Source: an uncultured Actinomycetota bacterium | Lineage (GTDB): Bacteria > Actinomycetota > Acidimicrobiia > Spongiisociales > UBA5794 | NCBI GenBank assembly: GCA_963808015.1 | Contig: CAWEEG010000030.1 | Span: 25 to 64,024, forward strand | DNA length: 64,000 nt | Direction: 5' to 3' | In this document: positions 1 to 64,000 of the stretch, in pieces | Layout of the letters: every line of letters starts with the position of its first letter | Numbering within the stretch: the stretch's first letter is position 1 | Notes under the pieces: generated by a model | Databases searched by the model: none | Seen by the model: only the letters and a program-made list of their open reading frames with translations | Told to the model about the DNA's origin: nothing | Made by a program: the position numbers and the translations under genes

Positions 1-1
1 A

Positions 2-157
2 ATCGACCCGCATGATCGGTTTGTTTCGCCAAATGGTGTCATCAAGCTGCCTCTGGTCTGGTCGGTGCACGCCAGCAACGGACTGATCTACGTTTCGGAC
101 ATCAACACCGGTCTGTGGATTCTCCGTCTCATCGAAGCGCCGACGAACGCCGAATAG
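2..157 (+). CDS. C-terminal fragment of an upstream protein (partial at window edge); ...LVWSVHASNGLIYVSDINTGLWILRLIEAPTNAE*
   Basis: Open frame running from the window start to TAG at 155-157; protein-like beta-strand-rich sequence; no start within the window. Confidence 0.3.
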   Translation: MDPHDRFVSPNGVIKLPLVWSVHASNGLIYVSDINTGLWILRLIEAPTNAE

Positions 158-270
158 GCACCATCCATCCCTGTCGAACCGCCGCCGAGGGATGCTCGGA
201 GAGCCGATGAACGGCCGTTCGCCGGGCACCGGTACCATCCACCTGTTTGCCGATCGAAGAGGAGCACCCC

Positions 271-2791
271 GTGCCGTCCGAAGCTGACTATCGCCTGCCC
301 CGCACCGTCATCCCGAGCCACTACGAACTCACGCTGACCCCCGATCTCGCTGAGGCGAGTTTCGCCGGGAACGTGGTGGTGGACGTCGCGGTCGTGGAAC
401 CGGTCTCCGAGATCGTTCTCAATACGGCCGAGTTGACGCTGCACGATGTCACGCTGTTCAACAGCGATGGGCAGCGGAATGGCGGCAACCGTCGAGGCCG
501 ACGAGGAGGCCGAGCGGTCGACACTCCACCTCGACGGGACCGCGGCGGCGGGCGCGTGGAAGCTCGAGATCGCCTTCGACGGGATCCTGAACGACGACCT
601 CCGGGGTTTCTATCGCTCCGTCTACACCGATCCGAACGGCGCGGAGAAGACGATCGCAACCACCCAATTCGAGGCGACCGAGGCGCGTCGGGCATTCCCG
701 TGCTGGGACGAGCCCGACCTCAAGGCGACCTACGGCGTCACGCTCATCGTCGACGACGGCCTGACGGCGATCTCGAACGGTGCAGAAGCCGAGCGGACAG
801 ACCTCGGCGGCGGGAAGGTCGCTGTCCGCTTCGTGGATACGATCAAGATGTCGACATATCTCGTCGCCTTCATCGTTGGTGAGCTCGACGTCACCGATCC
901 GATCGATGTCGACGGGAACCCTCTGCGGATCGTGTATCCGCCGGGGAAGGGAAACCTCACCGACTTCGCTCTCGATGCTGCGGCCCACTCCCTTCGGTAC
1001 TACGCCGAGTACTACGACATCCCGTACCCGGGCGGGAAGATGGACAAGATCGCCATCCCCGATTTCGCATGGGGTGCGATGGAGAACATGGGCGCGGTGA
1101 CGTACCGTGAGACGGCGCTGCTGGTCGATCCCCGCACGGCCACCCAGACCGAGATGATGCGCGTCGCCGAGGTGATCGCCCATGAGATCGCCCACATGTG
1201 GTTCGGCGATCTCGTCACGATGAAGTGGTGGAACGGCATCTGGCTCAATGAGGCGTTCGCCACGTTCGCCTCGATGAAGTGCATCGACGCCTACCGGCCC
1301 GACTGGAAGCTGTGGCTCGACGTTCTCATCGGACCGTGTCCACTCGATGGAGACCGACGCCCTTGCCGCGACTCGGCCAATCGAGATCCCCGTTGCATCG
1401 CCCGAAGAGGCGAACGCCATGTTCGACTCGCTCACGTACGAGAAGGGCGCATCGGTGCTCCGGATGCTCGAACAGTATCTCGGCGAAGAAGCGTTCCGCC
1501 TCGGCGTGAGCAACTATCTGAAGGAGAACGCGTACGGAAACACCGACGGGGACGATCTGTGGTCCGCCCTTGCCGAAGCTTCTGGCGAACCCGTCAAGGA
1601 GATCATGGACACCTGGATCTTCCAGGGCGGGTTCCCGCTGGTCGGTGTTGAGGGTGGACCCGGCGACTACACGCTGACACAGCAGCAGTTCCGCTACTTG
1701 GGCGAGGGCGAGCAGCAGTGGAAGCTCCCCGTCGTGGTTCGGGCGTCGGAAGGTGAGCAGCGCATGCTCATCGAAGGCGAGAGTGCGACGAGTTGCGGCC
1801 GGCGATGACCTCGTCGTCAACGCAGGCGCCGACGGGTTCTATCGCGTGGCATATTCGCCCGAGCTGCGTGCAGGGCTCCGAGAGCGGCTCTCAACCCTCA
1901 TCGGTGAAGAGCGCTTCGCCGCGATTTCCGACGCGTGGGCCGATGTGTTGAAGGGCGGCTCAGATGCCGCCGACTACCTGCGGCTCGTCGCCGGGCTCGG
2001 CCGCGAGTCAGAGGTCGATGTCTGGCAGCGGATCCTCGCAGGGCTCGGCGAACTCGACCGTATCGCGCCCCCCGACGTTCGCCCGGCGCTCCAAACGTTC
2101 GTGCGAGACCTGGTCGCCGACAAGGCCGACGCCATGGGGTGGAAGCCGGCTGGGGGAGAGGACGATCGCAGTCGGAAGCTTCGGGGCACGCTCATTGCGG
2201 CGCTCGGAAACCTCGGCGATGATCCGGAGACCCAGGCGAAGGCTCGGCTGGTCTTCGAGGAGTCCCGGTCCGCCGAGGGAGCGGTCGACGCCGAAGTCGC
2301 GAATGCGGCGCTGAGCGTCGTGGCCGCAAACGGCGACTACGACGACTTCGAACGGTTCCTCGTCGATCTCGAACGGCTCGGAGATCCCGCAGGAGGTCGT
2401 GAAGTACCTCCGGGCGGCGGCCTCCGTTCCGGACCGGGCGGCCGCCGAGGAGCTGTTCCAGATGGTTCTCGACGGAGAGATCCGCCGTCAGGACGCCTTC
2501 TGGGTTGTTGCGATCATGCTCGGGCAACGGGAGACCGGCCCCCGGGTGTGGGAGCTGATGAAGGAGAACTGGGATGCGATGCTCGAACAGATCCCGCCCG
2601 CCACCGGGCGTCGGATCATCGAGCTGATCCCGAACCGCTCGGAGCCGGAGATCGCGGCAGACATCGAGGCGTGGCTTGCCGACCATCCGATCAAGGGCGG
2701 GGAGATGTTCGCACAGCAGCAACTCGAGCTACTGAAGGTGAGGGTCGGCCTCCGGGAGCGGGAAGCGAGCCGCCTCGCCGAAGCTCTCTGA
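271..2791 (+). CDS. pepN: Aminopeptidase N (M1 family), interrupted by 4 frameshifts
   Basis: GAMEN motif and the HEIAHMWFGD zinc-binding motif are seen in the 446..1651 frame. The N-terminal, middle and C-terminal PepN segments are spread over frames at 247-480, 446-1340, 1347-1790, 1753-2400 and 2399-2791. Each junction is a +1 shift. Confidence 0.85.
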
Positions 2792-2793
2792 AG

Positions 2794-2913
2794 CAGCGAA
2801 CCCAGGGTTCTCGACCCCGCATGCGGCGCTATCGGCCCGCGGAATGGGTGGCGCAGCGAACCCAGGGTTCTCGACCCTGTATGCGGCGCTGCGAGCCCGC
2901 GGAATGGGTGGGT
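2794..2913. repeat. Two tandem copies of a 60-bp unit (gcagcgaacccagggttctcgaccc[CG/TG][c/t]atgcggcgct....gcccgcggaatgggtgg) between pepN and hutH; contains the palindrome ccgcatgcgg
   Basis: Direct comparison of 2794-2853 with 2854-2913 shows about 90% identity. Confidence 0.8.
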
Positions 2914-2983
2914 TGAGGTTCGCCGCGTCGCCTCGCGGTAGGCTGGTCGCGCGGGTCTCGATCGTGACGAGAGGAGCTGGCAC

Positions 2984-4507
2984 ATGGCCGTCATCGTCGA
3001 TGGGTCTCCACTCACCGTCGCCGATGTCGCTGCCGTTGCCCACCGAAGGGCCAACGTCGAGATAGGCCCGGATCTTGCTGACGCGAATGGCGCCCGCCCG
3101 GGCCCTGGTTGAGACGATCATCGCCAACAACGAGGTGGCATACGGGATCACGACCGGCTTCGGTGCACTCTCGTATACGCGCATCCCGGCCGAGCAAGCC
3201 ACCGAACTGCAGTACGACCTCGTCCGCAGCCACGCCTCTGGGGTTGGCGATCTCCTCAAGCGACCGACCGTCCGAGCGATGTTGCTGCTCCGCGCCCGAA
3301 CACTGGCTCAGGGCTACTCGGGCGTCCGCCCGGCCATCGTCGAGCGCCTCATCGAGTTCCTCCGCCGCGACCTGCTCCCGGCCGTTCCTGATCGGGGTTC
3401 GGTCGGGGCCTCCGGCGACCTCGCTCCCTTCGCTCACCTTGCTCTCCCGCTCATCGGCGAGGGTTTCTTCTTGGTCGATGGCGAGCGAGTTCCCGCCGCC
3501 GGCGTGCTCGAGGCCGAGGGGCTCGAACCGATCCAGTCTCGAGCCGAAGGAAGGGCTGAGCCTGCTCAACGGGACGGAAGGCATGCTGGCCCAGGGATGC
3601 CTCGCGGTCGAACGGGCGCGGCTCCTCGCCGACGCCGCCGATGCCGCGTGTGCCCTCTCCGTCGAGGCGCTGATGGGTTCGAGCCGGCCGTTCGAAGCCC
3701 GCGTCCATCTGCTGCGGCCTCACCCAGGGCAGATCCACTCCGCACGGAGTCATCGCCGGCCTCCTCGAAGGATCATCGATCGGCGCGAGCCACAGGGACG
3801 ACTTCTCCCACCGGGTGCAGGACGCGTACAGCCTGCGTTGTGCCCCCCAGGTCCATGGCTCCGTTCGTGACACGATTGACCACGCTGCAGCGGTGTTCGA
3901 GCGGGAACTCGGCTCCGTGGTCGACAATCCGATCATCTTCGCCGACGACGGCGACGTGATCTCCGCAGGCAATTTCCACGGCCAGCCCCTCGCATTCGCT
4001 CTCGACTTTCTCGCGATAGCCATGACCGAACTCGGTTCGATCTCGGAACGAAGGACCGACCGAATCCTCGACCCGGAGCGGTCCTATGGACTCTCGCCAT
4101 TCCTGGCGACTCGCCCAGGAGTCGACTCGGGGTACATGCTGGCGCAGTACACCGCAGCAGCGCTCGTCGCCGAGAACCGTGTGCTCTCCCATCCTGCCTC
4201 AGTGGAATCGATCCCAACCTCGGGCTCGCAGGAAGACCACGTTTCGATGGGGTGGGGCGCAGGAAGGAAGCTCAATGACGTGCTCCGCAATACCGCGAAC
4301 GTGATCGCCGTCGAACTTGTTTGCGCCGCCCAAGGGTGCGAGCAACGAGCCCCGCTCGAACCGGCTCCCGGGACTCAGTCGATCCTCCAGGCGGTACGAA
4401 CCGTCGTGCCGCCGCTCGTCGCCGATCGGCCGGTTGGTGCAGATATCGAAGCCACCGCACAACTCATCGAAGATGGCGGGATTGCCGCTGCCATGGAACG
4501 AAGGTAG
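2984..4507 (+). CDS. hutH: Histidine ammonia-lyase, 3 frameshifts
   Basis: MIO-forming motif [11 protein letters not shown] is present. The N-terminus starts at ATG 2984 ([18 protein letters not shown]). Segments continue in frames 3075.., 3109.. and 3815..4507. The stop overlaps the hutU start (TAGTGATG). Confidence 0.85.
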
Positions 4508-4509
4508 TG

Positions 4510-6162
4510 ATGCCGCCGACGATCAGAGCACCCCGCGGGACGGAGCTGTCGACGAAGGGCTGGCTCCAAGAAGCAGCCCTCAGAATGCTCATGAACAACC
4601 TCGATCCCGACGTCGCTGAGAATCCCGATGAGCTGGTTGTCTACGGCGGCCGCGGCAAGGCCGCTCGATCCTGGGAAGCTTTCGAAGCCATCGTTCGAAC
4701 GTTGCGCAGCCTGGAGAACGACGAGACGATGCTGGTCCAATCAGGCAAACCGGTCGGTGTCTTCCGCACCCACGAGATGGCGCCACGCGTCTTGATAGCC
4801 AACAGCCTTCTCGTCCCGGACTGGGCCACGTGGGAAACCTTCTGGGACCTCGAGGCCAAAGGCCTGATGATGTACGGGCAGATGACCGCCGGCTCCTGGA
4901 TCTACATCGGGACGCAGGGGATTCTGCAGGGCACCTACCAGACGTTTGTTGCGATCGCCGAGCAGCGATTCGGCGGGTCGCTGAGAGGGACACTCACGCT
5001 GACCGCCGGGCTCGGCGGGATGGGCGGGGCACAGCCGCTGGCGATCACCATGAACGATGGCGTTGCGTTGTGCGTTGAAGTCGACCCCGAACGTATCGCT
5101 CGACGAATCGAGCACCACTACCTCGACGAGCGGGCAGACTCGCTCGACGATGCCCTCGACCGCGTTCTCGCAGCGAAGGCTGAAGGACGCCCGCTGTCGG
5201 TCGGGCTTCTCGGAAACGCCGCAGACGTCTTCCCCGAATTGCTGAAACGTGGGGTCGAGATCGACATCGTGACCGATCAGACGTCGGCCCATGATCCACT
5301 CAACGGATACATCCCGCGTGGGTTCACGTTGGTCGAGGCTGCCGAACTCCGGCGGTCCGACCCCGAGACCTACATCGCCGCAGCCCGCGAATCCATGGCC
5401 GTCCACTGCGCCGCGATGGTCGGATTCCTCGACGCCGGATCGGAGGTCTTCGACTACGGGAACAACCTGCGCGGAGAGGCGCTGCTCGGCGGTTTCGAGA
5501 ACGCATTCGCCTACCCAGGATTCGTTCCTGCCTACATCAGAGATCTGTTCTGCGAAGGTATGGGGCCATTCCGATGGGCGGCGCTTTCGGGTGATCCTGA
5601 CGACATCCGGGCGACGGATGACGCACTCCGGGTGCTCTTCCCCGACAACCGGGCCCTGCACCGGTGGCTGGACCTTGCCGAGGAACGTGTCGCGTTCCAG
5701 GGCCTGCCCGCCAGGATCCTGTGGCTCGGGTACGGAGAGCGTGACCGAGCGGGGGAAGCCTTCAACGAATTGGTCGCATCGGGCGACGTCAGTGCTCCCA
5801 TCGTGATCGGGCGAGATCACCTCGATTCCGGCTCGGTCGCCTCCCCGTATCGCGAGACCGAGGCGATGCGTGACGGCTCCGACGCCGTTGCCGACTGGCC
5901 GATCCTCAACGCTCTCCTGAGTACGGCGTCCGGTGCAGCGTGGGTTGCCGTGCATCACGGAGGAGGAGTTGGGATCGGCAAGTCGATCCATGCCGGCGCG
6001 CAGGTCGTGGCAGACGGAACAGCAGACGGTGCCGAACGCCTCGCCCGCGTCCTGACGAACGATCCGGGCATGGGGGTCATCCGCCATGTTGATGCCGGCT
6101 ACCCGGAGGCCGAGGAGGTTGCCCGGCAGCGCGGCGTGAGGGTTCCGATGTGGGAATCGTGA
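4510..6162 (+). CDS. hutU: Urocanate hydratase (urocanase), intact
   Basis: Uninterrupted ORF of about 550 aa with conserved urocanase sequence throughout ([13 protein letters not shown]-binding region). Confidence 0.9.
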
Positions 6163-7364
6163 GCGACCTGCTGGTCTTCAACATCGGACAACTGGTCACG
6201 AACGACCCTGCGCGTTCGGGCATGCTGGGGGTTGTCGAGAACGCCGGGGTCGCGATCGTTGATGGCATGGTCGCCTGGGTTGGTGCCGGCGCCGACGTGC
6301 CGGATCGGTACCGAGACGTTCCCCGGCTCGATGCCGGGGGAGCGGCCGTGCTTCCCGGGTTCGTTGATCCCCACACCCACCTGGTCTTCGCTGGAGATCG
6401 CAGCGAGGAATTCGATCGACGGCTCCGCGGCGAGTCGTACGAGCAGATCCTCGAAGGCGGGGGCGGGATACTCTCGACCGTCGCGGCAACTCGCGCCGCT
6501 TCCGAAGATCAACTCTTCGACGAAGCGGCGGCCCGCATATGGCGGATGATGGCGAACGGCACGACCACCGTCGAGATCAAATCCGGCTACGGCCTCGACA
6601 CCGAGACCGAGGTGCGCATGCTGAGGGTTGCGAATCGGCTCGATGAGATGCTCCCGGTCGACGTTGTCCCGACATTCCTCGGCGCCCATGTGGTGCCGTT
6701 TGAGGCGCGTGCCGATCGCGACGCGTACATTGACCTCGTGTGCGGCCCGATGCTCGACGCCTGTGCTCCGCTTGCACGCTTCTGCGACGTGTTCTGCGAT
6801 GAGGCGGCGTTCTCCGTTGCAGAGGCCCGTCGCATCCTCGAGGCAGCGAGGTCTCGGGGATTGGACGTGCGGATTCACGCCGACCAGTTGGGGCGTGTGG
6901 GGGCGGCGGCCCTCGCCGCCGATATCCACGCGGCAAGCGCCGACCACCTTGACCACGCCACCAACGACGATCTTGCCCTGATGCAGTCCTCCGGCACCGC
7001 CGCCGTCCTGCTTCCTGCCGTGTCGTTCTCTATGCGCCTGCCCTATCCCGACGGCCGCGCAATCTGGGACAGCGGCGTGTCGGTTGCGCTCGCAACCGAC
7101 TGCAATCCCGGAACCGCCAATGTCGAGTCGATGCCGTTCGTGATCTCCCTGGCCGTCCTCAATATGGGCCTCACGGCCGACGAGGCGATCTGGGCAGCGA
7201 CTCTGGGGGGTGCACGTGCCCTCGGTTTGGACGATCGGGGTCACCTCGTTCCAGGAGCGATCGGTGACCTAGCGGTTCTCGATGCACCGACCCATCTCCA
7301 CATCGCGTACCGGCCGGCCGCCGATATCGTCGCCGCCGTCGTCAAGCGTGGGGAGATCCTGTGA
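6150..7364 (+). CDS. hutI: Imidazolonepropionase, intact
   Basis: 404-aa ORF; amidohydrolase metal ligands (DPHTHL, HADQ, D near the C-terminus); overlaps the hutU end. Confidence 0.9.
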
Positions 7365-8143
7365 GCGACTACTTCTCGGTCGAACATCCGGTTCGGTTCG
7401 CACATCGCGGCAGTCGTGTGCTGTGGCCCGAGAACACCCTGTACGCGTTCGAGAGGGCGATTGAGGATCTGAGCTACCGCTACCTCGAGCTCGACGTGCG
7501 GCTCACTGCCGATCGCATCCCCGTCGTGTTTCACGACGCCACCCTCGACCGGACGACCGACGGTACCGGGAAGGTCGGCGACTACACGCTGGCCGACCTG
7601 AAGTCCATCGACGCTGCCTATCACTTCGGACCGGACGACGACTACCCGCTTCGCGGAACCGGCATCGGAATCTCGCCCCTTGAGGAGTTGTATCGCACCT
7701 GGCCCGATGTGCGGTTGAACGTCGACCTCAAGGGACCAGACCAGGAGTGGGCGGTTGCCGAGGTGATCCGCAAAGCCGACGCCGAGCACCGCACGCTCAT
7801 CGGCTCGTTCTACGACCGGCGGATCGCCCGCTTTCGCAGGATCACACAGGGGCGGGTCGCCGTTTCCGCAGGACCAACCGCCGCCACCGCGATGTGGAGT
7901 GCTTCGCGGGCAGGGCGAACAACCCGACGGAAGGTCCAGGCCTATCAGTTTCCGTTCAACTACCGCGGTTTCAAGATCGACGAGAAGTTGATCAACAGTG
8001 TGCACCGCGCCGGTGCACACATCCACTTGTGGACGGTGAACGAAGCAGATGACATGCGGCGGTTCCTCGATATGGGAGTCGACGGCATCGTCACCGATCG
8101 CCCCGATATACTGAACGAGGTAATGGGTGTCCATGGCCGTTGA
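7361..8143 (+). CDS. Glycerophosphodiester phosphodiesterase family protein
   Basis: N-terminal HRG, E..D and VVFHD motifs typical of the GDPD fold; 260 aa, intact; start overlaps the hutI stop. Confidence 0.75.
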   Translation: MSDYFSVEHPVRFAHRGSRVLWPENTLYAFERAIEDLSYRYLELDVRLTADRIPVVFHDATLDRTTDGTGKVGDYTLADLKSIDAAYHFGPDDDYPLRGTGIGISPLEELYRTWPDVRLNVDLKGPDQEWAVAEVIRKADAEHRTLIGSFYDRRIARFRRITQGRVAVSAGPTAATAMWSASRAGRTTRRKVQAYQFPFNYRGFKIDEKLINSVHRAGAHIHLWTVNEADDMRRFLDMGVDGIVTDRPDILNEVMGVHGR

Positions 8144-8242
8144 CGAGTATCTGGCCGGATCATCGCTACCACGAATTCCTCGGTCGCAAATCGCTGACCC
8201 CGGGTAGCGTGTGAGCATGTTGACGACACGGAAAGGTCCCTG

Positions 8243-8814
8243 ATGAGTGAACCGATTGGCCGCGTTGTGCGGCTCCAGGTGCATGCAGAGCCCCTGAAGC
8301 AGGACGGTACATACGTCCCCGATCCTCTCGTTTCGGTCGATCGAGCTGTTATCAGCGCTGACGGCATGCTCGGTTGGAATGACAACGGCTGGATCATCGA
8401 CACCCATCATCCTGCGCACCCTCGGGCCAAGGGCGGCGGAAAGCGCGTGCTGTCAATCGGATTCACCGGCCACTACGTCGCGATGGCCGACCGTTTCGAT
8501 TCAGTGCCTCTTGGGTGTCGCTGGCGAGAACATCGTGGTGGACGGCCCCGCCGTTGCTGCAGGACGACATTGAAGATGGTCTCGTGATTCGTCATGCCGA
8601 CGGCACCGAAACCGAGCTGCGATCACCGAAAGCTGCGATCGCCTGCACCGGGTTCACTTCCTACCTGCTCGGATCCGACGAGGTGCTCGGCCATGAGGAG
8701 GTCGCCGATCATCTTGCGTTCCTGTCGACCGGCACCCGTGGATTCATCCTCGCCGTCGACCATCTCGACCGGCCGGTTGAGATTCAGGTCGGGGACGAAG
8801 TCTTCACACGCTGA
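8243..8814 (+). CDS. MOSC-domain protein, 2 frameshifts
   Basis: LGENIVVDG...IACTGF pattern typical of MOSC. Protein sequence continues across frames 8243-8510, 8510-8570 and 8570-8814. Confidence 0.5.
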
Positions 8815-8847
8815 ACGGGATCCCGTTCAGCAGCACCAACTCGTCGA

Positions 8848-9108
8848 TCACCGCGCTGCGCGCGCTTCGTCGAACGACAGATCCTGCCGTTCCCGCAACG
8901 GGATGCCGCGTTCCTGGACGTAGACCCGGTAGCGGCGGTCGTCGTCGAGAACGTAGAGGCCGTCGCGGGGACCGACACGATTGAGGCCGAGGGCGAGCAG
9001 GGTTTCGTGGTCGGGGATCTCGGAGATGATGTCGACACGTTCGAGCGTGAACGCATCCGAGAAGTCGGCAGCCGTCGTCGCCCGCCGCCCGAGCACCGAA
9101 GAGGCCAT
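8848..9108 (-). CDS. Small hypothetical protein (86 aa)
   Basis: Protein-like ORF co-oriented downstream of leuD; no recognisable motif. Confidence 0.3.
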   Translation of the reverse strand: MASSVLGRRATTAADFSDAFTLERVDIISEIPDHETLLALGLNRVGPRDGLYVLDDDRRYRVYVQERGIPLRERQDLSFDEARAAR

Positions 9109-9149
9109 CTTGCGCGCCTTGCGATGCGAGGATCGCTTGTGCCTGCTCC

Positions 9150-9792
9150 TGGCGGGTTGGTCGGTTCATTCGCGGAGACCTGGGTCATCCCTGACAACCG
9201 CGGTTTCCAGGCGGGCCGTTCTTGCTCGAAGCGTTCGATCTCCTCGGCATGTGCGAGGGTCAGGGCGACATGATCGAGGCCGTTGAGCAGCCGGTGCTTC
9301 ACCGCAGGATCGATGTCGAACGACGCTTCGAAGTCGCCCGACACGACCGTCTGCGCCGGGAGGTCGATCGTCACCTGGTTTGCCGGATCAGCGGCAATCG
9401 CAGTGAGTTCAGCTACCTCCTCGGCGCTGAGCGCGATCGGGAGCAACCCGACGTTGTACGAGTTGCCCCGGAAGATGTCGGCGAACGACGGAGCAATGAT
9501 TGCCCGGAATCCACGGTCCTCGAGCGCCCACGGGGCGTGCTCTCGAGACGATCCCGAACCGAAGTTCGGGCCGGAGACGAGCACAACGGCCTCTGAGTAC
9601 TCCGGTCGGTTGAGGATGAACTCCGGGGTCCAGTTCACCCTCGGCGTCCTGCGCCCAATCCCAGAAGAGGAACGGACCGAAGCCGGAGCGCTCAACTCGC
9701 TTGAGGAACTGCTTCGGGATGATCTGATCGGTGTCGATGTTGGCCCGGGGGAGTGGGGCCATCTGGCCGGAGATGACGGTGACGGGCTGCAT
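9150..9792 (-). CDS. leuD: 3-isopropylmalate dehydratase small subunit, frameshifted; 3' end uncertain
   Basis: [33 protein letters not shown]-terminus at ATG 9792..9790, then a shift to ...[21 protein letters not shown]... The ATG overlaps the leuC stop by 1 nt. No in-frame stop after the WKPR region, so the 3' end is obscured by a frameshift. Confidence 0.8.
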
Positions 9793-11199
9793 CAGGACCA
9801 CTCCCGGATGTCGACGAAGTGGCCTTCGATCGCTGCCGCGGCCGCCATAGCCGGGCTCACGAGATGGGTTCGACCGTCGCGGCCCTGGCGACCTTCGAAG
9901 TTGCGGTTCGATGTCGAGGCGCACCGTTCTCCCGGCTGAAGGACGTCCGGGTTCATCGCCAGGCACATCGAACACCCGGCGTCGCGCCATTCGAACCCCG
10001 CATCGATGAAGACCTGTCGAGCCCCTCTTCCTCGGCCTGGAGCTTCACCAGGCCGGAACCGGGAACCACCATCGCCCGGACGCCTTCGGCTACCTGCCTC
10101 CCCGCCACGACAGCGGAGGCTGCCCGCAGGTCTTCGATCCTGGCATTCGTGCACGAGCCGAGGAACACCACGTCGATGGTGATGTCGGTGATCGGGGTTC
10201 CGGCTTCCAGGTCCATGTAGACGAGCGCTCGTTCGGCTGCGTCACGGTCGAGCGGGTCGTCGAACGACGCAGGGTCGGGAACACTCGCTCCGACCGGTAC
10301 CGTTTGTGATGGGTTGGTGCCCCACGAAACGTAGGGCGTGAGGTCGGCAGCGTCGATGACGACCTCCGTGTCGAACACTGCGTCAGGGTCGGTCGAGAGC
10401 GTTCGCCAGTAGGCGAGCGCCTCATCCCACTCGGCACCGCTCGGGGCGAAGGGGCGACCCTTCAAGTAGGCGAAGGTTGTCTCGTCGGGAGCGACCAGTC
10501 CGGCGCGGGCACCGGCCTCGATCGACATGTTGCAGACGGTCATCCGACCCTCCATCGACATGCTCCTCGAACACCGAACCCCGGTACTCGACGACGTGCC
10601 CACCTCCGCCGTTGAATCCGATGCGGGCGATGATGCCGAGGATCACGTCCTTCGGCGTGACGCCCGGCCGGAAGATCTCCGTCGACGGTGATCGACATCG
10701 ACTTGGGTTTGCGCTGCGGCATCGTCTGTGTGGCGAGCACGTGCTCGACTTCGGAAGTTCCGATCCCGAACGCAAGCGCCCCGAAGGCGCCGTGGGTCGC
10801 CGTGTGGGAGTCGCCGCAGACGATGGTCGCGCCGGGCTGTGTGAGGCCTTGCTCCGGGCCGATCACATGGACGATGCCGGACCGCGGGTCGTTGATATCG
10901 AAGAGCGTCACACCGGTGCGCTCACAGTTCGCGATCAGCGTGTCGATCTGCTTCTTGGACAGCGGATCGAGGATGCCCAGCGCCCGATCTGCGGTCGGCA
11001 CACCGTGATCGATGGTCGCGAGAGTGAGGTCGGGCCGATGCACGGACCTTCCGGACATCTCCAGCGCTTCGAAGGCCTGGGGTGACGTGACTTCGTGAAC
11101 GAGGTGCAGGTCGACGAAGAGGAGGTCGGTGCCGTCGTCTTCCGTGCGGACGACGTGGTCGTCCCAGATCTTCTCGTAGAGGGTGCGGGGCTTGGTCAT
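9792..11199 (-). CDS. leuC: 3-isopropylmalate dehydratase large subunit, 2 frameshifts
   Basis: [15 protein letters not shown] start (ATG 11199..11197); aconitase-family motifs ([27 protein letters not shown]) in three consecutive minus-strand frames; ends ...DIREWS* at 9792. Confidence 0.85.
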
Positions 11200-11360
11200 G
11201 GTGCGTCGCAGGTTAGGGACGAGCGAGGAGTTGGCACACGACATCGATTGACTGGGTGGCACCAACGGCAACGCCCATTGCCTGGACCTGGCTCGATAGC
11301 CGACGCCCTCTGATGCTGGTGTCACCGCGCCGGGACCACTCCCCGGTACGCTGATCGCTG

Positions 11361-11909
11361 ATGCCGGTTGTTCTCGCCATTCTGCTCTCCGTCGTGCTCG
11401 GCGCCCCGTTCGGGGAGGCAGAGGCTCGTGCGCTCGAGGTCGACACCGGGATGACGATCGAGGTGTCGGTCGAACTGGACGGCGGACGATCAGCGGTGCT
11501 GGCCCGGGTGGTTGCGTTCGCCGGAGAACTGCCACCGGTCGCACTCGTCGACCAGGGCGATGGCCGATGGGTCGGCATCCTCCGGCTCTCGGGACGCGAA
11601 GATGTTCAGGTCGCGTTCGAAGCCATCGACGCCGATGGCTCGAGCGACATCTCCGAGCTTTCGACGCTGACGGAACTCGGTGTTGATCCGGCCGTGGTTT
11701 CCCCAACTCGGCCAACGATCCCGCCGGCGGAGGAGCCCGGTCCGAACTGGTGGCTCATCGGCGGGGCTGTGGCCGGGATCGCAGCACTCGTCCTATTGGT
11801 GGCGTGGGCGGTCGCGGGTACGACAGACAAGGGCTTGGGCGAACCGGACGAGAAGAACGGCGTCGGTGAGCCCGAACCCGACTCCGCACCCGGCGACGCT
11901 GGGGCTTAG
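11361..11909 (+). CDS. Secreted, membrane-anchored hypothetical protein (signal peptide, C-terminal TM helix, acidic tail)
   Basis: N-terminal hydrophobic leader; C-terminal [20 protein letters not shown] helix followed by a D/E/P-rich tail. Confidence 0.5.
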
Positions 11910-12702
11910 GCGCCGCGGGATCTGCGTTTCATGAGGGCAACCGCAGCGGCGAGCGCAGCGGCTGAGAGTGCAACGGCGGCTCCTGTGAGCGGTGAAGGGC
12001 GCGGGATCGTGGGGCCAACGGTGACAGGACGCTGGAACTCGAGCATTGGCCATCCTCGCTCCTCGGCAACAGCTCGCAGTTCCTTCTCCGGGTTCACAAC
12101 CACGGGATTCCCAACCGCCTCGAGCATCGGCAGGTCGGTGATCGAGTCCGAGTAGGCGAAGGATCCCTCGAGGTCGATGTCGGCGGTGCGCGCCAGTTCC
12201 CGCATAGCTTCCGCCTTCCCTGGTCCCATGGCATAGACGTCGACTTCGGGCAGATACCGACCGTGCGCGTCGGTCTTGACCTTCGTGGCGATCACTTCCC
12301 GAACGCCGACGTGCTCCGCGATGGGGCGTACGATCTCTTCCGGGCTGGCCGAGATGATGATGACCCGGCGGCCCCTTCGTCGCATGTTCATCGATGAGGA
12401 ACAGGGCTTCTGCGTAGACGAGCGGCTCCGCGACGTCGCTGAGGGTCTCGCGGACGAGTTGCTCGATCTCGTCGCGCTGCCAGCCGGCGATCAGGTGAAG
12501 CAGTTCGTCTCTCGCTCGTTCGAGCTGGTCCTCGTCCGCACCGAACAGGAGGTACATGACCTGCGCCAACCCCATTCGCGCCAGACGCCTTGCGACCGAG
12601 AAAACCCGCTTTGTAGAGCGGTTTGCCGAACGCAAGCGTCGACGACTTCGCGATGACCGTTTTGTCGAGATCGAAGAACGCTGCTTGCTGCATCACCATC
12701 GA
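11906..12702 (-). CDS. HAD-superfamily hydrolase (phosphoserine phosphatase-like), 2 frameshifts
   Basis: FFDLDKT motif I at the N-terminus (start about 12702); S/T motif II (IISASP); motif IV (SDSITDLPML); pieces in three minus-strand frames. Confidence 0.7.
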
Positions 12703-12798
12703 GTGTATCGGCACAACAACACGCCGAAGTGAACGTGAATCGAAGGTCTTGAAACGCTGGATGCGAGGCCATACGGTGCTCGCAGTTGTCACCTGGAG

Positions 12799-13250
12799 TT
12801 GGGAATGCCGGCGCTCGCCATCTGGTCGCCGGAGGACGAGGTTCTCGGCGCCGTCGCCCCTCTTGCGCTGGGCGCGGCCGCCGGCACGGCGCTCGTGGTT
12901 GATCTGGATCCCGACGGCCCGCAGTATCGCGGGGACGTCTCCCTGGCGAGCCTCGTCGTCGACGGCCCGGCCAAGGCCGACCTCTCACCTCAGCGACGTG
13001 GCGTTGCGGTCGTTCGTAACGGCGGTATTGATCCTCAGGATGCCGAGGCGGTTCTTCACGCCCTCGTTGATGGTTGGCCTGCAGTGGTGTTCCGACTCCC
13101 CGCGGGCCACATCGCCGACGGGAGCGCGATCCCGGTCCTGCCGCTGGTCCCCGGTTCGCTGTTCCGCCGATTCCCCGGACCGGCCGTCTATCAGCGTTCG
13201 GCGTGGAGGGTCGAGACCCCGTCGAATGCCCTTGTGCTGCCTCAGGCCCG
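12799..13250 (+). CDS. Tad-locus CpaE/TadZ-like protein with a degenerate P-loop (LALGAAAGTALVVDLDP); runs in-frame into tadA with no visible stop
   Basis: MinD/ParA-like N-terminal topology with the Walker A lysine lost. Position upstream of tadA is as in actinobacterial tad loci. The 3' end is not defined: low-complexity out-of-frame-looking segment at 13250-13340. Confidence 0.45.
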
Positions 13251-13341
13251 GTTCCGGGACCATCGGTGCCCTTCTCGCCGGTCGCGCCCCCCTTGCGGGA
13301 GACCGCTGGATCCGAGCTTGGCGACGAGTGTGGAGGAACGC

Positions 13342-14403
13342 ATGGGTGTGACCGATCGAATCGTCCGGCGCCTCCTCGAGTCCGACGTCCCGCTCGAACG
13401 AGGGGCGTTGACGGCCGCCGCTTCGGTGCTGATTCCCGAAGTGGCGCCACTTGCCGGCACGGATGAGATCACTGATGCAGTCGACGCTCTGGCAGGTCTT
13501 GGACCGGTAGAGCGCCTCCTGCGTGACCCCGAGATCACGGACGTGCTGGTGAACGGCCCCAAGGAGGTGTGGGTTGAGCGCCACGGCAGGCTCGAGCGGA
13601 GCGAGGTTGCCTTCGTCGACGACCGGGCGATTGTTGCCGCCGTCGAGCGAGTCATCGCTCCACTCGGGCTTCGAATCGACCGGGCCAGTCCAGCGGTTGA
13701 CGCCCGTCTCGCAGATGGGTCCCGGCTCCACGCCGTGATCCCTCCTGCATCCGTTGACGGCCCAATCGTCGCGGTACGCCGATTCTCCGAGGCGGTGACG
13801 GATCTCGAGGTCCTCGTTGAGCACGGCGGTATCTCAAGCAGCGGAGCCGAGCTACTGCGAACGGCGGTCTTGGACCGGTTGAACTTGCTGATCGCCGGCG
13901 GTACGGGAGCGGGAAAGACGACGCTGCTGAACGTGTTGTCGAAGGAGATCAACCCCTCCGAACGAACGGTGACGGTCGAGGACGCTGCCGAACTCCGGCT
14001 CGAGGGTCACGTCGTCCGTCTCGAAGCTCGCCCGCCCAACCCGGAAGGCGCGGGCGAGATCACCGTGCGGGCGCTGCTGCGGCACGCACTCCGTCTCCGG
14101 CCCGATCGGATTGTTGTTGGCGAGGTGCGCGGCCCTGAAGCTCTCGACATGATCCAGGCCATGAGCACAGGTCATGACGGATCGATGTCGACCATCCACG
14201 CGAACGGGCCCGAGGAGGCATTGTGGAGGCTCGAGAGTCTCGCAGCAACCGCCGACTCCGGGGCATCGATCGACACCCTCCGGCGGCAGATACTCTCGGC
14301 CGTCGATCGTGTCGTCTTCGTCACCCGCCGGCCGGAGGCACGTGTCGTCTCCTCGATCTGCGAAGTAGGCCCGGATGGGGTCGCGGAGGTCTACTCGTGT
14401 TGA
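13342..14403 (+). CDS. tadA: Tad pilus secretion ATPase TadA/CpaF
   Basis: Walker [17 protein letters not shown], Asp box, His box ([12 protein letters not shown]), [15 protein letters not shown]; intact 350-aa region. Confidence 0.9.
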
Positions 14404-15038
14404 CGGCGGTGCTCCTCGCTGCCGGTCTGGCCCTCGGCATTCATCCGGCGGTCGTTGCACTCGCAGCGCTCGCTTCCACGGAACCGAGGCTGGTACTCGC
14501 CGGTGCTGTCCGTGTGGGGATTGTCGCAGCCGTTCGCCGCCGCAAGCGCCGGATCAGCCCGGACGATGAAGCGACCTACTTTCGAGCGCTCTCGGCCGAG
14601 CTGCGGGCCGGAGCGTCCCTGCGTGTCGCCATCGGCGAAGCGCTGCACCGTGTACCGGAGCTCTCGTTGGGACCGGCCGTCCGCTACGCCGAGGCCGGCA
14701 TGCCGATGATTGAGATCGCCGACGCCGTCGAGTCGCGGTTCCCAGAGAACGGCCGGTTGGCCGCTGCCGCGTTCCGGCTCAGCGACTGGTCGGGAGCCCG
14801 GGTCGCCGACACGTTCGAGGGACTAGCAGAGCGGGCTGCCGCGTCCGCTGAGCTCGCCAGGGAACGGAAGGCGGCCACAGCCCAGGCCCGTCTCTCGGCC
14901 CTGGTGATCGGGATTGCCCCGGTCGCATTCGCAGCACTTCTTGTTCGCAACCGGGCGCGGCTCGGGACTCATGGCTCATGGAACGATCGGAGTCCTCGTG
15001 CTTGGTGCGGGCCTCGCTCTCGAACTTGTCGGGTTTGA
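14397..15038 (+). CDS. tadB: Tad pilus inner-membrane protein TadB (T2SS-F family); probable 3' frameshift
   Basis: GTG 14397 overlaps the tadA stop. TM N-terminus [14 protein letters not shown]; T2SSF-like region ...LSALVIGIAPVAFAALLV. Confidence 0.6.
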   Translation: MLTAVLLAAGLALGIHPAVVALAALASTEPRLVLAGAVRVGIVAAVRRRKRRISPDDEATYFRALSAELRAGASLRVAIGEALHRVPELSLGPAVRYAEAGMPMIEIADAVESRFPENGRLAAAAFRLSDWSGARVADTFEGLAERAAASAELARERKAATAQARLSALVIGIAPVAFAALLVRNRARLGTHGSWNDRSPRAWCGPRSRTCRV

Positions 15039-15075
15039 TCGTTGTCGCGATGATCATGCGGAGGGCCGAACAGTG

Positions 15076-15659
15076 ATGGTGGTTGCCACTCTCGGGCTCT
15101 GTCTCGGGATTTGGCTTGGGAGATGGCGGCTGGTCGCCGTCGCCGCCGGACTCTCTGCTCCTTCTCGCGGCGCCGATCGTCGGCGTTGTATGTGCTGCTC
15201 GGACTGGGCGCCTGGATGCTCGCCCGCCGTGTACTGCGGCCGAGAACACCGAAGAGAATGACGAGGCTCTGCTGGCCGAGCTCGCCGCGTTGGGTCTCAC
15301 CGCCGGCCTCACGTTCCCTGCGGCAGTCGAAGCGGCGACCGCCGCGGTCCCCGGCGACGAATCTGTTCGCCTGCGCCGGGCAGTCCGACTTCACGGCGGA
15401 ACCCGGGAGCGTGCCATCCGAAGACCCCGGGTTGTTCGTCGTGGCTCGCCGTGCGCTGGCAACAGGAGCACCGCTCGCTCCTGCTGTATCCGGCTATGCG
15501 ACAGCCCTCCGCAACGAGGAGCGGTCGCGTCAACTCACCGCCGCTCGCCGCCTTCCGGTGAAGCTGCTCTTCCCCCTCGCCCTCTTGATCCTTCCCGGCT
15601 TCCTGCTGCTCACGGTCGGTCCCGCAGTGCTCGGAAGCCTCGAGCGACTTGGTCTGTGA
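15076..15659 (+). CDS. tadC: Tad pilus inner-membrane protein TadC (T2SS-F family), 2 frameshifts; start uncertain (14974-15090)
   Basis: C-terminal T2SSF signature ...RRLPVKLLFPLALLILPGFLLLTVGPAVLGSLERLGL*. Pieces in frames 14914.., 15083.. and 15111..15659. Confidence 0.6.
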
Positions 15660-15704
15660 CTTCCCACCGCCCCGGCCGGACGCCGGACATTGAAAGGAAC
15701 CACC

Positions 15705-15890
15705 ATGCGCCACATCGCCTCCGAGGAACGCGGTCAAGCCACAGCCGAGTACGCGCTCGTGATCGTCGCTGCCGCCGCTATCGCACTCGCCCTGATCATC
15801 TGGGCGACATCAACCGACCTGCTGCCGTCGTTCTTCACAACGGTGCTGAACAAGGTCACGTCAGTGGCCAAGGGAGCGCCGATCGGGTGA
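15705..15890 (+). CDS. flp: Flp-family type IVb pilin
   Basis: 61 aa; G/XXXXEY processing motif (RGQATAEYALVIVAAAAIALALII); hydrophobic stretch; position between tadC and tadE. Confidence 0.85.
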   Translation: MRHIASEERGQATAEYALVIVAAAAIALALIIWATSTDLLPSFFTTVLNKVTSVAKGAPIG

Positions 15891-16250
15891 GCCAGAAGGG
15901 AAGCGCGGTTGTCGAGTTCGCGCTTGTTGTGCCGATGGTGCTGGCGCTCATCCTGGGCCTGGTCGAGGTTGCGTTGGTTGCTCGCACCCAACTCGAGGTG
16001 GTGAATGCCGCTCGCGAAGGCGCCCGTCAAGCGGCGGCCTCGCCGGATCCGGCGGACGCGGTCAATGCGGCGCGGAACGCCCTGGGCGGGAACGGTGCGT
16101 CGGCACGCGTCTCAGTGCGTCGGCCGGATGTTGTTGGGAGTCTCGCCGAAGTGCGGGTGACCGTGCCGTATCGCGTCGCCGCACCCCTCTTCGGCGGCGT
16201 CTCCGTCGAGATTGCGGCACGAGCTGCGATGCGCAGTCGAACGGTGAACC
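15887..16250 (+). CDS. tadE: TadE-like pseudopilin
   Basis: GSAVVEFALVVPMVLALILGLVEVALVARTQLEVVNAAREGARQAA N-terminal signature; GTG overlaps the flp stop; 3' end unclear. Confidence 0.7.
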
Positions 16251-16631
16251 TGCGAGCGAGGTTCGGCGGCCATCCTGCTGCTGGCCGTCGCCGGCCTTGT
16301 GGTGGTCTTGACGATCGGCGTCGCTGATGTTGGGCTTGCACTTGCAGCGCGTCTTCAGGCCGCCGCGGCTGCCGATGCGGCCGCGCTCGGTGCCGCTCCT
16401 GTCACGTTTCGTCCATTCGGCGCCACGGGGAGCCCGGCGACCGAAGCCGGCCGGTTGGCTGCGGCAAACGGTGCGGTGTTGACATCGTGCCGCTGCCCGA
16501 TCGATCGGAGCTGGCGATCCCGCGTGGTTGAGGTCGCGGTCGAACGCCGGGTAAGCCTGCTCGGCCTCGGATCGATCACGGTGCGTGCTTCGAGTGAAGC
16601 GGAGTTCGCACCGGCGCTGCTTCTCGAGTGA
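16229..16631 (+). CDS. Second TadE/TadG-like pseudopilin (frameshifted near the start)
   Basis: CERGSAAILLLAVAGLVVVLTIGVADVGLALAARLQAAAAADAAA matches the ERGSA...hydrophobic pseudopilin N-terminus. ATG 16229 (MRSRTVN) is in an adjacent frame. Confidence 0.55.
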
Positions 16632-16718
16632 TCCTTTGCGTACGTCTCAGGTCCTCGTTGGTCCCGGTGCTGCAGGTGCGCTCGGGGAGAGACAAGAACG
16701 AAGCCGGCGCTCGTTCGC

Positions 16719-17492
16719 TCAGCCCGCGACGTGAACGGTCACGACTCCTGAAGTTCTCGCCGGTGAATCGCCACGTGAGTAGGAGAGTGTCACCTCGAAC
16801 TTGTGAACGCCTGCTTCCAAGCCGGAGGCGTCCAGCAGGAATCGGGCGACGTCCGTTTCACCTTGATCGAGTTGGTTGTCGTGGTACAGGCTGGTCCAAT
16901 CGCGTTCGCCCGGGTACGCGATGGCGGCGCCGCTCGGTCCAGTCGCTGTCATCTCCACGTCGCCGATGGACGGCGCCATCCCGGTCCAATCCACTCCAAC
17001 CCAGGATGGCTCATCGGTGGGCACAGATCCGGCGTCGTCCGTCGAAATGGCTACATCGTCGCCGGTGTATTCGACGGTCGGAACAGTCACCTTGAAATCC
17101 TTGCTGACGTCTTTTTCGCCATCGTTCCATGTCGCAACGAGGTCGAGCTTGAAGTTCTTGGTCCCGTACGGGACATCCACGTGGATTGCGGTGAAGTCGA
17201 TCTCATCGCTTGAGAGCACATCGTTGAACATGAGGCTGGTGTGATCGCCCGTGTTGTCCGGGTATGAGATCTCGACACCGGGGGCCTTCGTTGTGGCAAC
17301 GACGCGGAATCCGGTGGCGTCCGCTGTGGAGCCCCTCCAGTTCACGACTACCCAGGCGGAACTGCCCTGGACGACGGTGGCGGTCTTCTGTGTATCGAGC
17401 TTGACCTTCGCCTCGTCCTTCGCCATGGCCGGGGCCGCCGCGCTCAGGAATGCCGCGGTGATGAGAACGAGGGTGAAGATGCGTCGTGTCAT
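16719..17492 (-). CDS. Secreted hypothetical protein (signal peptide AMA|KDE), beta-rich
   Basis: 257-aa intact ORF with a classical Sec signal; no catalytic motif recognised. Confidence 0.55.
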   Translation of the reverse strand: MTRRIFTLVLITAAFLSAAAPAMAKDEAKVKLDTQKTATVVQGSSAWVVVNWRGSTADATGFRVVATTKAPGVEISYPDNTGDHTSLMFNDVLSSDEIDFTAIHVDVPYGTKNFKLDLVATWNDGEKDVSKDFKVTVPTVEYTGDDVAISTDDAGSVPTDEPSWVGVDWTGMAPSIGDVEMTATGPSGAAIAYPGERDWTSLYHDNQLDQGETDVARFLLDASGLEAGVHKFEVTLSYSRGDSPARTSGVVTVHVAG

Positions 17493-17572
17493 GTCTACCT
17501 GATCGGCAGGTCGCCGCGATCCCTTGACTCCGTCGGGGGATCATTCGGGTGGCACACAATCGGGCTAGTCAT

Positions 17573-17880
17573 CGGCCGTCACGCAGTACTGGTCATACGC
17601 CTCGAGGACCTCGGACCGGAGCTGCGGTGATCCTTCGAGTTCGGCCCTGAAGGAGGCATATTCATCGGGGGTGATTCCTTCGGACGCGAGCCGGCTCTCG
17701 AACTCAGTGTTCATATCTCCGAGTTCGGCAAACGCCTGGCGCTGGACGTCGCACTGCCAGCGGGCTTCGAGAGCGACTTCGCTCTGGTAGGAGTCTTGTG
17801 AGCACGGGGCAGCAGCAGGATGCCGCAGACGGCCGCAACTATCGAGATTCGTCGGATTGATGACCGTTCCATATGCCCAC
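17573..17880 (-). CDS. Small lipoprotein/secreted protein, frameshifted
   Basis: MERSSIRRISIVAAVCGILLL signal in one frame continues as CSQDSYQSEVALEARWQCDVQRQAFAELGDMNTEFESRLASEGITPDEYASFRAELEGSPQLRSEVLEAYDQYCVTADD* in the +1 frame. Confidence 0.4.
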
Positions 17881-18054
17881 TATCGGCGCGGGAATCGCCG
17901 GGCTTGACCAGCGAGTTGAGGGCCGGATACCGCTGAAGGCACCGAGATCCGATGCCGAAGACTATTGAACGGGCAAGCAACTCAAGACTGATGCCGACTG
18001 CGGTCCACCGATGCCCGGGGGTCGCGGCCGCGCGTCGAGGAGTGACGGATCGAG

Positions 18055-19116
18055 ATGCAGGATCTCACAGAAGCCTATCGGCGGGGTGTTGAACCCTTGC
18101 TCGATGGCCTTCGCTCCGCGCTGCCGGATGTCCAGAACGGGAACGACGAAGCGATTGCCACAGCACGCGGACTCAGCCACCAACTCAAGGGTTCGGGAAC
18201 CAGCTTCGGTCACCCCGAGATCACGGCTCTCGCTGCAGTTGCGCTCGACACCACTGACTCTGACCTCGCTGAGGCGCTCGATCCTCTCATTGCCGCTCTT
18301 GAGGACGTCGTGGGCACCGGCCGGCCGCAGCAGCGGATCGTTGTCGTCGACGACGACCCACTGATTCAGATGATTGTCGCCAAGACGCTCGACAACGACC
18401 GTCGACAGTTTGTCATGGCTGGTTCCATTGAAGAGGCGCGAGCATCGATCGACGCGACGATCGACCTCGTGCTGTTGGATCTGCTTCTCCCAGACGGCGA
18501 CGGTCGGCAGTTGCTTGGACACGTCTTGGCGAATCCCGAGACAGCGCGTATTCCGGTTGTGATGCTCTCCGGTTCCGGGAGCGAGCCGGTTCGGCTGGCC
18601 GCGATGGATGCAGGAGCCACCGCATTCGTCGAGAAGCCGTTTCAGCCGCTGGCCTTGTCCGGCCTTGTGGACGAACTACTCGAGCCTCCCAAGAACACGG
18701 CGCCCGACCCGCAGGCACCTCTGTCGACGCCCGATGAGGACGCTGCGAAGGTCACCGTGCTTCTCGCCGAGGACGACGAATTGGTGGCGGCGTTGGTGTC
18801 CGACCGGCTTGCTCGCGACGGCTACACGATTCGACATGAGGTCGATGGTGAGAGCGCTCTTTTCGACGCGCTGCAATCACCACCAGATGTGGCGATTCTT
18901 GATGTGATGATGCCGAAGATGAACGGGTTCGAAGTGCTCGGGCGGCTCCGATCGTCTCCGCAGACGGCAGAGTTGCCAATCATCATGCTGACCGGCCGTG
19001 GCCGCGAAGAGGATGTGGTACGAGGGTTCGATCTCGGCGCCACCGACTACATCGTGAAGCCGTTCTCACCGGCCGAGCTCGCAGTTCGGGTGCGGCGACA
19101 CACCAGCGCGTCATGA
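18055..19116 (+). CDS. Phosphorelay protein: N-terminal Hpt domain plus two receiver (REC) domains
   Basis: Hpt motif HQLKGSGTSFG. REC1 (VVVDDDP...LLDLLLPDGDG...MLSGSG...EKPF). REC2 (LLAEDDE...AILDVMMPKMNGF...MLTGRG...VKPF). No DNA-binding output domain. Confidence 0.8.
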   Translation: MQDLTEAYRRGVEPLLDGLRSALPDVQNGNDEAIATARGLSHQLKGSGTSFGHPEITALAAVALDTTDSDLAEALDPLIAALEDVVGTGRPQQRIVVVDDDPLIQMIVAKTLDNDRRQFVMAGSIEEARASIDATIDLVLLDLLLPDGDGRQLLGHVLANPETARIPVVMLSGSGSEPVRLAAMDAGATAFVEKPFQPLALSGLVDELLEPPKNTAPDPQAPLSTPDEDAAKVTVLLAEDDELVAALVSDRLARDGYTIRHEVDGESALFDALQSPPDVAILDVMMPKMNGFEVLGRLRSSPQTAELPIIMLTGRGREEDVVRGFDLGATDYIVKPFSPAELAVRVRRHTSAS

Positions 19117-20135
19117 GCGGACTCGTCCTCGCGATCGCCGGGCTCGCTTTCATCAACTTGACATTCGCAGCCGTCGTCGTTCTGCTGCGGATTCGCAACG
19201 TCCGGCGCGTCGCGAGGATCGCCGAGCGACGCCGACGATGGTACCCACGAGTCATCGGGCTGATATCCGACGATTCCGATACCCAAGGCCTCAGTGAACT
19301 CGTTGCCCCGAGCGAGCAAGAGGACGTGGTCGAGATTTGCTGGGACGTCGCTCGGCGACTCCGCGGAAGCGATCGCTCTCGTATTCAACGGTTTGCCGCG
19401 CCTCTTCTCGACGTGACGACGCCCGACCTGGAAGCGAGGCGCCCAGAAACTCGAGCACGGGCGCTGCAGATCGTCAGTTGCCTCGGGGGACGCGTCTACG
19501 AGCCGGCCATCGTTGGGTTCCTGGATGATCCGTCGCCCCTGGTATCCGTGGTGGCTGCTCGCGCACTGTGCCAGCCAAATCGAGCGGAGTGGATTCGAGA
19601 GGTTCTCGATCGCCTCGTCCGGTATGAAGCCTGGAGCCCGGCCCTCACAGCGTCGATGCTCGCGACCGTCGGCACAGGGGCTGCTCCCGATATGAGACAG
19701 TATCTCGGTGATCGCCGGCGGCCCGCGTTTGCTCGAGCGGCCGTTGCCCGTTCTCTCACCCTCCTCAAGGATGTGGAATCTGCGGAGGTGGCTGCCGCCC
19801 AGATGACGAGCGGTGACCCGGAACTCATCACCGCTTGCCTTCATCTCCTCGCCGCGATCGGCTCTGAAGCGCAGGCTGATGCGGTGCGACCGCTCATCGA
19901 CGACGATCGATTCTTCGTCCGAGCGGCCGCCATCTCCGTACTCGGCAAACTCGGCACGCCGGAAGACGCACAGACAATCGTTGCCGCAATCGAACCGGAC
20001 TCCCCTTGGATCGCCATTCGCGCATCCCATGCTCTTGCCGACCTGCACGCCTCGAACGAGTTGGCCGCGCTCGTTGAAGCTGGTGGGTTGCCGGCCGAAG
20101 CTGCGATCGAGACGCTCTACGGGGGCGCCGCGTGA
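19113..20135 (+). CDS. Membrane-anchored HEAT/PBS-lyase-repeat protein
   Basis: N-terminal TM helix (LVLAIAGLAFINLTFAAVVVLL) followed by repeated helical xxVRxxAxxALGxLG modules. ATGA overlap with the upstream gene and overlap with the downstream GT2 indicate an operon. Confidence 0.6.
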   Translation: MSGLVLAIAGLAFINLTFAAVVVLLRIRNVRRVARIAERRRRWYPRVIGLISDDSDTQGLSELVAPSEQEDVVEICWDVARRLRGSDRSRIQRFAAPLLDVTTPDLEARRPETRARALQIVSCLGGRVYEPAIVGFLDDPSPLVSVVAARALCQPNRAEWIREVLDRLVRYEAWSPALTASMLATVGTGAAPDMRQYLGDRRRPAFARAAVARSLTLLKDVESAEVAAAQMTSGDPELITACLHLLAAIGSEAQADAVRPLIDDDRFFVRAAAISVLGKLGTPEDAQTIVAAIEPDSPWIAIRASHALADLHASNELAALVEAGGLPAEAAIETLYGGAA

Positions 20136-21691
20136 TTGACTTTCTCACAGCGTTCAACATCTTCATCCTCGGATACTTCGCAGTTCTCAACGGTACGTAT
20201 CTGACCCTGAGCCTCACAGCGTTCCGCAGCTTGAGGCGGTACCTCGACAGACTCGAGTCGCTTCAGATCGACGACCTCCTTTCATCGAGCGGCGGTCTGC
20301 CGATCTCGCTTGTGGTGCCGGCGTTCAATGAAGCAGCAACGATCGTTGCTTCTCTTCGATCACTGTTGACCCTCCAATACGCGGACTATGAGATTGTTGT
20401 TGTGAACGATGGATCGACTGATCGGACGCTTGCCGTTCTGCTCGACGCGTTCGACCTCGAACCAGTCGTGAGGGTGCCTACGAGCGACATTTCCTCGGCC
20501 GCGGTGCACGCGGTCTACCAGGGTGTCCAGCATCAGAACCTGGTCGTTGTCGACAAGGCGAACGGCGGGAAGGCCGATGCTCTCAACGTTGGCTTGAACT
20601 ACTCGCGAAGTGCGCTTTTCTGCGCAATGGATGCCGACACGATCCTGGAGCCCGATGCCCTTGCTCGTGTTGTGCGGCCGTTCTTGGAGGAGTCCTCGAC
20701 GGTTGCGGTCGGCGGCATCGTGCGGATCGCGAACGGTTGCACCATTGACGCCGGTGCTGTTGACGACGTCAGACTGCCGAACTCGATCCTGGTTCGATTC
20801 CAGGTTCTCGAGTATCTGCGGTCGTTCCTGTCGGCGCGGGTGGGTTGGAACACAATCGGTGCCACGCTCATCATCTCGGGAGCGTTCGGTGCCTTCCGGC
20901 GTTCCGTGGTGGCAGACGCCGGCGGTTTCGACACGAGCACCGTCGGCGAGGACATGGAACTCATCGTTCGACTCCACCGGCACTGTCGCGATCTTGGACG
21001 ACCGTATCGAATCGAATTCATCCCCGATCCCGTTGCTTGGACGGAAGCTCCCGAGAGTGTTCGTCAGCTCGGGCGGCAACGCGACCGCTGGCAGAGGGGT
21101 TTGGCACAGGTCATCAGCCGGCACCGTCGAATGGTCATGAATCCGAAGTACGGGGTCACAGGACTCGTTGCCCTTCCGTACTACGTCGTGTTTGAACTTC
21201 TTGGTCCGTTGGTCGAGTTGCTGGGTTACGCCGCATTTGCTGTGGCGCTCATCACCGGTCAGGCCTCAGTCGCCTACACCGTGGCGTTCCTTGCTGTGGC
21301 GGTGTTTCTCGGTTCGGCAATCTCGGTTTCCGCGGTCGCACTCGAGGAGATCTCATTCCGGAGGTACCGGCGTTTCGAGGACCTCCTGGCACTCCTCGGT
21401 ATCGCCCTCGTCGAGAACTTCGGTTACCGGCAGATGTCGACATGGTGGCGGTTGCGCGGCCTTGTGTCGGCGACGCGAAGCGATCTGCGGTGGGGGGCCA
21501 TGGAACGCCGAGGTCTCGAGCGAACCGAGGACAAGGCGCCGGATCTAAGAGGAGAGACGACATCTGCCGCGTGGCATGAGGGTTCAGCCCAGCCGGCGGA
21601 GTCGGAGAGCGGACTCGTCGATGCGGAACAGGAAACAGGTTGGATCCATATGCGAGGCGAGAGCGGCACTGATATTGGAATCTTGCCGTAG
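20132..21691 (+). CDS. Processive family-2 glycosyltransferase (PgaC/IcaA/NodC-like synthase)
   Basis: Two N-terminal TM helices; DXD (NDGSTD, MDADT); GKADALN; QRDRWQRG (QxxRW); C-terminal TM bundle and acidic tail. Confidence 0.85.
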   Translation: MIDFLTAFNIFILGYFAVLNGTYLTLSLTAFRSLRRYLDRLESLQIDDLLSSSGGLPISLVVPAFNEAATIVASLRSLLTLQYADYEIVVVNDGSTDRTLAVLLDAFDLEPVVRVPTSDISSAAVHAVYQGVQHQNLVVVDKANGGKADALNVGLNYSRSALFCAMDADTILEPDALARVVRPFLEESSTVAVGGIVRIANGCTIDAGAVDDVRLPNSILVRFQVLEYLRSFLSARVGWNTIGATLIISGAFGAFRRSVVADAGGFDTSTVGEDMELIVRLHRHCRDLGRPYRIEFIPDPVAWTEAPESVRQLGRQRDRWQRGLAQVISRHRRMVMNPKYGVTGLVALPYYVVFELLGPLVELLGYAAFAVALITGQASVAYTVAFLAVAVFLGSAISVSAVALEEISFRRYRRFEDLLALLGIALVENFGYRQMSTWWRLRGLVSATRSDLRWGAMERRGLERTEDKAPDLRGETTSAAWHEGSAQPAESESGLVDAEQETGWIHMRGESGTDIGILP

Positions 21692-21725
21692 AGGCATGTC
21701 CCGCTGAGGTCTGGCCATTCTCTGT

Positions 21726-22975
21726 CTATTCATCGTCCTCACTCAAGAGGCCGTCGTCGCCTAGATCGGCCAGGATCTCGTCGACGTCGGGAGTGAGTCT
21801 CACAACCGAGGCCTTACCTGCCCAACCGGGCGTGCCGGGGACGACGACGTTGTCGATCGACTCGGGATCGAGCGTGTGCACCGCGGCGCCGAGCTGGATG
21901 AGGTCGGTTGGTGTCAGACTCGTCCACGTGTAGTCGAGAAGCACCTTCACGATCTCCGGGGTGTCGACGATGTCGTTCATCTGAAGGAGTTGCAGTACGG
22001 CCAGCATGACCAAGCCCTGGTTGGCCGACCGGGTGAGGTCGCCGCCCGGAATCCCCTTGCGAGTTCTCGAGTATTCGAGTGCCCGCTGTGGAGAGAGTGT
22101 CTGTTCTCCGGCCGGCCATCCGTCCCACCACGCCTGGTTGGGGATCGCCCGCGGAAGGTCGATCGGGAGATAGCCGACCTGGTTCATCATGTCTTCGAAT
22201 CCTTCGAATCCAGTCACGACGTACCCCTCGACCGGCAGGCCCCAGGCTTCGACTACCTGGTCGACCATGACTTGCGGTCCGCGGCCCGACATCAGGGATG
22301 AGAACTTCATGGTGCCGTGCTTCGTCGAGACCCAACTGTCTCGCGGGAATCCGAGGATCGTGCCGGTCCCGTCAGAGGGGTTCGCCGCGAGGAGGTGAAT
22401 GCTGTCGGCGCGGTGTGTCTCCTGATTGGTTCCCACACGAGCGTCGGAGCCGATCACCATGACAAGGCGGGGCTCCTCGCCGTACCACGGAACGCCATTG
22501 GCCGGGTGCGCCCCGACGATCTGCCATCCGGTTCCCTCGTCTGCCGCGAGGAGCACGTCACCTCCCTCGGTCAGGACAACACCGACCTCTCCGCCTTCAA
22601 CCTCTGCTGTGGTGCCGGTGACTTCGAGATCATCGGTCGTCGCGATCGGGTGGTCCGCGAGGTGAGCTTCGAGTCCTTCCGGAATCTCAGGCGGCTTGTT
22701 GCGATCATCGATCTGCCACGAAAGGAGCGACGCCACGACGGCAAGGAGCTCGTCCGGGAGCTCGCCTTCGACCCGAACGCTGCATGACCGGTGCCGTTGT
22801 GGAGGTTGTGGAACTCGACGTGGTGGTCGAGCGGCTGTGTTGTGGTCGTGGTCGGCAGCGTCGTCACCGTCGTTTCGGCGACGCTCGGAGAGCATGACGC
22901 CGCGACGAGGCCGGTGACCACGAAGAGGCTCAGGGTGAGAAGGAGTCGTCGCACGGTCGAGGATCGTACGCCCAT
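21726..22975 (-). CDS. LytR-CpsA-Psr (LCP) family cell-wall glycopolymer ligase, 1 frameshift
   Basis: N-terminal TM anchor MGVRSSTVRRLLLTLSLFVVTGLVAA in frame 22571..22975, then the LCP core (GSDARVGTNQETHRADSIHLL...FPRDSWV) in the 21726.. frame. Confidence 0.75.
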
Positions 22976-23100
22976 TGTCGAATTGTGTGGTGTATCTCCC
23001 CACGTTGCGGGGTTTGGGCGCTCCCAGCCGGTTCGGCAATCGGGACGCTCCTCGACGAATCTATAATCCGGGACTCCAATTGCCGATCTTGGGAGTTTCT

Positions 23101-25209
23101 GTGGACCAGCCGGACCTGTGGCTCTATGTAGCCGTAGTTATGGGCATCGCCGCCCTCATCCTTGCCTTCTTCTATGCCCGTCAGGTGACGTCGGCCGATC
23201 CCGGCAACGAGGTGATGGTGGACCTGATGGGAGCCATCCGCAAGGGGTCGATGGCGTTCATGAAGCGCGAGTACCGTGCGGTGGCGATCTTCGTCGCCAT
23301 CCTTGCGACGCTGATCCTCATCTTCCTTCCTTGGGGTCGTCCATGGGGAGCGATTGCCTACGTGTTCGGTGCCGTACTCTCGGCGACGGCCGGTTTCATC
23401 GGAATGCGGATCGCGACCGCAGCCAACGCGCGCACTGCCGAAGGGGCACGCCGGGGTGGTATCAAGGTCGCACTTCCCATCGCGTTCCGTGGCGGAGCCG
23501 TCATGGGATTCACCGTGGCCGGCCTCGGACTCCTCGGATTCTCGCTCGGCGTGTGGCTGTTCAAAGAAATCCTCGAACTCGACAACTGGGTAGCGGTCGT
23601 GACGGCAATCGCCCTTGGAGGGTCCTCGATCGCTCTGTTCTCTCGCGTCGGCGGTGGGATCTACACGAAGGCGGCCGATGTTGGTGCCGACCTCGTCGGC
23701 AAGGTTGAAGCCGGGATTCCCGAGGACGACCCCCGCAATCCGGCCACGATCGCCGACAACGTTGGCGACAACGTCGGCGACGTCGCAGGAATGGGTGCCG
23801 ACCTCTTCGAGTCGTATGTCGGATCGCTCGTTGCGCCGATTTCTTTCGCCGTGTTGGTGTTCGGCGTTGCCGGCGAGGCGTTCACGATGCAGGCCGTCTT
23901 TTACCCGCTGATGATTGCCTCTATCGGGATGCTCGCTTCGATCATCGGTTCGTTCCTCGTACGCCCGGGCAAGGCCAGCCTCGCTGCGACACTCGAACGT
24001 GGAACCTGGACTGCTGCCGGACTGACCGTCATCGGGGTTGGGGCGCTGACTCCCCTGATGTTCAGCGGTGTCGAGGGTGTCAACAACTACTGGGGGTTCT
24101 TCCTCGCGGTCCTCGTCGGTCTCGTAATCGGCATCATCATCGGGCGCATCTCGATGTGGTTCACGTCGGATGAGCACAAGGTCGTCAAGGAGATCGCTCG
24201 CCAAGCTCAGACCGGACCTGCAACCGTTGTGCTTTCGGGCATCTCCGAGGGAATGAAGTCCGCCGCCTACTCGGTGATCGTGGTCGCCTTCGGCATGGGA
24301 GCCGCCTTCTGGGCCGGTGACTGGGCCGTGGATGGCGGCGGCATCTACGGCGTGGCGATCGCCGCTATTGGTGTGCTTGCGACGCTCGGTATCACCGTTT
24401 CGGTCGATGCCTACGGGCCCATCGCAGACAACGCAGGCGGGATTGCAGAGATGGCACATCTGCCACCGGAGGTCCGCGAGACAACCGATGCACTCGATTC
24501 GCTCGGCAACACCACCGCCGCAATAGCGAAGGGCTTCGCGATCGGTTCTGCGGCCGTCACGGCTCTCGCCCTGTTCTTCACGTTCATCCAGTCGGTGAAT
24601 GTCGAGCTGGCTGAAGCCGGCAAGGACACCATCGAGGCTCTCGACATCCTCAGCATCTGGGTGATTGTCGGCCTCTTCATCGGCGGGATGTTCCCGTACC
24701 TGTTTGCAGCGCAGACGATCCAGGCGGTCGGCCGTGCCGCCAATCAGATGATCGAGGAAGTCCGTCGCCAGTTCCGTGAGATTCCCGGACTGCGTGAAGG
24801 GGATCCCGAGGCCAAGCCGGAGTACGAGAAGTGCGTCGATATCTCGACCCAGGCAGCCCTCCGAGAGATGATCGTGCCGGGTGCCCTCGCTGTTGCGCTG
24901 CCACTCATTGTGGGATTCATCAGTCTCGAGATGCTCGGCGGCTTGCTCGCCGGGGCGCTGATCTCAGGCTTCCTGTTGGCCATCTACATGGCGAACGCCG
25001 GTGGTGCCTGGGACAACGCCAAGAAGTTCATCGAAGCCGGTGCCTTCGGCGGCAAGGGCTCAGATGCTCACAAGGCAGCGGTCGTCGGTGACACGGTCGG
25101 CGATCCGTTCAAGGACACGTCGGGTCCGGCGATGAACATCGTCATCAAGGTCATGACGATCGTCTCCCTGATCTTCGCATCGGCGTTCGTGACCTACGGC
25201 TTGTTCTAG
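23101..25209 (+). CDS. hppA: Membrane-bound proton/sodium-translocating pyrophosphatase
   Basis: GGIYTKAADVGADLVGKVE, DNVGDNVGD, AHKAAVVGDTVGDPFKDTSGPAMNIVIKV; about 700 aa, intact. Confidence 0.9.
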   Translation: MDQPDLWLYVAVVMGIAALILAFFYARQVTSADPGNEVMVDLMGAIRKGSMAFMKREYRAVAIFVAILATLILIFLPWGRPWGAIAYVFGAVLSATAGFIGMRIATAANARTAEGARRGGIKVALPIAFRGGAVMGFTVAGLGLLGFSLGVWLFKEILELDNWVAVVTAIALGGSSIALFSRVGGGIYTKAADVGADLVGKVEAGIPEDDPRNPATIADNVGDNVGDVAGMGADLFESYVGSLVAPISFAVLVFGVAGEAFTMQAVFYPLMIASIGMLASIIGSFLVRPGKASLAATLERGTWTAAGLTVIGVGALTPLMFSGVEGVNNYWGFFLAVLVGLVIGIIIGRISMWFTSDEHKVVKEIARQAQTGPATVVLSGISEGMKSAAYSVIVVAFGMGAAFWAGDWAVDGGGIYGVAIAAIGVLATLGITVSVDAYGPIADNAGGIAEMAHLPPEVRETTDALDSLGNTTAAIAKGFAIGSAAVTALALFFTFIQSVNVELAEAGKDTIEALDILSIWVIVGLFIGGMFPYLFAAQTIQAVGRAANQMIEEVRRQFREIPGLREGDPEAKPEYEKCVDISTQAALREMIVPGALAVALPLIVGFISLEMLGGLLAGALISGFLLAIYMANAGGAWDNAKKFIEAGAFGGKGSDAHKAAVVGDTVGDPFKDTSGPAMNIVIKVMTIVSLIFASAFVTYGLF

Positions 25210-25217
25210 GCGGTAGT

Positions 25218-25248
25218 CCGCACTCCGTTCGAGCCGAACGGAGTGCGG
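25218..25248 (+). terminator. Hairpin (14-bp stem, tccgcactccgttcg agc cgaacggagtgcgg) immediately after the hppA stop; no U-tract
   Basis: Perfect inverted repeat read directly from the sequence. Confidence 0.55.
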
Positions 25249-25261
25249 CCCGCCGAATCGC

Positions 25262-26520
25262 GGTGGCGTCCTACCCTACGGGCGATCCACGCAGGGGGCT
25301 CTCTGGCTCGCACCATCACACTTGTTCGCCATGGCGAGACCGTCAGCAACGTCTCGGGACGTTGGCAGGGCCAATCCGACTCGCCGCTGAGCACGCGCGG
25401 CCAACTCCAGGTCGAGCGCCTCGGCCGACGTATGGCTGGTCGCGACACCGTCTTGATGGTGACGTCGGATCTCGGCCGGACTCGGGCGACTGGTGCCTCG
25501 ATCGGCAGCGGGGAACCCCTGGCTGAGTGGCGAGAATTCGATCTTGGGGCATGGGACGGGATGCAGCCTGAGGAGATCCGTCGCCGGTACCCCGACATCA
25601 CAAGCGAACGGTTCGGCTCCGGTGACTTCCAACCCGAGGGTGGTGAACGATTCTCCGATTTCACGGAACGTGTCCGCGGCGCATTCGAAGCGCTCGCGGC
25701 GCGGATCGACGAGGGCGAAGAGGCGATCGCGGTGACTCACGGCGGTGTCATCCAGACGATCGTTGGTTCAATTGTCGGCACCGCCGACCAATCGGCGATG
25801 CTTGTTCCCTCGAACGCTTCACTGACGACCATCCGTCTGTCCGACGATCGGGTTGAGGTGTTCTCGCTCAACGACGATCTACACCTCGAGGGTGACGTTG
25901 CCCGCCCATCGGGCACTCGACTCCGGTTCATTCGCCACGGTGAGACGGAAGCGAACCTCGAACACCGCTGGTGGGGGAGAGGGGAGTCGCAACTGTCCGA
26001 TGAGGGACGGCGCCAAGCCGCTGCACTCGCGCGGCAGTCTCCGGTGCATACGACGCCTTCGCGTTCATCTCCTTCGGTGCGCGCTCGCGACACGGCCGCT
26101 GCCGTCGCGAGAGACGATGACACGGTCCGGATCGTCGACGATCTCGTGGAGTTGCACTTCGGTGAGTGGGAGGGGCTCACCGGCGCCGAGGCTCGTGCGA
26201 CCGACCCGGAGGCTTTCCGCAGGATCTTCGAAGAGGGACGTGACGAGCCGCGCGGCGGTACCGGCGAGACATTTGCCAACGTGCCGGGGAACGGTTCGAA
26301 GCCGCAGCGGCTGCGCTTGCCGCAGACGAGTCCGGCACCGTTGGCGTTTTCACCCACGGTGGGAGTCACACGGGCCTACGTGGCGCGATTGCTTGGCATC
26401 CCATTCCTCGACCGGAACGTGATTCCAATTCCACGCAATACCGCCCACTGCGAAGTCATCTACGGCGGATCGGGTCCTCGCATCTCGTCGTACAACGTCG
26501 CAGCACATCTCGGAGACTGA
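25262..26520 (+). CDS. Tandem histidine-phosphatase (PGAM-family) domain protein; start uncertain; 2 or more frameshifts in domain 2
   Basis: Two RHGE motifs (LVRHGETVSN and FIRHGETEAN). The second domain shows a +1/-1 shift pair around 26270-26360 (...RFEAAAAALAADESGTVGVFTHGG... in an alternate frame). Confidence 0.65.
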
Positions 26521-26522
26521 GG

Positions 26523-27576
26523 ATGCGACTGCTGCTCATCACAAACGACTACCCCCCGAAGCCGGGCGGGATCCAGCAGTACCTCGGCAACGTGATCAAT
26601 GCGTATCCGGATGAGTGGCATGTCATCGCGCCGGCCGACGCAGCTGCCGAACCCGATGAGCGCATCAGTCGGCACCATTCGACGTTCATGTGGCCGACCC
26701 CTCAGGTCGCCGCGTGGATCCAGGATCGGGCAGCGGACTTCGCCCCCGACGCCATCCTGTTTGGTGCTCCCCACCCGTTGCCGTACCTCGGACCGGCATT
26801 GAGGGATCGGCTTGGTGTTCCCTACGGAGTGCTCAGTCACGGGGCAGAAGTCACCCTTCCTGCGGCAGCGCCGGGGACCCGGCAGGCGGTCGCCAAGGCG
26901 CTCCGCGATGCAGACGTGCGGTTTGCCGTCAGCGGCTTCACGGCGAACCGTGTACAACGCCTTTCCGGCAAGGAAGTCGTGTTCGTTGGAGCCGGCGTCG
27001 ACATCGACACCTTCACTCCTCCGCCGAACGGTGACAACGAGATCCCGGTTGTCGGATGTGTCTCCCGTTTTGTGCCGCGCAAGGGGCAACATCGCCTGAT
27101 CGAGGCGGCGTCGAGACTCTCGTCCCCTGTCGACGTGCTGCTTGTCGGCACGGGTCGCACCGAAGGAAGTCTCCGCAGGCTCGCCGACAAGCTCGGCGTG
27201 CGGACCCGCTTCGCCGTTGACGTGCCGTGGTCCGAGCTGCCCGGCCTGTACCGGCAGATGGATGTGTTCTGCATGCCGTGCCGATCGCGATGGGGCGGGT
27301 TGGAAGTGGAGGGACTCGGTCTGGTCTTTCTCGAGGCAGCTGCGACCGGTCTGCCGGTCCTCGCAGGGGACTCCGGGGGGTCTCCCGAGACGGTGATCCC
27401 CGGCGAGACCGGATACGTCGTTCACTCAACCGATGACATCGTTCAAGGCCTCGAGATGCTGCTCGAGGACCCTGAGCGAGCACGGCGCGATGGGACTCGC
27501 CGGACGGCAGTACGTCGAGGATGTGTTCACGTGGCCGAGGGTGGTTGAGCGCTTCCGCTCAGGCTTCAATCGATAG
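26523..27576 (+). CDS. GT4-family glycosyltransferase (PimB/mannosyltransferase-like), C-terminal frameshift
   Basis: EX7E-type motif region EGLGLVFLEAAATGLPV...GETGYVV. True C-terminus ...GLAGRQYVEDVFTWPRVVERFRSGFNR* is in the adjacent frame, ending at 27576. Confidence 0.75.
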
Positions 27577-27671
27577 GCACGTTCCGAGGGCCAAATACCC
27601 ATTGTCTTGACAAAGCGGCCATACTCCCGCATCGTTGACCCCGTTCCCAACCGACTGAGTGCTGTTCATCC

Positions 27672-30290
27672 ATGCCCAAACACCTTGTCATCGTCGAGTC
27701 CCCGGCGAAAGCCAAAACCATCGGCCGCTACCTCGGCGACGACTTCATCGTCGAATCGTCGGTCGGTCACATTCGCGATATCCCGACGAAGGTCGGCGAG
27801 GTCTCCGACGCCAAGAAGACGGCGTGGAGAGAGACCCGGTTCGGCATCGATATCGACAACGGCTTCAAGCCGATGTACGTGGTCACTCCCAATTCGAAGA
27901 AGCAAGTCGCCGTGCTGCGCAAGGCGCTCAAAGGCGCCGACTCTCTCTACCTCGCCACCGATGAGGATCGAGAAGGTGAAGCGATTGCGTGGCATCTTCT
28001 CGAAACCCTCAAGCCGAAGGTTCCCGTCCACCGGATGGTGTTCCACGAGATCACATCGGAGGCCATCCAGGAAGCGGTCGATCATCCGCGTGAGCTCGAC
28101 AAGCAGGTCGTCGCCGCCCAGGAGGCGCGCCGCGTTCTCGACCGTCTGTTCGGGTATGAAGTCTCGCCGGTGTTGTGGCGCAAGGTCCAGCGTGGGCTGT
28201 CGGCGGGCCGAGTCCAATCCCCGGCGACCCGAATCATCGTTGATCGTGAGCGGGAGCGCCTTGCGTTCATCGGAGCCACATACTCGGGGGTAACGGGCAC
28301 CTTCACCCCTCGTGACGAGGAGAGCCCGTTTGATGCCAAACTCGTCTCCGTCGACGGAGAACGTGTTGCGACCGGATCCGACTTCGACCGATCCGGCCAG
28401 CCCCGCGCCGACCGTATCATTCTCGATGCCGAGGCCGCAGCCGCGCTTGCAGACGAACTGGTCGACAGTCCGTTCGAAGTGACGTCTGTCGAGCGCAAGC
28501 CGTACACCCGGCGCCCGTATCCGCCATTCCGCACGGCCACGCTGCAGCAGGAAGCGGGTCGCAAATTCCGATTTGGGGCACGCCGAACAATGTCGGCTGC
28601 GCAACGTCTGTACGAAGGTGGGTTCATCACCTACATGAGGACCGACTCGACCAACCTGTCGGGGACGGCTCTGAGCGCGGCCCGCTCACTCGTCGCCGAC
28701 CGCTTCGGCAAGGAGTACCTCCCCGATTCGCCGCGCTTCTACGGCAAGAAGGCGAAGGGTGCCCAGGAGGCCCACGAGGCGATCCGTCCAGCCGGTGAGC
28801 ACTTCCAGGACCCGAAGACCGTTGCGGGTTCCTTCGGATCGAAGTCGGATGAGGCGCGGCTCTATGACTTGATCTGGAAACGAACCGTTGCGAGCCAGAT
28901 GAAGGATGCGAAAGGGGAGAGCCTCCAACTTCGACTCAGCGGAACTGCACCAGAAAGCAGTCGGGTGTGCGAGTTCTCGGCCTCCGGCCGCACCATCCTC
29001 TTCGGCGGATTCCTGAAGGCCTACGTCGAAGACATCGATGATCCCGATGCTGCCCGCGACGACCAGGAGCGGCACTTGCCGGCCGTTGCGGAAGGACAGG
29101 ATCTCGCCGCGCTCGCCATGGAGGCGACGAACCACGAGACAAAACCCCCTGCCCGCTACACCGAAGCAAGCCTCGTGAAGCGGTTGGAGGAACTGGGAAT
29201 CGGCCGCCCGTCGACCTACGCGTCGATCATCTCGACCATCCAGGACCGCGACTATGTGCGCAAACAGGGATCGGCGCTTGTTCCGACGCTCAAGGCTTTC
29301 GCGGTCGTTGGCCTGCTCGAGGAGCACTTCGGTGACTACGTCGACTACGACTTCACCGCGCTCATGGAGGAGGACCTCGACAAGATCGCGGGCGGCGAGG
29401 AGCAGATGGTCCCGTATCTGGAACGGTTCTACTTCGGTGTCGACGATCATCCCGGCCTCAGAACGCTCGTTTCCGACGATGCACTCGAGGGGATCGATCC
29501 GCGCGAGGTCAACGCCGTTCCCGATCGGTGAGGGTGCGGACGGCGAACCGATCGTGGCACGCTGCGGTCAATTCGGCCCCTACCTCGTTCACGGCGAATC
29601 CCGCGCCTCGATCCCCGAGGACGTACCGCTCGAAGAGCTCACGGTCGAGCGTGCAACGGAACTGCTCGCGGCTCCGTCCGGCGACCGGGCCCTCGGCGAG
29701 GATCCCGAGACCGGCCTCACCGTGTTCGCCAAGGCGGGACGCTACGGACCGTATGTTCAGCTCGGTGAACGAGACGCAGACCGAAGTCGAAGGCGAAGCC
29801 GAAGACGGCCTCCCTTTTCAAGACCATGTCGCTCGAGACGGTGACGGTTGACGACGCGCTCCGGCTTCTCACGCAGCCGCGGACCGTCGGTGAGCATCCT
29901 GAGGACGGCAAGCCGATAACGGCGCAGAACGGGCGCTACGGGCCTTACGTGAAGTGGGGCAAGGAGAGCCGCAGCCTCGAAGACGAGGATCAGATATTCA
30001 CGGTGGACCTCGAGGCGGCGATCGCCCTGCTCGCCCAGCCGAAGAAGGGGCGCAGCCGGACGGCGGCTGCTCCGTTGAAGGAACTCGGAGAGGACCCGAA
30101 CACTGAGAAGCCGGTCGTGCTCCGGAACGGACGGTTCGGTCCGTACGTCACCGACGGCGAGACGAACGCGTCCCTCAGGGTTGCGGACTCCGTCGACACG
30201 ATCACCCTCGATCGTGCGGTTGAGCTGCTCGCCGAGCGGCGGGCCAAGGGTCCGGCTCCGAAGCGGAAGCCGAAGAAGGTCTTAGCGTCG
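27672..30290 (+). CDS. topA: DNA topoisomerase I, 2-3 frameshifts in the C-terminal repeat region; 3' end approximate
   Basis: Toprim N-terminus MPKHLVIVESPAKAKTI; active-site region; C-terminal GRYGPYV/GRFGPYV repeats and a Lys-rich tail, spread over frames 27672-29531, 29530-29820 and 29826-30290. Confidence 0.85.
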
Positions 30291-30353
30291 GACCTGTCGC
30301 CCCCAACTCTGCGAAACTGTCCCGGTGACGCCGAGTACGAGGAACGAGATCGA

Positions 30354-30960
30354 GTGAACCGTCCCTACATCGCGTTCGAGGGCATCGAAGGTGCAGGCAA
30401 GTCGACCGTGGCGCAACTGGTCGGCGAACGACTCGAAGCCGACGGTCTGCCGCGTTGTCCGTGTGCGCGAACCGGGCGGGACCACCGTTGGCGAGTCGAT
30501 CCGGCAGATTCTCCTCAGCCACGAACTAGCGCCGAAACCGTGGACCGAGGCTCTCCTGTTCGCTGCCGCCCGGGCCCAGCTTGCGGCCGAGGCGGTCGGC
30601 CCGGCACTCGATGATGGGGCGTGGGTCCTGTCCGATCGATCGGTGTACTCATCGCTTGCGTATCAGGGAGCGGGCCGTCAACTCGGTGTCGAAGAGGTCC
30701 GCAACGCCAACGAGCCCGGCTTGCTTGGGGTCTGGCCCAGCATGGTGGTGCTCCTGGCCGTTGATCCGGACGAGGGCCTGGCGCGCCAGGAGGTTGGGGA
30801 TCGGATCGGTGACGAAGGTGTCGCTTTCCAGCAAGCTGTCGCGGAGGGGTTCACGGCGTTGGCGGAGGCGGAGCCCGAGCGCTTCGTCACCATCAATACC
30901 CATGCGCCGCTCGACGACGTTGTCGACACGGCGTATCGGGAGATTCGGACGCGATGGTGA
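30354..30960 (+). CDS. tmk: Thymidylate kinase, 1 frameshift
   Basis: P-loop FEGIEGAGKST at the start; remainder (...GGTTVGESIRQILL...) in frame 30391..30960. Confidence 0.75.
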
Positions 30961-32012
30961 CCCGGTTCGACGCCGTCATCGGGCATCGGGGGGTCATCGA
31001 ACTCCTCGAACGGGAGATCGTGGAACCCGCTCAGTCGTATCTCTTCGTTGGTCCGTCCAACGTTGGCAAAGCGACGATCGCCCGGCGGTTCGCAGCAGCA
31101 CTCCTATGCGGCGAGGACCAAGCCTGCATCGACCGCGTTTTGGGCGGCGTCCACCCGGACCTCGTTCTCGTTGAGCCGGAAGGTCGTGCCTCGATCACCG
31201 TCGACCAGGCGCGAACCGTGGTATCTCAGGCAACGCGCACCCCGCTCGAGTCGGATCGCAAAGTGTTCTTGCTCGAGGAAGGGGGCATGATGAACGACGA
31301 AGCCGCGAACGCCCTCCTGAAGACCCTGGAAGAGCCCACTCCCGCCACGGTGTTCGTGATCGTCGCCGAGACGGAAGACGATCTCCCGGAAACGGTCGCG
31401 AGTCGGTGCCGAACCGTTGTACTTGGCCGGGTTTCCGAGGAGGAGGTCGCCGCAGGTCTCATCCAGTTCGGTATCGAGGAGGAGCAGGCCACGGAAGCCG
31501 CTCGGATCGCCGGCGGCCGCCCGGGACTCGCTCTTGCACTCGCGACGGAGCCTCAGGTCGCCGACTACCGGAGAGTCTGGCTCAGCATTCCGATGCGTCT
31601 TGGCGAGCATCCTGGTGATGCATTCCGGCTTGCCGATGAGACCATGGCTGCTGCAGAGCCGCTTCTCGCCGCGCTCAAGGAGCGTCAGCAGGAAGAACGC
31701 GACGCGCTTGGCGATGACGCCCCGAAGTCGCTGCGCGATCGGCAAACCCGCGAGCTGAAGCGTGCAACCGATGCCCTCTACGTGACGGGTCTCGAGATAC
31801 TCGCTTCGTTCTATCGAGATGTGGCGGCGGCCCAATTCGGCAGCCCGGTGCGAAACACGGACGTCCCCGTCTCGGCATTGTCGTCCATGACACCGAGACG
31901 GGCGATTGCCGGAGCTGAACGAACCCTGGTCGCGGTCGAAGCGCTCGCCACAAACCAGCGACCACAGCTGGCATTCGCCAACCTGTTCGCCGAGCTGGCT
32001 GCCGATGCCTGA
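30954..32012 (+). CDS. holB: DNA polymerase III delta-prime subunit
   Basis: AAA+ clamp-loader topology; P-loop-like GPSNVGKAT; SRC motif (VASRCRTV). Confidence 0.75.
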   Translation: MVTRFDAVIGHRGVIELLEREIVEPAQSYLFVGPSNVGKATIARRFAAALLCGEDQACIDRVLGGVHPDLVLVEPEGRASITVDQARTVVSQATRTPLESDRKVFLLEEGGMMNDEAANALLKTLEEPTPATVFVIVAETEDDLPETVASRCRTVVLGRVSEEEVAAGLIQFGIEEEQATEAARIAGGRPGLALALATEPQVADYRRVWLSIPMRLGEHPGDAFRLADETMAAAEPLLAALKERQQEERDALGDDAPKSLRDRQTRELKRATDALYVTGLEILASFYRDVAAAQFGSPVRNTDVPVSALSSMTPRRAIAGAERTLVAVEALATNQRPQLAFANLFAELAADA

Positions 32013-32664
32013 CTTCCGGCGGATCCCCTCGGCCGCCACGACGCGATTCCTGAACATCCCAATCCGAATCCTCGCTCGCGGCCTACTTGACTTCGAAGTC
32101 AGCGGCACCGAGAACATCCCGAGCAGCGGCCCGGTTGTGGTTGCCGCGAATCACTTCTCCCATCTCGACCCCCCACTCGTCGTCAACGCCCTGGGACGCC
32201 TTGTCCGGTTTATCGCCGTCGACGAGTTGTTCGGGAATCACCTTGCGTTCGATGTCGTCACAGGGTTCTTCGGAGCGATCCCGACCGACCGCGACGGGGT
32301 CCCGCTGCACGCGCTGGAAGAAGCGATCGCGTACTTGCGTTCAGGGGGTACCGCCGGCGTCTTTCCCGAGGGGCGGCGCGTGGAGTACTGGCGCGAGACC
32401 GAACCGAAGCGTGGGGCCGCGTGGTTGGCATGGATGAGTGGTGCACCCCTGCTGCCGGTCGCGATCTACGGAACACAAAACACCCTCGGTCGAGCCGATG
32501 GCGGGATCCATCGCACGTCGGTTCGGGTCTGGATCGACGAACCGCTGGTCTGGTCCGCCTACGCGGAGCACATCGACCCCCTCGGAGCGATGACCGACGA
32601 CTGGTACGCGGCAGTGGACGCACACCTGGCACCGTGGTGGCCGCCTCCCCAAGCGCAGCCGTAG
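32009..32664 (+). CDS. plsC: 1-acyl-sn-glycerol-3-phosphate acyltransferase family protein
   Basis: NHFSHLD (HX4D) and FPEGRR motifs; ATG overlaps the holB stop. Confidence 0.8.
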
Positions 32665-32713
32665 CCGCCGGGATTCCGAAGTCGATCCGTCGGTGTGTCC
32701 GCTGCCGGTCGTC

Positions 32714-33631
32714 TACGACCGTTGCCGCAAGAACTCGTCCACTTCCGCTGCGGTGGGGATACCCGCGCCGGCCCCCGAATCGGGTGCACTTCAATGCGGC
32801 CGTGGCAGAGGCGCGACGTACCACGTCCTCGATTGGTCGATCCTCGGCAAGGCCAAGCGCAAAGGCACCATGGAAGACATCGCCGGCGCCGAGCGTGTCC
32901 GCGACGTCGACTTCAAAGGCTGGGAGTCTGCGCGTTTCGCCGCTTTGGTCCATCCACAGGACCCCCTCGCCCCCGAGGGTGACGCCGAGCCATGAGTCCG
33001 TTCGTGCGGCAACCGCCTCCAAACCCGTGGACGGATCGTTGTGGCCGCTCATCTCCGCAAGCGCCGGCGCCGAGAAGACGATGTGCGTTGGTGCAGTGAG
33101 CGCTGTACCGATCGGGCCCGGACGGACATGGTCGAAGTCCAGGACTGCCGGGATGCTGAGTCCCCGTGCCGCCTCCATCGCCGACAATGCTCCCGTCGGC
33201 CAAAGGAGGTCGCCCAGCACGGCATCGGCTCCCGAGAGGTCATCCTCGGTGACTCGATCCGCCGACTCCAACAGCTCGGGATCCGTGTGGTTGATGATCG
33301 TCCGCTCTCCATCGGCCTCGACCGTGATCGTGGAAACGGGAGATGACGCCGAAGGGTGACGTCGCACACGTCGGGTGTCGACGCCCCACTTGGTGAGGTC
33401 TTCAACGATCAGATCTCCGATGACGTCTTTGCCGAGCTGCCCTATGAAGCTGGCGTTGGCATCGAGCCGAGCCACGGCTGCGGCTGCCGTCGCTGCCGGT
33501 CCACCGCCGATCACCGTCATTGAATCGGCGAACGCCTTGCGGCCTCGATCTGGTCGCATGTCGATGCCGAATACGAAGTCGAGAACCGCCAGTCCGACGC
33601 AGGCGACGTTCTTCACCTGGCGTCTCCGCAT
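32714..33631 (-). CDS. PfkB-family carbohydrate kinase (ribokinase-like), C-terminal frameshift
   Basis: GG motif at the N-terminus; DTLGAGDVFHGAF anion-hole/catalytic motif. True C-terminus ...GIPTAAEVDEFLRQRS* is in the adjacent frame. Confidence 0.75.
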
Positions 33632-33869
33632 CGGTCGTGCCGAGCCCGCCGTGCACGCGTGCCTTGGACGCGGTTGGCATGTCGGTTTCGCTGCGATCCA
33701 TCGTCTCACCACGCCGCGCATCCTAACGACCGACGTGTGCCGCCCCGCTCGTCAACGGAGGTCGCGTGTTCCCAAGGCAAGAACCGAGGCAATCCAACCG
33801 GAATCGGACGAACGAACAATGGTCCTAACGCCCTATTGAGCGCCCAAATCTGCGCCGTACAGTGGATGA

Positions 33870-34598
33870 ATGAGATCTGCAGTTGTTCTCCTCGTGCTGG
33901 TCGTGTTGGGTGGCTGTTCGAGTAGCACGGATACGACCATCGCGGCCTCCTCCACCTCCGTTCCGCCTGAGACAACAACGGAAGCGCCGCAACAACGACG
34001 ACCACGGTGCAACAACGACGACCACGGCTGCAACGACGACGACCACGGCTGCAACGACAACGACCACGGCTGCGACAACCACGACCACCGCGGCTCCGAC
34101 AACCACCACAACAGCGGCGACTACCACAACGTCGGGCGGACCGTACGAGGTTGGCGTTCCCGACGTTCGCTCCGTTGGCTCCTCTGCCCGGAAGCGGCGG
34201 TGCAGCAGGGTCCGGTTGTACGCCAGGGGCGGGACCGTTGCCGGATGGCGCTTGGTTCGGCTACGTGGTGGCCAAGTCGGCGACGGCCATCGACTTCGAT
34301 CTGGCCTGCTTCTTCTACGGCGCCATCGCCTACACCGAGGGAGCCGCGGACGGAGAAGAGGTCAACAACGACTACTACGTGCGCAATGTCAATCCGACGC
34401 TCCGGACGATCGCCCGTCCCAGCGACGGCCACCGTGTATGAGGTCGATGCGGGATCCGTCGGGTTCCTGACGGTCCCGTTCTCCGGATGGCCGGTTGACC
34501 CGAGCGCGTCCATTCCCTGTCCTTCCACCTCGTGCAATGTCTGGGTCTTCGTCAACGGTGGCGAAGTCACCGAGATCCTCGAGCAATTCACGCCGTGA
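33870..34598 (+). CDS. Lipoprotein with a Thr/Ala-rich repeat linker, 2 frameshifts
   Basis: Signal plus lipobox VVLGGCSSS. TTTTTAA x6 linker in frame 33883... C-terminal domain spread over frames 34007.. and 33870..34598. Confidence 0.55.
   Translation: MRSAVVLLVLVVLGGCSSSTDTTIAASSTSVPPETTTEAPQQRRPRCNNDDHGCNDDDHGCNDNDHGCDNHDHRGSDNHHNSGDYHNVGRTVRGWRSRRSLRWLLCPEAAVQQGPVVRQGRDRCRMALGSATWWPSRRRPSTSIWPASSTAPSPTPREPRTEKRSTTTTTCAMSIRRSGRSPVPATATVYEVDAGSVGFLTVPFSGWPVDPSASIPCPSTSCNVWVFVNGGEVTEILEQFTP
33988..34135 (+). repeat. About 6-7 tandem copies of a 21-nt unit (gcaacaacgacgaccacggct) encoding the TTTTTAA linker
   Basis: Direct reading of the sequence. Confidence 0.8.
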
Positions 34599-34697
34599 CC
34601 TTGGGCCGGCGACTCACATCTTCTCCCAGCAACGAGGGAACCAAATCCGTTCACGCGGCGTCATATCTGTACAGCACGCAACGAGTAGGTTTGTATT

Positions 34698-35844
34698 GAT
34701 GTCACGACGCGCCGTATTGATGGGCACCGTTCTTGGTGTGCTGATGGACATGGCGCTTCCGGTGTCAGCTCTCTCGCCGGCATACGAACAGCTGCCCGAC
34801 GGTGATACCCGGCCGATCATCATGTCGGCTGAACTTCTCGATCCCCAGCCGAAGAACGCGCTGCTTGAAGCGGATCTCCAGATCGAGGCCTTCGACAACG
34901 ATGGAATCCTGAAGTACGAGTACCGATGGAACCGTTCTGATCCCGACGGGGTCTTCACCACCTCAGCCGCCGAACCGACCGTTTCCTACGCCTCGGTGGT
35001 CCCCGAGACCTATGCCAGGCTCGAGGTACGGGCGGTTGACCTCAACAGTTGGCGATCCGAGTGGCGCACCGTCTGGACGGGCGTCACGCCGCCCGCTCCG
35101 ATGATTGTTCTCGCCGGCGACTCGATTGCATCCGGGTACACGCGACGGTGGTTCACCGGCGATGCCACCTGCCGCGATGCCGACTACTCGTTCGGAAGCA
35201 CGGTGCGTGATTCGGTCGCCGCGGCACTTCCTGCTGCGTGGGCACCCAACTATGTCAACCTTGCTTTCCCCGGCGCAGGTGTGAATTCAGTCATCAACGG
35301 CGGTTCCGACTCCTGCTCGGATACCCATCCCAGCCAGATCGATGACATCGAGCGCTACACGGATCCCACGACGTGGAATGTCGTGATCGTGACGGCCGGG
35401 ATCAACTCGACGAACTGGGTCGACGTGGTGAAGGAACTGACCAAGGACACCGCGTTCTCATGGACGAAAGCGGGGGACAAGCTTGCGTGCCAGGAAGCGA
35501 TCACAGAACGGTGGAATCTGAGCGATCGGCGCGACCAAATCACAGCCGGGGCATCCGAGATCGCCGAAGCGATCAGAACCCGGGCGAATGCGTCGGTGTA
35601 CTGGGCGAGCTACTTCGCGATTGATGGAACAACGATCGCCCCCGGGTGGTCGCCGATCGGCCCCGAGTGTGCCGAGGAGATGGAGTCTGCGCTGGGCGAG
35701 TTGCACGGCGCCATCCAGGCCGGCCTCGACCAAGACGTGACCTGGGTGGATATCGATGGTCTGCCGATTGACACCCAGATGTGGGCCGGGCTGGCCACAC
35801 CCCAACCCCGACGGCCACCGCATCATCGGACTCGCTGTCGCTGA
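34698..35844 (+). CDS. Secreted SGNH/GDSL-family hydrolase
   Basis: Signal peptide MSRRAVLMGTVLGVLMDMALPVSA; GDSIASGY block I motif; about 380 aa. Confidence 0.65.
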
Positions 35845-35866
35845 AGCGATCACGAGCTAGGGGAGA

Positions 35867-36085
35867 GATTTGAGACTCGAGATCCGAGATCCGAGATCGA
35901 GACTTGAGATCCGAGACTTGCGGCGGGCCTCATCTTGGTGGTGCTGGCTCCCAGGCCGCCCTTCCCGCCCTCGCTGCGCTCGGGCACCCTCCCCCACCTT
36001 CGGCGGTGGAGGCGAAGACATGGGTTCGGTTCAGGTCTCGAGTCTCGTGTCTCGTGTCTCGTGTCTTGTGACTCAGTGTCTGGGC
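35867..36085. repeat. GAGAC-unit repeat element, locus A: direct GAGA(C/T)YYGAGAY units (35867-35920), 110-bp GC-rich core, inverted GTCTCG units (36033-36085)
   Basis: Read directly. Sits between the convergent SGNH hydrolase and HNH pseudogene. Confidence 0.85.
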
Positions 36086-36092
36086 TGTTCGC

Positions 36093-37235
36093 TTACGACC
36101 ATGCCGCTTTGGCTCGTGCTTGTTCGAGCCAGGGTGGGCCGTGGATTGGGGGTTGTAGCAGGCGCCGTCTCTGGGGTGGCGAGTCGGGGTCGATTCGGTA
36201 GCCTTGGCCGTGGATCACGATTTGGTGGTGGAACCAACACACCGTCGTCAGGTTCTCGGGGTCGGTACGGCCGCCGTCGATCCACCGTGTGATGTGATGC
36301 ACCTGGAGGCGGTACCTGCTGGTGCAGCCGGCAATGGTGCATGCCGCACCGTCACGATCCATGACGAACCTGCGCAGCTGGGGTGGGATGGCTCTGGTTC
36401 GGCGTCCCATCCGTAGTGGTGTGCCGTGTTTGGTTCGTGCGGTGACTTCTACAACACCGTCACACAGGATCGCTTCGATCGCTGCTTCACCAACCCGAGG
36501 CCCGCCTGCAACCTCACACCAGCCTCACCATTCGTGGCTGCGGCTTCGTTGGCGTCGACAAACACGGTCAACAGCGGTGTCGGGTCTTCGATCGTGGCAC
36601 CGTCGCCGCCGTAGAGGGCGTCGAGGCTGATGGCCCACAGCGCGTCTGCGTTGCGTGCTGCCCGTGACACGTGTCCGGGTTCTTTCGGGAGGGTGTCTGC
36701 TTTGGCTTCGAGGGCGTCGATGACGATGCGGCCTGCGAAGCCGGGGAGGCGGCCGTTGAGGCGCCATGCCGATTCGTCGAGGTTGGGTTCTACGGTCATG
36801 TACCGGTCCTGGTACGCCATCTGTTCGTCAACCCTGGTCATACGCCGCCGTCGAGCTGCCCGGTTCCGTATCCCCGCAATGTCGAACCCCGCCATCTCAT
36901 TCAAGATGTCGAACGTGTCGTCGCGGTTGGCGAATCGGCCGACGGCTACGGCCCGGTCGAACCCGATCACACCGGTTTCGATTGCTTCTTCAACATCGGG
37001 GAGCTCTTGCGAGGTGTTTGGCGGTGGCTACGAGGTCTCGGGCGGTTTCGGGGGCTACGTCGAGGCGGCCCCGCACCCATTCACCCAACGACCCGCACCC
37101 CGCCCCCATCGGCAACTGACGCCGATCAACCTCACGCAACAACATCATCTGTCGGGCACTCGCTCGTGCGATCACAGACTCACGCTCAAGCAACTGCTGC
37201 TCAATCCGGTCGTTGGTGGCGGTCTCGATATCCAT
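36093..37235 (-). pseudogene. DUF222 + HNH endonuclease (REP13E12-like), broken into 3 frames
   Basis: N-terminal MDIETATNDRIEQQLLERE... (36990-37235), DUF222-like middle (36449-36970), HNH motif CTIAGCTSRYRLQVHHITRW...NLTTVCWFHH (36093-36410). Confidence 0.7.
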
Positions 37236-37531
37236 ACCCGCAACGTATCAAGAGCCAGTGACAGAAACCGGGCGCCGCGGAAAAGAAATGCCACGATCTC
37301 TCGGTTTCTCCTGGGACAGCCCGATGTTCCTACAAACACGATGGACCCACTGATCTCGACCCATCTTCAGCGGACTACCGCAGGCACAACTCCAGGTGGT
37401 GGGGAAGGCCGGTGACCGATCGATGTCTTCGGTTGGCCGTTTCAGCGATCCGTGATTCCCTTAAGCAGCCCAGGCGTCGCTGGGCGCACATAGTCCGGAT
37501 ATGAGCCGGTGTCTGACGACCGTGGTGAGCA

Positions 37532-38173
37532 CTAGTTTCCGCTTCCCATGACGGCTTCTCGTACGTAGTCGTCGGGGTACGGGTACGTGACGAGTTCATA
37601 TGAGATCAGTCCGTCCTCGTCGTGGGTGGCGAGGCTGATGCCCGCCAACTCGAAGGGATTCCCCGCAATGTTGGTTCCGTGCCACAGCCAGAGGGCCGCA
37701 CTTTGCGACCCGTCGTCGCAGAGCAAACGGTCATAAACATCGATCTGGGCGTCACTCCATCCGTAGAGGGTGTTGAAGAAGCCGGCCCCGTAGCTGACCG
37801 CACCGAACACGTCATCGTCCATCAGGGCCTCGGGCGTGGCGTGGGTTGCGAGCAGGTCTGCGATCTCGTCCTCGGTTCCGAACGCTTCCGGGTCGTCGAG
37901 GATCGCCTTGATCTCACTCAGAATTCTTGCAGCGTTCTCGTATCGGTGGCTGGGAACGGCTCCGTGCGCCAGTGCATCACGTTCGGCGGTGATGGCCGCT
38001 ACCTCAGCCTCGGCCCGTGCGAGGTTCTGTTCCGTCTCGACGAGCTGCTGGTCGACGGCAGCAAGTTCTTTTTCGAGCGCCTGGTACTCGTCAGATGCGG
38101 TCGGATCACTCGACGAGCATCCAGCAACGACCAACGCAAAGACCGCAACGCTGGCGACGATGGTGCTCTTCAT
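37532..38173 (-). CDS. Lipoprotein with a coiled-coil region
   Basis: MKSTIVASVAVFALVVAGCSSS lipobox; strong SD (aggagg) 8 nt upstream; 213 aa. Confidence 0.65.
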   Translation of the reverse strand: MKSTIVASVAVFALVVAGCSSSDPTASDEYQALEKELAAVDQQLVETEQNLARAEAEVAAITAERDALAHGAVPSHRYENAARILSEIKAILDDPEAFGTEDEIADLLATHATPEALMDDDVFGAVSYGAGFFNTLYGWSDAQIDVYDRLLCDDGSQSAALWLWHGTNIAGNPFELAGISLATHDEDGLISYELVTYPYPDDYVREAVMGSGN

Positions 38174-38456
38174 GAGTCCTCCTGTGCTGTCCACGGCCAA
38201 TCCGTTCCCCTCAGCCAGATAGACCGCTGGCAACGCCGAGTGGGCGACACCCGCCCATATCGAGACACAACCGTCCCGCGACACCCCAACACCATTAATC
38301 GGGCGCGGATGCGTCCCACGGCCAGCCGTGCATAGTGCCGGACTTGGACGGTTGGGGAGGGGTCTCTCGGCCCTGTCTCGGATCAGGCTCTGAGCGTAGT
38401 TTGGGCCAGGAGAGCATCCGCATGCCGGTGACAAGTGGGCTGGCAGAAGGGAGTCT

Positions 38457-39083
38457 GTGATGGGATGCTGGCGCCTCTTCTCTGTTGTGGTGGTCGCGAC
38501 GATGCTTGTCGTGTCGGGTTGCGGCGGCAGTGGATCGTCGGAACTGCCCGATCTCGAGTTCATGCAGTTCCCCGACCCCGCCGACTCCCCGTATTGCCTC
38601 CCGTACCCTGTTGGTGAGCACGCACGGGTCAGCCAGGCATGGGGTGACACGGGTACTCACCGAGGCCGGTTCGCTATTGACTTCACGATGCCGTTCGGCG
38701 CAGAGATCACCGCGGCGCGTGACGGTCGGGTGGTCGAGATGCGGGACCAGTACGGCGACGGCGACCGTACCGGTGGTCACGAGAACGGCGTATTCGTCCT
38801 CCACGACGACGGGACGATGGCGTCGTATCTGCACATGAGCGAGAACGGCGTCTTTGTCGCAGTCGATGATGAGGTCGAGACCGGTCAAGTGATCGGTCTC
38901 GTTGGCACGACCGGCACGTCGGTACCCCATCTCCACTTCGAGGTGTTCGAGGGCCAGGGCGACGGCACCCAGTGGTACCGAACCGTCCCCGTGAGCTTTG
39001 CCAACGCACACGAACCACTCGACGAATGGGGCGGCCTCTACGCCCTGAGCTACGAATCCATCCCCTGCACACCCCACACATAG
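38457..39083 (+). CDS. M23-family (LytM-like) metallopeptidase lipoprotein
   Basis: Lipobox LVVSGCGGS; HxxxD (HRGRFAIDF); HLH (VPHLHFEV). Confidence 0.8.
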   Translation: MMGCWRLFSVVVVATMLVVSGCGGSGSSELPDLEFMQFPDPADSPYCLPYPVGEHARVSQAWGDTGTHRGRFAIDFTMPFGAEITAARDGRVVEMRDQYGDGDRTGGHENGVFVLHDDGTMASYLHMSENGVFVAVDDEVETGQVIGLVGTTGTSVPHLHFEVFEGQGDGTQWYRTVPVSFANAHEPLDEWGGLYALSYESIPCTPHT

Positions 39084-39279
39084 CGGCTTTGATTTCAGGT
39101 GGTCGTTGCATCACTTTCGACGAGAGTTGTCTCGTAGGAGGTGCAGGGAGTTGCGGTTCCGGTCGTTGGCCTCTGGCGGGACCTCGGGGGTGGAGGGAGG
39201 ATTCACAGTGTGTCGGCCCCGTGCCGGAGATCCGTGTTCGAATTGGCACGGAGGCGGGATGGTCTGGAGAGGAGTTCTC

Positions 39280-39939
39280 ATGCAGATCCGGGTATTCGTC
39301 GTCACTACCGCAGCCGTGTTCCTTGTGTTGACCCTGTCGGGCTGTGAAGGGGGCCCGTTCGGGGTTCGTGGATCGGGGAATGTGATCACAGAGTCGCGTG
39401 ATGTGAGCGGGTTCAGCGAAATCGCTCTGGCGGGCAGCGGCAAGGTCCGCGTTGACGTCAATGGGACCGAGTCGCTGATCATCGAGGCCGAAGACAACAT
39501 CATGCCGCTGCTCACATCAGAGGTGAACGGTGGGCGACTCGAATTGGGTGCCGAGTCGAGCATCTCACCGACAACCGACATCATCTACACCGTGGGTGCG
39601 ATAGCACTTGAGGGTGTGGCAGTCTCGGGAAGTGGTCAGGTCACAGCGGCTGGTGTCGCCGCTGACTCATTCGACGTTGAGATCAGCGGGTCGGGGCGAG
39701 TTGAACCGACCGGAGCGGCGGGCATGTTGGCCGTCGACATCTCGGGGTCTGGGCGCTACCTCGGCGAGGACTTCGCAGCGCCGGTCGGCACGGTTCGGGT
39801 GTCGGGGAGCGGCTCGGCGGTCGTGAACGTCACCGACGACTTGGACGTTGACGTCAGCGGCTCGGGCGACGTGGAGTACATCGGAGATCCGAGAGTCACC
39901 GAGTCAATATCCGGGTCTGGGGACATCTCTCGCAAATGA
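39280..39939 (+). CDS. Lipoprotein with SGSG-repeat beta-structure (DUF2807/GIN-like putative adhesin fold)
   Basis: Lipobox LTLSGCEGG; repeated (I/V)SGSG(R/Q/D)V motifs. Confidence 0.6.
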   Translation: MQIRVFVVTTAAVFLVLTLSGCEGGPFGVRGSGNVITESRDVSGFSEIALAGSGKVRVDVNGTESLIIEAEDNIMPLLTSEVNGGRLELGAESSISPTTDIIYTVGAIALEGVAVSGSGQVTAAGVAADSFDVEISGSGRVEPTGAAGMLAVDISGSGRYLGEDFAAPVGTVRVSGSGSAVVNVTDDLDVDVSGSGDVEYIGDPRVTESISGSGDISRK

Positions 39940-40075
39940 GAGCAAGCGACGAATAGAGCACTCACGTCGGCACCTACGGGCGGCCGACTGGACACTGATT
40001 GACGGCTCATGTCACGGACCCACCCGCCCACGAAACAAGCCCATGACAGGGATTCAGACCTGACAAGGGCTTTGA

Positions 40076-40152
40076 TGGAGCCGGGGACGGGATTTGAACC
40101 CACGACCTACGCATTACGAGTGCGTTGCTCTACCGGACTGAGCTACCCCGGC
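40076..40152 (-). tRNA. tRNA-Thr (anticodon CGT)
   Basis: Cloverleaf: acceptor GCCGGGG/CCCCGGC, D-loop AGCTCAGTCCGGTAGAGC, anticodon loop CT-CGT-AA, T-loop GGTTCAAATCC, 3' CCA encoded. Confidence 0.9.
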
Positions 40153-40228
40153 GGGGGAGCGGGAATCCTAGTGGTCTTCCACTCATTTCGGCTCGGACGT
40201 AGGATGACGCACACAAGCAGGGAGGCCC

Positions 40229-40792
40229 GTGGCGGATCAGGCGAATTTCGAGACCGATGCGATGCAATATGCGCCGCAGCTCTATTCGGCCGCGCTGCGT
40301 ATGACTCGCAATCCGGCCGACGCGGAAGACGTCGTGCAGGAGACGTTCCTGAAGGCGTATCGGGCGTATGACTCGTACACCGAGGGTACGAATCTGAAGG
40401 CTTGGCTCTACCGCATCCTCACGAACACCTACATCAACAAGTACCGGAAACAGCAGCGTCGACCCTCCGAGGTCGAACTCGGAGAACTCCAGGACCTCTA
40501 CCTCTACAAGCGGCTCGGGGAGGCATCGGGCGCCACCCAGAGCGCCGAGGCGGACATGCTCGACGCGTTCGTGGATACTGATGTCATCGAGGCTCTCGAG
40601 TCGCTTCCGGAGACGTTCCGTCTGCCGGTGCTGCTCGCCGATGTGGACGGTTTCTCATACAAGGAGATCGCCGAGATGCTCGACATCCCGATAGGAACCG
40701 TCATGTCTCGGCTGCATCGGGGAAGAAAGGCGCTCCAAAAGAAGTTGTGGGATGTAGCAGAGGAGCACGGAATCACAGGGGACCGGTCATGA
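40229..40792 (+). CDS. sigH: ECF sigma factor (SigH/SigR-like)
   Basis: Region 2 ([31 protein letters not shown]) and region 4 ([26 protein letters not shown]). Confidence 0.8.
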
Positions 40793-41037
40793 GCGGCTGC
40801 GAATATGCCATCGAATATGTGTACCAGTACCTGGACGAAGAAGCCTCGTTTTTCACGGCGTCGCGTGTTCGGCTGCACCTGCGCCGCTGCGCACCGTGTA
40901 TGGACGCCTTCCAGTTCGAGGCACGGCTGAAGGACGTGATCCGCGAGCGGGGAAAATCTGACCCGCCCCCGGAACTTTTTGACACCCTCCGAGCGTTAAT
41001 ACAAGAGGAACGAGAGAACAACGAGTCGGACATGTGA
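40789..41037 (+). CDS. rshA: Zinc-binding anti-sigma factor (ZAS; RshA/RsrA-like)
   Basis: HxxxCxxC motif (HLRRCAPC) plus N-terminal Cys (MSGCEY); 82 aa; ATGA overlap with the sigma gene. Confidence 0.75.
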
Positions 41038-41068
41038 TTCCGTCCGGCTCGACTGGAGGGAAACCACA

Positions 41069-41266
41069 ATGAACGACAACGTCCTCAGGGGTCGCCGCCT
41101 CAACGGTGGTGCCCGTGCCCCGAAGACCTATTCAACGGAACGCAAGTGCGCGCACAAAGAGTGCGAGACCAACCTGTCCCGGTACAACCGGCGGGAGTGG
41201 TGTTTCGCACATGCTCCGACGAAGTATCCCCGTCTTCGTGGCCGCATCGTCAACACCGAAGCCTGA
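41069..41266 (+). CDS. Small Cys/His-rich (zinc-ribbon-like) protein
   Basis: C-x-H-x2-C...C-x2-H pattern (KCAHKECE...WCFAH); 65 aa. Confidence 0.35.
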   Translation: MNDNVLRGRRLNGGARAPKTYSTERKCAHKECETNLSRYNRREWCFAHAPTKYPRLRGRIVNTEA

Positions 41267-41342
41267 CAACCAAGACCAAGAGATGAAGCGCTCCGCTTGC
41301 GGGGCGCTTCATCGCGTCGGAATCGTCGTCTATCCTCGCGCC

Positions 41343-41642
41343 ATGACCCGATCGTCTCGTATCTTGATCGCCACGCTCGTTGCCGGTCTCATCTTCCTGC
41401 TTCCGGCCATTGCCATGGGATCGGAGGGCGAAGCGAGCGAGGATGCCGAGGCGACACCGATCTCTGTGGAGAGCGGGGCTGCCATCGACGTTCCGCCCAT
41501 CGATCCGCCCGAGACAACAAATCCGTGGACGGCTCGCTACCTGATCCCAACGATTCTTGCGCTCACGGTTGTTGTGATCGGCGGAGTTATTGTCTACTAC
41601 CTCGTCGCAATCAAGGGACGCTACACCGTCGCCGCGGAGTGA
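41343..41642 (+). CDS. Small membrane protein (N-terminal signal/TM, C-terminal TM)
   Basis: MTRSSRILIATLVAGLIFLLPAIAMG and ILALTVVVIGGVIVYYLVAI hydrophobic segments. Confidence 0.4.
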   Translation: MTRSSRILIATLVAGLIFLLPAIAMGSEGEASEDAEATPISVESGAAIDVPPIDPPETTNPWTARYLIPTILALTVVVIGGVIVYYLVAIKGRYTVAAE

Positions 41643-41766
41643 CCGCCGGGAGGAGTCACTGACCGCGCGGCTCCGACAGGTCCACAAACCCTTTGGATTT
41701 CGGGACAAACGACCCTACGACGGCCCGTGTCTGACCCTCAACCTACCCACGGACTAGATCCGACCG

Positions 41767-43161
41767 ATGGGAGGGTTCATGGAGGAAGTGCTGCTGGCGC
41801 GATGGCAGTTCGGCATCACAACGGTGTACCACTGGTTGTTCGTACCGATCACGCTCGGCCTCACCTGGATGGTCGCCATCATGGAGACAGCCTGGGTTCG
41901 CACCAAGAAGCCCGAGTACCTTCGAATGACGAAGTTCTGGGGCAAGCTGATGCTGATCAACTTCGCCATCGGAGTCGTCACCGGAATCGTCCAGGAGTTC
42001 CAGTTCGGCATGAACTGGTCGACCTACTCGCGCTTTGTCGGCGACATCTTCGGCGCGCCGCTTGCGATTGAGGCACTGCTTGCCTTCTTCATTGAGTCGA
42101 CGTTCCTCGGGCTGTGGATCTTCGGTTGGAAGAAGCTGAGTCCCAAGGTCCACGCTTTCACGATCTGGATGGTCGCGTTTGGGACGATGGCTTCGGCCTT
42201 CTTCATTCTCCTCGCCAACTCGTGGATGCAGTTCCCGACCGGGTACACGTTGAACTCCGTGACCGGTCGCGCCGAGATGCAGGACTTCGGTGAGATCATC
42301 ACGAGCAGAGTGCTCTGGACTCACTTCCCGCACACGATCTCCGTTGGCTTCGCTACGGCCAGCGCCCTGATACTTGGCGTGGCCGCCTACCACCTGGCGA
42401 AGAAGCAGCACGTGGTGGTCATGCGCAAGTCGGCAGCGCTTGGTGGCGCTGTCCTGCTCGTTGCCACCATCGGCGTGGCACTCACCGGCCACTGGCAAGG
42501 GCAGGTCATGGTCGAGGTTCAGCCCATGAAGATGGCTTCCGCCGAAGCCCTTTGGGACACCGAGCAACCGGCATCGTTCTCGCTCTTCGCCGTCGGAGAC
42601 AAGGAGAACAGCCGCAACAGCATCAACATTGCAGTTCCGCGAGCCTTGAGTCTGCTGTCCTGCAACAACCTCGACTGTGAGGTCCAGGGGATCAACGACC
42701 TCCAAGCGGCCGCCGTCGCCGAATACGGGCCAGGCGACTACATCCCAAATCTGTTCGTCACCTACTGGTCGTTCCGAGTTATGGTCGGACTGGGATTCCT
42801 CATGATCTTGATCGGCGGACTCGCGGTGTGGTTCCACATCCGAGGTTCGCTGACCCGACAGAAGTGGTTCCTGATGCTCGCGTTATGGGTTGGTATCCCG
42901 GCTGCGTTCATCGCCAATGCGATGGGATGGATCTTCACCGAAATGGGCCGCCAGCCGTGGATTGCGTACGGGCTTCTCAAGACCGAGGTCTCGAACTCAC
43001 CCACGGTGCCGAGCGAGTGGATCATTCTGACGATCGTGGGATACACGCTCATCTACCTGGCACTTGCCGTCGCCGCAGGTTTCCTGTTCGTCAAGTATGC
43101 GAAGGCCGGACCGGGTGACGAAGAGACCGCCACAGACGTCGCCGAGTCGATGGTGTACTAG
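41767..43161 (+). CDS. cydA: Cytochrome bd ubiquinol oxidase subunit I
   Basis: Conserved CydA N-terminus and Q-loop; 460 aa, intact (alternative start ATG 41779). Confidence 0.9.
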   Translation: MGGFMEEVLLARWQFGITTVYHWLFVPITLGLTWMVAIMETAWVRTKKPEYLRMTKFWGKLMLINFAIGVVTGIVQEFQFGMNWSTYSRFVGDIFGAPLAIEALLAFFIESTFLGLWIFGWKKLSPKVHAFTIWMVAFGTMASAFFILLANSWMQFPTGYTLNSVTGRAEMQDFGEIITSRVLWTHFPHTISVGFATASALILGVAAYHLAKKQHVVVMRKSAALGGAVLLVATIGVALTGHWQGQVMVEVQPMKMASAEALWDTEQPASFSLFAVGDKENSRNSINIAVPRALSLLSCNNLDCEVQGINDLQAAAVAEYGPGDYIPNLFVTYWSFRVMVGLGFLMILIGGLAVWFHIRGSLTRQKWFLMLALWVGIPAAFIANAMGWIFTEMGRQPWIAYGLLKTEVSNSPTVPSEWIILTIVGYTLIYLALAVAAGFLFVKYAKAGPGDEETATDVAESMVY

Positions 43162-43166
43162 GGAGG

Positions 43167-44195
43167 TTGACCATGGAACAAGGACTCTGGAACCTGGAAA
43201 CCCTCTGGTTCGTGCTCATCGCCGTCCTGTGGATCGGATTCTTCTTCCTCGAGGGATTCGACTTCGGGGTCGGGATCCTGCTGCCGTTCATCGGAAAGGA
43301 CGACACGGAACGGCGGGTCATGATCAACACCATTGGCCCGACCTGGGACGGGAACGAAGTCTGGCTTCTCACCGCAGGAGGTGCAACGTTCGCCGCGTTC
43401 CCTGAGTGGTACGCAACGATGTTCAGCGGGTTCTATCTGCCGCTCTTCCTCATCCTGTTTGCGTTGATCGTCCGAGGTGTTGCGTTCGAATACCGCAGCA
43501 AGGACGAGAAGCCCGAGTGGCGGAACATGTGGGACGGGGCAATCTTCATCGGGAGCTTCCTCCCTGCCTTGCTCTTCGGGGTGGCCTTCGGCAACCTCGT
43601 ACGTGGTCTTGAGATCGACGCCGCGGGCGAATACGTGGGCGGGTTCTGGGCGCTGTTGAATCCCTATTCGCTGGTCATGGGCATCGCGTCTCTTGTCCTG
43701 TTCACCCTTCATGGGGCGATCTTCCTTGCACTCAAGTCCGACGGTGAGGTGCGTGATCGGTCGGCAGCGGCATCACAGCCGCTCGCGATCGCAGCGACCG
43801 TCGTCATGGCCGGTGCCATGATCTGGACCTACACGCTGGGCGACGGCGGATTTGTACCCGGCCTGCTGCCAATACTCGCGATTGTGCTGGTTGCAGCCGT
43901 CATCTGGCTGACCCGATCCGAGATGTTCGGCTGGGCGTTCATCTGCACAGGGTTGACGATCGTGGCCGTTGTAGCGGCGATCTTCATCGGCATGTACCCG
44001 AACGTGATGACATCCACCATCAACCCGGACTACAGCCTGACGGTATTCAACGCATCGTCGACCACCCTGACGTTGCAGATCATGTCGATCGTGGCGCTCG
44101 TTTTCGTTCCGATCGTGCTTGTCTACCAGTCATGGAGCTACTGGGTGTTCCGCAAGCGCGTCGGTCCTAGGGATGTCACAACGTCCACCCACTGA
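43167..44195 (+). CDS. cydB: Cytochrome bd ubiquinol oxidase subunit II
   Basis: Typical CydB N-terminus LWFVLIAVLWIGFFFLEGFDFGVG; 340 aa. Confidence 0.9.
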   Translation: MTMEQGLWNLETLWFVLIAVLWIGFFFLEGFDFGVGILLPFIGKDDTERRVMINTIGPTWDGNEVWLLTAGGATFAAFPEWYATMFSGFYLPLFLILFALIVRGVAFEYRSKDEKPEWRNMWDGAIFIGSFLPALLFGVAFGNLVRGLEIDAAGEYVGGFWALLNPYSLVMGIASLVLFTLHGAIFLALKSDGEVRDRSAAASQPLAIAATVVMAGAMIWTYTLGDGGFVPGLLPILAIVLVAAVIWLTRSEMFGWAFICTGLTIVAVVAAIFIGMYPNVMTSTINPDYSLTVFNASSTTLTLQIMSIVALVFVPIVLVYQSWSYWVFRKRVGPRDVTTSTH

Positions 44196-45903
44196 CGGCC
44201 TTCAAGCAGAAGCAGACCGGGTCAGCCCGGTTGACCGGCGCCTCTTCGGGGTAACCGAAGGGGTGCGCCGGTATCTGGGCGTGACGATCGCCCTCGGGCT
44301 TCTTTCCGCGCTTGCTGTGATCGCCGGCGCCTCGGTGCTCTCCGGAATTGTGAACCGGGTGTTCCTCGAGGGTGACGGGCCCGAGGATCTTGCGGACGCA
44401 CTTGTCATCCTCGCTGTGATCTACGCTGCCCGCGGCCTGTTCGAGTGGGCAAGGTCGGTCGCCGCCTACCGAACGGCAGCCGAGGTGAAACGCACGCTGC
44501 GCGACCAGGTCATGCGGGCGGTCCTGAGTCAGACCGCAAGGGGGCGTTCCGCCGGAAGTGGCGACCTTGCCATCGTCGCGTCGAGCGGGATCGACGCACT
44601 CGACGCCTACTTCTCTCGATACCTGCCGCAACTCGTCCTCGGAGCGCTGATCCCGCTTCTTGCGATCATCTGGGTGGCAACCATTGATCCGCTGACGGCC
44701 GTGATCATCGTCATCACGGTTCCCCTGATCCCGGTATTCATGATGCTCATCGGGAACTACTCGGACAGGGCGACACGCGCCAGGTGGCACACGATCGTGC
44801 GGCTCGGGGACGCTCTTGTCGAGACGCTCCGAGGCTTGCTCACCCTCGAGGTGTACCGAACAGGAGAGGGAAGACTCGATCGAATTCGGAAGCTGTCGGA
44901 CGAGTACCGCAAGCAGACGATGGCGACCCTGAGGATCGCGTTCCTATCGGCGTTCGTCCTCGAGCTTGTTGCGACCATGTCGGTTGCGGTGATTGCCGTG
45001 GCCGTCGGGCTCCGGGTTGTCAACGGCGACCTCGATTTTGAACCGGCGTTTGCGATCCTGATCCTGGCACCCGAGGTGTATGCGCCACTCCGAAAGGCCG
45101 GATCAGAGTTCCACGCCGCGATGGACGGAATGGAGGCTGCCCGCTCTGCCTTCGATGTGCTCGAGAGATCGCCCACAACCGTTGCGTTACGCCATCTGCC
45201 GCCACCGCCACGTGTCGCCGGGGCACCCCTCATCAACCTCTCGAGTGTGACCTATCGGTACCCCTCACCCGGTGAGGCTGAAGGGACCGTCGTACTCGAT
45301 GGCATCGATCTGCATGCCGCACCCGGTGAACGTCTTGCGATCGTTGGGCCCTCCGGAGCCGGCAAGTCCACGCTGCTCCGACTGATCCTGGGATTCGATC
45401 AGTCCAGTGGAGGCACTGTCGAAGTCGAAGGTGCCGCACTCAACTCCCTCGATCTCTCCGCCTGGCGCTCACGAATCGGGTGGGTGCAGCAAGAGCCGTT
45501 CCTCATCGCAGGCACCGTTCTCGAGAACGTGTGCCTCGGCGCGGCAGGATCGAGCAGCGATGACGCCGCGGCCGCCCTCGAACTCGTTGGAGCGACGGAC
45601 CTTGTACCGCGACTCGGCGAGGTCATCGGAGAACGCGGCGCAGGGCTGAGTCATGGGGAGCGGCGCATGGTGACGCTCGCGCGTGCCGTCGTCCGATCAC
45701 CCGACGTGCTCCTTCTCGACGAACCGACCGCCGGCATTGACAGCATGACGCAACTCAGGATCGCCGAGTCGTTCGAGCAGATTGCTGCAGGCCGCACCGT
45801 GCTGACCATTGCACACCAGCGTGTGCTGGTCGACCTCGCAGATCGCGTTGTCGGCATCGATCAAGGGCGCATCGTGACGCCGACGGCAGGGGGGTTGCGA
45901 TGA
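44173..45903 (+). CDS. cydD: ABC transporter (permease-ATPase) CydD
   Basis: Six-TM domain plus Walker A GPSGAGKST, signature LSHGERRM, Walker B LLLDEPTAG; overlaps the cydB end. Confidence 0.85.
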   Translation: MSQRPPTDGLQAEADRVSPVDRRLFGVTEGVRRYLGVTIALGLLSALAVIAGASVLSGIVNRVFLEGDGPEDLADALVILAVIYAARGLFEWARSVAAYRTAAEVKRTLRDQVMRAVLSQTARGRSAGSGDLAIVASSGIDALDAYFSRYLPQLVLGALIPLLAIIWVATIDPLTAVIIVITVPLIPVFMMLIGNYSDRATRARWHTIVRLGDALVETLRGLLTLEVYRTGEGRLDRIRKLSDEYRKQTMATLRIAFLSAFVLELVATMSVAVIAVAVGLRVVNGDLDFEPAFAILILAPEVYAPLRKAGSEFHAAMDGMEAARSAFDVLERSPTTVALRHLPPPPRVAGAPLINLSSVTYRYPSPGEAEGTVVLDGIDLHAAPGERLAIVGPSGAGKSTLLRLILGFDQSSGGTVEVEGAALNSLDLSAWRSRIGWVQQEPFLIAGTVLENVCLGAAGSSSDDAAAALELVGATDLVPRLGEVIGERGAGLSHGERRMVTLARAVVRSPDVLLLDEPTAGIDSMTQLRIAESFEQIAAGRTVLTIAHQRVLVDLADRVVGIDQGRIVTPTAGGLR

Positions 45904-47636
45904 GGGGGTTCATCCGCCTCGTGGAGTCACTCCGGGCCTACCCGGGGCGGTTTGTGGCCTCGATCGCCGCCGGTGCCGCATCGGTCGCGTCGTCGATCGG
46001 CCTGCTCACCGTCTCCGCTTATCTCATCTCCTCAGCGGCGCTGCGTCCGCCACTTCTCGATCTCACCGTCGCCATCGTCGGCGTACGGTTCTTCGGCATC
46101 GCTCGCGCCGTTTTCCGGTATCTGGAGCGCCTCGTCTCTCACGACCTGAGTCTCGACCTCCTCGCCGACCTGAGGTCGCGGATCGCCCGGGCAATCCATC
46201 GGCTGGGTCCTGCCGGAGTTGCATCGTTCCGAGCGGGAGACCTCGTCGGGCGCACCCTCGACGACGTCGACGAGATCCAGCACGTCTTCGTTCGGGTGAT
46301 CGCTCCTCCCCTGATCGCCATCGTCGTTGCTGTGCTCACGCTTCTCCTTGCTGTGCTCTGGCTGCCGGCGTCGGTTCCCACGATCCTCATCCCGCTCGTC
46401 GTGGCAGGTGTCCTGGTCCCCTGGGTCACCCAGCGGGCCGGCAACACTTCCGGTCGTGCCGTCGCGGGCGAACGAGGGCAGCTGATCGGTCGAACCGTCG
46501 AGACCATCGAGGGGGCACAGGCAATCGTCGCTCTCGGGGAGGAGGACCGGATGCTTGCCGCTGCCGACGAGGCGGCTGCGAGCATGGCGGCAGCCGAGCG
46601 CAGAACGGCGTGGCTTCACGGCTTCGGTGACGCGATGCATTCTGGCCCTGGTCGGGATTGCGCTCGTTGGAACGTTGTGGGTCGCGGCAGCCGCAGTGGA
46701 GGTCGGATCGCTCGACGGGGTGATGGTTGCCGTGCTCGCGATGCTCGCCATCACACCGTTCGAGGCGGTTGCGCCCCTCCCATCGGCCTTTGAGAGGCTC
46801 GGCCGTTCGCTCGGAGCCGCCGACCGGTTGTTCGAGGTCATCGAGGCGGAGTCGCCGACATCTCCGCCTGAACACCCTGTACCGATCCCCCCAAACGCAA
46901 CTCTGCGATGTTCAAGGGGCGGTCGTGACCGCAACGAGCGGACAGCGAATCCTCGGGCCGATCGATCTCACGGTCTGGCCGGGCGCACGGATCGGGATCG
47001 TCGGCGAGACCGGCGCCGGCAAGACCACGCTGGCGCATGTGATGTGCCGTTTCCGAGATCCCAACGAGGGAGTCGTCTCATTGGGCGGAGTTGATCTGCG
47101 CGACGCTAGATCCCGACGGACTCCGAGCCGTTGTTGGCTACGAGGACGATCGAGCGTTCCTCTTCCGAGGTTCGATCGCCGGCAACGTCCGAATCGGTGA
47201 TCGCGACGCCGTCGAATGACGACGTGAGTGCCGCTCTCGACCGGCGTCGGATTCGGCGAGTGGATCGATGAGCTTCCCGACGGTCTCGACTCCGACGTCG
47301 GCGAGGGTGGCGAGTTCGTATCAGGGGGTCAGCGTCGAAGGCTCGCCCTTGCTCGGGCCCTCCTGGCCGACTTCCCGATCCTGGTGCTCGATGAGCCCAT
47401 ATCCGGTCTCGATCCCGTGACCGCAGATGCCGTGATGGATGATCTGCTCGATGCCGGCGCGTGATCGCAGCCTCGTGCTGATCACCCACCGCCCGGTTGG
47501 CCTCGACCGCATGGACGAGATCATCGTGATGGGAGACGGCGAGATCCAGGCCAGGGGTACACACGAAGAGTTGCTGAAGACCAACGAGCGGTATGCCGGG
47601 ATGTGGGGGCTAGTAGCGAGTAGACCCGAGACTTGA
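45900..47636 (+). CDS. cydC: ABC transporter (permease-ATPase) CydC, broken by about 6 +1 frameshifts
   Basis: TM domain 45900-46680; Walker [10 protein letters not shown] (frame 46727); signature [15 protein letters not shown] and Walker [10 protein letters not shown] (frame 47228); H-loop region (frame 47439..47636). The stop TGA lies within the first unit of the downstream repeat. Confidence 0.75.
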
Positions 47637-47803
47637 GACCCGAGACTTGAGACCCGAGACTTGAGACCCGAGACTTGAGACCCGAGACTTGAGACCCGAG
47701 ACTTGAGACCCGAGACTTGAGACCCGAGACTTGAGACCCGAGTCTTGAGACCCGAGTCTTGAGACCCGAGTCTGTCTCGTGTCTAGCGTCTCGAGTCTCA
47801 TGT
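47624..47803. repeat. GAGAC-unit repeat element, locus B: about 10.5 tandem copies of cccgagacttgagac followed by an inverted segment tctcgtgtctagcgtctcgagtctc
   Basis: Read directly. Confidence 0.9.
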
Positions 47804-47855
47804 CGTGATAACGAGCCTCGCCCGCAGATGTTTCGGCACCCCTACCCTCTCTCTC

Positions 47856-48889
47856 ATGTCCCGTGTTGACTGGCCGCTTGCCGTTTCTGTTGCCGCGAGT
47901 GTGTCCGGGCGGTACCCGCTCGAGGACACCTACCACCAGACGCGCCTCGAACGCGATTTGCCCGACATGGTTGTGCGCGCTTCGGAGCTGGTGTCGGAGG
48001 AGACAGGACTCGTTGCACCGGGCCTCCCGGACGTGGCCGTGGTCGGTCGGACCGGGGTGGGTCGAGAACAACGTTGCATCTTTCGCAACACTGCTGGCGC
48101 CGGCCGAACAGCGGCTCGGATCTGCATCCGGGATTGGCGCAGCCGTCGCAGGGCGGATCATGGGAGCCGAGATGGGTGCCGTCCTTGGATTCCTCGCTCG
48201 TCGGGTTCTCGGCCAGTATGAGCTCGTGCTCCCAACGTCAGATGGCGAGTTCGGGGACACCGTTCTGTTCGTTGGGCCGAACCTTCTCAAGATGGAGCGA
48301 AACCACGCCTTCCGGCCGGACGAGTTCCGTTTCTGGGTTGCGCTGCACGAGTGCACCACCGGCTCCAATTCACCGGGGTTCCCTGGCTTCGCGGCTACTT
48401 CCTCGGCCTCGTTGAGGAATTGGTCGCCACCGCCAAGCCGGAAAGCGGGCAGATCCAACGGGTTGCTGCCCAACTCAGGGAAGCTGCCGCTGCCGGCGAG
48501 CCACTGATCGACGAATCCGGGATCTTCGGGGTATTCGCCACCCCGCAGCAGCGTGAAGTGATCGATCGCGTCCAAGCGCTGATGGCGCTCCTCGAGGGGC
48601 ACGGCCATGTTGTCATGGACCGAATCGGCAGCGCGAGAACTGGTTACCCAGGCCCGCATGTCGGCGGTGCTGAAAGCAAGACGTTCCGACAAGCGCACGG
48701 CGGCGTTGATGCGTCTGATCGGCCTCGAAATGAAGCTCCGCCAATACGAAATGGGCGAGAGGTTCATTAGCGGCGTCGAGGAACGGGCTTCATGGTCAAA
48801 CGCTCGACCTTGCGTGGGAGAGCCCTGAGGCGTTGCCGACCCTCGAAGAGATCGAAGCGCCCGACCTATGGCTGCAGCGGATCGCCTGA
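47856..48889 (+). CDS. Zinc-dependent metalloprotease (DUF2342 family), 3 or more frameshifts
   Basis: HExxH reconstructed across a frame junction (WVALHECT|HRLQF). C-terminus ...LDLAWESPEALPTLEEIEAPDLWLQRIA* lies in a third frame. Confidence 0.6.
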
Positions 48890-50185
48890 CACCCGACCAA
48901 CTCGTGTCAGAGGCGCACAAGCTCTTGCCGGAGAGCCCTCTCGTCGTTGCACTCGGGGGAGGCGCCGATTCAGCGGTCGCCGCGTGGGTCGCTGCGCAGC
49001 GCACTGCGAACCCGCGGCATCTTCGTCTCGTCATGGCCTCGACGGCTCGGCAGCGCTCGAAGAAGCCGCCGGCTGCACTCGGAACACACCTCGGCATCGG
49101 AGTCACGTTCGTCGACGCACCCGTGGATGCCGGACCGTCCCTCGAGTCGCGTGCCCGCGACGCTCGATGGAACGCCATCACATCTGCTGTTGCCGGAGAC
49201 GAAACGTGGTGACCGGACACACGCAGGACGACCAGGCCGAAACGGTGATGATGAACCTCATGCGCGGTTCGGGGAGCGCGGGAGTCGCCGGGATGCTGCG
49301 CAGTCGCCCAGGTGTGGTCCGCCCGCTGCTCGGGTTCTCCCGAGCAGCCGTCCGATCACTCGCAGAAGAACTCGGCCTGCCGTTCGTGGATGATCCGGCG
49401 AACGAAGACGACAGCTACCTCAGGAATCGCATCCGTCGGAACCTCCTCCCGGACCTCGAACGGACTATGCCACCGGAGTCCGCGCGCACACTCGCCCGCG
49501 CCGGCGCCCTGGCGGCAGCCGACGACAACCTGATTGAAGTCCTCACCGACGACATCCCTGTTGTTGGCGGATGCGCGAACCGTCTCCATCCCGATTGCTC
49601 CGCATTAGTCACGGCGCCGCAACCGATCGCGGCACGCAGCGTCCGCAGGGCACTGCGCAGACTTCTCGATCCGTACGCCGGATCCGAAGCCGACATCGAG
49701 GCGGTCCTCGATGTTGCCGCCGGCCGAACAGAGTCGGAAATGATCTCCGGCTCGCTCACCGTCGCGCGGGAGGGTCCGTTTGTTACGGTCGACTCAGGGC
49801 GACCCACCGAGGTGAACTCGATGCAAATCGCCATCTCGGTTCCAGCAGAGGTTCGGTTTGGGGAGCACATCGTGACGTTCGAGGACGTCGACGTGTCCCA
49901 GATCAGTCCGTATCTCGACCCTGCTCTTGGACCCGAAGGTATTTGGCGCCACGACGCTGGTCAGGGGGGTCGAACGAGGGAGATCGGATCGATATCGACG
50001 CGGGATCGAAGACTGTCAGAACCGTGCTCTCCGAGCGAGGAATCCCCGTGCGCAGCCGCTCCACTTGGCCGGTGGTGGTCGAGGGTGGCAGAATCGCTGC
50101 CATTGTCGGCATTCGCGCCGCACCGTGGACGCGGCCGACAACAAGACAAGCGGTCGCTATCCGATGGAAGCAGGAATCGCCGTGA
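48868..50185 (+). CDS. tilS: tRNA(Ile)-lysidine synthetase, 2 frameshifts
   Basis: PP-loop VVALGGGADSAV at the N-terminus; middle in frame 48792.. (QDDQAETVMMNLMRGSG); C-terminal domain in frame 49571..50185. Confidence 0.75.
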
Positions 50186-50703
50186 AGATTGGAAGAACCC
50201 TCGTATCCGCAGAGGAGATCGATGCGAAGCTCGCCGAGATGGGTGCAGCCATCACCCGCGACTACGAGGGGAAGAATCTCCTCATGGTCGCGATCCTCAA
50301 GGGTGCCTTCGTTGTGATGGCCGATCTTGCCCGCCACGTGGCGCTCCCGGTCGAGTTCGACTTCATGGCCGTCTCGTCCTACGGAGCGTCAACGAAGTCG
50401 TCCGGTGTCGTACGGATACTCAAGGACCTCGACGAAGAGATCGAGGGTCGCCATGTGTTGATCGTCGAGGACATCATCGATACCGGTCTGACCCTCCAGT
50501 ACCTGATCAAGAACCTGGAGGTGAGGAATCCGGCGTCGTTGAAGCTGGCGGCGCTGCTCATCAAGGACGGTATCGAGCGCCCGCCGCTCGAGGTGGCCTA
50601 CGAGGGATTCCACATCGGTCCCGAGTTCGTGATCGGCTACGGCCTCGACTTCGACGGCAAGTACCGAAACCTGCCGCACGTTGCGGTCGTCGACGAGGTG
50701 TAG
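50164..50703 (+). CDS. hpt: Hypoxanthine-guanine phosphoribosyltransferase
   Basis: PRPP-binding motif VLIVEDIIDTGLTL; 179 aa, intact. Confidence 0.9.
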   Translation: MEAGIAVKIGRTLVSAEEIDAKLAEMGAAITRDYEGKNLLMVAILKGAFVVMADLARHVALPVEFDFMAVSSYGASTKSSGVVRILKDLDEEIEGRHVLIVEDIIDTGLTLQYLIKNLEVRNPASLKLAALLIKDGIERPPLEVAYEGFHIGPEFVIGYGLDFDGKYRNLPHVAVVDEV

Positions 50704-50737
50704 GTCGCGTATCCAGTCACGGGGAATCGGCTGGTAG

Positions 50738-50880
50738 TTGAGACTTGAGACCCGAGACTTGAGACCCGAGACTCGAGACTTTCGTGTCCGAAGTCTCGGT
50801 ACTCTCGGGCCCAGCGCCGAGCACCATGCGAGACGACCCCACTCGAGTCTGGAGTCTCGTGTCTGTTGTCTGGTCTCGCT
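50738..50880. repeat. GAGAC-unit repeat element, locus C: direct units, central hairpin cgagactttcg/cgaagtctcg, inverted units
   Basis: Read directly; between hpt and ftsH. Confidence 0.85.
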
Positions 50881-50909
50881 GGGTGGCATAGAAGGCTCGT
50901 CGGCTTACC

Positions 50910-52865
50910 ATGCGGGGGCCCGAGATTGAGCCGAGGAGCAGCGTGAGCCGCACCGCACGAACCATCATGATCTATCTGGCCGTCATCTTCGTGGTGGTGA
51001 TGGCGGTCAACGTGTTCGTCAATCAATCGACGCAACCCCAAGAGCTCAGTCTCAACGAATTCAACGCCAAGCTCGCCGCCGGCGATATCGAGAATCCGGC
51101 GACGATCCGTGACCGTTCGAACGAGGTGACCGGGACTTATACCGACTCTTCCGGCGAGTCCGTCGAGTACATCATGAAGTATCCGGCCGAGTACTCGCCG
51201 ACGTTGACCGAAGACATTCTCAATGCAAACGTCGAAGCGGTTACCGACTCGCAGGAACCGTCGACTATTCCAGTGAGATCCTGAGCAATTTCTTCCCTAT
51301 GTGCTGCTCTTCGGAATCTTCATCTTCGTCATGCTGCAGCTCCAGGGCGGCGGGAACCGCGTCATGCAGTTCGGGAAGTCCAAGGCCAAACAGGTCACGA
51401 AGGACACCCCGAAGGTCACGTTCGATGATGTAGCCGGTGTTGACGAGGCGATCGAAGAACTCGACGAAATCAAGGAGTTCCTGCAGCAGCCGCAGAAGTT
51501 CCGAGCCATGGGGGCGAAGATCCCGAAGGGAGTGCTCCTCTACGGTCCTCCCGGCACCGGGAAGACTCTGCTTGCACGAGCGGTCGCAGGTGAAGCCGGT
51601 GTCCCGTTCTTCGCAATCTCAGGATCCGAGTTCGTAGAGATGTTCGTTGGCGTCGGAGCAAGCCGGGTTCGCGACCTCTTTGACCAGGCAAAGGCCAGCG
51701 CACCATCGATCGTGTTCATCGACGAGATCGATGCGGTCGGTCGCCATCGTGGCGCCGGTCTCGGCGGCGGGCATGACGAACGTGAGCAGACGCTCAACCA
51801 ATTGCTCGTCGAATTGGACGGTTTCGACGTCAAAGCCGGAGTGATCGTCATTGCTTCGACCAACCGACCGGACATCCTCGACCCTGCGTTGCTCCGCCCT
51901 GGCCGGTTCGACCGTCAGATCGTTGTCGATCGCCCCGACATCAAGGGTCGGGAGCAGATCCTCGAGGTGCATGCCAAGGGCAAGCCATACGACGACGACG
52001 TCAACATCAGCACTCTCGCACGCCAGACCCCCGGATTCACGGGCGCAGACCTCGCCAACCTCATCAACGAGTCGGCGCTGCTCGCAGCCAGGAGGGACAA
52101 GGCGAAGATCGGCATGTCCGAGCTCGAGGAGGCGATCGAGCGACGTCATCGCCGGCCCGGAGCGCAAGAGCCGCATCATGTCCGAGGAGGAGCGGAGGCT
52201 CACGGCCTACCACGAAGGAGGCCATGCCCTCGTCGGATACGCTCTCCCGAAGCTCGATCCGATTCACAAAGTCACGATCATTCCGCGCGGCCGTGCCGGC
52301 GGCTACACGATGGCGCTCCCGCTCGAAGACAAGCACTACGAGAAGCGCAGCGAACTCGTCGACCAACTGGCATATGCACTCGGCGGGCGGACGGCCGAGG
52401 AGATCGTGTTCGGAGACCCGTCGACCGGGGCATCGAACGACATCGAGAAGGCAACGAGCCTCGCCAGGAAGATGGTCATGGAATACGGCATGAGCGACCG
52501 TCTCGGGCCGCTCAAGTATGGGCAACCACAGGCCGAGGTCTTCCTGGGACGCGACTACGCGAAGAGCCAGGATCTGTCGAACGAGGTGGCTGCGGCCATC
52601 GACGACGAGGTCCGCAAGCTCATCACTCAGGCCCATGAGGAAGCGATGCAGATCATTGTGACGCATCGCGACGCTCTCGACCGGATCGCCGAGTATCTGC
52701 TTGAACACGAGACCGCAGACGCCGAAAGGGTGATCGAGATGTTCCACGACGTGCCGAAGTGGGAGCACTCGGACACAGGAGCACTCCGCATCAAGGGTCC
52801 AGAAGGTGCGGGCGACAACTGGTGGGATTGCCGCAGCCCAGACCGGCGGGCCCAGCGTCGGGTGA
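50910..52865 (+). CDS. ftsH: ATP-dependent zinc metalloprotease FtsH, 3 frameshifts
   Basis: N-terminal TM plus periplasmic region (frame 50910..51284); AAA module [22 protein letters not shown] and SRH (frame 51301..); HEGGH zinc site and C-terminal part (frame 51851..); Gly-rich tail and stop in a fourth frame at about 52863. Confidence 0.85.
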
Positions 52866-52866
52866 C

Positions 52867-53729
52867 TGTGACCATCAGCCCAATCACCTGGAACCTCGAG
52901 TCTCGTTCGCTCACGAACGCAGACCACACGCTTGTCATGGGAGTCGTGAACACGACACCCGACTCGTTCTCCGACGGCGGACAGTGGGCAGAACCACGCG
53001 CCGCGATCCGCCGAGGCTTCAAACTCTGGGACGACGGTGCCGACCTCGTCGACGTCGGCGGCGAATCCACACGACCTGGGGCGGAGCCGGTCAGCGTTGA
53101 GGAGGAGCTTGCACGCGTGGTGCCCGTTGTCGAAGCACTCGCATCACACGGGATCATCGTTTCGATCGACACGAGCAAGGTGGAAGTAGCAGCGGCCGCG
53201 GTGGCAGCCGGTGCTGAGATCGTCAACGACGTTACCGGCCTCACAGATCCCGACATGGCCAACCTCTGCGAAGAGACCGGTGTTGGCGTCGTCATCATGC
53301 ACATGCAAGGAGATCCCCGCTCGATGCAGGCCAACCCGACCTACGACAACGTTGTTGCCGACGTTGCAGCGGTTCCTTCGCGATCGCACGGCTGCGGCCA
53401 TCGAACGCGGAATCGAGGCCTCGCGGATCGTTGTTGATCCGGGAATCGGCTTCGGCAAGACGTTTGACCACAATCTCTCGTTGCTGAGGGGAATAGACGA
53501 GCTCGGGAACGGCCAGCCGGTTCTCGTCGGCACGTCGCGCAAGAGTTTCCTCGGATCAATCCTCGAGCAGGCCGGTCGGCCGTCTGAACCGGCCGATCGA
53601 GACACTGCGACTGCTGCAACGGTGGCCCTTGCGGTTGCCTCCGGAGCGGCAGTGGTGAGAGTCCACAACGCCGCCAGCGCCGTTGATGCTGCGAGAACAG
53701 CCGACGCTATCGTGCGAGTTCACGAGTGA
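52867..53729 (+). CDS. folP: Dihydropteroate synthase, 1 frameshift
   Basis: VMGVVNTTPDSFSDGG N-terminal signature; GTG 52867 is abutted by the ftsH stop at about 52863; C-terminal part in frame 53211..53729 (DPGIGFGKT). Confidence 0.8.
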
Positions 53730-53740
53730 GCATGGGGCAA

Positions 53741-54230
53741 TGATCAAGAAAGACGTTCCGGGACTTGAACCCCGTGGCATTTCGATGGGTGATCGCAGGC
53801 CGCCTTGCGGTGTCCGAACGCATCGGCGGGTCCGGGTTTCCAGCATCGCCGGGTCCGGCGCGAAGAGGAGATCACCTGGCTCCACGACCAGGGAATCAAC
53901 ACCGTCCTTTCGCTTCTGCCCGCCGGTCAGAACACGGCCGTGTATGAGGAGGCGGATTTTCGCGTCGTCGTGCATACCGTCGAAGGCACCCCGACCGAGA
54001 TCGATGACGTGGATGGTGTGTTCGCTGCGATGGACGAGGCAATCAACGTCCGCGGAGCATCAGTGCTCTTCCACCGCGATACGATCGACGAAACCGTCAG
54101 TGGCCTGCTCGCCGGCTACCTCGTTCATTCCGGTTTGGTGACGGATCCGATCATCGCCACGTCGGTGATTCAGGAAATCCTCGGGCGGCCTCTCGGTCCT
54201 GAGGGACGCGGGCTCATCCCGGTCCAGTGA
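53741..54230 (+). CDS. Dual-specificity-phosphatase-fold protein in place of folB; 2 or more frameshifts
   Basis: Collinear with DSP/PTP-fold proteins (...FRWVIAGRLAVSERIGG, EEITWLHDQGINTVLSLL, GASVLFH..., SGLLAGYLVHSGLV...). The P-loop reads FHRDTIDETVSG in the main frame, while a canonical CX5R(S/T) (HQCSSTAIRST) is present in the +1 frame at the same position. Confidence 0.45.
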
Positions 54231-54737
54231 GTCGCTGCGCGGTTGGAGTCGGATCCAATCTTGGAGACCGGATCGAGCATCTCAGGGCGGCGGTCGGCGG
54301 CCTTTCATCGGTTTCACGTATCGCAGCAGTTTCTTCGGTGTATGAGACCGCGCCGATTGGTGGTCCCGATCAGGGCCCGTTTCTCAACGCCGTTGTGCGT
54401 GATCGATACGGCGCAGACACCCCGCGGCCTGCTTCGCGAACTCCTCGTGATCGAACGCTCGCGTGGGCGGGTTCGCGACACACAGCTGGGGTCCTAGGAC
54501 GCTCGATCTGGATCTAATTCTCTGGGATCGCTGGACGATCTCAGAGCCCGGCCTCACGATCCCACACCCTCGAATGCTCGACCGCAGGTTTGTCCTCGAG
54601 CCGCTTCTCGAAGCTTGGCCCGAAGCTCGAATGCCCGACGGCTCGTGCCATCGCACCGTCGTCAGAAGCGGTTGGAGCGGCAAGATCTCGAACGAGTCGA
54701 AGCAGCCCTCGACGGTGCCGAGCGTGACGGGACGTAG
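54227..54737 (+). CDS. folK: HPPK (2-amino-4-hydroxy-6-hydroxymethyldihydropteridine pyrophosphokinase), 2-3 frameshifts
   Basis: [11 protein letters not shown] and [11 protein letters not shown]...FLNAVV in the first frame; [13 protein letters not shown] and [16 protein letters not shown] in another frame; plausible C-terminus ...[16 protein letters not shown] in a third frame. Confidence 0.75.
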
Positions 54738-54799
54738 TACGTTTGGTTCGAACGAGCCCCGAGGCGGGGCCGGACCGATACCGGGAGGATCGGAGCCAT

Positions 54800-55642
54800 A
54801 TGCGGATCGTCCTCGTGGGACCCGGGCGGGCCGGTCAGTCCGTCGCAATTGCAGCAAACGGCGCAGGCCATGAGGTCGTTGCCGTCGCTGCACGTGATAC
54901 CGAACAGGCATACGGTGTCGCACGGCAACTGGACGCGGGCGTCCTTGCCATCGGTGAACCGATTCCCCGCCGTCGACCTCATCATCATTGCGGTTCGCGA
55001 TCACGCGATCGAAGAGGTCGCGGGTCAGGTTGCACCGGTTGCCCGGAACGCCGCAGCGAGCGCGGTCCACCTCTCGGGAGCGACCCCCGTAGCGGCGCTG
55101 GCACCGTTCGCTGCGCAAGGGATTGCCACTCGGGTCGCTTCATCCTCTCCAGACCATGCCAACTCCCGATCAAGGCGCCCGATCGCTCGCCGGATCGTGG
55201 ATGGCGGTGACGGCCGATGAGCCGCTGCGGTCGGAGCTTCACTCTTTCGCGGCGTCGCTCGGAGGGATTCCGTTCGACCTTCGCGATGCGGATCGGACCA
55301 CGTACCACGCCGCCGCGGCTGCGGCTGCGAACTTCCCGACAGCGGCGTTTGCAATTGCCCAACGCCTTCTCGAGTCGACGGGCGTGCCGTTCGACGCTGT
55401 GCGTCCGCTCGTCGACCGGATCGTGGCGAATGCCTTCGAACTCGGTCCTCGTGCGTCGCTCACCGGACCGATCGCGCGAGGTGACGTTGACACGATCGAA
55501 GCCCAGGTCGACGCCGTTCGCTCGTACGGCTCCAGATCTTGCGGCCGCCTTCGAGGCCATGGTGAGCGCAACGGCGGACGTCGCAACTTCCCGAATGACG
55601 AGGGTGAGGTATGAGGACCGTCGCAGACGTTCGCAGACGTGA
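54800..55642 (+). CDS. Rossmann-fold / DUF2520-type oxidoreductase-like protein, 3 frameshifts
   Basis: [12 protein letters not shown] dinucleotide-binding start; conserved central and C-terminal blocks spread over frames 54743.., 54849.., 55123.. and 55217.. Confidence 0.55.
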
Positions 55643-56510
55643 GGGTGCTGGGCCGCGGATGTGTTGGATTCGTTCCAACCATGGGCTACCTCCATGAGGG
55701 CCACCTCAGCCTGATCGACGCTGCCAGGCGCGAGTGCGACACCGTGGTGGTCAGCCTCTTCGTCAACCCGCTTCAGTTCGGTCCGAACGAGGATCTGGCG
55801 TCGTATCCGCGAGATCTCGACCGTGACGCTGCCCTCGTCGAGGCGGCAGGAGCCGACGTGCTCTTCGCACCACCGCTCGATGTGATGTACCCGAGTGAGC
55901 CGCTCACGACGGTCACGGTGGGGGAGGTGACCGAGGGAATGGAGGGCGCGCGCCGGCCGGGACACTTCGACGGGGTCGCCACCGTGGTGGCGAAGCTCTT
56001 CGCAGGTGTTGCTCCAGATCGCTCCTACTTCGGTCGCAAGGATGCCCAGCAGCTCGTGACCGTCCGCCGCATGGTGCAGGACCTGTCGTTCCCGACAGTC
56101 GATTGTCGGAGCTCCGATCGTCCGCGAGGCCGACGGTCTCGCCCTCTCATCCAGGAACATCTTCCTCGACTCTCGCCAGCGTGACGCTGCACGTTCGATC
56201 AGCCGGGGGCTGTTCGCCGCGGCCGCGGCCGTGACGGCGGGGGAGTGGTCGGGCCCGCGGGATCGAGAGAATCGCGTCGATAGCGGTGGAGGAAGAAGCC
56301 GACATCGACCTCGACTACGCAACACTCGCCGACCAGGACACGGCGGCACCCGTCGCATCCTTGGAGCGACCTGCCTTCCTCGCCGTCGCGGCGCGTGTCG
56401 GATCAACACGGCTTCTCGACAACATCCACATCGATCAATACGAAGACGGTTGGCTGCCCGACCTAGGCACTCGACTCCGCGAACCCTCAATTCTCTACAG
56501 GGAGGCCTGA
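55607..56510 (+). CDS. panC: Pantoate-beta-alanine ligase, 3 or more frameshifts
   Basis: HxGH motif [10 protein letters not shown]; FGRKDAQQ; C-terminal ...[15 protein letters not shown]... in two other frames. Confidence 0.75.
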
Positions 56511-57280
56511 TGCTGCTCACCATCGACGTTGGAAACACCCAAGTCGCCATCGGCCTGTTCCGAGATGACGAATTGGTCGGTCATTGGAGATTCTCGACCA
56601 AGGAGCAAACGTCCGATGAGATGCGGTGGGAGCTGCTCGGTGTTCTCGCTCTTGACGGATTCACGCCGAACGACATCGGTGGTGTTGCGGTTTCGAGCGT
56701 CGTGCCGTCGATCACCGCCACCATGCGCAATGTTGCACCGGCGCTGTCGCACGGCCCGGTCCTCGTCATCGGTCCCGGCATCAAGACCGGCATGTCAATC
56801 CAGATCGACAACCCGAGGGAGGTCGGCGCCGACCGGGTCGTCAATGCGGTCGCAGCGCGGGAGCAATATGGCAGTCCGGCCATCGTGGTCGACTTCGGGA
56901 CGTCGACGAACTTCGATGTTGTCGGGCCCGACGGCGCCTACATCGGCGGAGTGATCGCTCCGGGTCTCGAGATCTCAACGCGGGCGCTGATATCCGGGAC
57001 TGCTGCGCTCCGCAGAGTTGAGTTCGTCCCGCCGCGGTCGCCGATCGGAAAGGGAACGGTCGAAGCGATCCAGAGTGGGGCCCTGTATGGGCATGCCGGC
57101 CTCGTAGATGGGATCCTCGGCCGTCTCGTCGACGAAGTCGGAGAGACAACCACCGTTGTCGCCACCGGCGGACTCGCACCTACCATCGTTCCGTACTGCC
57201 GCAACGTCGAGATCGTGGACGAGTACCTGACCCTCGACGGTCTGCGGATGATCTTCGACCGGAATCAGGAAGACCAATGA
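56510..57280 (+). CDS. coaX: Type III pantothenate kinase
   Basis: [18 protein letters not shown]-terminus; acetate/sugar-kinase fold motifs (VDFGTSTNFD, ATGG); intact. Confidence 0.85.
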   Translation: MLLTIDVGNTQVAIGLFRDDELVGHWRFSTKEQTSDEMRWELLGVLALDGFTPNDIGGVAVSSVVPSITATMRNVAPALSHGPVLVIGPGIKTGMSIQIDNPREVGADRVVNAVAAREQYGSPAIVVDFGTSTNFDVVGPDGAYIGGVIAPGLEISTRALISGTAALRRVEFVPPRSPIGKGTVEAIQSGALYGHAGLVDGILGRLVDEVGETTTVVATGGLAPTIVPYCRNVEIVDEYLTLDGLRMIFDRNQEDQ

Positions 57281-58770
57281 CGGACGACACCACGAGCGCC
57301 CAGAGCCCACAGGACGATCCGCTCGTTGCGGCGCGCATTGAGAAACACCGGAAGGTGGTTGCTGCAGGGGGGTATCCGACACGGTTCGACCGCACCGACC
57401 TCGCATCGGAACTCCACGACCGCTACGTCGACCTCGAACCCGGCGCCGAGACCGGAGTCGAGGCTACGGTCGCCGGGCGGCTCATGAACGTGCGCGACAT
57501 GGGGAAACTCGCATTCGGCGTGCTCCAGGACGTATCCGGGAGAATCCAGCTGTTCGTGAGCGTGTCGGTGCTCGGAGCGGACGGTTTTGAGGACTTCCTC
57601 GACCTCGACGCAGGCGACTGGATCGGCGCCACCGGGGAGATCATTGCGACGAAGAAGGGTGAACTCAGCGTCCGCGTATCGTCGGTGACACTCCTGTCGA
57701 AGGCGCTCCGTCCATTGCCGGAGAAGTGGCATGGGCTCAAGGACGTCGAGGCTCGATCGCGGCAGCGGTACGTCGACCTGATGGTCAACGCCGATTCGAG
57801 GAAGACGGCGCTCGTTCGAGCGAAGGTGGTCTCCGAACTCCGCCGGCAATTCGAGGACCGCGGGTTCATCGAGGTCGAGACGCCCGTTCTACTCACGCAG
57901 GCGACGGGCGCGACCGCGCGACCGTTCGAGACCCATCACAACGCCCTCGACCTCGATCTCTCGCTCCGGATCGCCACAGAGTTGTTCTTGAAGAGGCTCG
58001 TCGTCGGCGGCATCGAGCGGGTGTTTGAGATTGGCCGGATCTTCCGGAACGAGGGTGTTGACGCCACGCACAATCCAGAGTTCACGATGCTCGAGGCGTA
58101 TCAAGCGTTCGCCGACTACGAGGATGTCATGGCTCTCATCGAGGCCGTGTTCTCCGGCGTCGCCGTTGCCGCCGCGGGTACGTCGACACTGACCTACCAG
58201 GGGCGGCACCTCGACCTTTCGCCTCCATTCCGAAGGGCACGCCTCGTGGACCTCGTGTCCGAAGCGGTGGGGGAGGAGGTTTCCCTCGCAACGTCACCGG
58301 TTCGTCTTGCTGAGATTGCCGCCACGCGTGGTGTGGACATCGAGGAGTCGTGGGGCCCCGGGCGGGTTGTCTTCGAGTTGTACGAGGAACTCGCTGAAGA
58401 CGGAATCTGGGAACCAACCTTCGTGACCGACTATCCGAAGGAAGTCTCACCGCTCGCTCGATCGAGTCGCGACAATCCCGAGATCACGGAGCGGTTCGAA
58501 TTGGTGATCGCAGGCGCCGAGTACGCCAACGCGTTCTCAGAGCTGAACGATCCGTTCGATCAGCGGGAACGTTTCGAGGTGCAAGCCGCGGCGCGAGCAG
58601 CAGGTGATGATGAAGCGCACCCGGTTGACGAGGACTACCTCAGGGCGCTCGAGTATGGCCTGCCACCGACCGGAGGCCTCGGCATCGGCGTCGACCGCCT
58701 CGTGATGCTCCTCACCGACCGCAAACACATCCGGGAAGTGATCCTCTTCCCAACAATGAGGCCGGAGTGA
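57277..58770 (+). CDS. lysS: Lysyl-tRNA synthetase (class II)
   Basis: Class II motifs 1-3 (e.g. FRNEG, GLGIGVDRLVMLLT); 497 aa, intact. Confidence 0.9.
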   Translation: MTDDTTSAQSPQDDPLVAARIEKHRKVVAAGGYPTRFDRTDLASELHDRYVDLEPGAETGVEATVAGRLMNVRDMGKLAFGVLQDVSGRIQLFVSVSVLGADGFEDFLDLDAGDWIGATGEIIATKKGELSVRVSSVTLLSKALRPLPEKWHGLKDVEARSRQRYVDLMVNADSRKTALVRAKVVSELRRQFEDRGFIEVETPVLLTQATGATARPFETHHNALDLDLSLRIATELFLKRLVVGGIERVFEIGRIFRNEGVDATHNPEFTMLEAYQAFADYEDVMALIEAVFSGVAVAAAGTSTLTYQGRHLDLSPPFRRARLVDLVSEAVGEEVSLATSPVRLAEIAATRGVDIEESWGPGRVVFELYEELAEDGIWEPTFVTDYPKEVSPLARSSRDNPEITERFELVIAGAEYANAFSELNDPFDQRERFEVQAAARAAGDDEAHPVDEDYLRALEYGLPPTGGLGIGVDRLVMLLTDRKHIREVILFPTMRPE

Positions 58771-58843
58771 CCCGAGACCTGAGACACGAGACATGAGGCA
58801 CAGGTACGTGTCTGGCGTCTCGGGTCTAGCGTCTCGGGTCTGC
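58771..58843. repeat. GAGAC-unit repeat element, locus D: direct units cccgagacctgagacacgagac then inverted gtgtctggcgtctcgggtctagcgtctcgggtc; between convergent lysS and polyprenyl synthase
   Basis: Read directly; the lysS stop TGA abuts the first unit. Confidence 0.85.
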
Positions 58844-58847
58844 CTAC

Positions 58848-59787
58848 TCATCTTCTTGCTGCTTCTACTCGGTCGAGGATGTAGGAATCGAGGTTGCGGA
58901 GGACCGGTCGCAGCGAGCTGTCGGGGATTCGATCGGAGGCGCGTTCCGCCAGGGCCATGTGGGTCATGGCCTCGTCGATGACTTGGTCGACGAAACCTCC
59001 GGACGCGGTGAGTTCGATAACCCGATCGATAACCGCACGGTCGGTGGGGGCACCGTTGGAGAGGAGATCTCGAATCTCAGAACCATGCGGACCGTCCGCG
59101 GCGTACAGCACCGGCAGGGTGTAGACACCCTCTCCGATGTCCGAGCCCGCGGGCTTCCCGAGGAACTCGTCGTCGGCGATCAGGTCGAGAACGTCGTCGG
59201 TCATCTGGAACACGAGACCCATCTCCCAGGCCCATTCGCTGATCGCATCAACCGTCTCGGTGTCGGCGCCGGCGGTCAGCGCGCCGAGCCTGGCCGATGT
59301 TCGAATCAGGCTGGCGGTCTTGCCGCCGATCACCCGGAAGTAGCCGTCGGCGCCATGGTCGAGACCGGTGGCAAAACGCAGCTCGGCGATCTGCCCTTCG
59401 CAGAGACGAGCGTAGGTTTGGGCGATGAGGGCGACGGCTTCTTCGCCGAGCGGGGCCGCAACCTCGGATGCCCGTGCGAGCAAGAAGTCTCCTGCCAGGA
59501 TCGCGATCGTGTTCGACCAGTTCTCGTTCACCGAAACCTCGCCGCGGCGCGACTCAGCTTCATCGATGACATCGTCGTGATAGAGAGATCCGACGTGAAC
59601 CAACTCGACGGAGACGCCGGCTTCAACGGGTCCGCCGCCGTTGCTGGGGCCGAACTCCGCGGCGACCTGCGCGAGCAAGGGCCGATAACGTTTCCCGCCG
59701 GCCCGAAGCAGGTGTTGGGCGATGTCCGTGAGGAATTCGTCGTCCGATTCTGTGACTTCGAGCAGGCGCCGCTCTACCGCTTCCATG
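58848..59787 (-). CDS. Polyprenyl diphosphate synthase (trans-isoprenyl transferase)
   Basis: FARM LYHDDVIDEAESRRG and SARM MTDDVLD aspartate-rich motifs; 313 aa. Confidence 0.85.
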
Positions 59788-60003
59788 CGTTCCCACACAC
59801 GGGGGACGGGCACGAGATCGCTGAGAATTGGCCGATCCACTGGTCTCCAAGAGCTGTCGGGAATTCGGATGGTACCCCTGGTGTTTGCAGAACCATGAGC
59901 CGGAACGTCCGGTTTGACAACCCGGGTCTTACCGACACCCCGTCCTATACTCGATGAGGCGCTCGGGGAACCCGGCGCCATCGTTACATCATGAGGTAGT
60001 GCC

Positions 60004-62511
60004 TTGTTCGAACGGTTTACCGATAGGGCCCGCAGGGTCGTAGTCCTCGCCCAAGAAGAGGCGCGGCTGCTCAACCACAACTACATCGGGACGGAGCACA
60101 TCCTCCTTGGCCTGATCCACGAAGGTGAAGGTGTCGCAGCCCGCGCGCTCGAGAGTATGGGGATCAGCCTCGAGTCGGTGCGCAGCCAGGTTGTCGAGAT
60201 CATCGGCCAGGGATCACAAGCCCCGAGCGGTCACATTCCGTTCACCCCCCGCGCCAAGAAGGTCCTCGAGCTGTCGTTGCGCGAAGCGCTGCAGCTCGGA
60301 CACAACTACATCGGCACGGAGCACATCCTCCTCGGCCTCATCCGCGAGGGTGAGGGTGTCGCCGCCCAGGTGCTCCAGCAGCTCGGCGCCGACCTGCACA
60401 AGGTGCGCCAGACGGTGATCCAGCTTCTCTCCGGTGTCCAGGGTGAAGAGGCGGCGCCCGCCGGTCATCCCGGTGGAAGCGGTCGCGCAGAGTCGACCGG
60501 GGCCTCGAGCAGTGGCTCAACCGTGCTCGACCAGTTCGGGCGGAACCTCACCCAACTCGCACGTGATCGGAAACTCGACCCGGTGATCGGGCGCTCCACG
60601 GAGATCGAGCGCGTCATGCAGGTTCTGTCCCGTAGGACGAAGAACAACCCGGTTCTGATCGGCGAACCGGGTGTCGGCAAGACGGCCATTGTGGAAGGGC
60701 TTGCTCAGAAGATTGTGGACGGCAACGTTCCGGACACGCTCACCGACAAACACCTCTACACCCTGGATCTGGGTGCACTCGTCGCCGGCTCTCGCTACCG
60801 CGGCGACTTCGAAGAACGCCTGAAGAAGGTTCTCAAAGAGATCCGGACTCGCGGCGACATCATCCTGTTCATCGATGAGATCCACACGCTCGTCGGCGCG
60901 GGCGCCGCCGAGGGGGCGATCGACGCAGCGAGCATCCTCAAGCCGATGTTGGCCAGGGGAGAGCTCCAGACGGTCGGGGCAACCACGCTCGAGGAATACC
61001 GCAAGTACCTCGAGAAGGACTCGGCTCTCGAACGGCGGTTCCAGCCCATCCAGGTGGAGGAGCCGACCGTCGCCGACACCATCAAGATCCTCGAAGGCCT
61101 TCGAGATTCCTACGAGGACCATCACCGTGTGCGGTTCACCGACCAGTCGCTCGTCAACGCAGCGAATCTCGCCGATCGCTATATCGCCGACCGGTTCCTT
61201 CCCGACAAGGCCATCGACCTGATCGACGAGGCCGGCAGCCGGATGCGCCTGAAGCGCAAAGACCTTCCCCTCGACGTTCGCGACATCGACGAGCAGATCT
61301 CGAAGTTGCGTGGAGACAAGCGCGACGCCGTCTACGCCCAGCAATACGAGCGGGCCGCCAAGATCCGGGACCAAGAACGCGTGCTGATGGATGAACGCTC
61401 TGAGTTCGAGACGCAGGGCACGGCGATCGGCGAGGACTACTCGGCGGTCATCGATGAGGAGCAGATCGCCGAGGTGCTGGCTCAGTGGACGGGGATTCCG
61501 GTTCACCGCCTCACCGAAGAAGAGACCGAGCGGCTACTCAAGATGGAGGACGAACTCCACAAGCGCATCGTCGGCCAGCACGACGCGATCGAAGCGGTCT
61601 CGAAGGCAATCCGCCGCACCCGTGCCGGGTTGAAGGATCCGAAACGTCCAGCCGGGTCGTTCATCTTCCTCGGGCCATCGGGCGTCGGGAAGACCGAATC
61701 GGCGAAGGCGCTCACCAGCTTCTTGTTCGGCGACGAGGACGCACTGATCCAGATCGACATGTCGGAGTACATGGAGAAGCACGCGGTGAGCCGCCTCGTC
61801 GGTTCACCTCCCGGCTACGTCGGCTACGACGAGGGTGGGCAGCTCACCGAAGCCGTGAGGCGCAAGCCGTTCTCGGTGGTCCTCTTCGACGAGATCGAGA
61901 AGGCCCATCAGGACGTATTCAACATCCTGCTGCAGATCCTCGAAGACGGTCGACTGACCGATTCGCAAGGGCGTACGGTCGACTTCAAGAACACCGTCAT
62001 CATCATGACGTCGAATCTCGGGACGGCCGATCTCCGCAAGAAGGCAATCGGGTTCACCACCGACGACGAAGAGGTCAACTACGACCGCATGCGCGAGCGG
62101 GTCGTTGAATCGCTGAAGAAGCACTTCCGACCTGAGTTCCTGAACCGGATCGACGAAGTGATCGTCTTCCACGAACTCACGAAGGAAGAGGTCAAGACCA
62201 TCGTCGACCTCCTTATCGCTCGGGTGCGAACGCAGCTCGAGTCGCAGGCGATCGATCTGGCCCTCTCGGATGCGGCGAAGACCCGTCTGGCCGAGAAGGG
62301 CTACGACCCGCAGTTGGGGGCACGTCCATTGCGGCGTGCGATCCAGCGCCTGCTCGAGGATCCGCTCTCAGAGCGGGTGCTCCATCGTGAGTTCCCCGCC
62401 GGCTCGACGGTTCTCGTCGACATCGACGAAGAAGACGACGAACGTCTCTCCTTCGTATCGATCGAGACCCCGGACCAACCCCCGGTGGAACTCGCCGACA
62501 ACGAGCGGTAG
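60004..62511 (+). CDS. clpC: ATP-dependent Clp protease ATP-binding subunit ClpC
   Basis: Double Clp-N repeat; two AAA modules ([15 protein letters not shown]; GPSGVGKTE); UVR-like linker; 835 aa, intact. Confidence 0.95.
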
Positions 62512-62562
62512 CCGACGCCCCGGCCGCGGATCGTATGCGTGCCAGCTTCGGGTCGAGCCGGG

Positions 62563-62590
62563 GCTCGAGTCTCAAGTCTCATGCTCTCGG
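62563..62590. repeat. GAGAC-unit repeat, locus E (two inverted-orientation units gagtctcaagtctc) downstream of clpC
   Basis: Read directly. Confidence 0.6.
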
Positions 62591-62702
62591 CCGCCGCTTC
62601 GGCGTGCCGCGATGGCCCATGACGCTGGCGGATCCCCTAGACTTCACGTGTTGCACCCGTGGGTAGGTGTGCAGCAGATTCAACCAGAGAAAGGTTCGAT
62701 CC

Positions 62703-63924
62703 ATGACCGGATTGAAGAAGCGCGGGGGCTTGTTTGTACTCCTCCTCGCATTCGCACTGATCGTTGCTGCGTGCAGTAGCGACAGCGACGACACGACAAC
62801 AACAGCGGCCGGTGGCGATGAGACCACAACGACCGCTGCTGAAGAGACCACGACAACCGCCGGTGGCGAAGAGACCACGACGACCGCCGGTGAAGAGACC
62901 ACGACCACGGAAGCGATGGCGTTCGAGGGCGAACCGATCAAGACCTGCTTGGTGACCGACCTTGCCGGCGTCGACGATCGAAGCTTCAACGCCAGTGCGT
63001 GGGCCGGTGTTCAGGCTGCGATGGATGCCGGATTCGCAACGGACGACTCGTTCTTCCTCGAGTCCACCGATGCTTCCGACTGGCAGCCGAACATCGATCA
63101 GATGGTCAGCCAGGGTTGTCAGCACATCGTGACCGTCGGCTTCGCTCTCGGCGAGGTCACGGCCATCAATGCGCAGGCGAACCCGGACATCATCTTCTCG
63201 ATGGTGGATAACGTCCTGACCGACGAGAACTTCGCGCCGCTCGCACTGCCGAACGTGCGTGAGCTCGTGTACCAGACCGACCAAGCTGCGTTCGCTGCGG
63301 GTTATCTCTCCGCTGGTGTCAGCGAGACGGGTGTGCTCTGCACATACGGCGGGGCGAACTTCCCGACCGTCGCCATCTTCATGGATGGCTTCACGCGGGG
63401 TGCGGCGCACTACAACGAGGTCAAGGGAACCGACGTGCAGGTGCTCGGCTGGGACGTCGAGGCCCAGGATGGGCTCTTCACCGGCAGCTTCACCGACATG
63501 GACCTTGCACGGAGCACGGCTGAGAGCCTGTTCCAGGAGAACTGCGACATCATCATCCCCGTCGGCGGCGCAATCAACCTGCCGGCAGGTGACGCGATCA
63601 ACGACTCGGGCATCAACGGCCGCTCTTGTTGGCGTCGACGCCGACGCGTACTTCGCGATGGATGAGCAGTACCAGTCGTTGTGGCTCACCACGGTCGAGA
63701 AGGCCATCGGGCCGCTCGTCACACTTTCGGTGCAGCAGCAGGCTGAGGGTTCATGGACCGCCGGCGCGTTCGTCGGCAACCTGGAAAACGACGGCGTCGG
63801 GCTCTCCGAGTACCACGACTGGGATGCCATGGTGTCCGACGAGCTGAAGGCTGAAGTCGAGCAACTGCTCCAGGACATCAAGGATGGCGCGATCAAGGCC
63901 GACTACGTCCCTGTTGGGTACTAG
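62703..63924 (+). CDS. BMP-family (PnrA-like) ABC-transporter substrate-binding lipoprotein with a Thr-rich repeat linker, 1 frameshift
   Basis: Lipobox LIVAACSSDS; (E)ETTTTA(G)G linker x4; BMP-family blocks; C-terminus in frame 63259..63924. Confidence 0.7.
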
Positions 63925-63953
63925 TCGACACCGTTGATCCAATCGAAATAGCG

Positions 63954-63983
63954 AGTGGGCCCCCGCATCTGCGGGGGCCCACT
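63954..63983 (+). terminator. Hairpin (12-13-bp GC stem gtgggcccccgc / gcgggggcccac) downstream of the BMP lipoprotein gene
   Basis: Perfect inverted repeat read directly. Confidence 0.55.
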
Positions 63984-64000
63984 TCGCGTGCGTCGGCGCG

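Follow-up and report, generated by a model that had tools for sequence, protein, structure and literature searches.

A receiver, a membrane HEAT-repeat protein and a GT2 synthase form a conserved gene trio, apparently an undescribed polysaccharide secretion system

Organization of the locus

The window, by which we mean the whole 64-kb stretch of actinobacterial DNA analyzed here, contains three consecutive genes (A, B and C) that encode a receiver protein, a membrane-anchored HEAT-repeat protein and a GT2 glycosyltransferase (Table 1). The initial annotation had read the junctions at 19113 and 20132 as ATGA overlaps. The first was borne out (ATGA, 19113-19116, 4 nt), but the second is a GTGA (20132-20135, also 4 nt), gene C starting with GTG; homologues of gene C have a start codon at the matching aligned position. 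GC3-based gene calling did not separate sense from antisense ORFs in the window, and homology was used instead. A search with Rfam found no c-di-GMP riboswitch upstream of gene A.

Table 1. Features of the locus and their coordinates in the window.
Feature	Residues	Position	Strand	Description	Basis
Tad locus T2SSE ATPase		12799-14403		Upstream of the module, with T2SSF-like genes and TadE	
Divergent secreted protein		16719..17492	-	257 aa, signal peptide	No Pfam match
Gene A, Hpt-REC1-REC2		18055..19116	+	353 aa, soluble	Pfam, NCBIfam
Hpt domain of gene A	4-82	18064-18300	+	H42 in HQLKG	Pfam
REC1 of gene A	92-199	18328-18651	+	Phospho-acceptor D142	
REC2 of gene A	235-346	18757-19092	+	D283; receiver subtype encoded beside the HEAT gene	
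Gene B, HEAT-repeat membrane protein		19113..20135	+	340 aa	Pfam HEAT_2, AF2 model
Gene C, GT2 synthase		20132..21691	+	519 aa, GTG start	Pfam, NCBIfam
Synthase cytoplasmic tail signature of gene C	409-462	21356..21517	+		Invariant alignment columns
Convergent LCP (LytR_cpsA_psr) gene		21726..22975	-		Pfam; tblastn against L006/L007 homologues

Neither the LCP gene nor the Tad locus that flank the trio belongs to the conserved module. A lipoprotein-type signal peptide starts with the ATG at position 22975, in a frame other than that of the LytR_cpsA_psr domain (ORF 21726..23039), and the frame changes in a Thr-rich linker at ~22790-22840. Because signal peptide and domain share one frame in the homologues of loci L006 and L007, the window gene is frameshifted, and since other window genes are also frame-split, an assembly indel is the likely cause. 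An LCP gene adjoins the synthase only in L006 and L007, the closest relatives, among 85 loci. The idea that this enzyme is the wall ligase of the module consequently loses its footing. The Tad locus that had been described beside the module is real, but the adhesion island built upon it reflects local synteny and not a part of the module, the arrangement being found at 1 locus only, the closest relative with upstream sequence. Homologues of the 257-aa secreted protein adjoin the module in L002/L003, L007 and L008, in differing positions and orientations, and this protein may be an actinobacterial accessory.

Domains and folds of the three proteins

Gene A combines an Hpt domain (26.6 bits against a Pfam cut-off of 24.6) with two Response_reg domains (155 bits summed) that NCBIfam describes as PhoB/OmpR-like, and Pfam recognizes no output domain. 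The residues of a phosphorelay component are all in place: the histidine of Hpt lies in an HxxKG motif, and acidic pair, phospho-acceptor aspartate, threonine or serine, and lysine are present in both REC1 (D99/D100, D142, S172, K194) and REC2 (D240/D241, D283, T313, K335). The linker between the receivers spans only 33 residues and holds no GGDEF. A PleD/WspR-type REC-GGDEF diguanylate cyclase was considered and rejected, as gene A has no GG(D/E)EF domain; the NCBIfam model of EpsW scored 98 against a cut-off of 200. The window ORFs that were scanned yielded no HisKA domain, and the REC domains of the 64-kb window are confined to gene A. In relatives, the operons themselves include genes for hybrid PAS/GAF histidine kinases.

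The product of gene B begins with a single hydrophobic segment (residues ~3-25; 19119-19187) and continues into a juxtamembrane stretch rich in Arg, where 10 of 24 residues are Arg or Lys, an arrangement that places the HEAT domain in the cytoplasm. This HEAT/alpha-solenoid covers residues ~57-336 and is matched by HEAT_2 with 48 bits. The AF2 model (pLDDT 91.6) consists of a long helix (2-52) and then a solenoid, and its fold matches are restricted to solenoids of the alphaRep, importin and PP2A-A types. The HEAT family of gene B (401 cluster representatives at E<=1e-30) displays generic HEAT-repeat conservation only, with no conserved motif of the nucleotide-binding type. Among the longer family members checked, neither REC-HEAT nor HEAT-GT2 fusions occur, and the additional length corresponds only to an SH3_3 extension or to over-long ORFs. 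The PDB holds no close relative of genes B and C by sequence.

Gene C has one N-terminal TM helix, a GT-A domain (residues ~58-331) and C-terminal membrane helices (~338-449), with only ~3 strongly hydrophobic TM segments evident. Its matches in Pfam are Glyco_tranf_2_3, Glycos_transf_2 and Glyco_trans_2_3, those to NodC and Glyco_transf_21 being weak. The motifs include N92-D93, D149, D167-x-D169, E273-D274 (GED) and Q316-R-D-R-W320, of which GED and QxxRW are invariant across the family. The AF2 model, of moderate confidence (pLDDT 68, low past residue 450), finds its best Foldseek matches in the hyaluronan synthases of Chlorella virus and Xenopus (TM-score ~0.55-0.6), with BcsA and Chs1 also matched. 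Furthermore, the profile of gene C aligns to BcsA residues 306-454, from the TED/QxxRW region into the transmembrane helices. These models and alignments support a membrane-integrated GT2 of the processive type. Curated cut-offs nevertheless separate gene C from named families: it was rejected as PgaC/IcaA (TIGR03937; 141.9 bits against 422.3), as BcsA/CelA cellulose synthase (TIGR03030; 40.7 against 699.1 bits, and no PilZ) and as NodC. YaiP of E. coli, the neighbor of YaiO, is merely a distant GT2 relative. The descriptions given to the three proteins in the initial annotation thus hold: an Hpt fused to two receivers and no output domain; a single-pass HEAT-repeat membrane protein; and a processive GT2 with D, D, D and QxxRW.

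Gene C further carries a cytoplasmic tail signature, FRRY ... GYRQ-x4-WR-x2-G-x10-12-WGxMxRxG(F/L), that is kept in ~75 of 83 loci and across phyla. The conserved W-G...R motif near the C-terminus may correspond to the WGTR gating loop of hyaluronan synthases. We regard the tail as a possible gating loop or as a peptide onto which the HEAT solenoid might dock.

Conservation of the trio

A search with the family profile placed a ~340-aa HEAT gene directly upstream of the GT2 gene in ~78 of 80 related loci. The pair occurs in Acidimicrobiia, Symbiobacteriaceae, Clostridia, Chloroflexota, Rubrobacteraceae, Gemmatimonadota, Marinimicrobia, Rhodothermota/Balneolaceae, Bacteroidota, Ignavibacteria, Sericytochromatia, Myxococcales, Xanthomonadales, Halomonas, Brevundimonas and the Stutzerimonas stutzeri group, and distant loci again show the overlap of 4 nt between HEAT and GT2. 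Upstream of HEAT, the signalling genes are highly variable in architecture. However, at 54 of 69 loci HEAT is immediately preceded by a gene whose product terminates in a REC2-subtype receiver, which is either the last domain of a longer protein or the whole product of a small gene (~125 aa). In sequence identity, REC2 reaches 43-61% with the C-terminal receivers of relatives and 35-39% with those stand-alone receivers that adjoin HEAT, against a background of 27-30% for other receivers of those loci. Where a single receiver is encoded, it carries neither DNA-binding nor enzymatic output. Judged from these neighborhoods and alignments, the receiver adjoining HEAT is the most universal signalling part of the module, and the receiver-HEAT-GT2 trio is a strongly conserved unit in more than a dozen bacterial phyla. 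The co-occurrence of the triad that had been put forward for genome-wide checking is therefore recovered. The absence of Hpt-REC-REC and HEAT partners from described synthase machineries was likewise corroborated: the openly accessible full-text literature gives such a synthase neither a HEAT nor a receiver partner, and NCBIfam holds no equivalog covering this system. The trio is apparently an undescribed polysaccharide secretion system.

In relatives, the protein orthologous to gene A is an Hpt-REC-GGDEF-REC, with the GGDEF domain between the receivers, and gene A is a GGDEF-deleted derivative. Across 69 loci, the GGDEF motif near HEAT-GT2 is intact in 9, degenerate in 20 and absent in 14, and 23 more encode a single receiver only; the domain is lacking altogether in 37 of the 69. 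That an intact GG(D/E)EF is found in so few loci, together with the single-receiver loci, indicates that the receiver and not the cyclase is the universal regulator. Note however that GGEEF and an RxxD I-site are intact in Marinimicrobia, Lentisphaeria, Rubrobacteraceae and the Stutzerimonas operon. To place the system outside c-di-GMP signalling, as was originally done, is consequently too strong, and with GGDEF domains in many relatives, some of them with I-sites, c-di-GMP may still turn out to be the true effector. In the window itself, no GGDEF domain was found anywhere in the 64 kb. Pfam recognizes no c-di-GMP receptor domain (PilZ, MshEN, a PelD-type GGDEF I-site or the PgaCD interface) in genes A, B and C, nor GIL in B and C, a result compatible with a binding site of unrecognized type.

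A protein with TPR and a YaiO beta-barrel (PF19413/TIGR04390), located in the outer membrane, is encoded in 36 of 65 diderm-type loci and in none of 20 monoderm-type loci. Since TPR plus barrel porins are a hallmark of exported synthase-dependent polymers, their presence in diderm clusters points to a synthase-dependent secretion system. No such porin was found in the 64-kb window, and none is expected in an actinobacterial host. Across 85 loci, the cluster shows no conserved gene for a deacetylase, hydrolase or lyase.

Comparison with known systems

The module resembles PgaABCD/IcaADBC in its inner-membrane GT2 of the COG1215 type (PgaC_IcaA is the best NCBIfam match to gene C), in a small membrane co-subunit gene that overlaps or adjoins the synthase, and, in its diderm members, in a TPR plus beta-barrel outer-membrane porin. 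It departs from PgaABCD in several respects: gene C is 28% identical to E. coli PgaC in the GT domain only (residues 58-331), the two-TM PgaD contrasts with a 340-aa HEAT solenoid, a PgaB-type deacetylase is missing, the barrel is of the YaiO and not the PgaA type, and a receiver would take part in regulation. With BcsA-BcsB it shares the processive GT2 core (D, DxD, (T/G)ED and QxxRW), a matching fold and, as in BcsA, a cytoplasmic regulatory element near the active site; PilZ and BcsB are nevertheless lacking, TM helices are fewer, and regulation would fall to a distinct HEAT protein together with a receiver. The class I hyaluronan synthases, single-polypeptide synthase-translocases of similar size, match gene C best in structure, along almost the entire chain, but they are only 14-17% identical to it in sequence, need no partner and have no two-component link.

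Dedicated cyclases of the NfrB-DgcJ type act as local sources of c-di-GMP. The NfrB-DgcJ and PleD/WspR-type arrangements are like those relatives that encode a REC-GGDEF cyclase in an operon with synthase and TPR plus barrel porin, but gene A has no GGDEF, the motifs of many relatives are degenerate and the synthase has neither MshEN nor PilZ. The best mechanistic analogue of the role proposed for REC2 comes from Myxococcus xanthus: the single-domain receiver EpsW, once phosphorylated, contacts the priming enzyme EpsZ directly and so activates it post-translationally (PMC12802240). EpsW, like REC2, has no output domain; its target, however, is not a synthase but the phosphoglycosyl transferase of a Wzx/Wzy pathway, and no HEAT adaptor is involved.

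Proposed mechanism and alternatives

We consider it somewhat probable that the trio is the core of a synthase-dependent exopolysaccharide system with a HEAT co-subunit, in which phosphorylation of the receiver gates the synthase by contact. The GT2 would be an inner-membrane processive synthase that builds a chain from a nucleotide sugar and passes it across the membrane. The HEAT protein would be its obligate co-subunit, the TM helix anchoring a cytoplasmic alpha-solenoid beside the catalytic domain, and a PhoB/OmpR-type receiver without a DNA-binding part (REC2 in the window) would probably dock on this solenoid. We infer that phosphorylation of REC2 at D283 switches the synthase on or off through protein contact, either by dimerization of the complex or by action on the invariant C-terminal WGxMxRxG tail. 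With Hpt (H42) and REC1 (D142) on one polypeptide with REC2, gene A would carry the D1-H2-D2 steps of a His-Asp-His-Asp relay, presumably fed by a kinase encoded elsewhere. The ancestral protein would have had a GGDEF diguanylate cyclase between its receivers, which some lineages would retain in active form, many would have let degenerate and that of the window would have lost. Direct control by receiver phosphorylation is plausible, and control through contact agrees with a receiver beside HEAT being the most universal signalling part. More tentatively, REC-HEAT-GT2, with the TPR-YaiO porin in diderms, could constitute an unnamed synthase-dependent family whose switch is receiver phosphorylation and not c-di-GMP. 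The phosphorylated receiver would then dock on the HEAT solenoid and free or position the WGxMxRxG loop of the synthase, and the loci would record a stepwise loss of the in-operon diguanylate cyclase, from active through degenerate to deleted.

A less probable account makes c-di-GMP the real activator, made by an unlinked cyclase and bound by HEAT-GT2, for example at the Arg-rich synthase tail or the HEAT juxtamembrane segment, with gene A a relic that tethers or buffers phosphate. To our knowledge, c-di-GMP turns on the synthesis of every well-studied synthase-dependent polymer (cellulose, PNAG, alginate, Pel and the Nfr polymer), and the Hpt-REC-GGDEF-REC orthologues, the lineages with intact GGEEF and I-site and the basic, invariant synthase tail are in keeping with this account. 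Against it stand the Pfam results for genes B and C and the window without any GGDEF domain, the decay or absence of GGDEF in most loci (degenerate or lacking) while the receiver stays, and the retention of all phospho-acceptor residues in both receivers of gene A, which argues against a dead relic. It is improbable that the receiver is simply co-transcribed and acts elsewhere as a phosphate sink or relay node, HEAT-GT2 being constitutive or controlled only by transcription. The variable signalling architecture upstream of HEAT and the lack of fusions among the longer family members agree with such independence; yet a specific receiver subtype is kept beside HEAT across >12 phyla, with gene overlaps, the receivers of single-REC loci have no output of their own, and conservation this tight would scarcely be expected of parts that do not work together.

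About equally doubtful is a GT2 product that is a short oligosaccharide, as with NodC, or a glycosylated membrane lipid, with HEAT as a membrane scaffold. The few strongly hydrophobic TM segments of gene C, supplemented by amphipathic helices, the weak NodC and Glyco_transf_21 matches and the cluster's lack of a conserved deacetylase, hydrolase or lyase would suit such a product, but the porin co-encoded in diderm and never in monoderm loci, the best fold matches being full-length translocating synthases, and the invariant QxxRW and GED all speak for a polymer. Least credible, and very improbable, is the reading in which the convergent LCP enzyme attaches the polymer to the wall and the region, with the Tad genes, is a dedicated adhesion/biofilm island. 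LCP, Tad and the secreted protein do flank the module in both the window and L007; however, the LCP gene is frame-disrupted in the window, and LCP and Tad adjacency is limited to two loci and one locus, respectively. Moreover, the polymers that LCP enzymes transfer are assembled on undecaprenyl pyrophosphate, and we know of no synthase-type GT2 enzymes that make such lipid-pyrophosphate-linked polymers.

If gating of the synthase through the receiver holds true, a HEAT co-subunit with a phosphorylatable receiver would represent a second way of gating a processive synthase. It would also imply a new matrix polymer for many environmental phyla and for the culturable Stutzerimonas, Halomonas, Lysobacter, Luteimonas, Salinibacter and Brevundimonas; some carriers are amenable to genetics, which puts the question within direct experimental reach. 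The graded loss of GGDEF would offer a natural series of how direct phospho-control replaces second-messenger input.

Architecture and conservation of the module

The module consists of three overlapping genes, A, B and C (see table). Their initial annotation as a trio of Hpt-REC-REC protein, HEAT-repeat protein and QxxRW-type GT2 synthase was confirmed by ORFs, Pfam domains, residues and fold matches. Two ATGA overlaps had also been described, of which the A/B junction stands; the B/C junction reads GTGA in the window sequence because GTG is the start codon of C, and alignment places the start at the same position in homologues. The Hpt domain of A (residues 4-82) is barely over the Pfam cut-off (26.6 bits), and the signalling residues of the protein are complete: H42 within HQLKG, D142, S172 and K194 in the first receiver (REC1), and D283, T313 and K335 in the second (REC2). 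Protein B has a single hydrophobic segment at residues ~3-25, and the 24 residues after it include ten Arg/Lys, a flank that by the positive-inside rule makes the predicted location of the HEAT domain cytoplasmic. Its AlphaFold2 model (pLDDT 91.6) shows a long N-terminal helix leading into an alpha-solenoid, for which structure comparison returned generic HEAT/armadillo scaffolds only.

Coordinates of the module, its surroundings and related loci (L numbers are handles of loci in other genomes)
Feature	Locus	Coordinates	Strand	Remarks
Gene A	window	18055-19116	+	ORF, 353 aa; Hpt and two receiver domains (Pfam)
Gene B	window	19113-20135	+	ORF, 340 aa; HEAT_2 (Pfam)
Gene C	window	20132-21691	+	ORF, 519 aa; GT2 families Glyco_tranf_2_3, Glycos_transf_2, Glyco_trans_2_3 (Pfam)
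Synthase tail, residues 409-462	window	21356-21517	+	FRRY, GYRQ, WR, WGxMxRxGF near-invariant; basic
LCP (LytR_cpsA_psr) gene	window	21726-22975	-	convergent with C
257-aa secreted protein	window	16719-17492	-	no Pfam hit; adjoins module
Homologues of the 257-aa protein	L002; L007; L008	11829-12626; 3510-4328; 6652-7428	-	adjoin module
Aconitase-family large subunit	window	9953-11715	-	two overlapping ORFs
Split ftsH	window	51301-53437	+	AAA and M41 parts in different frames
TPR-YaiO genes (examples)	L012; L045; L059; L086	8347-9660; 8578-9894; 4788-5918; 6754-7890		
GT2-YaiO ORF	L085	6986-9337		
684-aa protein	L002	9647-11701	+	just downstream of synthase
Stutzerimonas operon	L086/L087	1-10404		eight genes
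yaiO region	L089 (E. coli K-12)	380069-384616		

The synthase carries the motifs N92-D93, D149, D167xD169, E273-D274 and Q316RDRW320. Its structure model is of moderate confidence (pLDDT 68), and the top fold matches are full-length membrane synthase-translocases, namely the Chlorella virus and Xenopus hyaluronan synthases, BcsA and yeast Chs1; a profile of the family aligned with BcsA from the TED motif via QxxRW into the next membrane helices. By sequence, neither B nor C had a close relative of solved structure in the PDB. The C-terminal tail contains the motif GYRQ-x4-WR-x2-G-x10-12-WGxMxRxGF, kept across phyla in ~75 of 83 loci. This tail, modelled at low confidence and predicted to be flexible, is reminiscent of gating loops in other synthases and could itself serve as such a loop or as a docking peptide.

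Relatives of the synthase number in the thousands, with identities of ~60% even between Actinomycetota and Gemmatimonadota. One genome per species was scanned, yielding >593 synthase relatives, from which the best 80 loci were taken. These span Acidimicrobiia, Rubrobacteraceae, Chloroflexota, Symbiobacteriaceae, Clostridia, Gemmatimonadota, Marinimicrobia, Rhodothermota/Balneolaceae, Salinibacter, Bacteroidota, Ignavibacteria, Sericytochromatia, Lentisphaeria, Acidobacteriota, Myxococcales, Luteimonas, Halomonas and Brevundimonas. A second search of proteins extended the list to Stutzerimonas stutzeri with its relatives, Lysobacter and many Halomonadaceae. The view of the trio as a conserved unit was upheld: searched with a profile built from the hits, ~78 of the 80 loci have a ~340-aa HEAT gene that immediately precedes the synthase gene and shares its strand, and distant lineages again show the 4-nt overlap. 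The reverse search, started from a member of the HEAT family, recovered the same cluster. This family comprises 401 cluster representatives at E<=1e-30, nearly all of 340-365 aa.

Receiver and cyclase partners

Receiver genes lie upstream of the HEAT gene at nearly all loci, and the usual upstream protein is Hpt-REC-GGDEF-REC or REC-GGDEF-REC (Pfam, ten proteins). The REC2 domain of the window is orthologous to the C-terminal receivers of these proteins (43-61% identity). For the ~125-aa stand-alone receivers that adjoin the HEAT gene in Bacteroidota, Rhodothermota, Symbiobacteriaceae and Proteobacteria, too, REC2 represents the closest class (35-39%), against a background of 27-30% for other receivers of the same loci. 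REC2-type receivers are PhoB/OmpR-like and are without a DNA-binding domain.

Among 69 loci with enough upstream sequence, the window excluded, the GG(D/E)EF motif was intact in 9 and the GGDEF domain degenerate in 20, some of which retain the RxxD I-site. Another 14 encode Hpt/REC-REC proteins with no detectable GGDEF domain, the type to which the window protein belongs, 23 have a single receiver only, and 3 fall outside all four classes; the gene just before HEAT ends in a receiver in 54 of the 69. These counts define a universal core of REC2-type receiver, HEAT protein and GT2 synthase, with the cyclase as a repeatedly decayed accessory. The series of intact, degenerate and absent GGDEF domains between two receivers can be followed in loci L010, L052, L070-L074, L077 and others.

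Hybrid PAS/GAF or CHASE3 histidine kinases occur in the same operons of many relatives. The operon of the Stutzerimonas group encodes, in order, a GAF-PAS kinase, REC, Hpt-REC-GGDEF with intact RxxD...GGEEF, a CHASE3 hybrid kinase, REC, TPR-YaiO, HEAT and GT2; the Stutzerimonas stutzeri group is a culturable, genetically tractable host of the module. In the window, neither a further receiver nor a GGDEF domain was found, nor was a kinase among the ORFs scanned. In locus L002, from a relative in the Acidimicrobiia, a second receiver protein of 684 aa has two C-terminal receivers and a 560-aa N-terminal part without domain assignment, and a short Hpt-REC-REC protein and a stand-alone REC are also encoded.

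Porin and neighbouring genes

When the ORFs of 85 loci were clustered all against all, only one more recurrent family appeared, a TPR protein with a YaiO-type outer-membrane beta-barrel (PF19413, TIGR04390) whose TPR part is weakly PgaA-like. The gene adjoins the synthase or lies between receiver and HEAT. Of 65 loci in diderm phyla 36 have it, but none of the 20 in Actinomycetota, Chloroflexota and Firmicutes-like lineages. Porins that combine TPR and barrel are characteristic of synthase-dependent secretion as in the Pga, Bcs, Pel, alginate and Nfr systems, and the family is evidence for export of the product. No conserved deacetylase, lyase or hydrolase emerged from the 85 clustered loci. 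GT2 and YaiO barrel share one ORF in L085 and one protein in P0073 (720 aa), either by true fusion or through a missed stop or frameshift. In E. coli K-12, yaiO adjoins yaiP (GT2) and yaiS (deacetylase), and an IS2 element interrupts yaiX; the region is possibly a cryptic cluster of the synthase type. YaiP is only distantly related to the window synthase.

The initial annotation had further suggested that the LCP gene product could attach the polymer to the wall, and had joined the module with the Tad locus and secreted proteins in an adhesion/biofilm island. Neither proposal is sustained, and both candidates were rejected as module members: LCP adjoins the module only in the two closest relatives, L006 and L007, and Tad genes only in L007. 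The window LCP gene is also disrupted, its lipoprotein-type signal peptide (ATG at 22975) being out of frame with the LytR_cpsA_psr domain through a change near 22790-22840, while both parts share one frame in the L006 and L007 homologues. This frameshift is probably an assembly error, since ftsH, whose M41 peptidase part lies in an ORF running into Pterin_bind/folP, and the aconitase-family gene are among other window genes that are frame-split; together these splits suggest assembly indels. The 257-aa secreted protein, found near the module in several Acidimicrobiia/Actinomycetota loci at varying position and orientation, is possibly an accessory specific to the lineage, or a protein of the matrix.

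Proposed mechanism

We propose that C would polymerise and translocate a polysaccharide, with B as an obligate membrane-anchored co-subunit whose solenoid would lie on the cytoplasmic side. The nearest curated family to C is PgaC/IcaA (141.9 bits vs a cut-off of 422.3), and identity to E. coli PgaC is 28%, in the GT domain only. Going beyond gene content, the phosphorylated REC2-type receiver most likely docks on the HEAT solenoid or on the synthase and would thereby gate activity. PhoB/OmpR-type receivers dimerise on phosphorylation, which together with the conserved basic synthase tail suggests a possible switch site. On the single chain of A, Hpt, REC1 and REC2 could perform the Asp-His-Asp steps within a relay of four. 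Myxococcus EpsW~P, which activates EpsZ through direct contact, provides a mechanistic precedent (PMC12802240).

The cyclases present in some operons raise the alternative that c-di-GMP may be the true effector, through an unrecognised site on HEAT-GT2; however, GGDEF is decayed or absent in most loci and no known receptor domain is present. The receiver may instead be merely co-transcribed and act elsewhere, but its adjacency is subtype-specific and spans phyla, which argues against this reading. The product of the GT2 might also be a glycolipid or short oligosaccharide, a reading opposed by the co-occurrence of the porin and by the fold matches to synthase-translocases.

That HEAT and receiver partners are absent from the described PNAG, cellulose, alginate and Pel machineries, as initially claimed, is borne out by the literature searched (subscription-only papers being outside its scope), which contains no description of a REC-HEAT-GT2 module, and by NCBIfam, which has no equivalog for it. 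As a synthase-dependent polysaccharide system the module falls into a known class, and differs from the known members of that class in its HEAT co-subunit, its phosphorylatable receiver with optional cyclase, and its YaiO-type porin.

Follow-up and report, generated by a model that had tools for sequence, protein, structure and literature searches.

Heptamer-built extragenic palindromic repeats in an uncultured Acidimicrobiia lineage: a putative hairpin family at gene 3' ends

What are the arrays of short GAGAC-containing units that accompany several gene ends in an uncultured Acidimicrobiia genome, and could they act at the ends of transcripts? In the 64-kb stretch of DNA analyzed here (hereafter, the window), GAGACYY heptamers occurred at five loci (A to E), all within the last 29 kb. 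The motif GAGACYYGAGAC matched 24 times against 0.14 expected, and none of 100 shuffles of the window attained 24; the dispersed family described in the original prediction is thus present far above chance. With roughly even confidence, we regard the five loci as copies of one heptamer-built extragenic palindromic repeat family, which putatively forms a stop-abutting RNA hairpin at gene 3' ends, serves as a terminator or decay barrier, and evolves by slippage of 7 or 14 nt at a time.

Heptamer arrays and hairpins in the window

Tandem repeats with a 7-nt unit were identified at the four full loci A to D by TRF; a strict lag-7 detector missed arrays with alternating spacers. The arrays of period 7 or 14 spanned positions 35865-35918 and 36035-36081 (locus A), 47622-47799 (locus B), 50738-50781 and 50845-50873 (locus C), and 58769-58801 and 58810-58841 (locus D). 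The arms are direct arrays with as few as 3 and sometimes more than 20 heptamers, the heptamer unit is not itself palindromic, and the length of the elements ranged from ~45 to ~190 nt. In order, the parts were GTAG-type units on the outside (GTAGCAA, GTAGACC), an arm rich in purines in which GAGACTT and GAGACCC alternated, a loop that was either very short or housed another repeat module, and a GT-GTCTC arm that often terminated in CTAC. One arm alternated GAGAC-TT and GAGAC-CC with a 14-nt super-period, whereas the opposite arm repeated GAGAC-AC with a 7-nt period, and this asymmetry between the TT/CC arm and the AC arm recurred at 15 or more independent loci. The long hairpin that this design gives in RNA or single-stranded DNA comprises ~6 pairs and one pyrimidine-pyrimidine mismatch per 7 nt. 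GTAG was located within 16 nt of 23 of the 68 element ends, gene-start-facing ends included, compared with a background of 2.7% (13-fold enrichment); with about one third of ends so marked, GTAG is an enriched rather than universal edge feature. Nested or mosaic architectures and recurring loop modules were also observed. A hairpin had been proposed for every locus; an inverted arm and a long imperfect hairpin were found at loci A to D, and locus E turned out to be an unpaired two-unit remnant.

At locus A, the 5' arm (35865-35918, forward strand) contained ~7 degenerate heptamers (GAGAYNN; TRF period 7/14/20), and the 3' arm (36035-36081, forward strand) contained inverted heptamers (GTCTCGT, ~6 times; TRF period 7, 6.6 copies). 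The loop between them (35919-36034, forward strand) was one copy of another dispersed repeat (cccaggccgccc.tcccgccctcgctg.gctcgggcaccctcccc...ggtggagg), for which blastn identified further copies in the contigs L177, L142, L127, and L139. The two arms paired in the minimum free energy (MFE) fold (z -2.9). The upstream gene (34717-35844) has its stop at 35842-35844, ~20 nt before the array, and its product was weakly GDSL/SGNH-like (Pfam Lipase_GDSL, 21.5 bits, under the cut-off).

Locus B is built into the end of cydC. Its 5' arm (47610-47770, forward strand) consisted of outer GTAG-type units (cta GTAGCGA GTAGACC), ~8 copies of GAGACTT GAGACCC, and GAGTCTT/GAGACCC units, and the sequence of its 3' arm (47771-47803, forward strand) read GTCTCGT GTCTAGC GTCTCGA GTCTCAT GTC. 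The unit of this large array had been described as 15 nt long; TRF instead showed a period of 14 (GAGACTT plus GAGACCC) with 10.6 copies and 99% matches, the exact copy number being uncertain; the window carries consensus indel errors (single-base insertions). The predicted fold had an energy of -90.9 kcal/mol (z -7.4). Translation showed that the last eight codons of cydC and its TGA stop (47634-47636) are encoded by the 5' arm. Pseudogene decay of cydC was considered and rejected, as the frameshifts are consensus errors. The expected spurious reading frames were also encountered here, with the ORF at 47610-49220 on the reverse strand running through the array.

Locus C lies between hpt and ftsH. 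Six heptamers (TTGAGAC/CCGAGAC; TRF) formed its 5' arm (50738-50781, forward strand), beginning 35 nt past the hpt stop (50701-50703), and a central module with a degenerate inverted arm (50782-50877, forward strand; GAGTCTG GAGTCTC GTGTCTG TTGTCTG GTCTC) followed upstream of ftsH. The central module and inverted arm were kept in all clade relatives, the copy number of the 5' arm varied from 3 to 9 among them, and the locus folded with a z-score of -2.1. A 649-aa ORF ending in the TGA at 50739-50741 is spurious: hpt, whose product matched Pfam Pribosyltran, ends at 50703.

The hairpin of locus D (58771-58847, unstranded; arms 58771-58801 and 58810-58845) occupied the entire gap from the lysS stop (58768-58770, forward strand) to the stop of a polyprenyl synthase gene (58848-58850, reverse strand), as read from the sequence, the fold, and a Pfam polyprenyl_synt match. 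The claim that this element sits exactly between two convergent genes was borne out. Its fold had an energy of -53.7 kcal/mol (z -5.6), and the z-score of the gap was -3.8. Locus E (62563-62580, forward strand) comprised two GTCTC units (GAGTCTCAAGTCTCAT) 52 nt past the clpC stop; no hairpin was predicted in this region, which folded no better than shuffles (z -0.56). Judging from the complete hairpin that L121-L125 carry at the orthologous position, locus E is a remnant that has lost its 5' arm.

Gene position and turnover among relatives

The distance from the window elements to the upstream stop ranged from -3 to 52 nt. The proposal that all of them lie immediately after stops needs correction: the lysS stop is abutted, the cydC stop is inside the array, and loci A, C, and E start ~20, 35, and 52 nt downstream of their stops. 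The bias toward gene 3' ends, on which the original prediction hinged, held across the related metagenome contigs, which supplied 35 independent copies. Of these non-redundant copies, 14 lay in convergent gaps, 13 in tandem gaps, and 3 in divergent gaps; the respective numbers of element-free gaps on the same contigs were 12, 70, and 27 (chi-square p 4e-5), corresponding to a ~10-fold enrichment of convergent over divergent gaps. Genes were called with a home-made codon log-likelihood model, since GC3-based gene finding does not discriminate at 64% GC; the three divergent cases, as called by this model, are putative. In 12 of the 13 tandem gaps, the upstream stop was nearer to the element than the downstream gene (median, 15 nt vs 60 nt). 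An inverted arm accompanied 22 of the 35 scored clade copies; the others counted as single arrays. The TT/CC arm was proximal to the upstream stop in nine cases and distal in three (p 0.15), some of these loci being orthologous. Instead of a function, the position bias could mark the sites at which such DNA can be tolerated.

An exact look-up of the LysS protein of the window returned no record. Down to 87% LysS identity, all relatives examined carried heptamer hairpins at their cydC and hpt-ftsH orthologous sites, and most carried them at the lysS and clpC ends. The flanking genes (cydC, hpt, lysS, and clpC) are housekeeping genes in conserved synteny. The outgroups, with LysS identities of 81% and 68%, had no element at any of the four orthologous sites, and L131 had none after lysS; the elements are thus dispensable. 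Only 6 nt separated the lysS stop from the synthase stop in L128.

The sites were conserved, yet the sequences occupying them turned over. The cydC 3' end carried GAGACYY in the window, L121, L122, and L127, AAGAACC/GGTTCTT in L123, and GTAGCAR in L131. Likewise, the lysS 3' end carried GAGACNN in the window, CAAGAAC in L121-L125, and three copies of GTAGCAA GACACAA with three of TTGCTAC in L126. These variant elements all still folded (z -6.3, -6.2, and -2.4). Although L121 to L125 shared 99.6-99.8% identity over 13-17 kb, they differed in unit type or copy number, the latter taken from metagenome assemblies that may collapse tandem repeats. Changes came in 7- or 14-nt steps and as whole-allele replacements; among close strains, sites were not seen to be occupied in some and empty in others. 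The suggestion of recent slippage or active turnover was correct insofar as copy number is unstable between strains; slippage alone is insufficient, as wholly different heptamers occupied both arms at one site in contigs 99.6% identical.

The family had been thought genome-specific, but its members spanned an Acidimicrobiia clade of about genus level, and many phyla contained GAGAC heptamer arrays (18 of 120 such arrays had an inverted partner within 200 nt). Heptamer-rich genomes of many phyla were dominated by period-7 arrays of many unrelated sequences: 835 kb contained 300 such arrays, compared with 33 of period 6 and 64 of period 8. Because the same genomes carried period-7 arrays of many other sequences, the idea that GAGAC is a special motif was rejected.

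Candidate transcript-end role and alternative explanations

The elements have a common architecture, a bias in position, a restriction to one clade, and a hypervariable sequence, and we infer for them a role as terminators or RNA-stability elements. In the proposed mechanism, the transcript hairpin would be a U-tract-less 3'-end element that works from both strands and that, like REP elements, would stop or pause RNA polymerase and/or block 3'-to-5' decay. All three frames contain recurring stop codons, TGA in TTGAGAC and TAG in GTAG. Arrays would lengthen or shorten as replication slips in register with the 7-nt unit, a mechanism that has been put forward for heptameric simple repeats generally, and copies at different loci may be related through copying (transposition or gene conversion), because they have the same arm asymmetry in common.

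Reading of the sequence confirmed the reported absence of U-tracts, with no T-run after any element. The signature of a canonical intrinsic (Rho-independent) terminator was incomplete: the hairpin is present, and no U-tract directly follows. The sole in-element stem with a T-rich tail was low-ranked and had 6 pairs (locus C, 50758-50777). Canonical hairpin plus T-run sites occurred in the window at chance (12 found vs 10.8 expected), so that the U-tract-less hairpins are the only candidate intrinsic 3' structures there; other convergent gaps in the window showed no strong hairpin. The folding energy of the sense minus that of the antisense strand ranged from -7.7 to +24.8 kcal/mol with no trend. 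As both strands folded about equally, nothing indicates one-strand selection at the RNA level.

This lack of strand asymmetry also fits a functionless by-product, the strongest alternative, which we consider possible though doubtful. Slippage would make the heptamer arrays and template switching the inverted arms, and the products would persist only where harmless, downstream of stop codons and not in promoters or 5' leaders; the position bias would reflect purifying selection, and the hairpin would have no role. The lack of elements in outgroups and at many 3' ends, the extreme instability of copy number and unit type, and the dominance of period-7 arrays of unrelated sequences agree with this explanation, and the authors of the Xanthomonas study likewise found no function (PMC4692102). 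However, independent local slippage leaves unexplained both the TT/CC-versus-AC design at 15 or more unrelated loci and the GTAG edges. Although the sequence turned over completely, all clade relatives examined retained the hairpin at cydC and hpt-ftsH, and most did so at lysS and clpC; together with the convergent-over-divergent enrichment, this retention speaks against a by-product.

A non-autonomous mobile element of the REP/REPIN type is less probable and in our view unlikely. Here, a Y1/HUH, RAYT-like transposase encoded elsewhere would copy the GTAG-tagged hairpin beside GTAG/TAG, the association with stop codons would be a target preference, and the nested loop modules would be later insertions. 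Consistent with such copying are the enrichment of GTAG at edges, even gene-start-facing ones, the asymmetric design common to many loci, the mosaic or nested architecture, and the exchange of whole elements between near-identical strains; moreover, GTAG-tagged REPs often provide TAG stops (Di Nocera 2013, PMC3733652). On the other hand, the arms are direct heptamer arrays rather than short palindromic REP units, element length is not fixed, two thirds of the ends had no GTAG within 16 nt, and close strains showed no occupied/empty polymorphism. A tblastn search with E. coli RayT returned nothing below E = 1 in the window and 1.5 Mb of fetched loci, a weak test, as these loci cover the clade genomes only in part.

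More speculatively, and a little less probably still, heptamer-built palindromes could constitute a distinct, widespread mobile or self-propagating class linking simple repeats and REPs, GTAG-tagged and copied beside stops by an enzyme. The 7-nt register, found in at least 10 phyla with unrelated units, would then be a common molecular ruler (of the replisome or a single-strand transposase), and the mismatch every 7 nt would be designed, for example, to evade cleavage of perfect palindromes or double-stranded RNA.

A DNA-level element is very improbable. It would be a binding-site array for a nucleoid-associated or other protein, or non-B DNA (cruciform, quadruplex) affecting replication or supercoiling. 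Equal hairpin potential on both strands is what a DNA palindrome would show, and quadruplex formation in vitro is documented for the heptamers of Xanthomonas and Nostoc (PMC4692102). GAGACTT, GAGACCC, GTAGCAA, and CAAGAAC contain no GGG run, however, so that a quadruplex cannot form. The nucleoid-protein site array suggested earlier found no support, as the 7-bp period mismatches the DNA helical repeat and sets consecutive sites on different helix faces; wholesale unit replacement at one site (GAGACYY, AAGAACC, GTAGCAA) would be intolerable for a sequence-specific binding protein. Finally, an assembly or consensus artefact has a negligible probability: the window does contain single-base insertion errors and tandem repeats are error-prone in assemblies, but the same elements with the same flanks were found in independent assemblies (L173, L168, L148, L121-L127, and L131-L135), which already refutes an artefact as far as the existence of the elements is concerned.

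Several other classes were rejected. Alignments of filled and empty sites showed no target-site duplication and length was highly variable, which excluded a MITE; an integron attC was dismissed, as RYYYAAC ... GTTRRRY cores were lacking and the flanks are housekeeping genes in conserved synteny. CRISPR and coding repeats were also rejected. Searches against Rfam (gathering thresholds, and E up to 1) returned only a tRNA and a chance match to a miRNA model (E 0.38).

The elements rewrite the last codons and stop of real genes, with CydC tails varying between strains; they give rise to long spurious ORFs, break short-read assemblies, and offer highly polymorphic strain-typing markers for an uncultured lineage.

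Comparison with known repeat systems

U-tract-less "I-shaped" terminators and the mycobacterial TRIT motif are single conserved stems, and whether U-tract-less hairpins terminate transcription is disputed. The elements described here resemble them in being GC-rich, U-tract-less hairpins that a high-GC actinobacterium carries at the 3' ends of genes, often in convergent gaps, but are built from heptamer arrays. Our literature search found nothing specific on Acidimicrobiia repeats or on heptanucleotide repeats as terminators.

The elements share with REP/BIME/REPIN and GTAG-tagged repeats (Nunvar 2010, PMC2817692; Di Nocera 2013, PMC3733652) the form of extragenic palindromes at gene 3' ends, an outer GTAG (here at about one third of the ends), termini giving TAG stops, mosaic clustering, strain variation, and termination and mRNA stabilization among the proposed roles. 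REP units are, in contrast, fixed palindromes of 20-40 nt rather than variable arrays of a non-palindromic 7-nt unit, and the RAYT transposase of REP/REPIN systems was not found here in the weak tblastn test of the window and 1.5 Mb of loci.

Intergenic tandem heptamers with a sporadic phylogenetic distribution are also known as STRR heptanucleotide repeats in Calothrix PCC 7601, as cited in PMC4692102, and as TAACTGA repeats of Beggiatoaceae, cyanobacteria, and Bacteroidetes. The latter are located just upstream of start codons, with 169 of 170 sets direct (PMC4679880), whereas the present elements are found at stop codons and are palindromic.

The general kind of element has already been described in Xanthomonas (GGGAATC) and Nostoc/Anabaena (GGGGAYT) as heptameric intergenic repeats (Rehm et al., 2015; PMC4692102), which fall within the class of "long simple sequence repeats" (Mrazek et al., 2007; cited in PMC4679880 and PMC4692102); the present family is an Acidimicrobiia example. 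About 90% of the Xanthomonas-type heptamers are intergenic, and most overlap the stop of the upstream ORF or lie 0-50 nt from it; they form 70-75 convergent (inverted), stem-loop-capable pairs per genome and are under-represented between divergent genes (PMC4692102). Both systems have a 7-nt tandem unit, an intergenic near-stop position, rarity between divergent genes, frequent inverted array pairs (here, loci A to D and 22 clade copies), and an intergenic site that is constant in relatives with variable length and sequence. They differ in that the units here (GAGACYY, GTAGCAA, CAAGAAC) are without G-tracts, so that the quadruplex explanation proposed for Xanthomonas is inapplicable; in the 14-nt super-period of one arm and 7-nt period of the other; in the share of scored copies with an inverted arm, about two thirds here; in the GTAG-tagged edges; and in the host phylum, Actinomycetota (Acidimicrobiia). 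Stop-hugging inverted heptamers are hence not bound to quadruplex-forming G-tracts, and the features held in common, namely the 7-nt register, palindromic pairing, and position, narrow the set of explanations for the dominance of heptamers among bacterial simple repeats.

Repeat units and hairpin architecture

As the original prediction stated, GAGAC-unit repeats were found at five sites in the window (loci A–E). TRF detected period-7 arrays at locus A (35865-35918 and 36035-36081), locus B (47622-47799), locus C (50738-50781 and 50845-50873), and locus D (58769-58801 and 58810-58841); locus E (62563-62580) comprised two GTCTC units only. The GAGACTT+GAGACCC tandem array at 47624-47803 showed a period of 14 nt with 10.6 copies and 99% matches, followed by GAGTCTT units and the inverted units GTCTCGT, GTCTAGC, GTCTCGA, and GTCTCAT. 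Units are thus 7 nt long (14 nt when counted as dimers), and not the 15 nt proposed for locus B. The window contained 24 matches to GAGACYYGAGAC, where 0.14 were expected, and shuffled sequences never approached that number.

A hairpin had been predicted at each locus. Long hairpins, in which each heptamer contributed five to six pairs and one mismatch, were obtained for loci A (z −2.9), B (−90.9 kcal/mol, z −7.4), C (z −2.1), and D (−53.7 kcal/mol, z −5.6), but locus E folded no better than shuffles (z −0.56). At no fewer than 15 independent loci, one arm alternated GAGAC-TT and GAGAC-CC and the other carried GAGAC-AC on its own strand (GT-GTCTC), giving per unit a G-C or G-U pair and a Y-U mismatch. 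Since slippage occurring separately at every locus would not recreate this asymmetry, we infer from these sequences that copies at different loci are probably related by copying. Flanking the perfect cores were degenerate units (GTAGCAA, GTAGACC, and GTAGTCC, for example), and 23 of the 68 element ends had GTAG no more than 16 nt away, compared with a 2.7% background. Because GTAG was equally present at ends facing gene starts (7/21), it belongs to the element and is not merely the stop codon of the neighbor.

Element loops were either nearly absent (GAGAC-A-GTCTC) or carried recurring modules. The loop of locus A (116 nt; 35919-36034) was itself a copy of another dispersed repeat, also present in contigs L177 (4038-4112), L142 (7417-7490), L127 (11559-11607), and L139 (13224-13254). 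This repeat of 75-116 nt consisted of a core, ggctcccaggccgccc.tcccgccctcgctg.gctcgggcaccctcccc, with a short CCTCCCC/GGGGAGG hairpin after it, and often occurred beside heptamer hairpins or within their loops. A reversed arm order (GTCTC arm, then GAGAC arm) was found in soil and lake metagenome contigs of other taxa with 67-70% GC (L178, L180, L184, L192, L193, and L197), indicating that the purine-arm-first order is not universal. No Rfam family matched the elements. The window also contained a 21/42-nt tandem repeat at 33989-34109 with an adjoining 24-nt repeat reaching 34127, and a 24/51-nt repeat at 62808-62905; their unit lengths are divisible by 3, and they may be part of coding sequence. 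A 60-nt repeat in two copies (2793-2911) lay inside an apparently non-coding 1-kb gap.

Turnover at orthologous sites

Syntenic contigs were gathered via homologues of LysS (57277-58770), whose best named relatives were in MAGs labelled Acidimicrobiia; identities of 97-99% were confined to short metagenome contigs. LysS identity to the window was 98% for L126, 92% for L121-L125, 91% for L131-L135, 87% for L127, 81% for L128 and L129, and 68% for L130. Heptamer hairpins were present at the cydC and hpt-ftsH sites in all relatives with at least 87% identity and at the lysS and clpC ends in most of them. Their content differed. The cydC 3′ end carried GAGACYY units in the window, L121, L122, and L127, an AAGAACC/GGTTCTT hairpin in L123, and a GTAGCAR/CTGCTAC hairpin in L131 and L133. 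The lysS 3′ end carried GAGACNN in the window versus CAAGAAC in L121-L125, and (GTAGCAA GACACAA)x3 with (TTGCTAC)x3 in L126, where the flanks were 95.8% identical to the window. The clpC end bore a complete hairpin in L121-L125, but the window retained just a remnant. Each variant hairpin in relatives still folded (z −6.3, −6.2, and −2.4). The anticipated instability of copy number was evident at the hpt-ftsH site (3, 5, 6, 7, or 9 units) and the cydC site (3 to ~20 units). Many metagenome-assembly and MAG contigs (L005, L020, L033, L146, L166, L173, and L194) ended inside heptamer arrays; the repeats thus disrupt assemblies, and copy numbers may be collapsed.

In the alignments, the element behaved as a replaceable block between conserved flanks, and no target duplication was seen at element sites. 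L121-L125 were mutually 99.6-99.8% identical across 13-17 kb, and the L121/L123 alignment started precisely where the cydC element ends on its right side. The hairpin was absent from all four orthologous sites in the 81% and 68% relatives. This outgroup absence, together with the variable content, shows that the heptamer family is limited to a clade, dispensable, and quick to change. In L128, the convergent lysS and polyprenyl synthase stops (11492-11503) were separated by only GTCTCG, where the clade has a 75-nt hairpin; this single heptamer-like core may represent either a seed or the scar of a deletion. The ~130 nt between array C and the ftsH start (50782-50909), conserved in all clade relatives, contained its own nested palindrome (GTCTCGgtactCTCGGg...CCGAGcaccatgCGAGAC) without an Rfam match and may be an ftsH leader or promoter.

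Position relative to genes and wider distribution

Pfam scans and synteny with relatives gave the gene order cydD, cydC, zincin_2, tilS, hpt, ftsH, fol/pan/coaX genes, lysS, polyprenyl synthase (minus strand), clpC, and Bmp lipoprotein. All elements had been claimed to lie immediately after stop codons, but their distance from the upstream stop varied. The cydC TGA (47634-47636) falls within the first TTGAGAC unit of locus B, so that the element encodes the last eight cydC codons and the stop, and hairpin D is exactly bounded by the stops of lysS (58768-58770) and the synthase (58848-58850). Array C begins 35 nt past the hpt end (50703), and remnant E lies 52 nt downstream of the clpC stop. 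The gene upstream of locus A ends at 35844, and its GDSL match was weak, under the Pfam cut-off. The element-encoded CydC C-terminal tail and stop differed among strains (window, 47610-47636; L123, ~35-106; L131, ~440-455). Relative to L173, an independent contig with 99.0% identity where cydC forms a single intact ORF, the window had six single-base insertions (46637, 46909, 47106, 47209, 47245, and 47458); zincin_2, tilS, ftsH, and fol genes (47.8-55 kb) were fragmented like cydC. These differences resemble consensus errors of long-read data rather than pseudogenes.

Scanning metagenomes for GAGACTTGAGACCCGAGAC yielded 66 loci; a single sample series (62-66% GC) supplied many of them, and these had the same design as in the window. 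Genes were called with a codon log-likelihood model trained on database gene calls for L121 and L131, and 35 non-redundant copies were compared with element-free gaps of at least 30 nt on the same contigs. Elements occupied 14 convergent (12 element-free), 13 tandem (70 element-free), and 3 divergent gaps (27 element-free), with 5 copies at contig edges (chi-square p 4e-5; convergent versus divergent, Fisher odds ratio 10.5, p 5e-4). In tandem gaps, the upstream stop was nearer to the element in 12/13 cases (median 15 nt versus 60 nt). The elements prefer convergent and 3′ positions, and the proposed 3′-end bias thus held in the 35 copies, albeit with crude gene calls.

The elements were not genome-specific, as had been supposed: clade relatives shared the hairpins, and when each species was represented by one genome, runs of four GAGACNN units were found at no fewer than 120 loci. 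The matches listed came from many phyla, including Verrucomicrobiota, Acidobacteriota, Cyanobacteria, Bacteroidota, Chloroflexota, Gemmatimonadota, Planctomycetota, and others, and 18/120 had an inverted GTCTC partner within 200 nt versus 0/240 control windows. The 835 kb around these matches contained 300 period-7 arrays, compared with 33 and 64 arrays of periods 6 and 8, respectively, and 182 of the period-7 arrays had unrelated unit sequences. What sets these repeats apart is thus the 7-nt register rather than GAGAC itself.

Competing readings and known repeat families

These elements are heptamer-built, hairpin-forming, GTAG-edged palindromes that abut stops and turn over quickly. Arrays would grow and shrink via slippage in steps of 7 or 14 nt, and elements would spread between loci by copying. 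The transcript hairpin could serve as a U-tract-less terminator or barrier to decay, effective from both strands; no T-run followed the element at any of the five loci, as predicted, and hairpins with T-runs occurred in the window at chance level (12 versus 10.8 and 11.5 expected). We give this functional 3′-hairpin reading an even chance in this uncultured host. Alternatively, the elements are possibly a tolerated by-product: folding had no strand bias, elements were missing from outgroups and from other 3′ ends, and tolerance alone accounts for the position bias, but slippage acting independently leaves the shared arm asymmetry unexplained. A mobile element of REPIN-like type, positioned by its choice of target, seems unlikely. 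In a weak test covering the window and 1.5 Mb of collected loci from partial genomes, no RAYT-type transposase was found. DNA-binding or artefact readings have little probability.

We found no paper on such repeats in Acidimicrobiia. According to PMC4679880, Mrazek et al. (2007) described heptanucleotides as the commonest long simple repeats in most genomes and proposed polymerase slippage across a 7-nt contact. The family shows REP-like traits; flanking ORFs often take their TAG stop from GTAG-tagged REPs (Di Nocera et al., 2013; PMC3733652). The closest precedent is the GGGAATC repeats of Xanthomonas, which are ~90% intergenic, mostly 0-50 nt from or overlapping a stop, under-represented between divergent ORFs, variable among close relatives, and present as 70-75 inverted, stem-loop-capable pairs per genome, and for which no function was found (Rehm et al., 2015; PMC4692102). 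The present family, which documents allele replacement among near-identical strains and speaks against quadruplexes as a general explanation, is real and well delimited, and it joins these known, poorly understood stop-proximal heptameric intergenic repeats as a new member.

Follow-up and report, generated by a model that had tools for sequence, protein, structure and literature searches.

In actinobacteria, genes for the pterin part of folate synthesis lie in a conserved ftsH-folE-folP-folB-folK block, with tilS and hpt next to ftsH on one side and DUF2520, panC, coaX, and lysS following folK on the other; we take Rv3610c-Rv3606c of M. tuberculosis to be an example. The step between FolE and FolB, the dephosphorylation of 7,8-dihydroneopterin triphosphate (DHNTP), has no gene assigned to it in most bacteria, and the proteins placed there, FolQ/NudB (Nudix) and the FolQ2 candidates (HDIG), were found in or predicted from folate gene clusters (PMC1971073). 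In a quite different setting, small dual-specificity phosphatases (DSPs) of the DUSP23/VHZ type function in signaling with intact Cys chemistry, and STYX and MK-STYX/STYXL1 have a PTP/DSP fold from which the catalytic Cys has been lost. Eukaryotic pseudophosphatases of this sort are described as scaffolds or regulators that bind instead of hydrolyzing (PMC2873733; PMC8622459). Compared with the canonical actinobacterial block, whose flanking genes it shares, Acidimicrobiia add a gene between folP and folB (tentatively referred to as X), and the clade to which the window belongs (i.e., the whole 64-kb stretch of DNA that was analyzed) is also without folE and folB at this locus.

In the window, X spans positions 53740–54230 of the plus strand, as delimited from open reading frames (ORFs) in three frames and from coordinates mapped from the gene calls of two related loci (L003 and L004), and after repair it encodes a predicted Cys-less DSP-fold protein of 162 aa. 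On the same strand, it is preceded by ftsH (50910–52865) and folP (dihydropteroate synthase, 52862–53729) and followed by folK (HPPK, 54227–54737, with a GTG start) and a DUF2520 Rossmann-like gene (54800–55614), after which panC, coaX, and lysS complete the conserved downstream block. The genes ftsH, folP, and folK are all frameshifted in the window; the first two were assigned by mapping, repair, and tblastn (with a Pterin_bind domain in the gene orthologous to folP), and folK by mapping and the HPPK Pfam match in its orthologues. The ftsH stop and the folP start overlap (GTGA, 52862–52865), so that ftsH directly abuts folP with no folE in between, in agreement with an earlier sequence-only reading of this region. 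That reading also correctly placed X between folP and folK, and the X stop and the folK GTG start do overlap (GTGA, 54227–54230); the ATG of X nearly abuts the folP stop (53727–53729), which it follows by 10 nt. The gene starts at 53740, one base before the position given in that reading, and the product has 162 rather than 160 residues.

X appears in the window as three overlapping ORF pieces in three frames between 53.7 and 54.2 kb. When joined over two frameshifts, the pieces read MIKKDVPGL, then NPVAFRWVIAGRLAVSERIGGSGF, then QHRRVRREEE...LIPVQ, for a total of 162 aa. Each frameshift is a single extra T near the 5′ end of the gene, the first at position 53775 (plus strand, from the blastn gap list of the window against L003) and the second at 53837, within a T-run (plus strand, from the gap list against the intact orthologue), and excising both 1-nt insertions gives back the 162-aa ORF. 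Over 100% of its length, repaired X aligns at 95% identity with P0001, an intact metagenomic protein of 162 aa whose locus, L003, shares about 89% nucleotide identity with the window in blastn. The interruptions are not confined to X. Over approximately 45.3–58.8 kb, the window has dozens of 1-nt differences from L003, mostly insertions in the window and mostly outside homopolymers, which around X break tilS, hpt, ftsH, folP, folK, DUF2520, and panC, and L003-guided removal of these indels restores ftsH, folP, X, folK, DUF2520, panC, coaX, and lysS. Such a pattern could in principle mean that the genome is decaying and that X, with its two frameshifts and those of its neighbors, is a true pseudogene. 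This we regard as very improbable: the 1-nt insertions are equally dense in the essential genes ftsH, tilS, folP, panC, and coaX, they are entirely absent from the adjoining 3.5 kb (blastn against L003), and, indels aside, the nucleotide and protein identities given above tie the gene to intact relatives. Because essential genes are broken at an equal rate, we interpret the two frameshifts in X from these comparisons as assembly or sequencing errors rather than decay.

To place the locus among its relatives, FtsH, FolE, FolP, X, FolB, FolK, and DUF2520 from a complete Acidimicrobiia chromosome (L022; OZ246890.1) were used as tblastn queries against 85 related loci and the window. The order ftsH-folE-folP-X-folB-folK-DUF2520, with X in the neighborhood of folE, was found in about 60 of the 85 loci, including L022 and those of Microthrixaceae and Iamiaceae. 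About 22 loci, including the window, L001–L012, L014–L018, L020, and L023, have the shorter order ftsH-folP-X-folK, and in these tblastn detected neither folE nor folB within 8–10 kb on either side. In the window itself, Acidimicrobiia FolE and FolB queries had no tblastn match anywhere in the 64 kb, which upholds the earlier statement that both genes are absent from the operon. Gene tables with Pfam labels give the order ftsH-folP-X-folK in a 66%-identity relative (on a 2.23-Mb contig) as well as in the 95% relatives, and among the best 120 FolE and FolB homologues listed, none is on the known large contigs of the folP-X-folK clade. A crude regular-expression search of all six frames of the window and the loci for the zinc motif of PTPS/QueD (C..HGH) gave matches in non-coding frames only.

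X directly follows folP in nearly all 85 loci, even where the genes on both flanks have been deleted. From these gene orders, we infer that the ancestral operon was ftsH-folE-folP-X-folB-folK, from which the lineage of the window deleted folE and folB, and that X is an extra, Acidimicrobiia-specific operon member that normally precedes folB. In a neighbor-joining tree of X, which is built from one 160-aa protein and is therefore indicative only and not robust, the loci without folE and folB form two or three groups, and three loci that have both genes (L013, L019, and L021) are nested between these groups. This topology suggests that folE and folB may have been jointly lost more than once, with X, folP, and folK kept each time. 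At one locus (L037), X adjoins tilS and mutM and fol genes are absent, so that X need not be co-transcribed with fol genes. Some database gene calls merge X with Pterin_bind, FolB, or HPPK. We did not accept these as true fusions, as several match X only partly, and on high-GC contigs with overlapping genes they may represent read-through; they were taken to indicate adjacency only.

These gene orders also bear on whether X might be a non-orthologous replacement of dihydroneopterin aldolase (FolB). The idea draws on the window, in which X sits at the place that folB has in other actinobacteria, and X had accordingly been described as occupying the folB position. The description is misleading, since X precedes folB in about 60 loci, where a bona fide FolB is encoded directly downstream of it. 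Because most relatives carry X between folP and folB, X is no substitute for the latter, and a replacement is further contradicted by the difference in fold (DSP in X, T-fold in FolB) and by the lack of any match of X to the FolB family (PF02152), leaving it extremely improbable.

The X family is widespread within one bacterial class and has gone without a name. In a collection of 5.8 billion proteins, 1,482 homologues were found at E ≤ 1e-3, typically 157–162 aa in length; every available name among them is "hypothetical protein," and none has a precomputed Pfam domain. A search of the X profile against 1.84 billion representatives of 50%-identity clusters recovered 381 clusters, of which 241 reached E ≤ 1e-10. 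Neither the repaired X nor its two raw frames had any match in Pfam or NCBIfam, even at E ≤ 10, and only 4 of 31 diverse members of the family matched DSP-family Pfam models, in all cases below threshold (E 0.006–0.024). No account of the family turned up in literature searches; it is unannotated and has no curated model in Pfam or NCBIfam. When one genome was scanned for each GTDB species, X was present in at least 592 genomes, nearly all labeled Acidimicrobiia, Acidimicrobiales, Microthrixaceae, Iamiaceae, or Actinomycetota; the few odd taxon labels probably stem from mis-binned contigs. In Acidimicrobiia, X is a genuine gene that has been inherited vertically.

An AF2 model of X, based on a 50-sequence alignment, has a mean pLDDT of 89.2 and a pTM of 0.86, with a single weak part at residues 31–40 (mean pLDDT 60), and its secondary structure elements follow the order beta-beta-alpha-beta-alpha-beta-alpha-beta-alpha-alpha-alpha. 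When the model was compared with the PDB by Foldseek, the best 50 matches were all members of the PTP superfamily, mostly DSPs, with a probability of 1.00 and TM scores of 0.6–0.7. They include DUSP23/VHZ (4erc and 2img; E 2e-7, TM 0.66), DUSP26, baculovirus RNA 5′-phosphatase, KAP, Cdc14, DUF442, and STYX (2r0b). The X family profile matches a PDB sequence annotated as "dual specificity protein phosphatase family protein" (25xa) with an E-value of 3e-13. The AF2 model, its Foldseek matches, and the profile match thus agree on the DSP/PTP fold that had been proposed earlier, and X (~160 aa) is accordingly modeled as a DSP-fold member of the PTP superfamily. Because of the Foldseek matches together with the sequence-profile match to 25xa, we interpret the relationship between X and the DSPs as one of homology, more than analogy.

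X shares with the DUSP23/VHZ-like small DSPs (25xa, 4erc, and 2img) its fold and size, the N-terminal elements "F-x-W-V-x-x-x-x-L-A-G/V-S" and "PGG-x-G," and an "AGYL" helix after the P-loop. In contrast to these proteins, X is missing the nucleophilic Cys, does not conserve the P-loop Arg or, apparently, the general-acid Asp, has an acidic P-loop and a 6-residue HR-x-VRR insert, falls below the threshold of the Pfam DSP model, and is encoded in a setting of folate biosynthesis rather than signaling.

The loss of the classical active site is evident from the P-loop equivalent of X, H111-R-D-T-I-D-E-T-V-S-G121 (54072–54104, plus strand), which was located by gapless alignment to HCRAGYGRTG of 25xa. 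In the window, Arg stands in place of the Cys and Thr in place of the P-loop Arg (position 118), and the loop is acidic. The P-loop had been thought unreadable in the main frame; the main-frame sequence, VLFHRDTIDETVSG, is in fact the conserved sequence of the family, in which the P-loop equivalent reads, in frame, H-x-[DE]-x-x-[DG]-[DE]-x-x-x-G. Position counts over about 200–258 family sequences show His before the nucleophile position in 207 of 210 (position 111), Asp or Glu in 198 of 207 at position 113 and in 196 of 198 at position 117, Asp (145) or Gly (38) at position 116, and Gly at the end of the loop in 195 of 198 (position 121). At position 112, the equivalent of the Cys, the residues are Arg (142), Gly (15), Gln (14), His (12), Ala (7), and Met (4), with Cys in none of 209 sequences. 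The equivalent of the P-loop Arg at position 118 is most often Thr (95; 48%), with Arg in 33 (17%) and also Val, Ala, Leu, or Gln. The loop after beta4 (positions 78–92), for which only sequence counts were used, is variable and rich in Glu and Asp, with no conserved Asp.

The sequence-only reading had instead proposed that X is probably an active Cys-type phosphatase whose CX5R(S/T) loop had been shifted out of sight into the +1 frame by local indels. The motif does exist: the +1 frame spells CSSTAIRS (CX5RS) at 54064–54087 (plus strand), where it is untranslated. It arises from conserved codons of the main frame, with in-frame GTG-CTC giving an off-frame TGC, and GAT-ACG-ATC-GAC giving an off-frame CGA-TCG. 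However, there is not a single indel between positions 54060 and 54104 when the window is compared with the intact orthologue in L003 by blastn, the only real insertions in X being the two upstream, and intact orthologues with 95% identity read straight through the site. Among 86 orthologous X genes, CX5R[ST] occurs off frame somewhere in 34, and within six residues of the P-loop equivalent in 18, but in frame in none, and the in-frame HRDTIDETVSG is conserved family-wide. By these counts, off-frame CX5R motifs in X genes are best read as common compositional by-products. A hidden active site is refuted because there is no indel at the site and the motif is common off frame and never in frame, and the probability that we would still assign to an active Cys-based phosphatase is vanishingly small. 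Where a catalytic Cys had been expected in the corrected sequence there is Arg, and with a family that has no Cys and usually no Arg at the P-loop Arg position, we infer that X cannot act as a Cys-thiophosphate phosphatase.

The most conserved segment of X lies elsewhere, in the signature E26-R27-x-G29-G30-x-G-x-x-H35-R36-[RK]-V-R39-R40-x-E42-E43-I-x-W46-L47 (53816–53882, plus strand), in which the third Gly is G32 and the Val is V38, and which is preceded by Ser or Cys at position 25. The signature is invariant or near-invariant in 251–258 sequences, runs from the beta2-alpha1 loop into the start of helix 1 (the part of the model with the lowest confidence), and holds the 6-residue insert that is absent from 25xa, the nearest true DSP. 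Over the whole protein, the invariant residues are G29, G30, H35, R36, R39, R40, E42, E43, W46, N64, Y68, H111, and G121, and R149, G152, and R156 are also conserved. In DSP topology, the loops after beta2, beta3, and beta5 line one crevice, and by analogy the invariant residues of X therefore probably surround the former active site. Judging from this pattern of conservation, the classical catalytic apparatus of X has been replaced, and the beta2-alpha1 loop has gained a new invariant insert rich in Arg, His, and Glu (GG-x-G-x-x-HR-x-VRR-x-EE). With a PTP fold from which the catalytic signature residues are gone, X resembles the pseudophosphatases of the STYX type. STYX-type proteins, however, keep most of the P-loop with one or two residues changed, whereas in X the whole pocket is rebuilt, with an acidic "anti-P-loop" and the Arg-rich insert, and is more conserved than the remaining protein. 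Further, X is a bacterial single-domain protein of a metabolic operon, while STYX-type proteins are eukaryotic and belong to signaling.

The presence of X in the folate operon throughout Acidimicrobiia makes a new role in the synthesis of the pterin moiety probable, and its conservation suggests that a function connected with the pterin branch is under strong selection. Where folE and folB have been lost, X remains beside folP and folK, so that this role would most likely be tied to FolK and FolP, and our favored reading, to which we give a probability of roughly 40%, is that X acts at the FolK/FolP steps as a remodeled DSP-fold protein without Cys chemistry, binding or processing a phosphorylated pterin. 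Its pocket would bind a phosphorylated dihydropterin, with the arginines holding the phosphate or pyrophosphate and the carboxylates and aromatic residues holding the pterin or a metal; pterin sites usually use carboxylates and aromatic residues. The protein would then bind, protect, or hand over 6-hydroxymethyl-dihydropterin pyrophosphate, or alternatively clear off-pathway phospho-pterins. The combination of Arg36, Arg39, and Arg40 with His, Asp, and Glu suggests that a phosphorylated ligand is bound, possibly with a metal, and the acidic His/Asp/Glu loop beside conserved Arg could equally be a metal-dependent hydrolytic site. We see about even odds for the broader proposition that X represents a new class of PTP/DSP-fold protein for folate synthesis, either a metal-dependent phosphohydrolase of phosphorylated dihydropterins or a non-catalytic subunit at FolK and FolP. 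As such a subunit, X would capture the labile 6-hydroxymethyl-dihydropterin pyrophosphate and pass it between the two enzymes.

A more specific enzymatic role would make X the missing DHNTP (pyro)phosphatase of Acidimicrobiia, a Cys-independent and probably metal-dependent analogue of FolQ/NudB, in which the His/Asp/Glu loop would serve as the site for Mg2+ or Mn2+, with the triphosphate held by Arg36, Arg39, and Arg40. The ancestral place of X inside folE-folP-X-folB-folK, its descent from a phosphate-binding fold, and the acidic, His, and Arg character of its conserved residues all fit such a role, and X resembles FolQ/NudB and the FolQ2 candidates in being tied to folate gene clusters. The folds of these proteins are unrelated to the DSP fold of X, and searches with Pfam and Foldseek found neither a Nudix fold nor a Nudix box in it. 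The P-loop Arg that normally holds phosphate is unconserved in X, and we know of no precedent for a Cys-less hydrolase with a PTP fold. Without FolE, DHNTP is not made, and a PTPS-III-type bypass uses DHNTP directly, so that a phosphatase is unneeded. Unlike an enzyme acting between FolE and FolB, X is kept and strongly conserved in the about 22 operons that lack both of these genes, which seem to belong to more than one lineage. The DHNTP role is weakened because X is retained where the operon has lost both the maker of DHNTP and folB, and from these gene contents it appears doubtful and less likely than a role at FolK/FolP, although this argument would be largely gone if folE and folB, or substitutes such as folE2/PTPS-III, were present elsewhere in the genome.

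X might also serve outside pterin chemistry, for instance as a regulatory pseudophosphatase that binds a protein or nucleic acid through its Arg-rich helix, and be merely carried within a conserved block of housekeeping genes. Eukaryotic pseudophosphatases offer a parallel as scaffolds and regulators (PMC2873733; PMC8622459), X is found apart from fol genes in L037, and its conservation peaks in a flexible loop and helix that are rich in Arg and Glu, have low pLDDT, and are typical of partner binding. Against this, the place directly after folP is kept in nearly all 85 loci, including those with deletions on both sides, and the stop codon of X overlaps the start of folK. Because the position of X is conserved class-wide, the unrelated insertion that the earlier reading had offered as an alternative is unlikely, and we place a role outside pterin chemistry in the same range. 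Compared with action at the FolK/FolP steps, which remains our preferred reading, and with the two alternatives just weighed, all other readings together are improbable.

The pterin branch of folate synthesis is a classic target of drugs, with the FolK/FolP steps as the target of sulfonamides, and throughout one bacterial class the folate operon includes an additional gene that is highly conserved and unannotated. X would represent either a new enzymatic solution or an accessory factor, also new, at the FolK/FolP steps; as a metal-dependent phosphohydrolase acting on DHNTP, it would supply the long-missing phosphatase step in Acidimicrobiia. In either case, X would be a rare example of a bacterial phosphatase fold in which the cysteine chemistry was lost and the pocket rebuilt rather than decayed, which bears on how "pseudoenzymes" gain new functions. 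Further, as a kind of natural experiment, the apparently repeated loss of folE together with folB while folP-X-folK is kept suggests that some environmental Acidimicrobiia depend on pterin intermediates or use an alternative early pathway.

Within the window, single-base differences are crowded together at about 45300-58780 when the sequence is compared with its relative L003 (the locus carrying an intact orthologue of X, the Cys-less DSP-fold gene, at about 89% nucleotide identity). The majority of these differences are insertions, the majority lie outside homopolymers, and the genes frameshifted by them are tilS, hpt, ftsH, folP, X, folK, the DUF2520 gene, and panC. In contrast, the adjacent 3.5 kb (58858-62375, in the clpB/clpC region) aligns to the same relative free of gaps. 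The crowding appears to reflect a local fault in the assembly or in the quality of the consensus. A long tandem array of the 14-nt repeat AGACCCGAGACTTG (47622-47770; 10.6 copies, 99% match) occupies the intergenic gap before the tilS region, within a stretch of the window that does not align to L003, and a short related array of about three copies (50738-50781) lies immediately upstream of ftsH.

Elsewhere in the window, a histidine-utilisation-like cluster (about 3000-7400) and genes for cytochrome bd oxidase, cydAB, with a cydDC-type ABC transporter (about 41750-47600) were assigned solely on the basis of translated ORFs and of the gene table for L003; neither has a relation to folate. A DUF2520/Rossmann-like gene (54800-55614) is located between folK and panC, an arrangement that is conserved class-wide and found in all related loci, and joins the folate block to the pantothenate block.

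In L037, a single Acidimicrobiia MAG contig, an intact X (6881-7429) directly follows tilS and precedes mutM/fpg, and its neighbourhood lacks hpt, ftsH, and any fol gene. Because the contig contains masked N stretches, this arrangement may be a rearrangement or equally a scaffolding artefact. In L079 (2867-5341), from one MAG, an insertion of about 1.7 kb separates X from folB.

In one lineage lacking folE and folB, FolK (HPPK) has a further domain, about 270 aa long, fused at its C-terminus; this domain has a double-hotdog acyl-CoA-thioesterase-like fold (4HBT_3/4HBT_3C/4HBT), as found in L012 (6876-8216), L015 (8486-9805), L016 (2404-3744), L018 (6252-7595), and L020 (6199-7530). The thioesterase-like partner of this folate enzyme occurs precisely where folB is absent. 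In the nearest relatives that keep folE and folB, L013 (8895-9947) and L019 (8834-9778), FolK carries a fused C-terminal membrane PEMT/ICMT-like methyltransferase domain.
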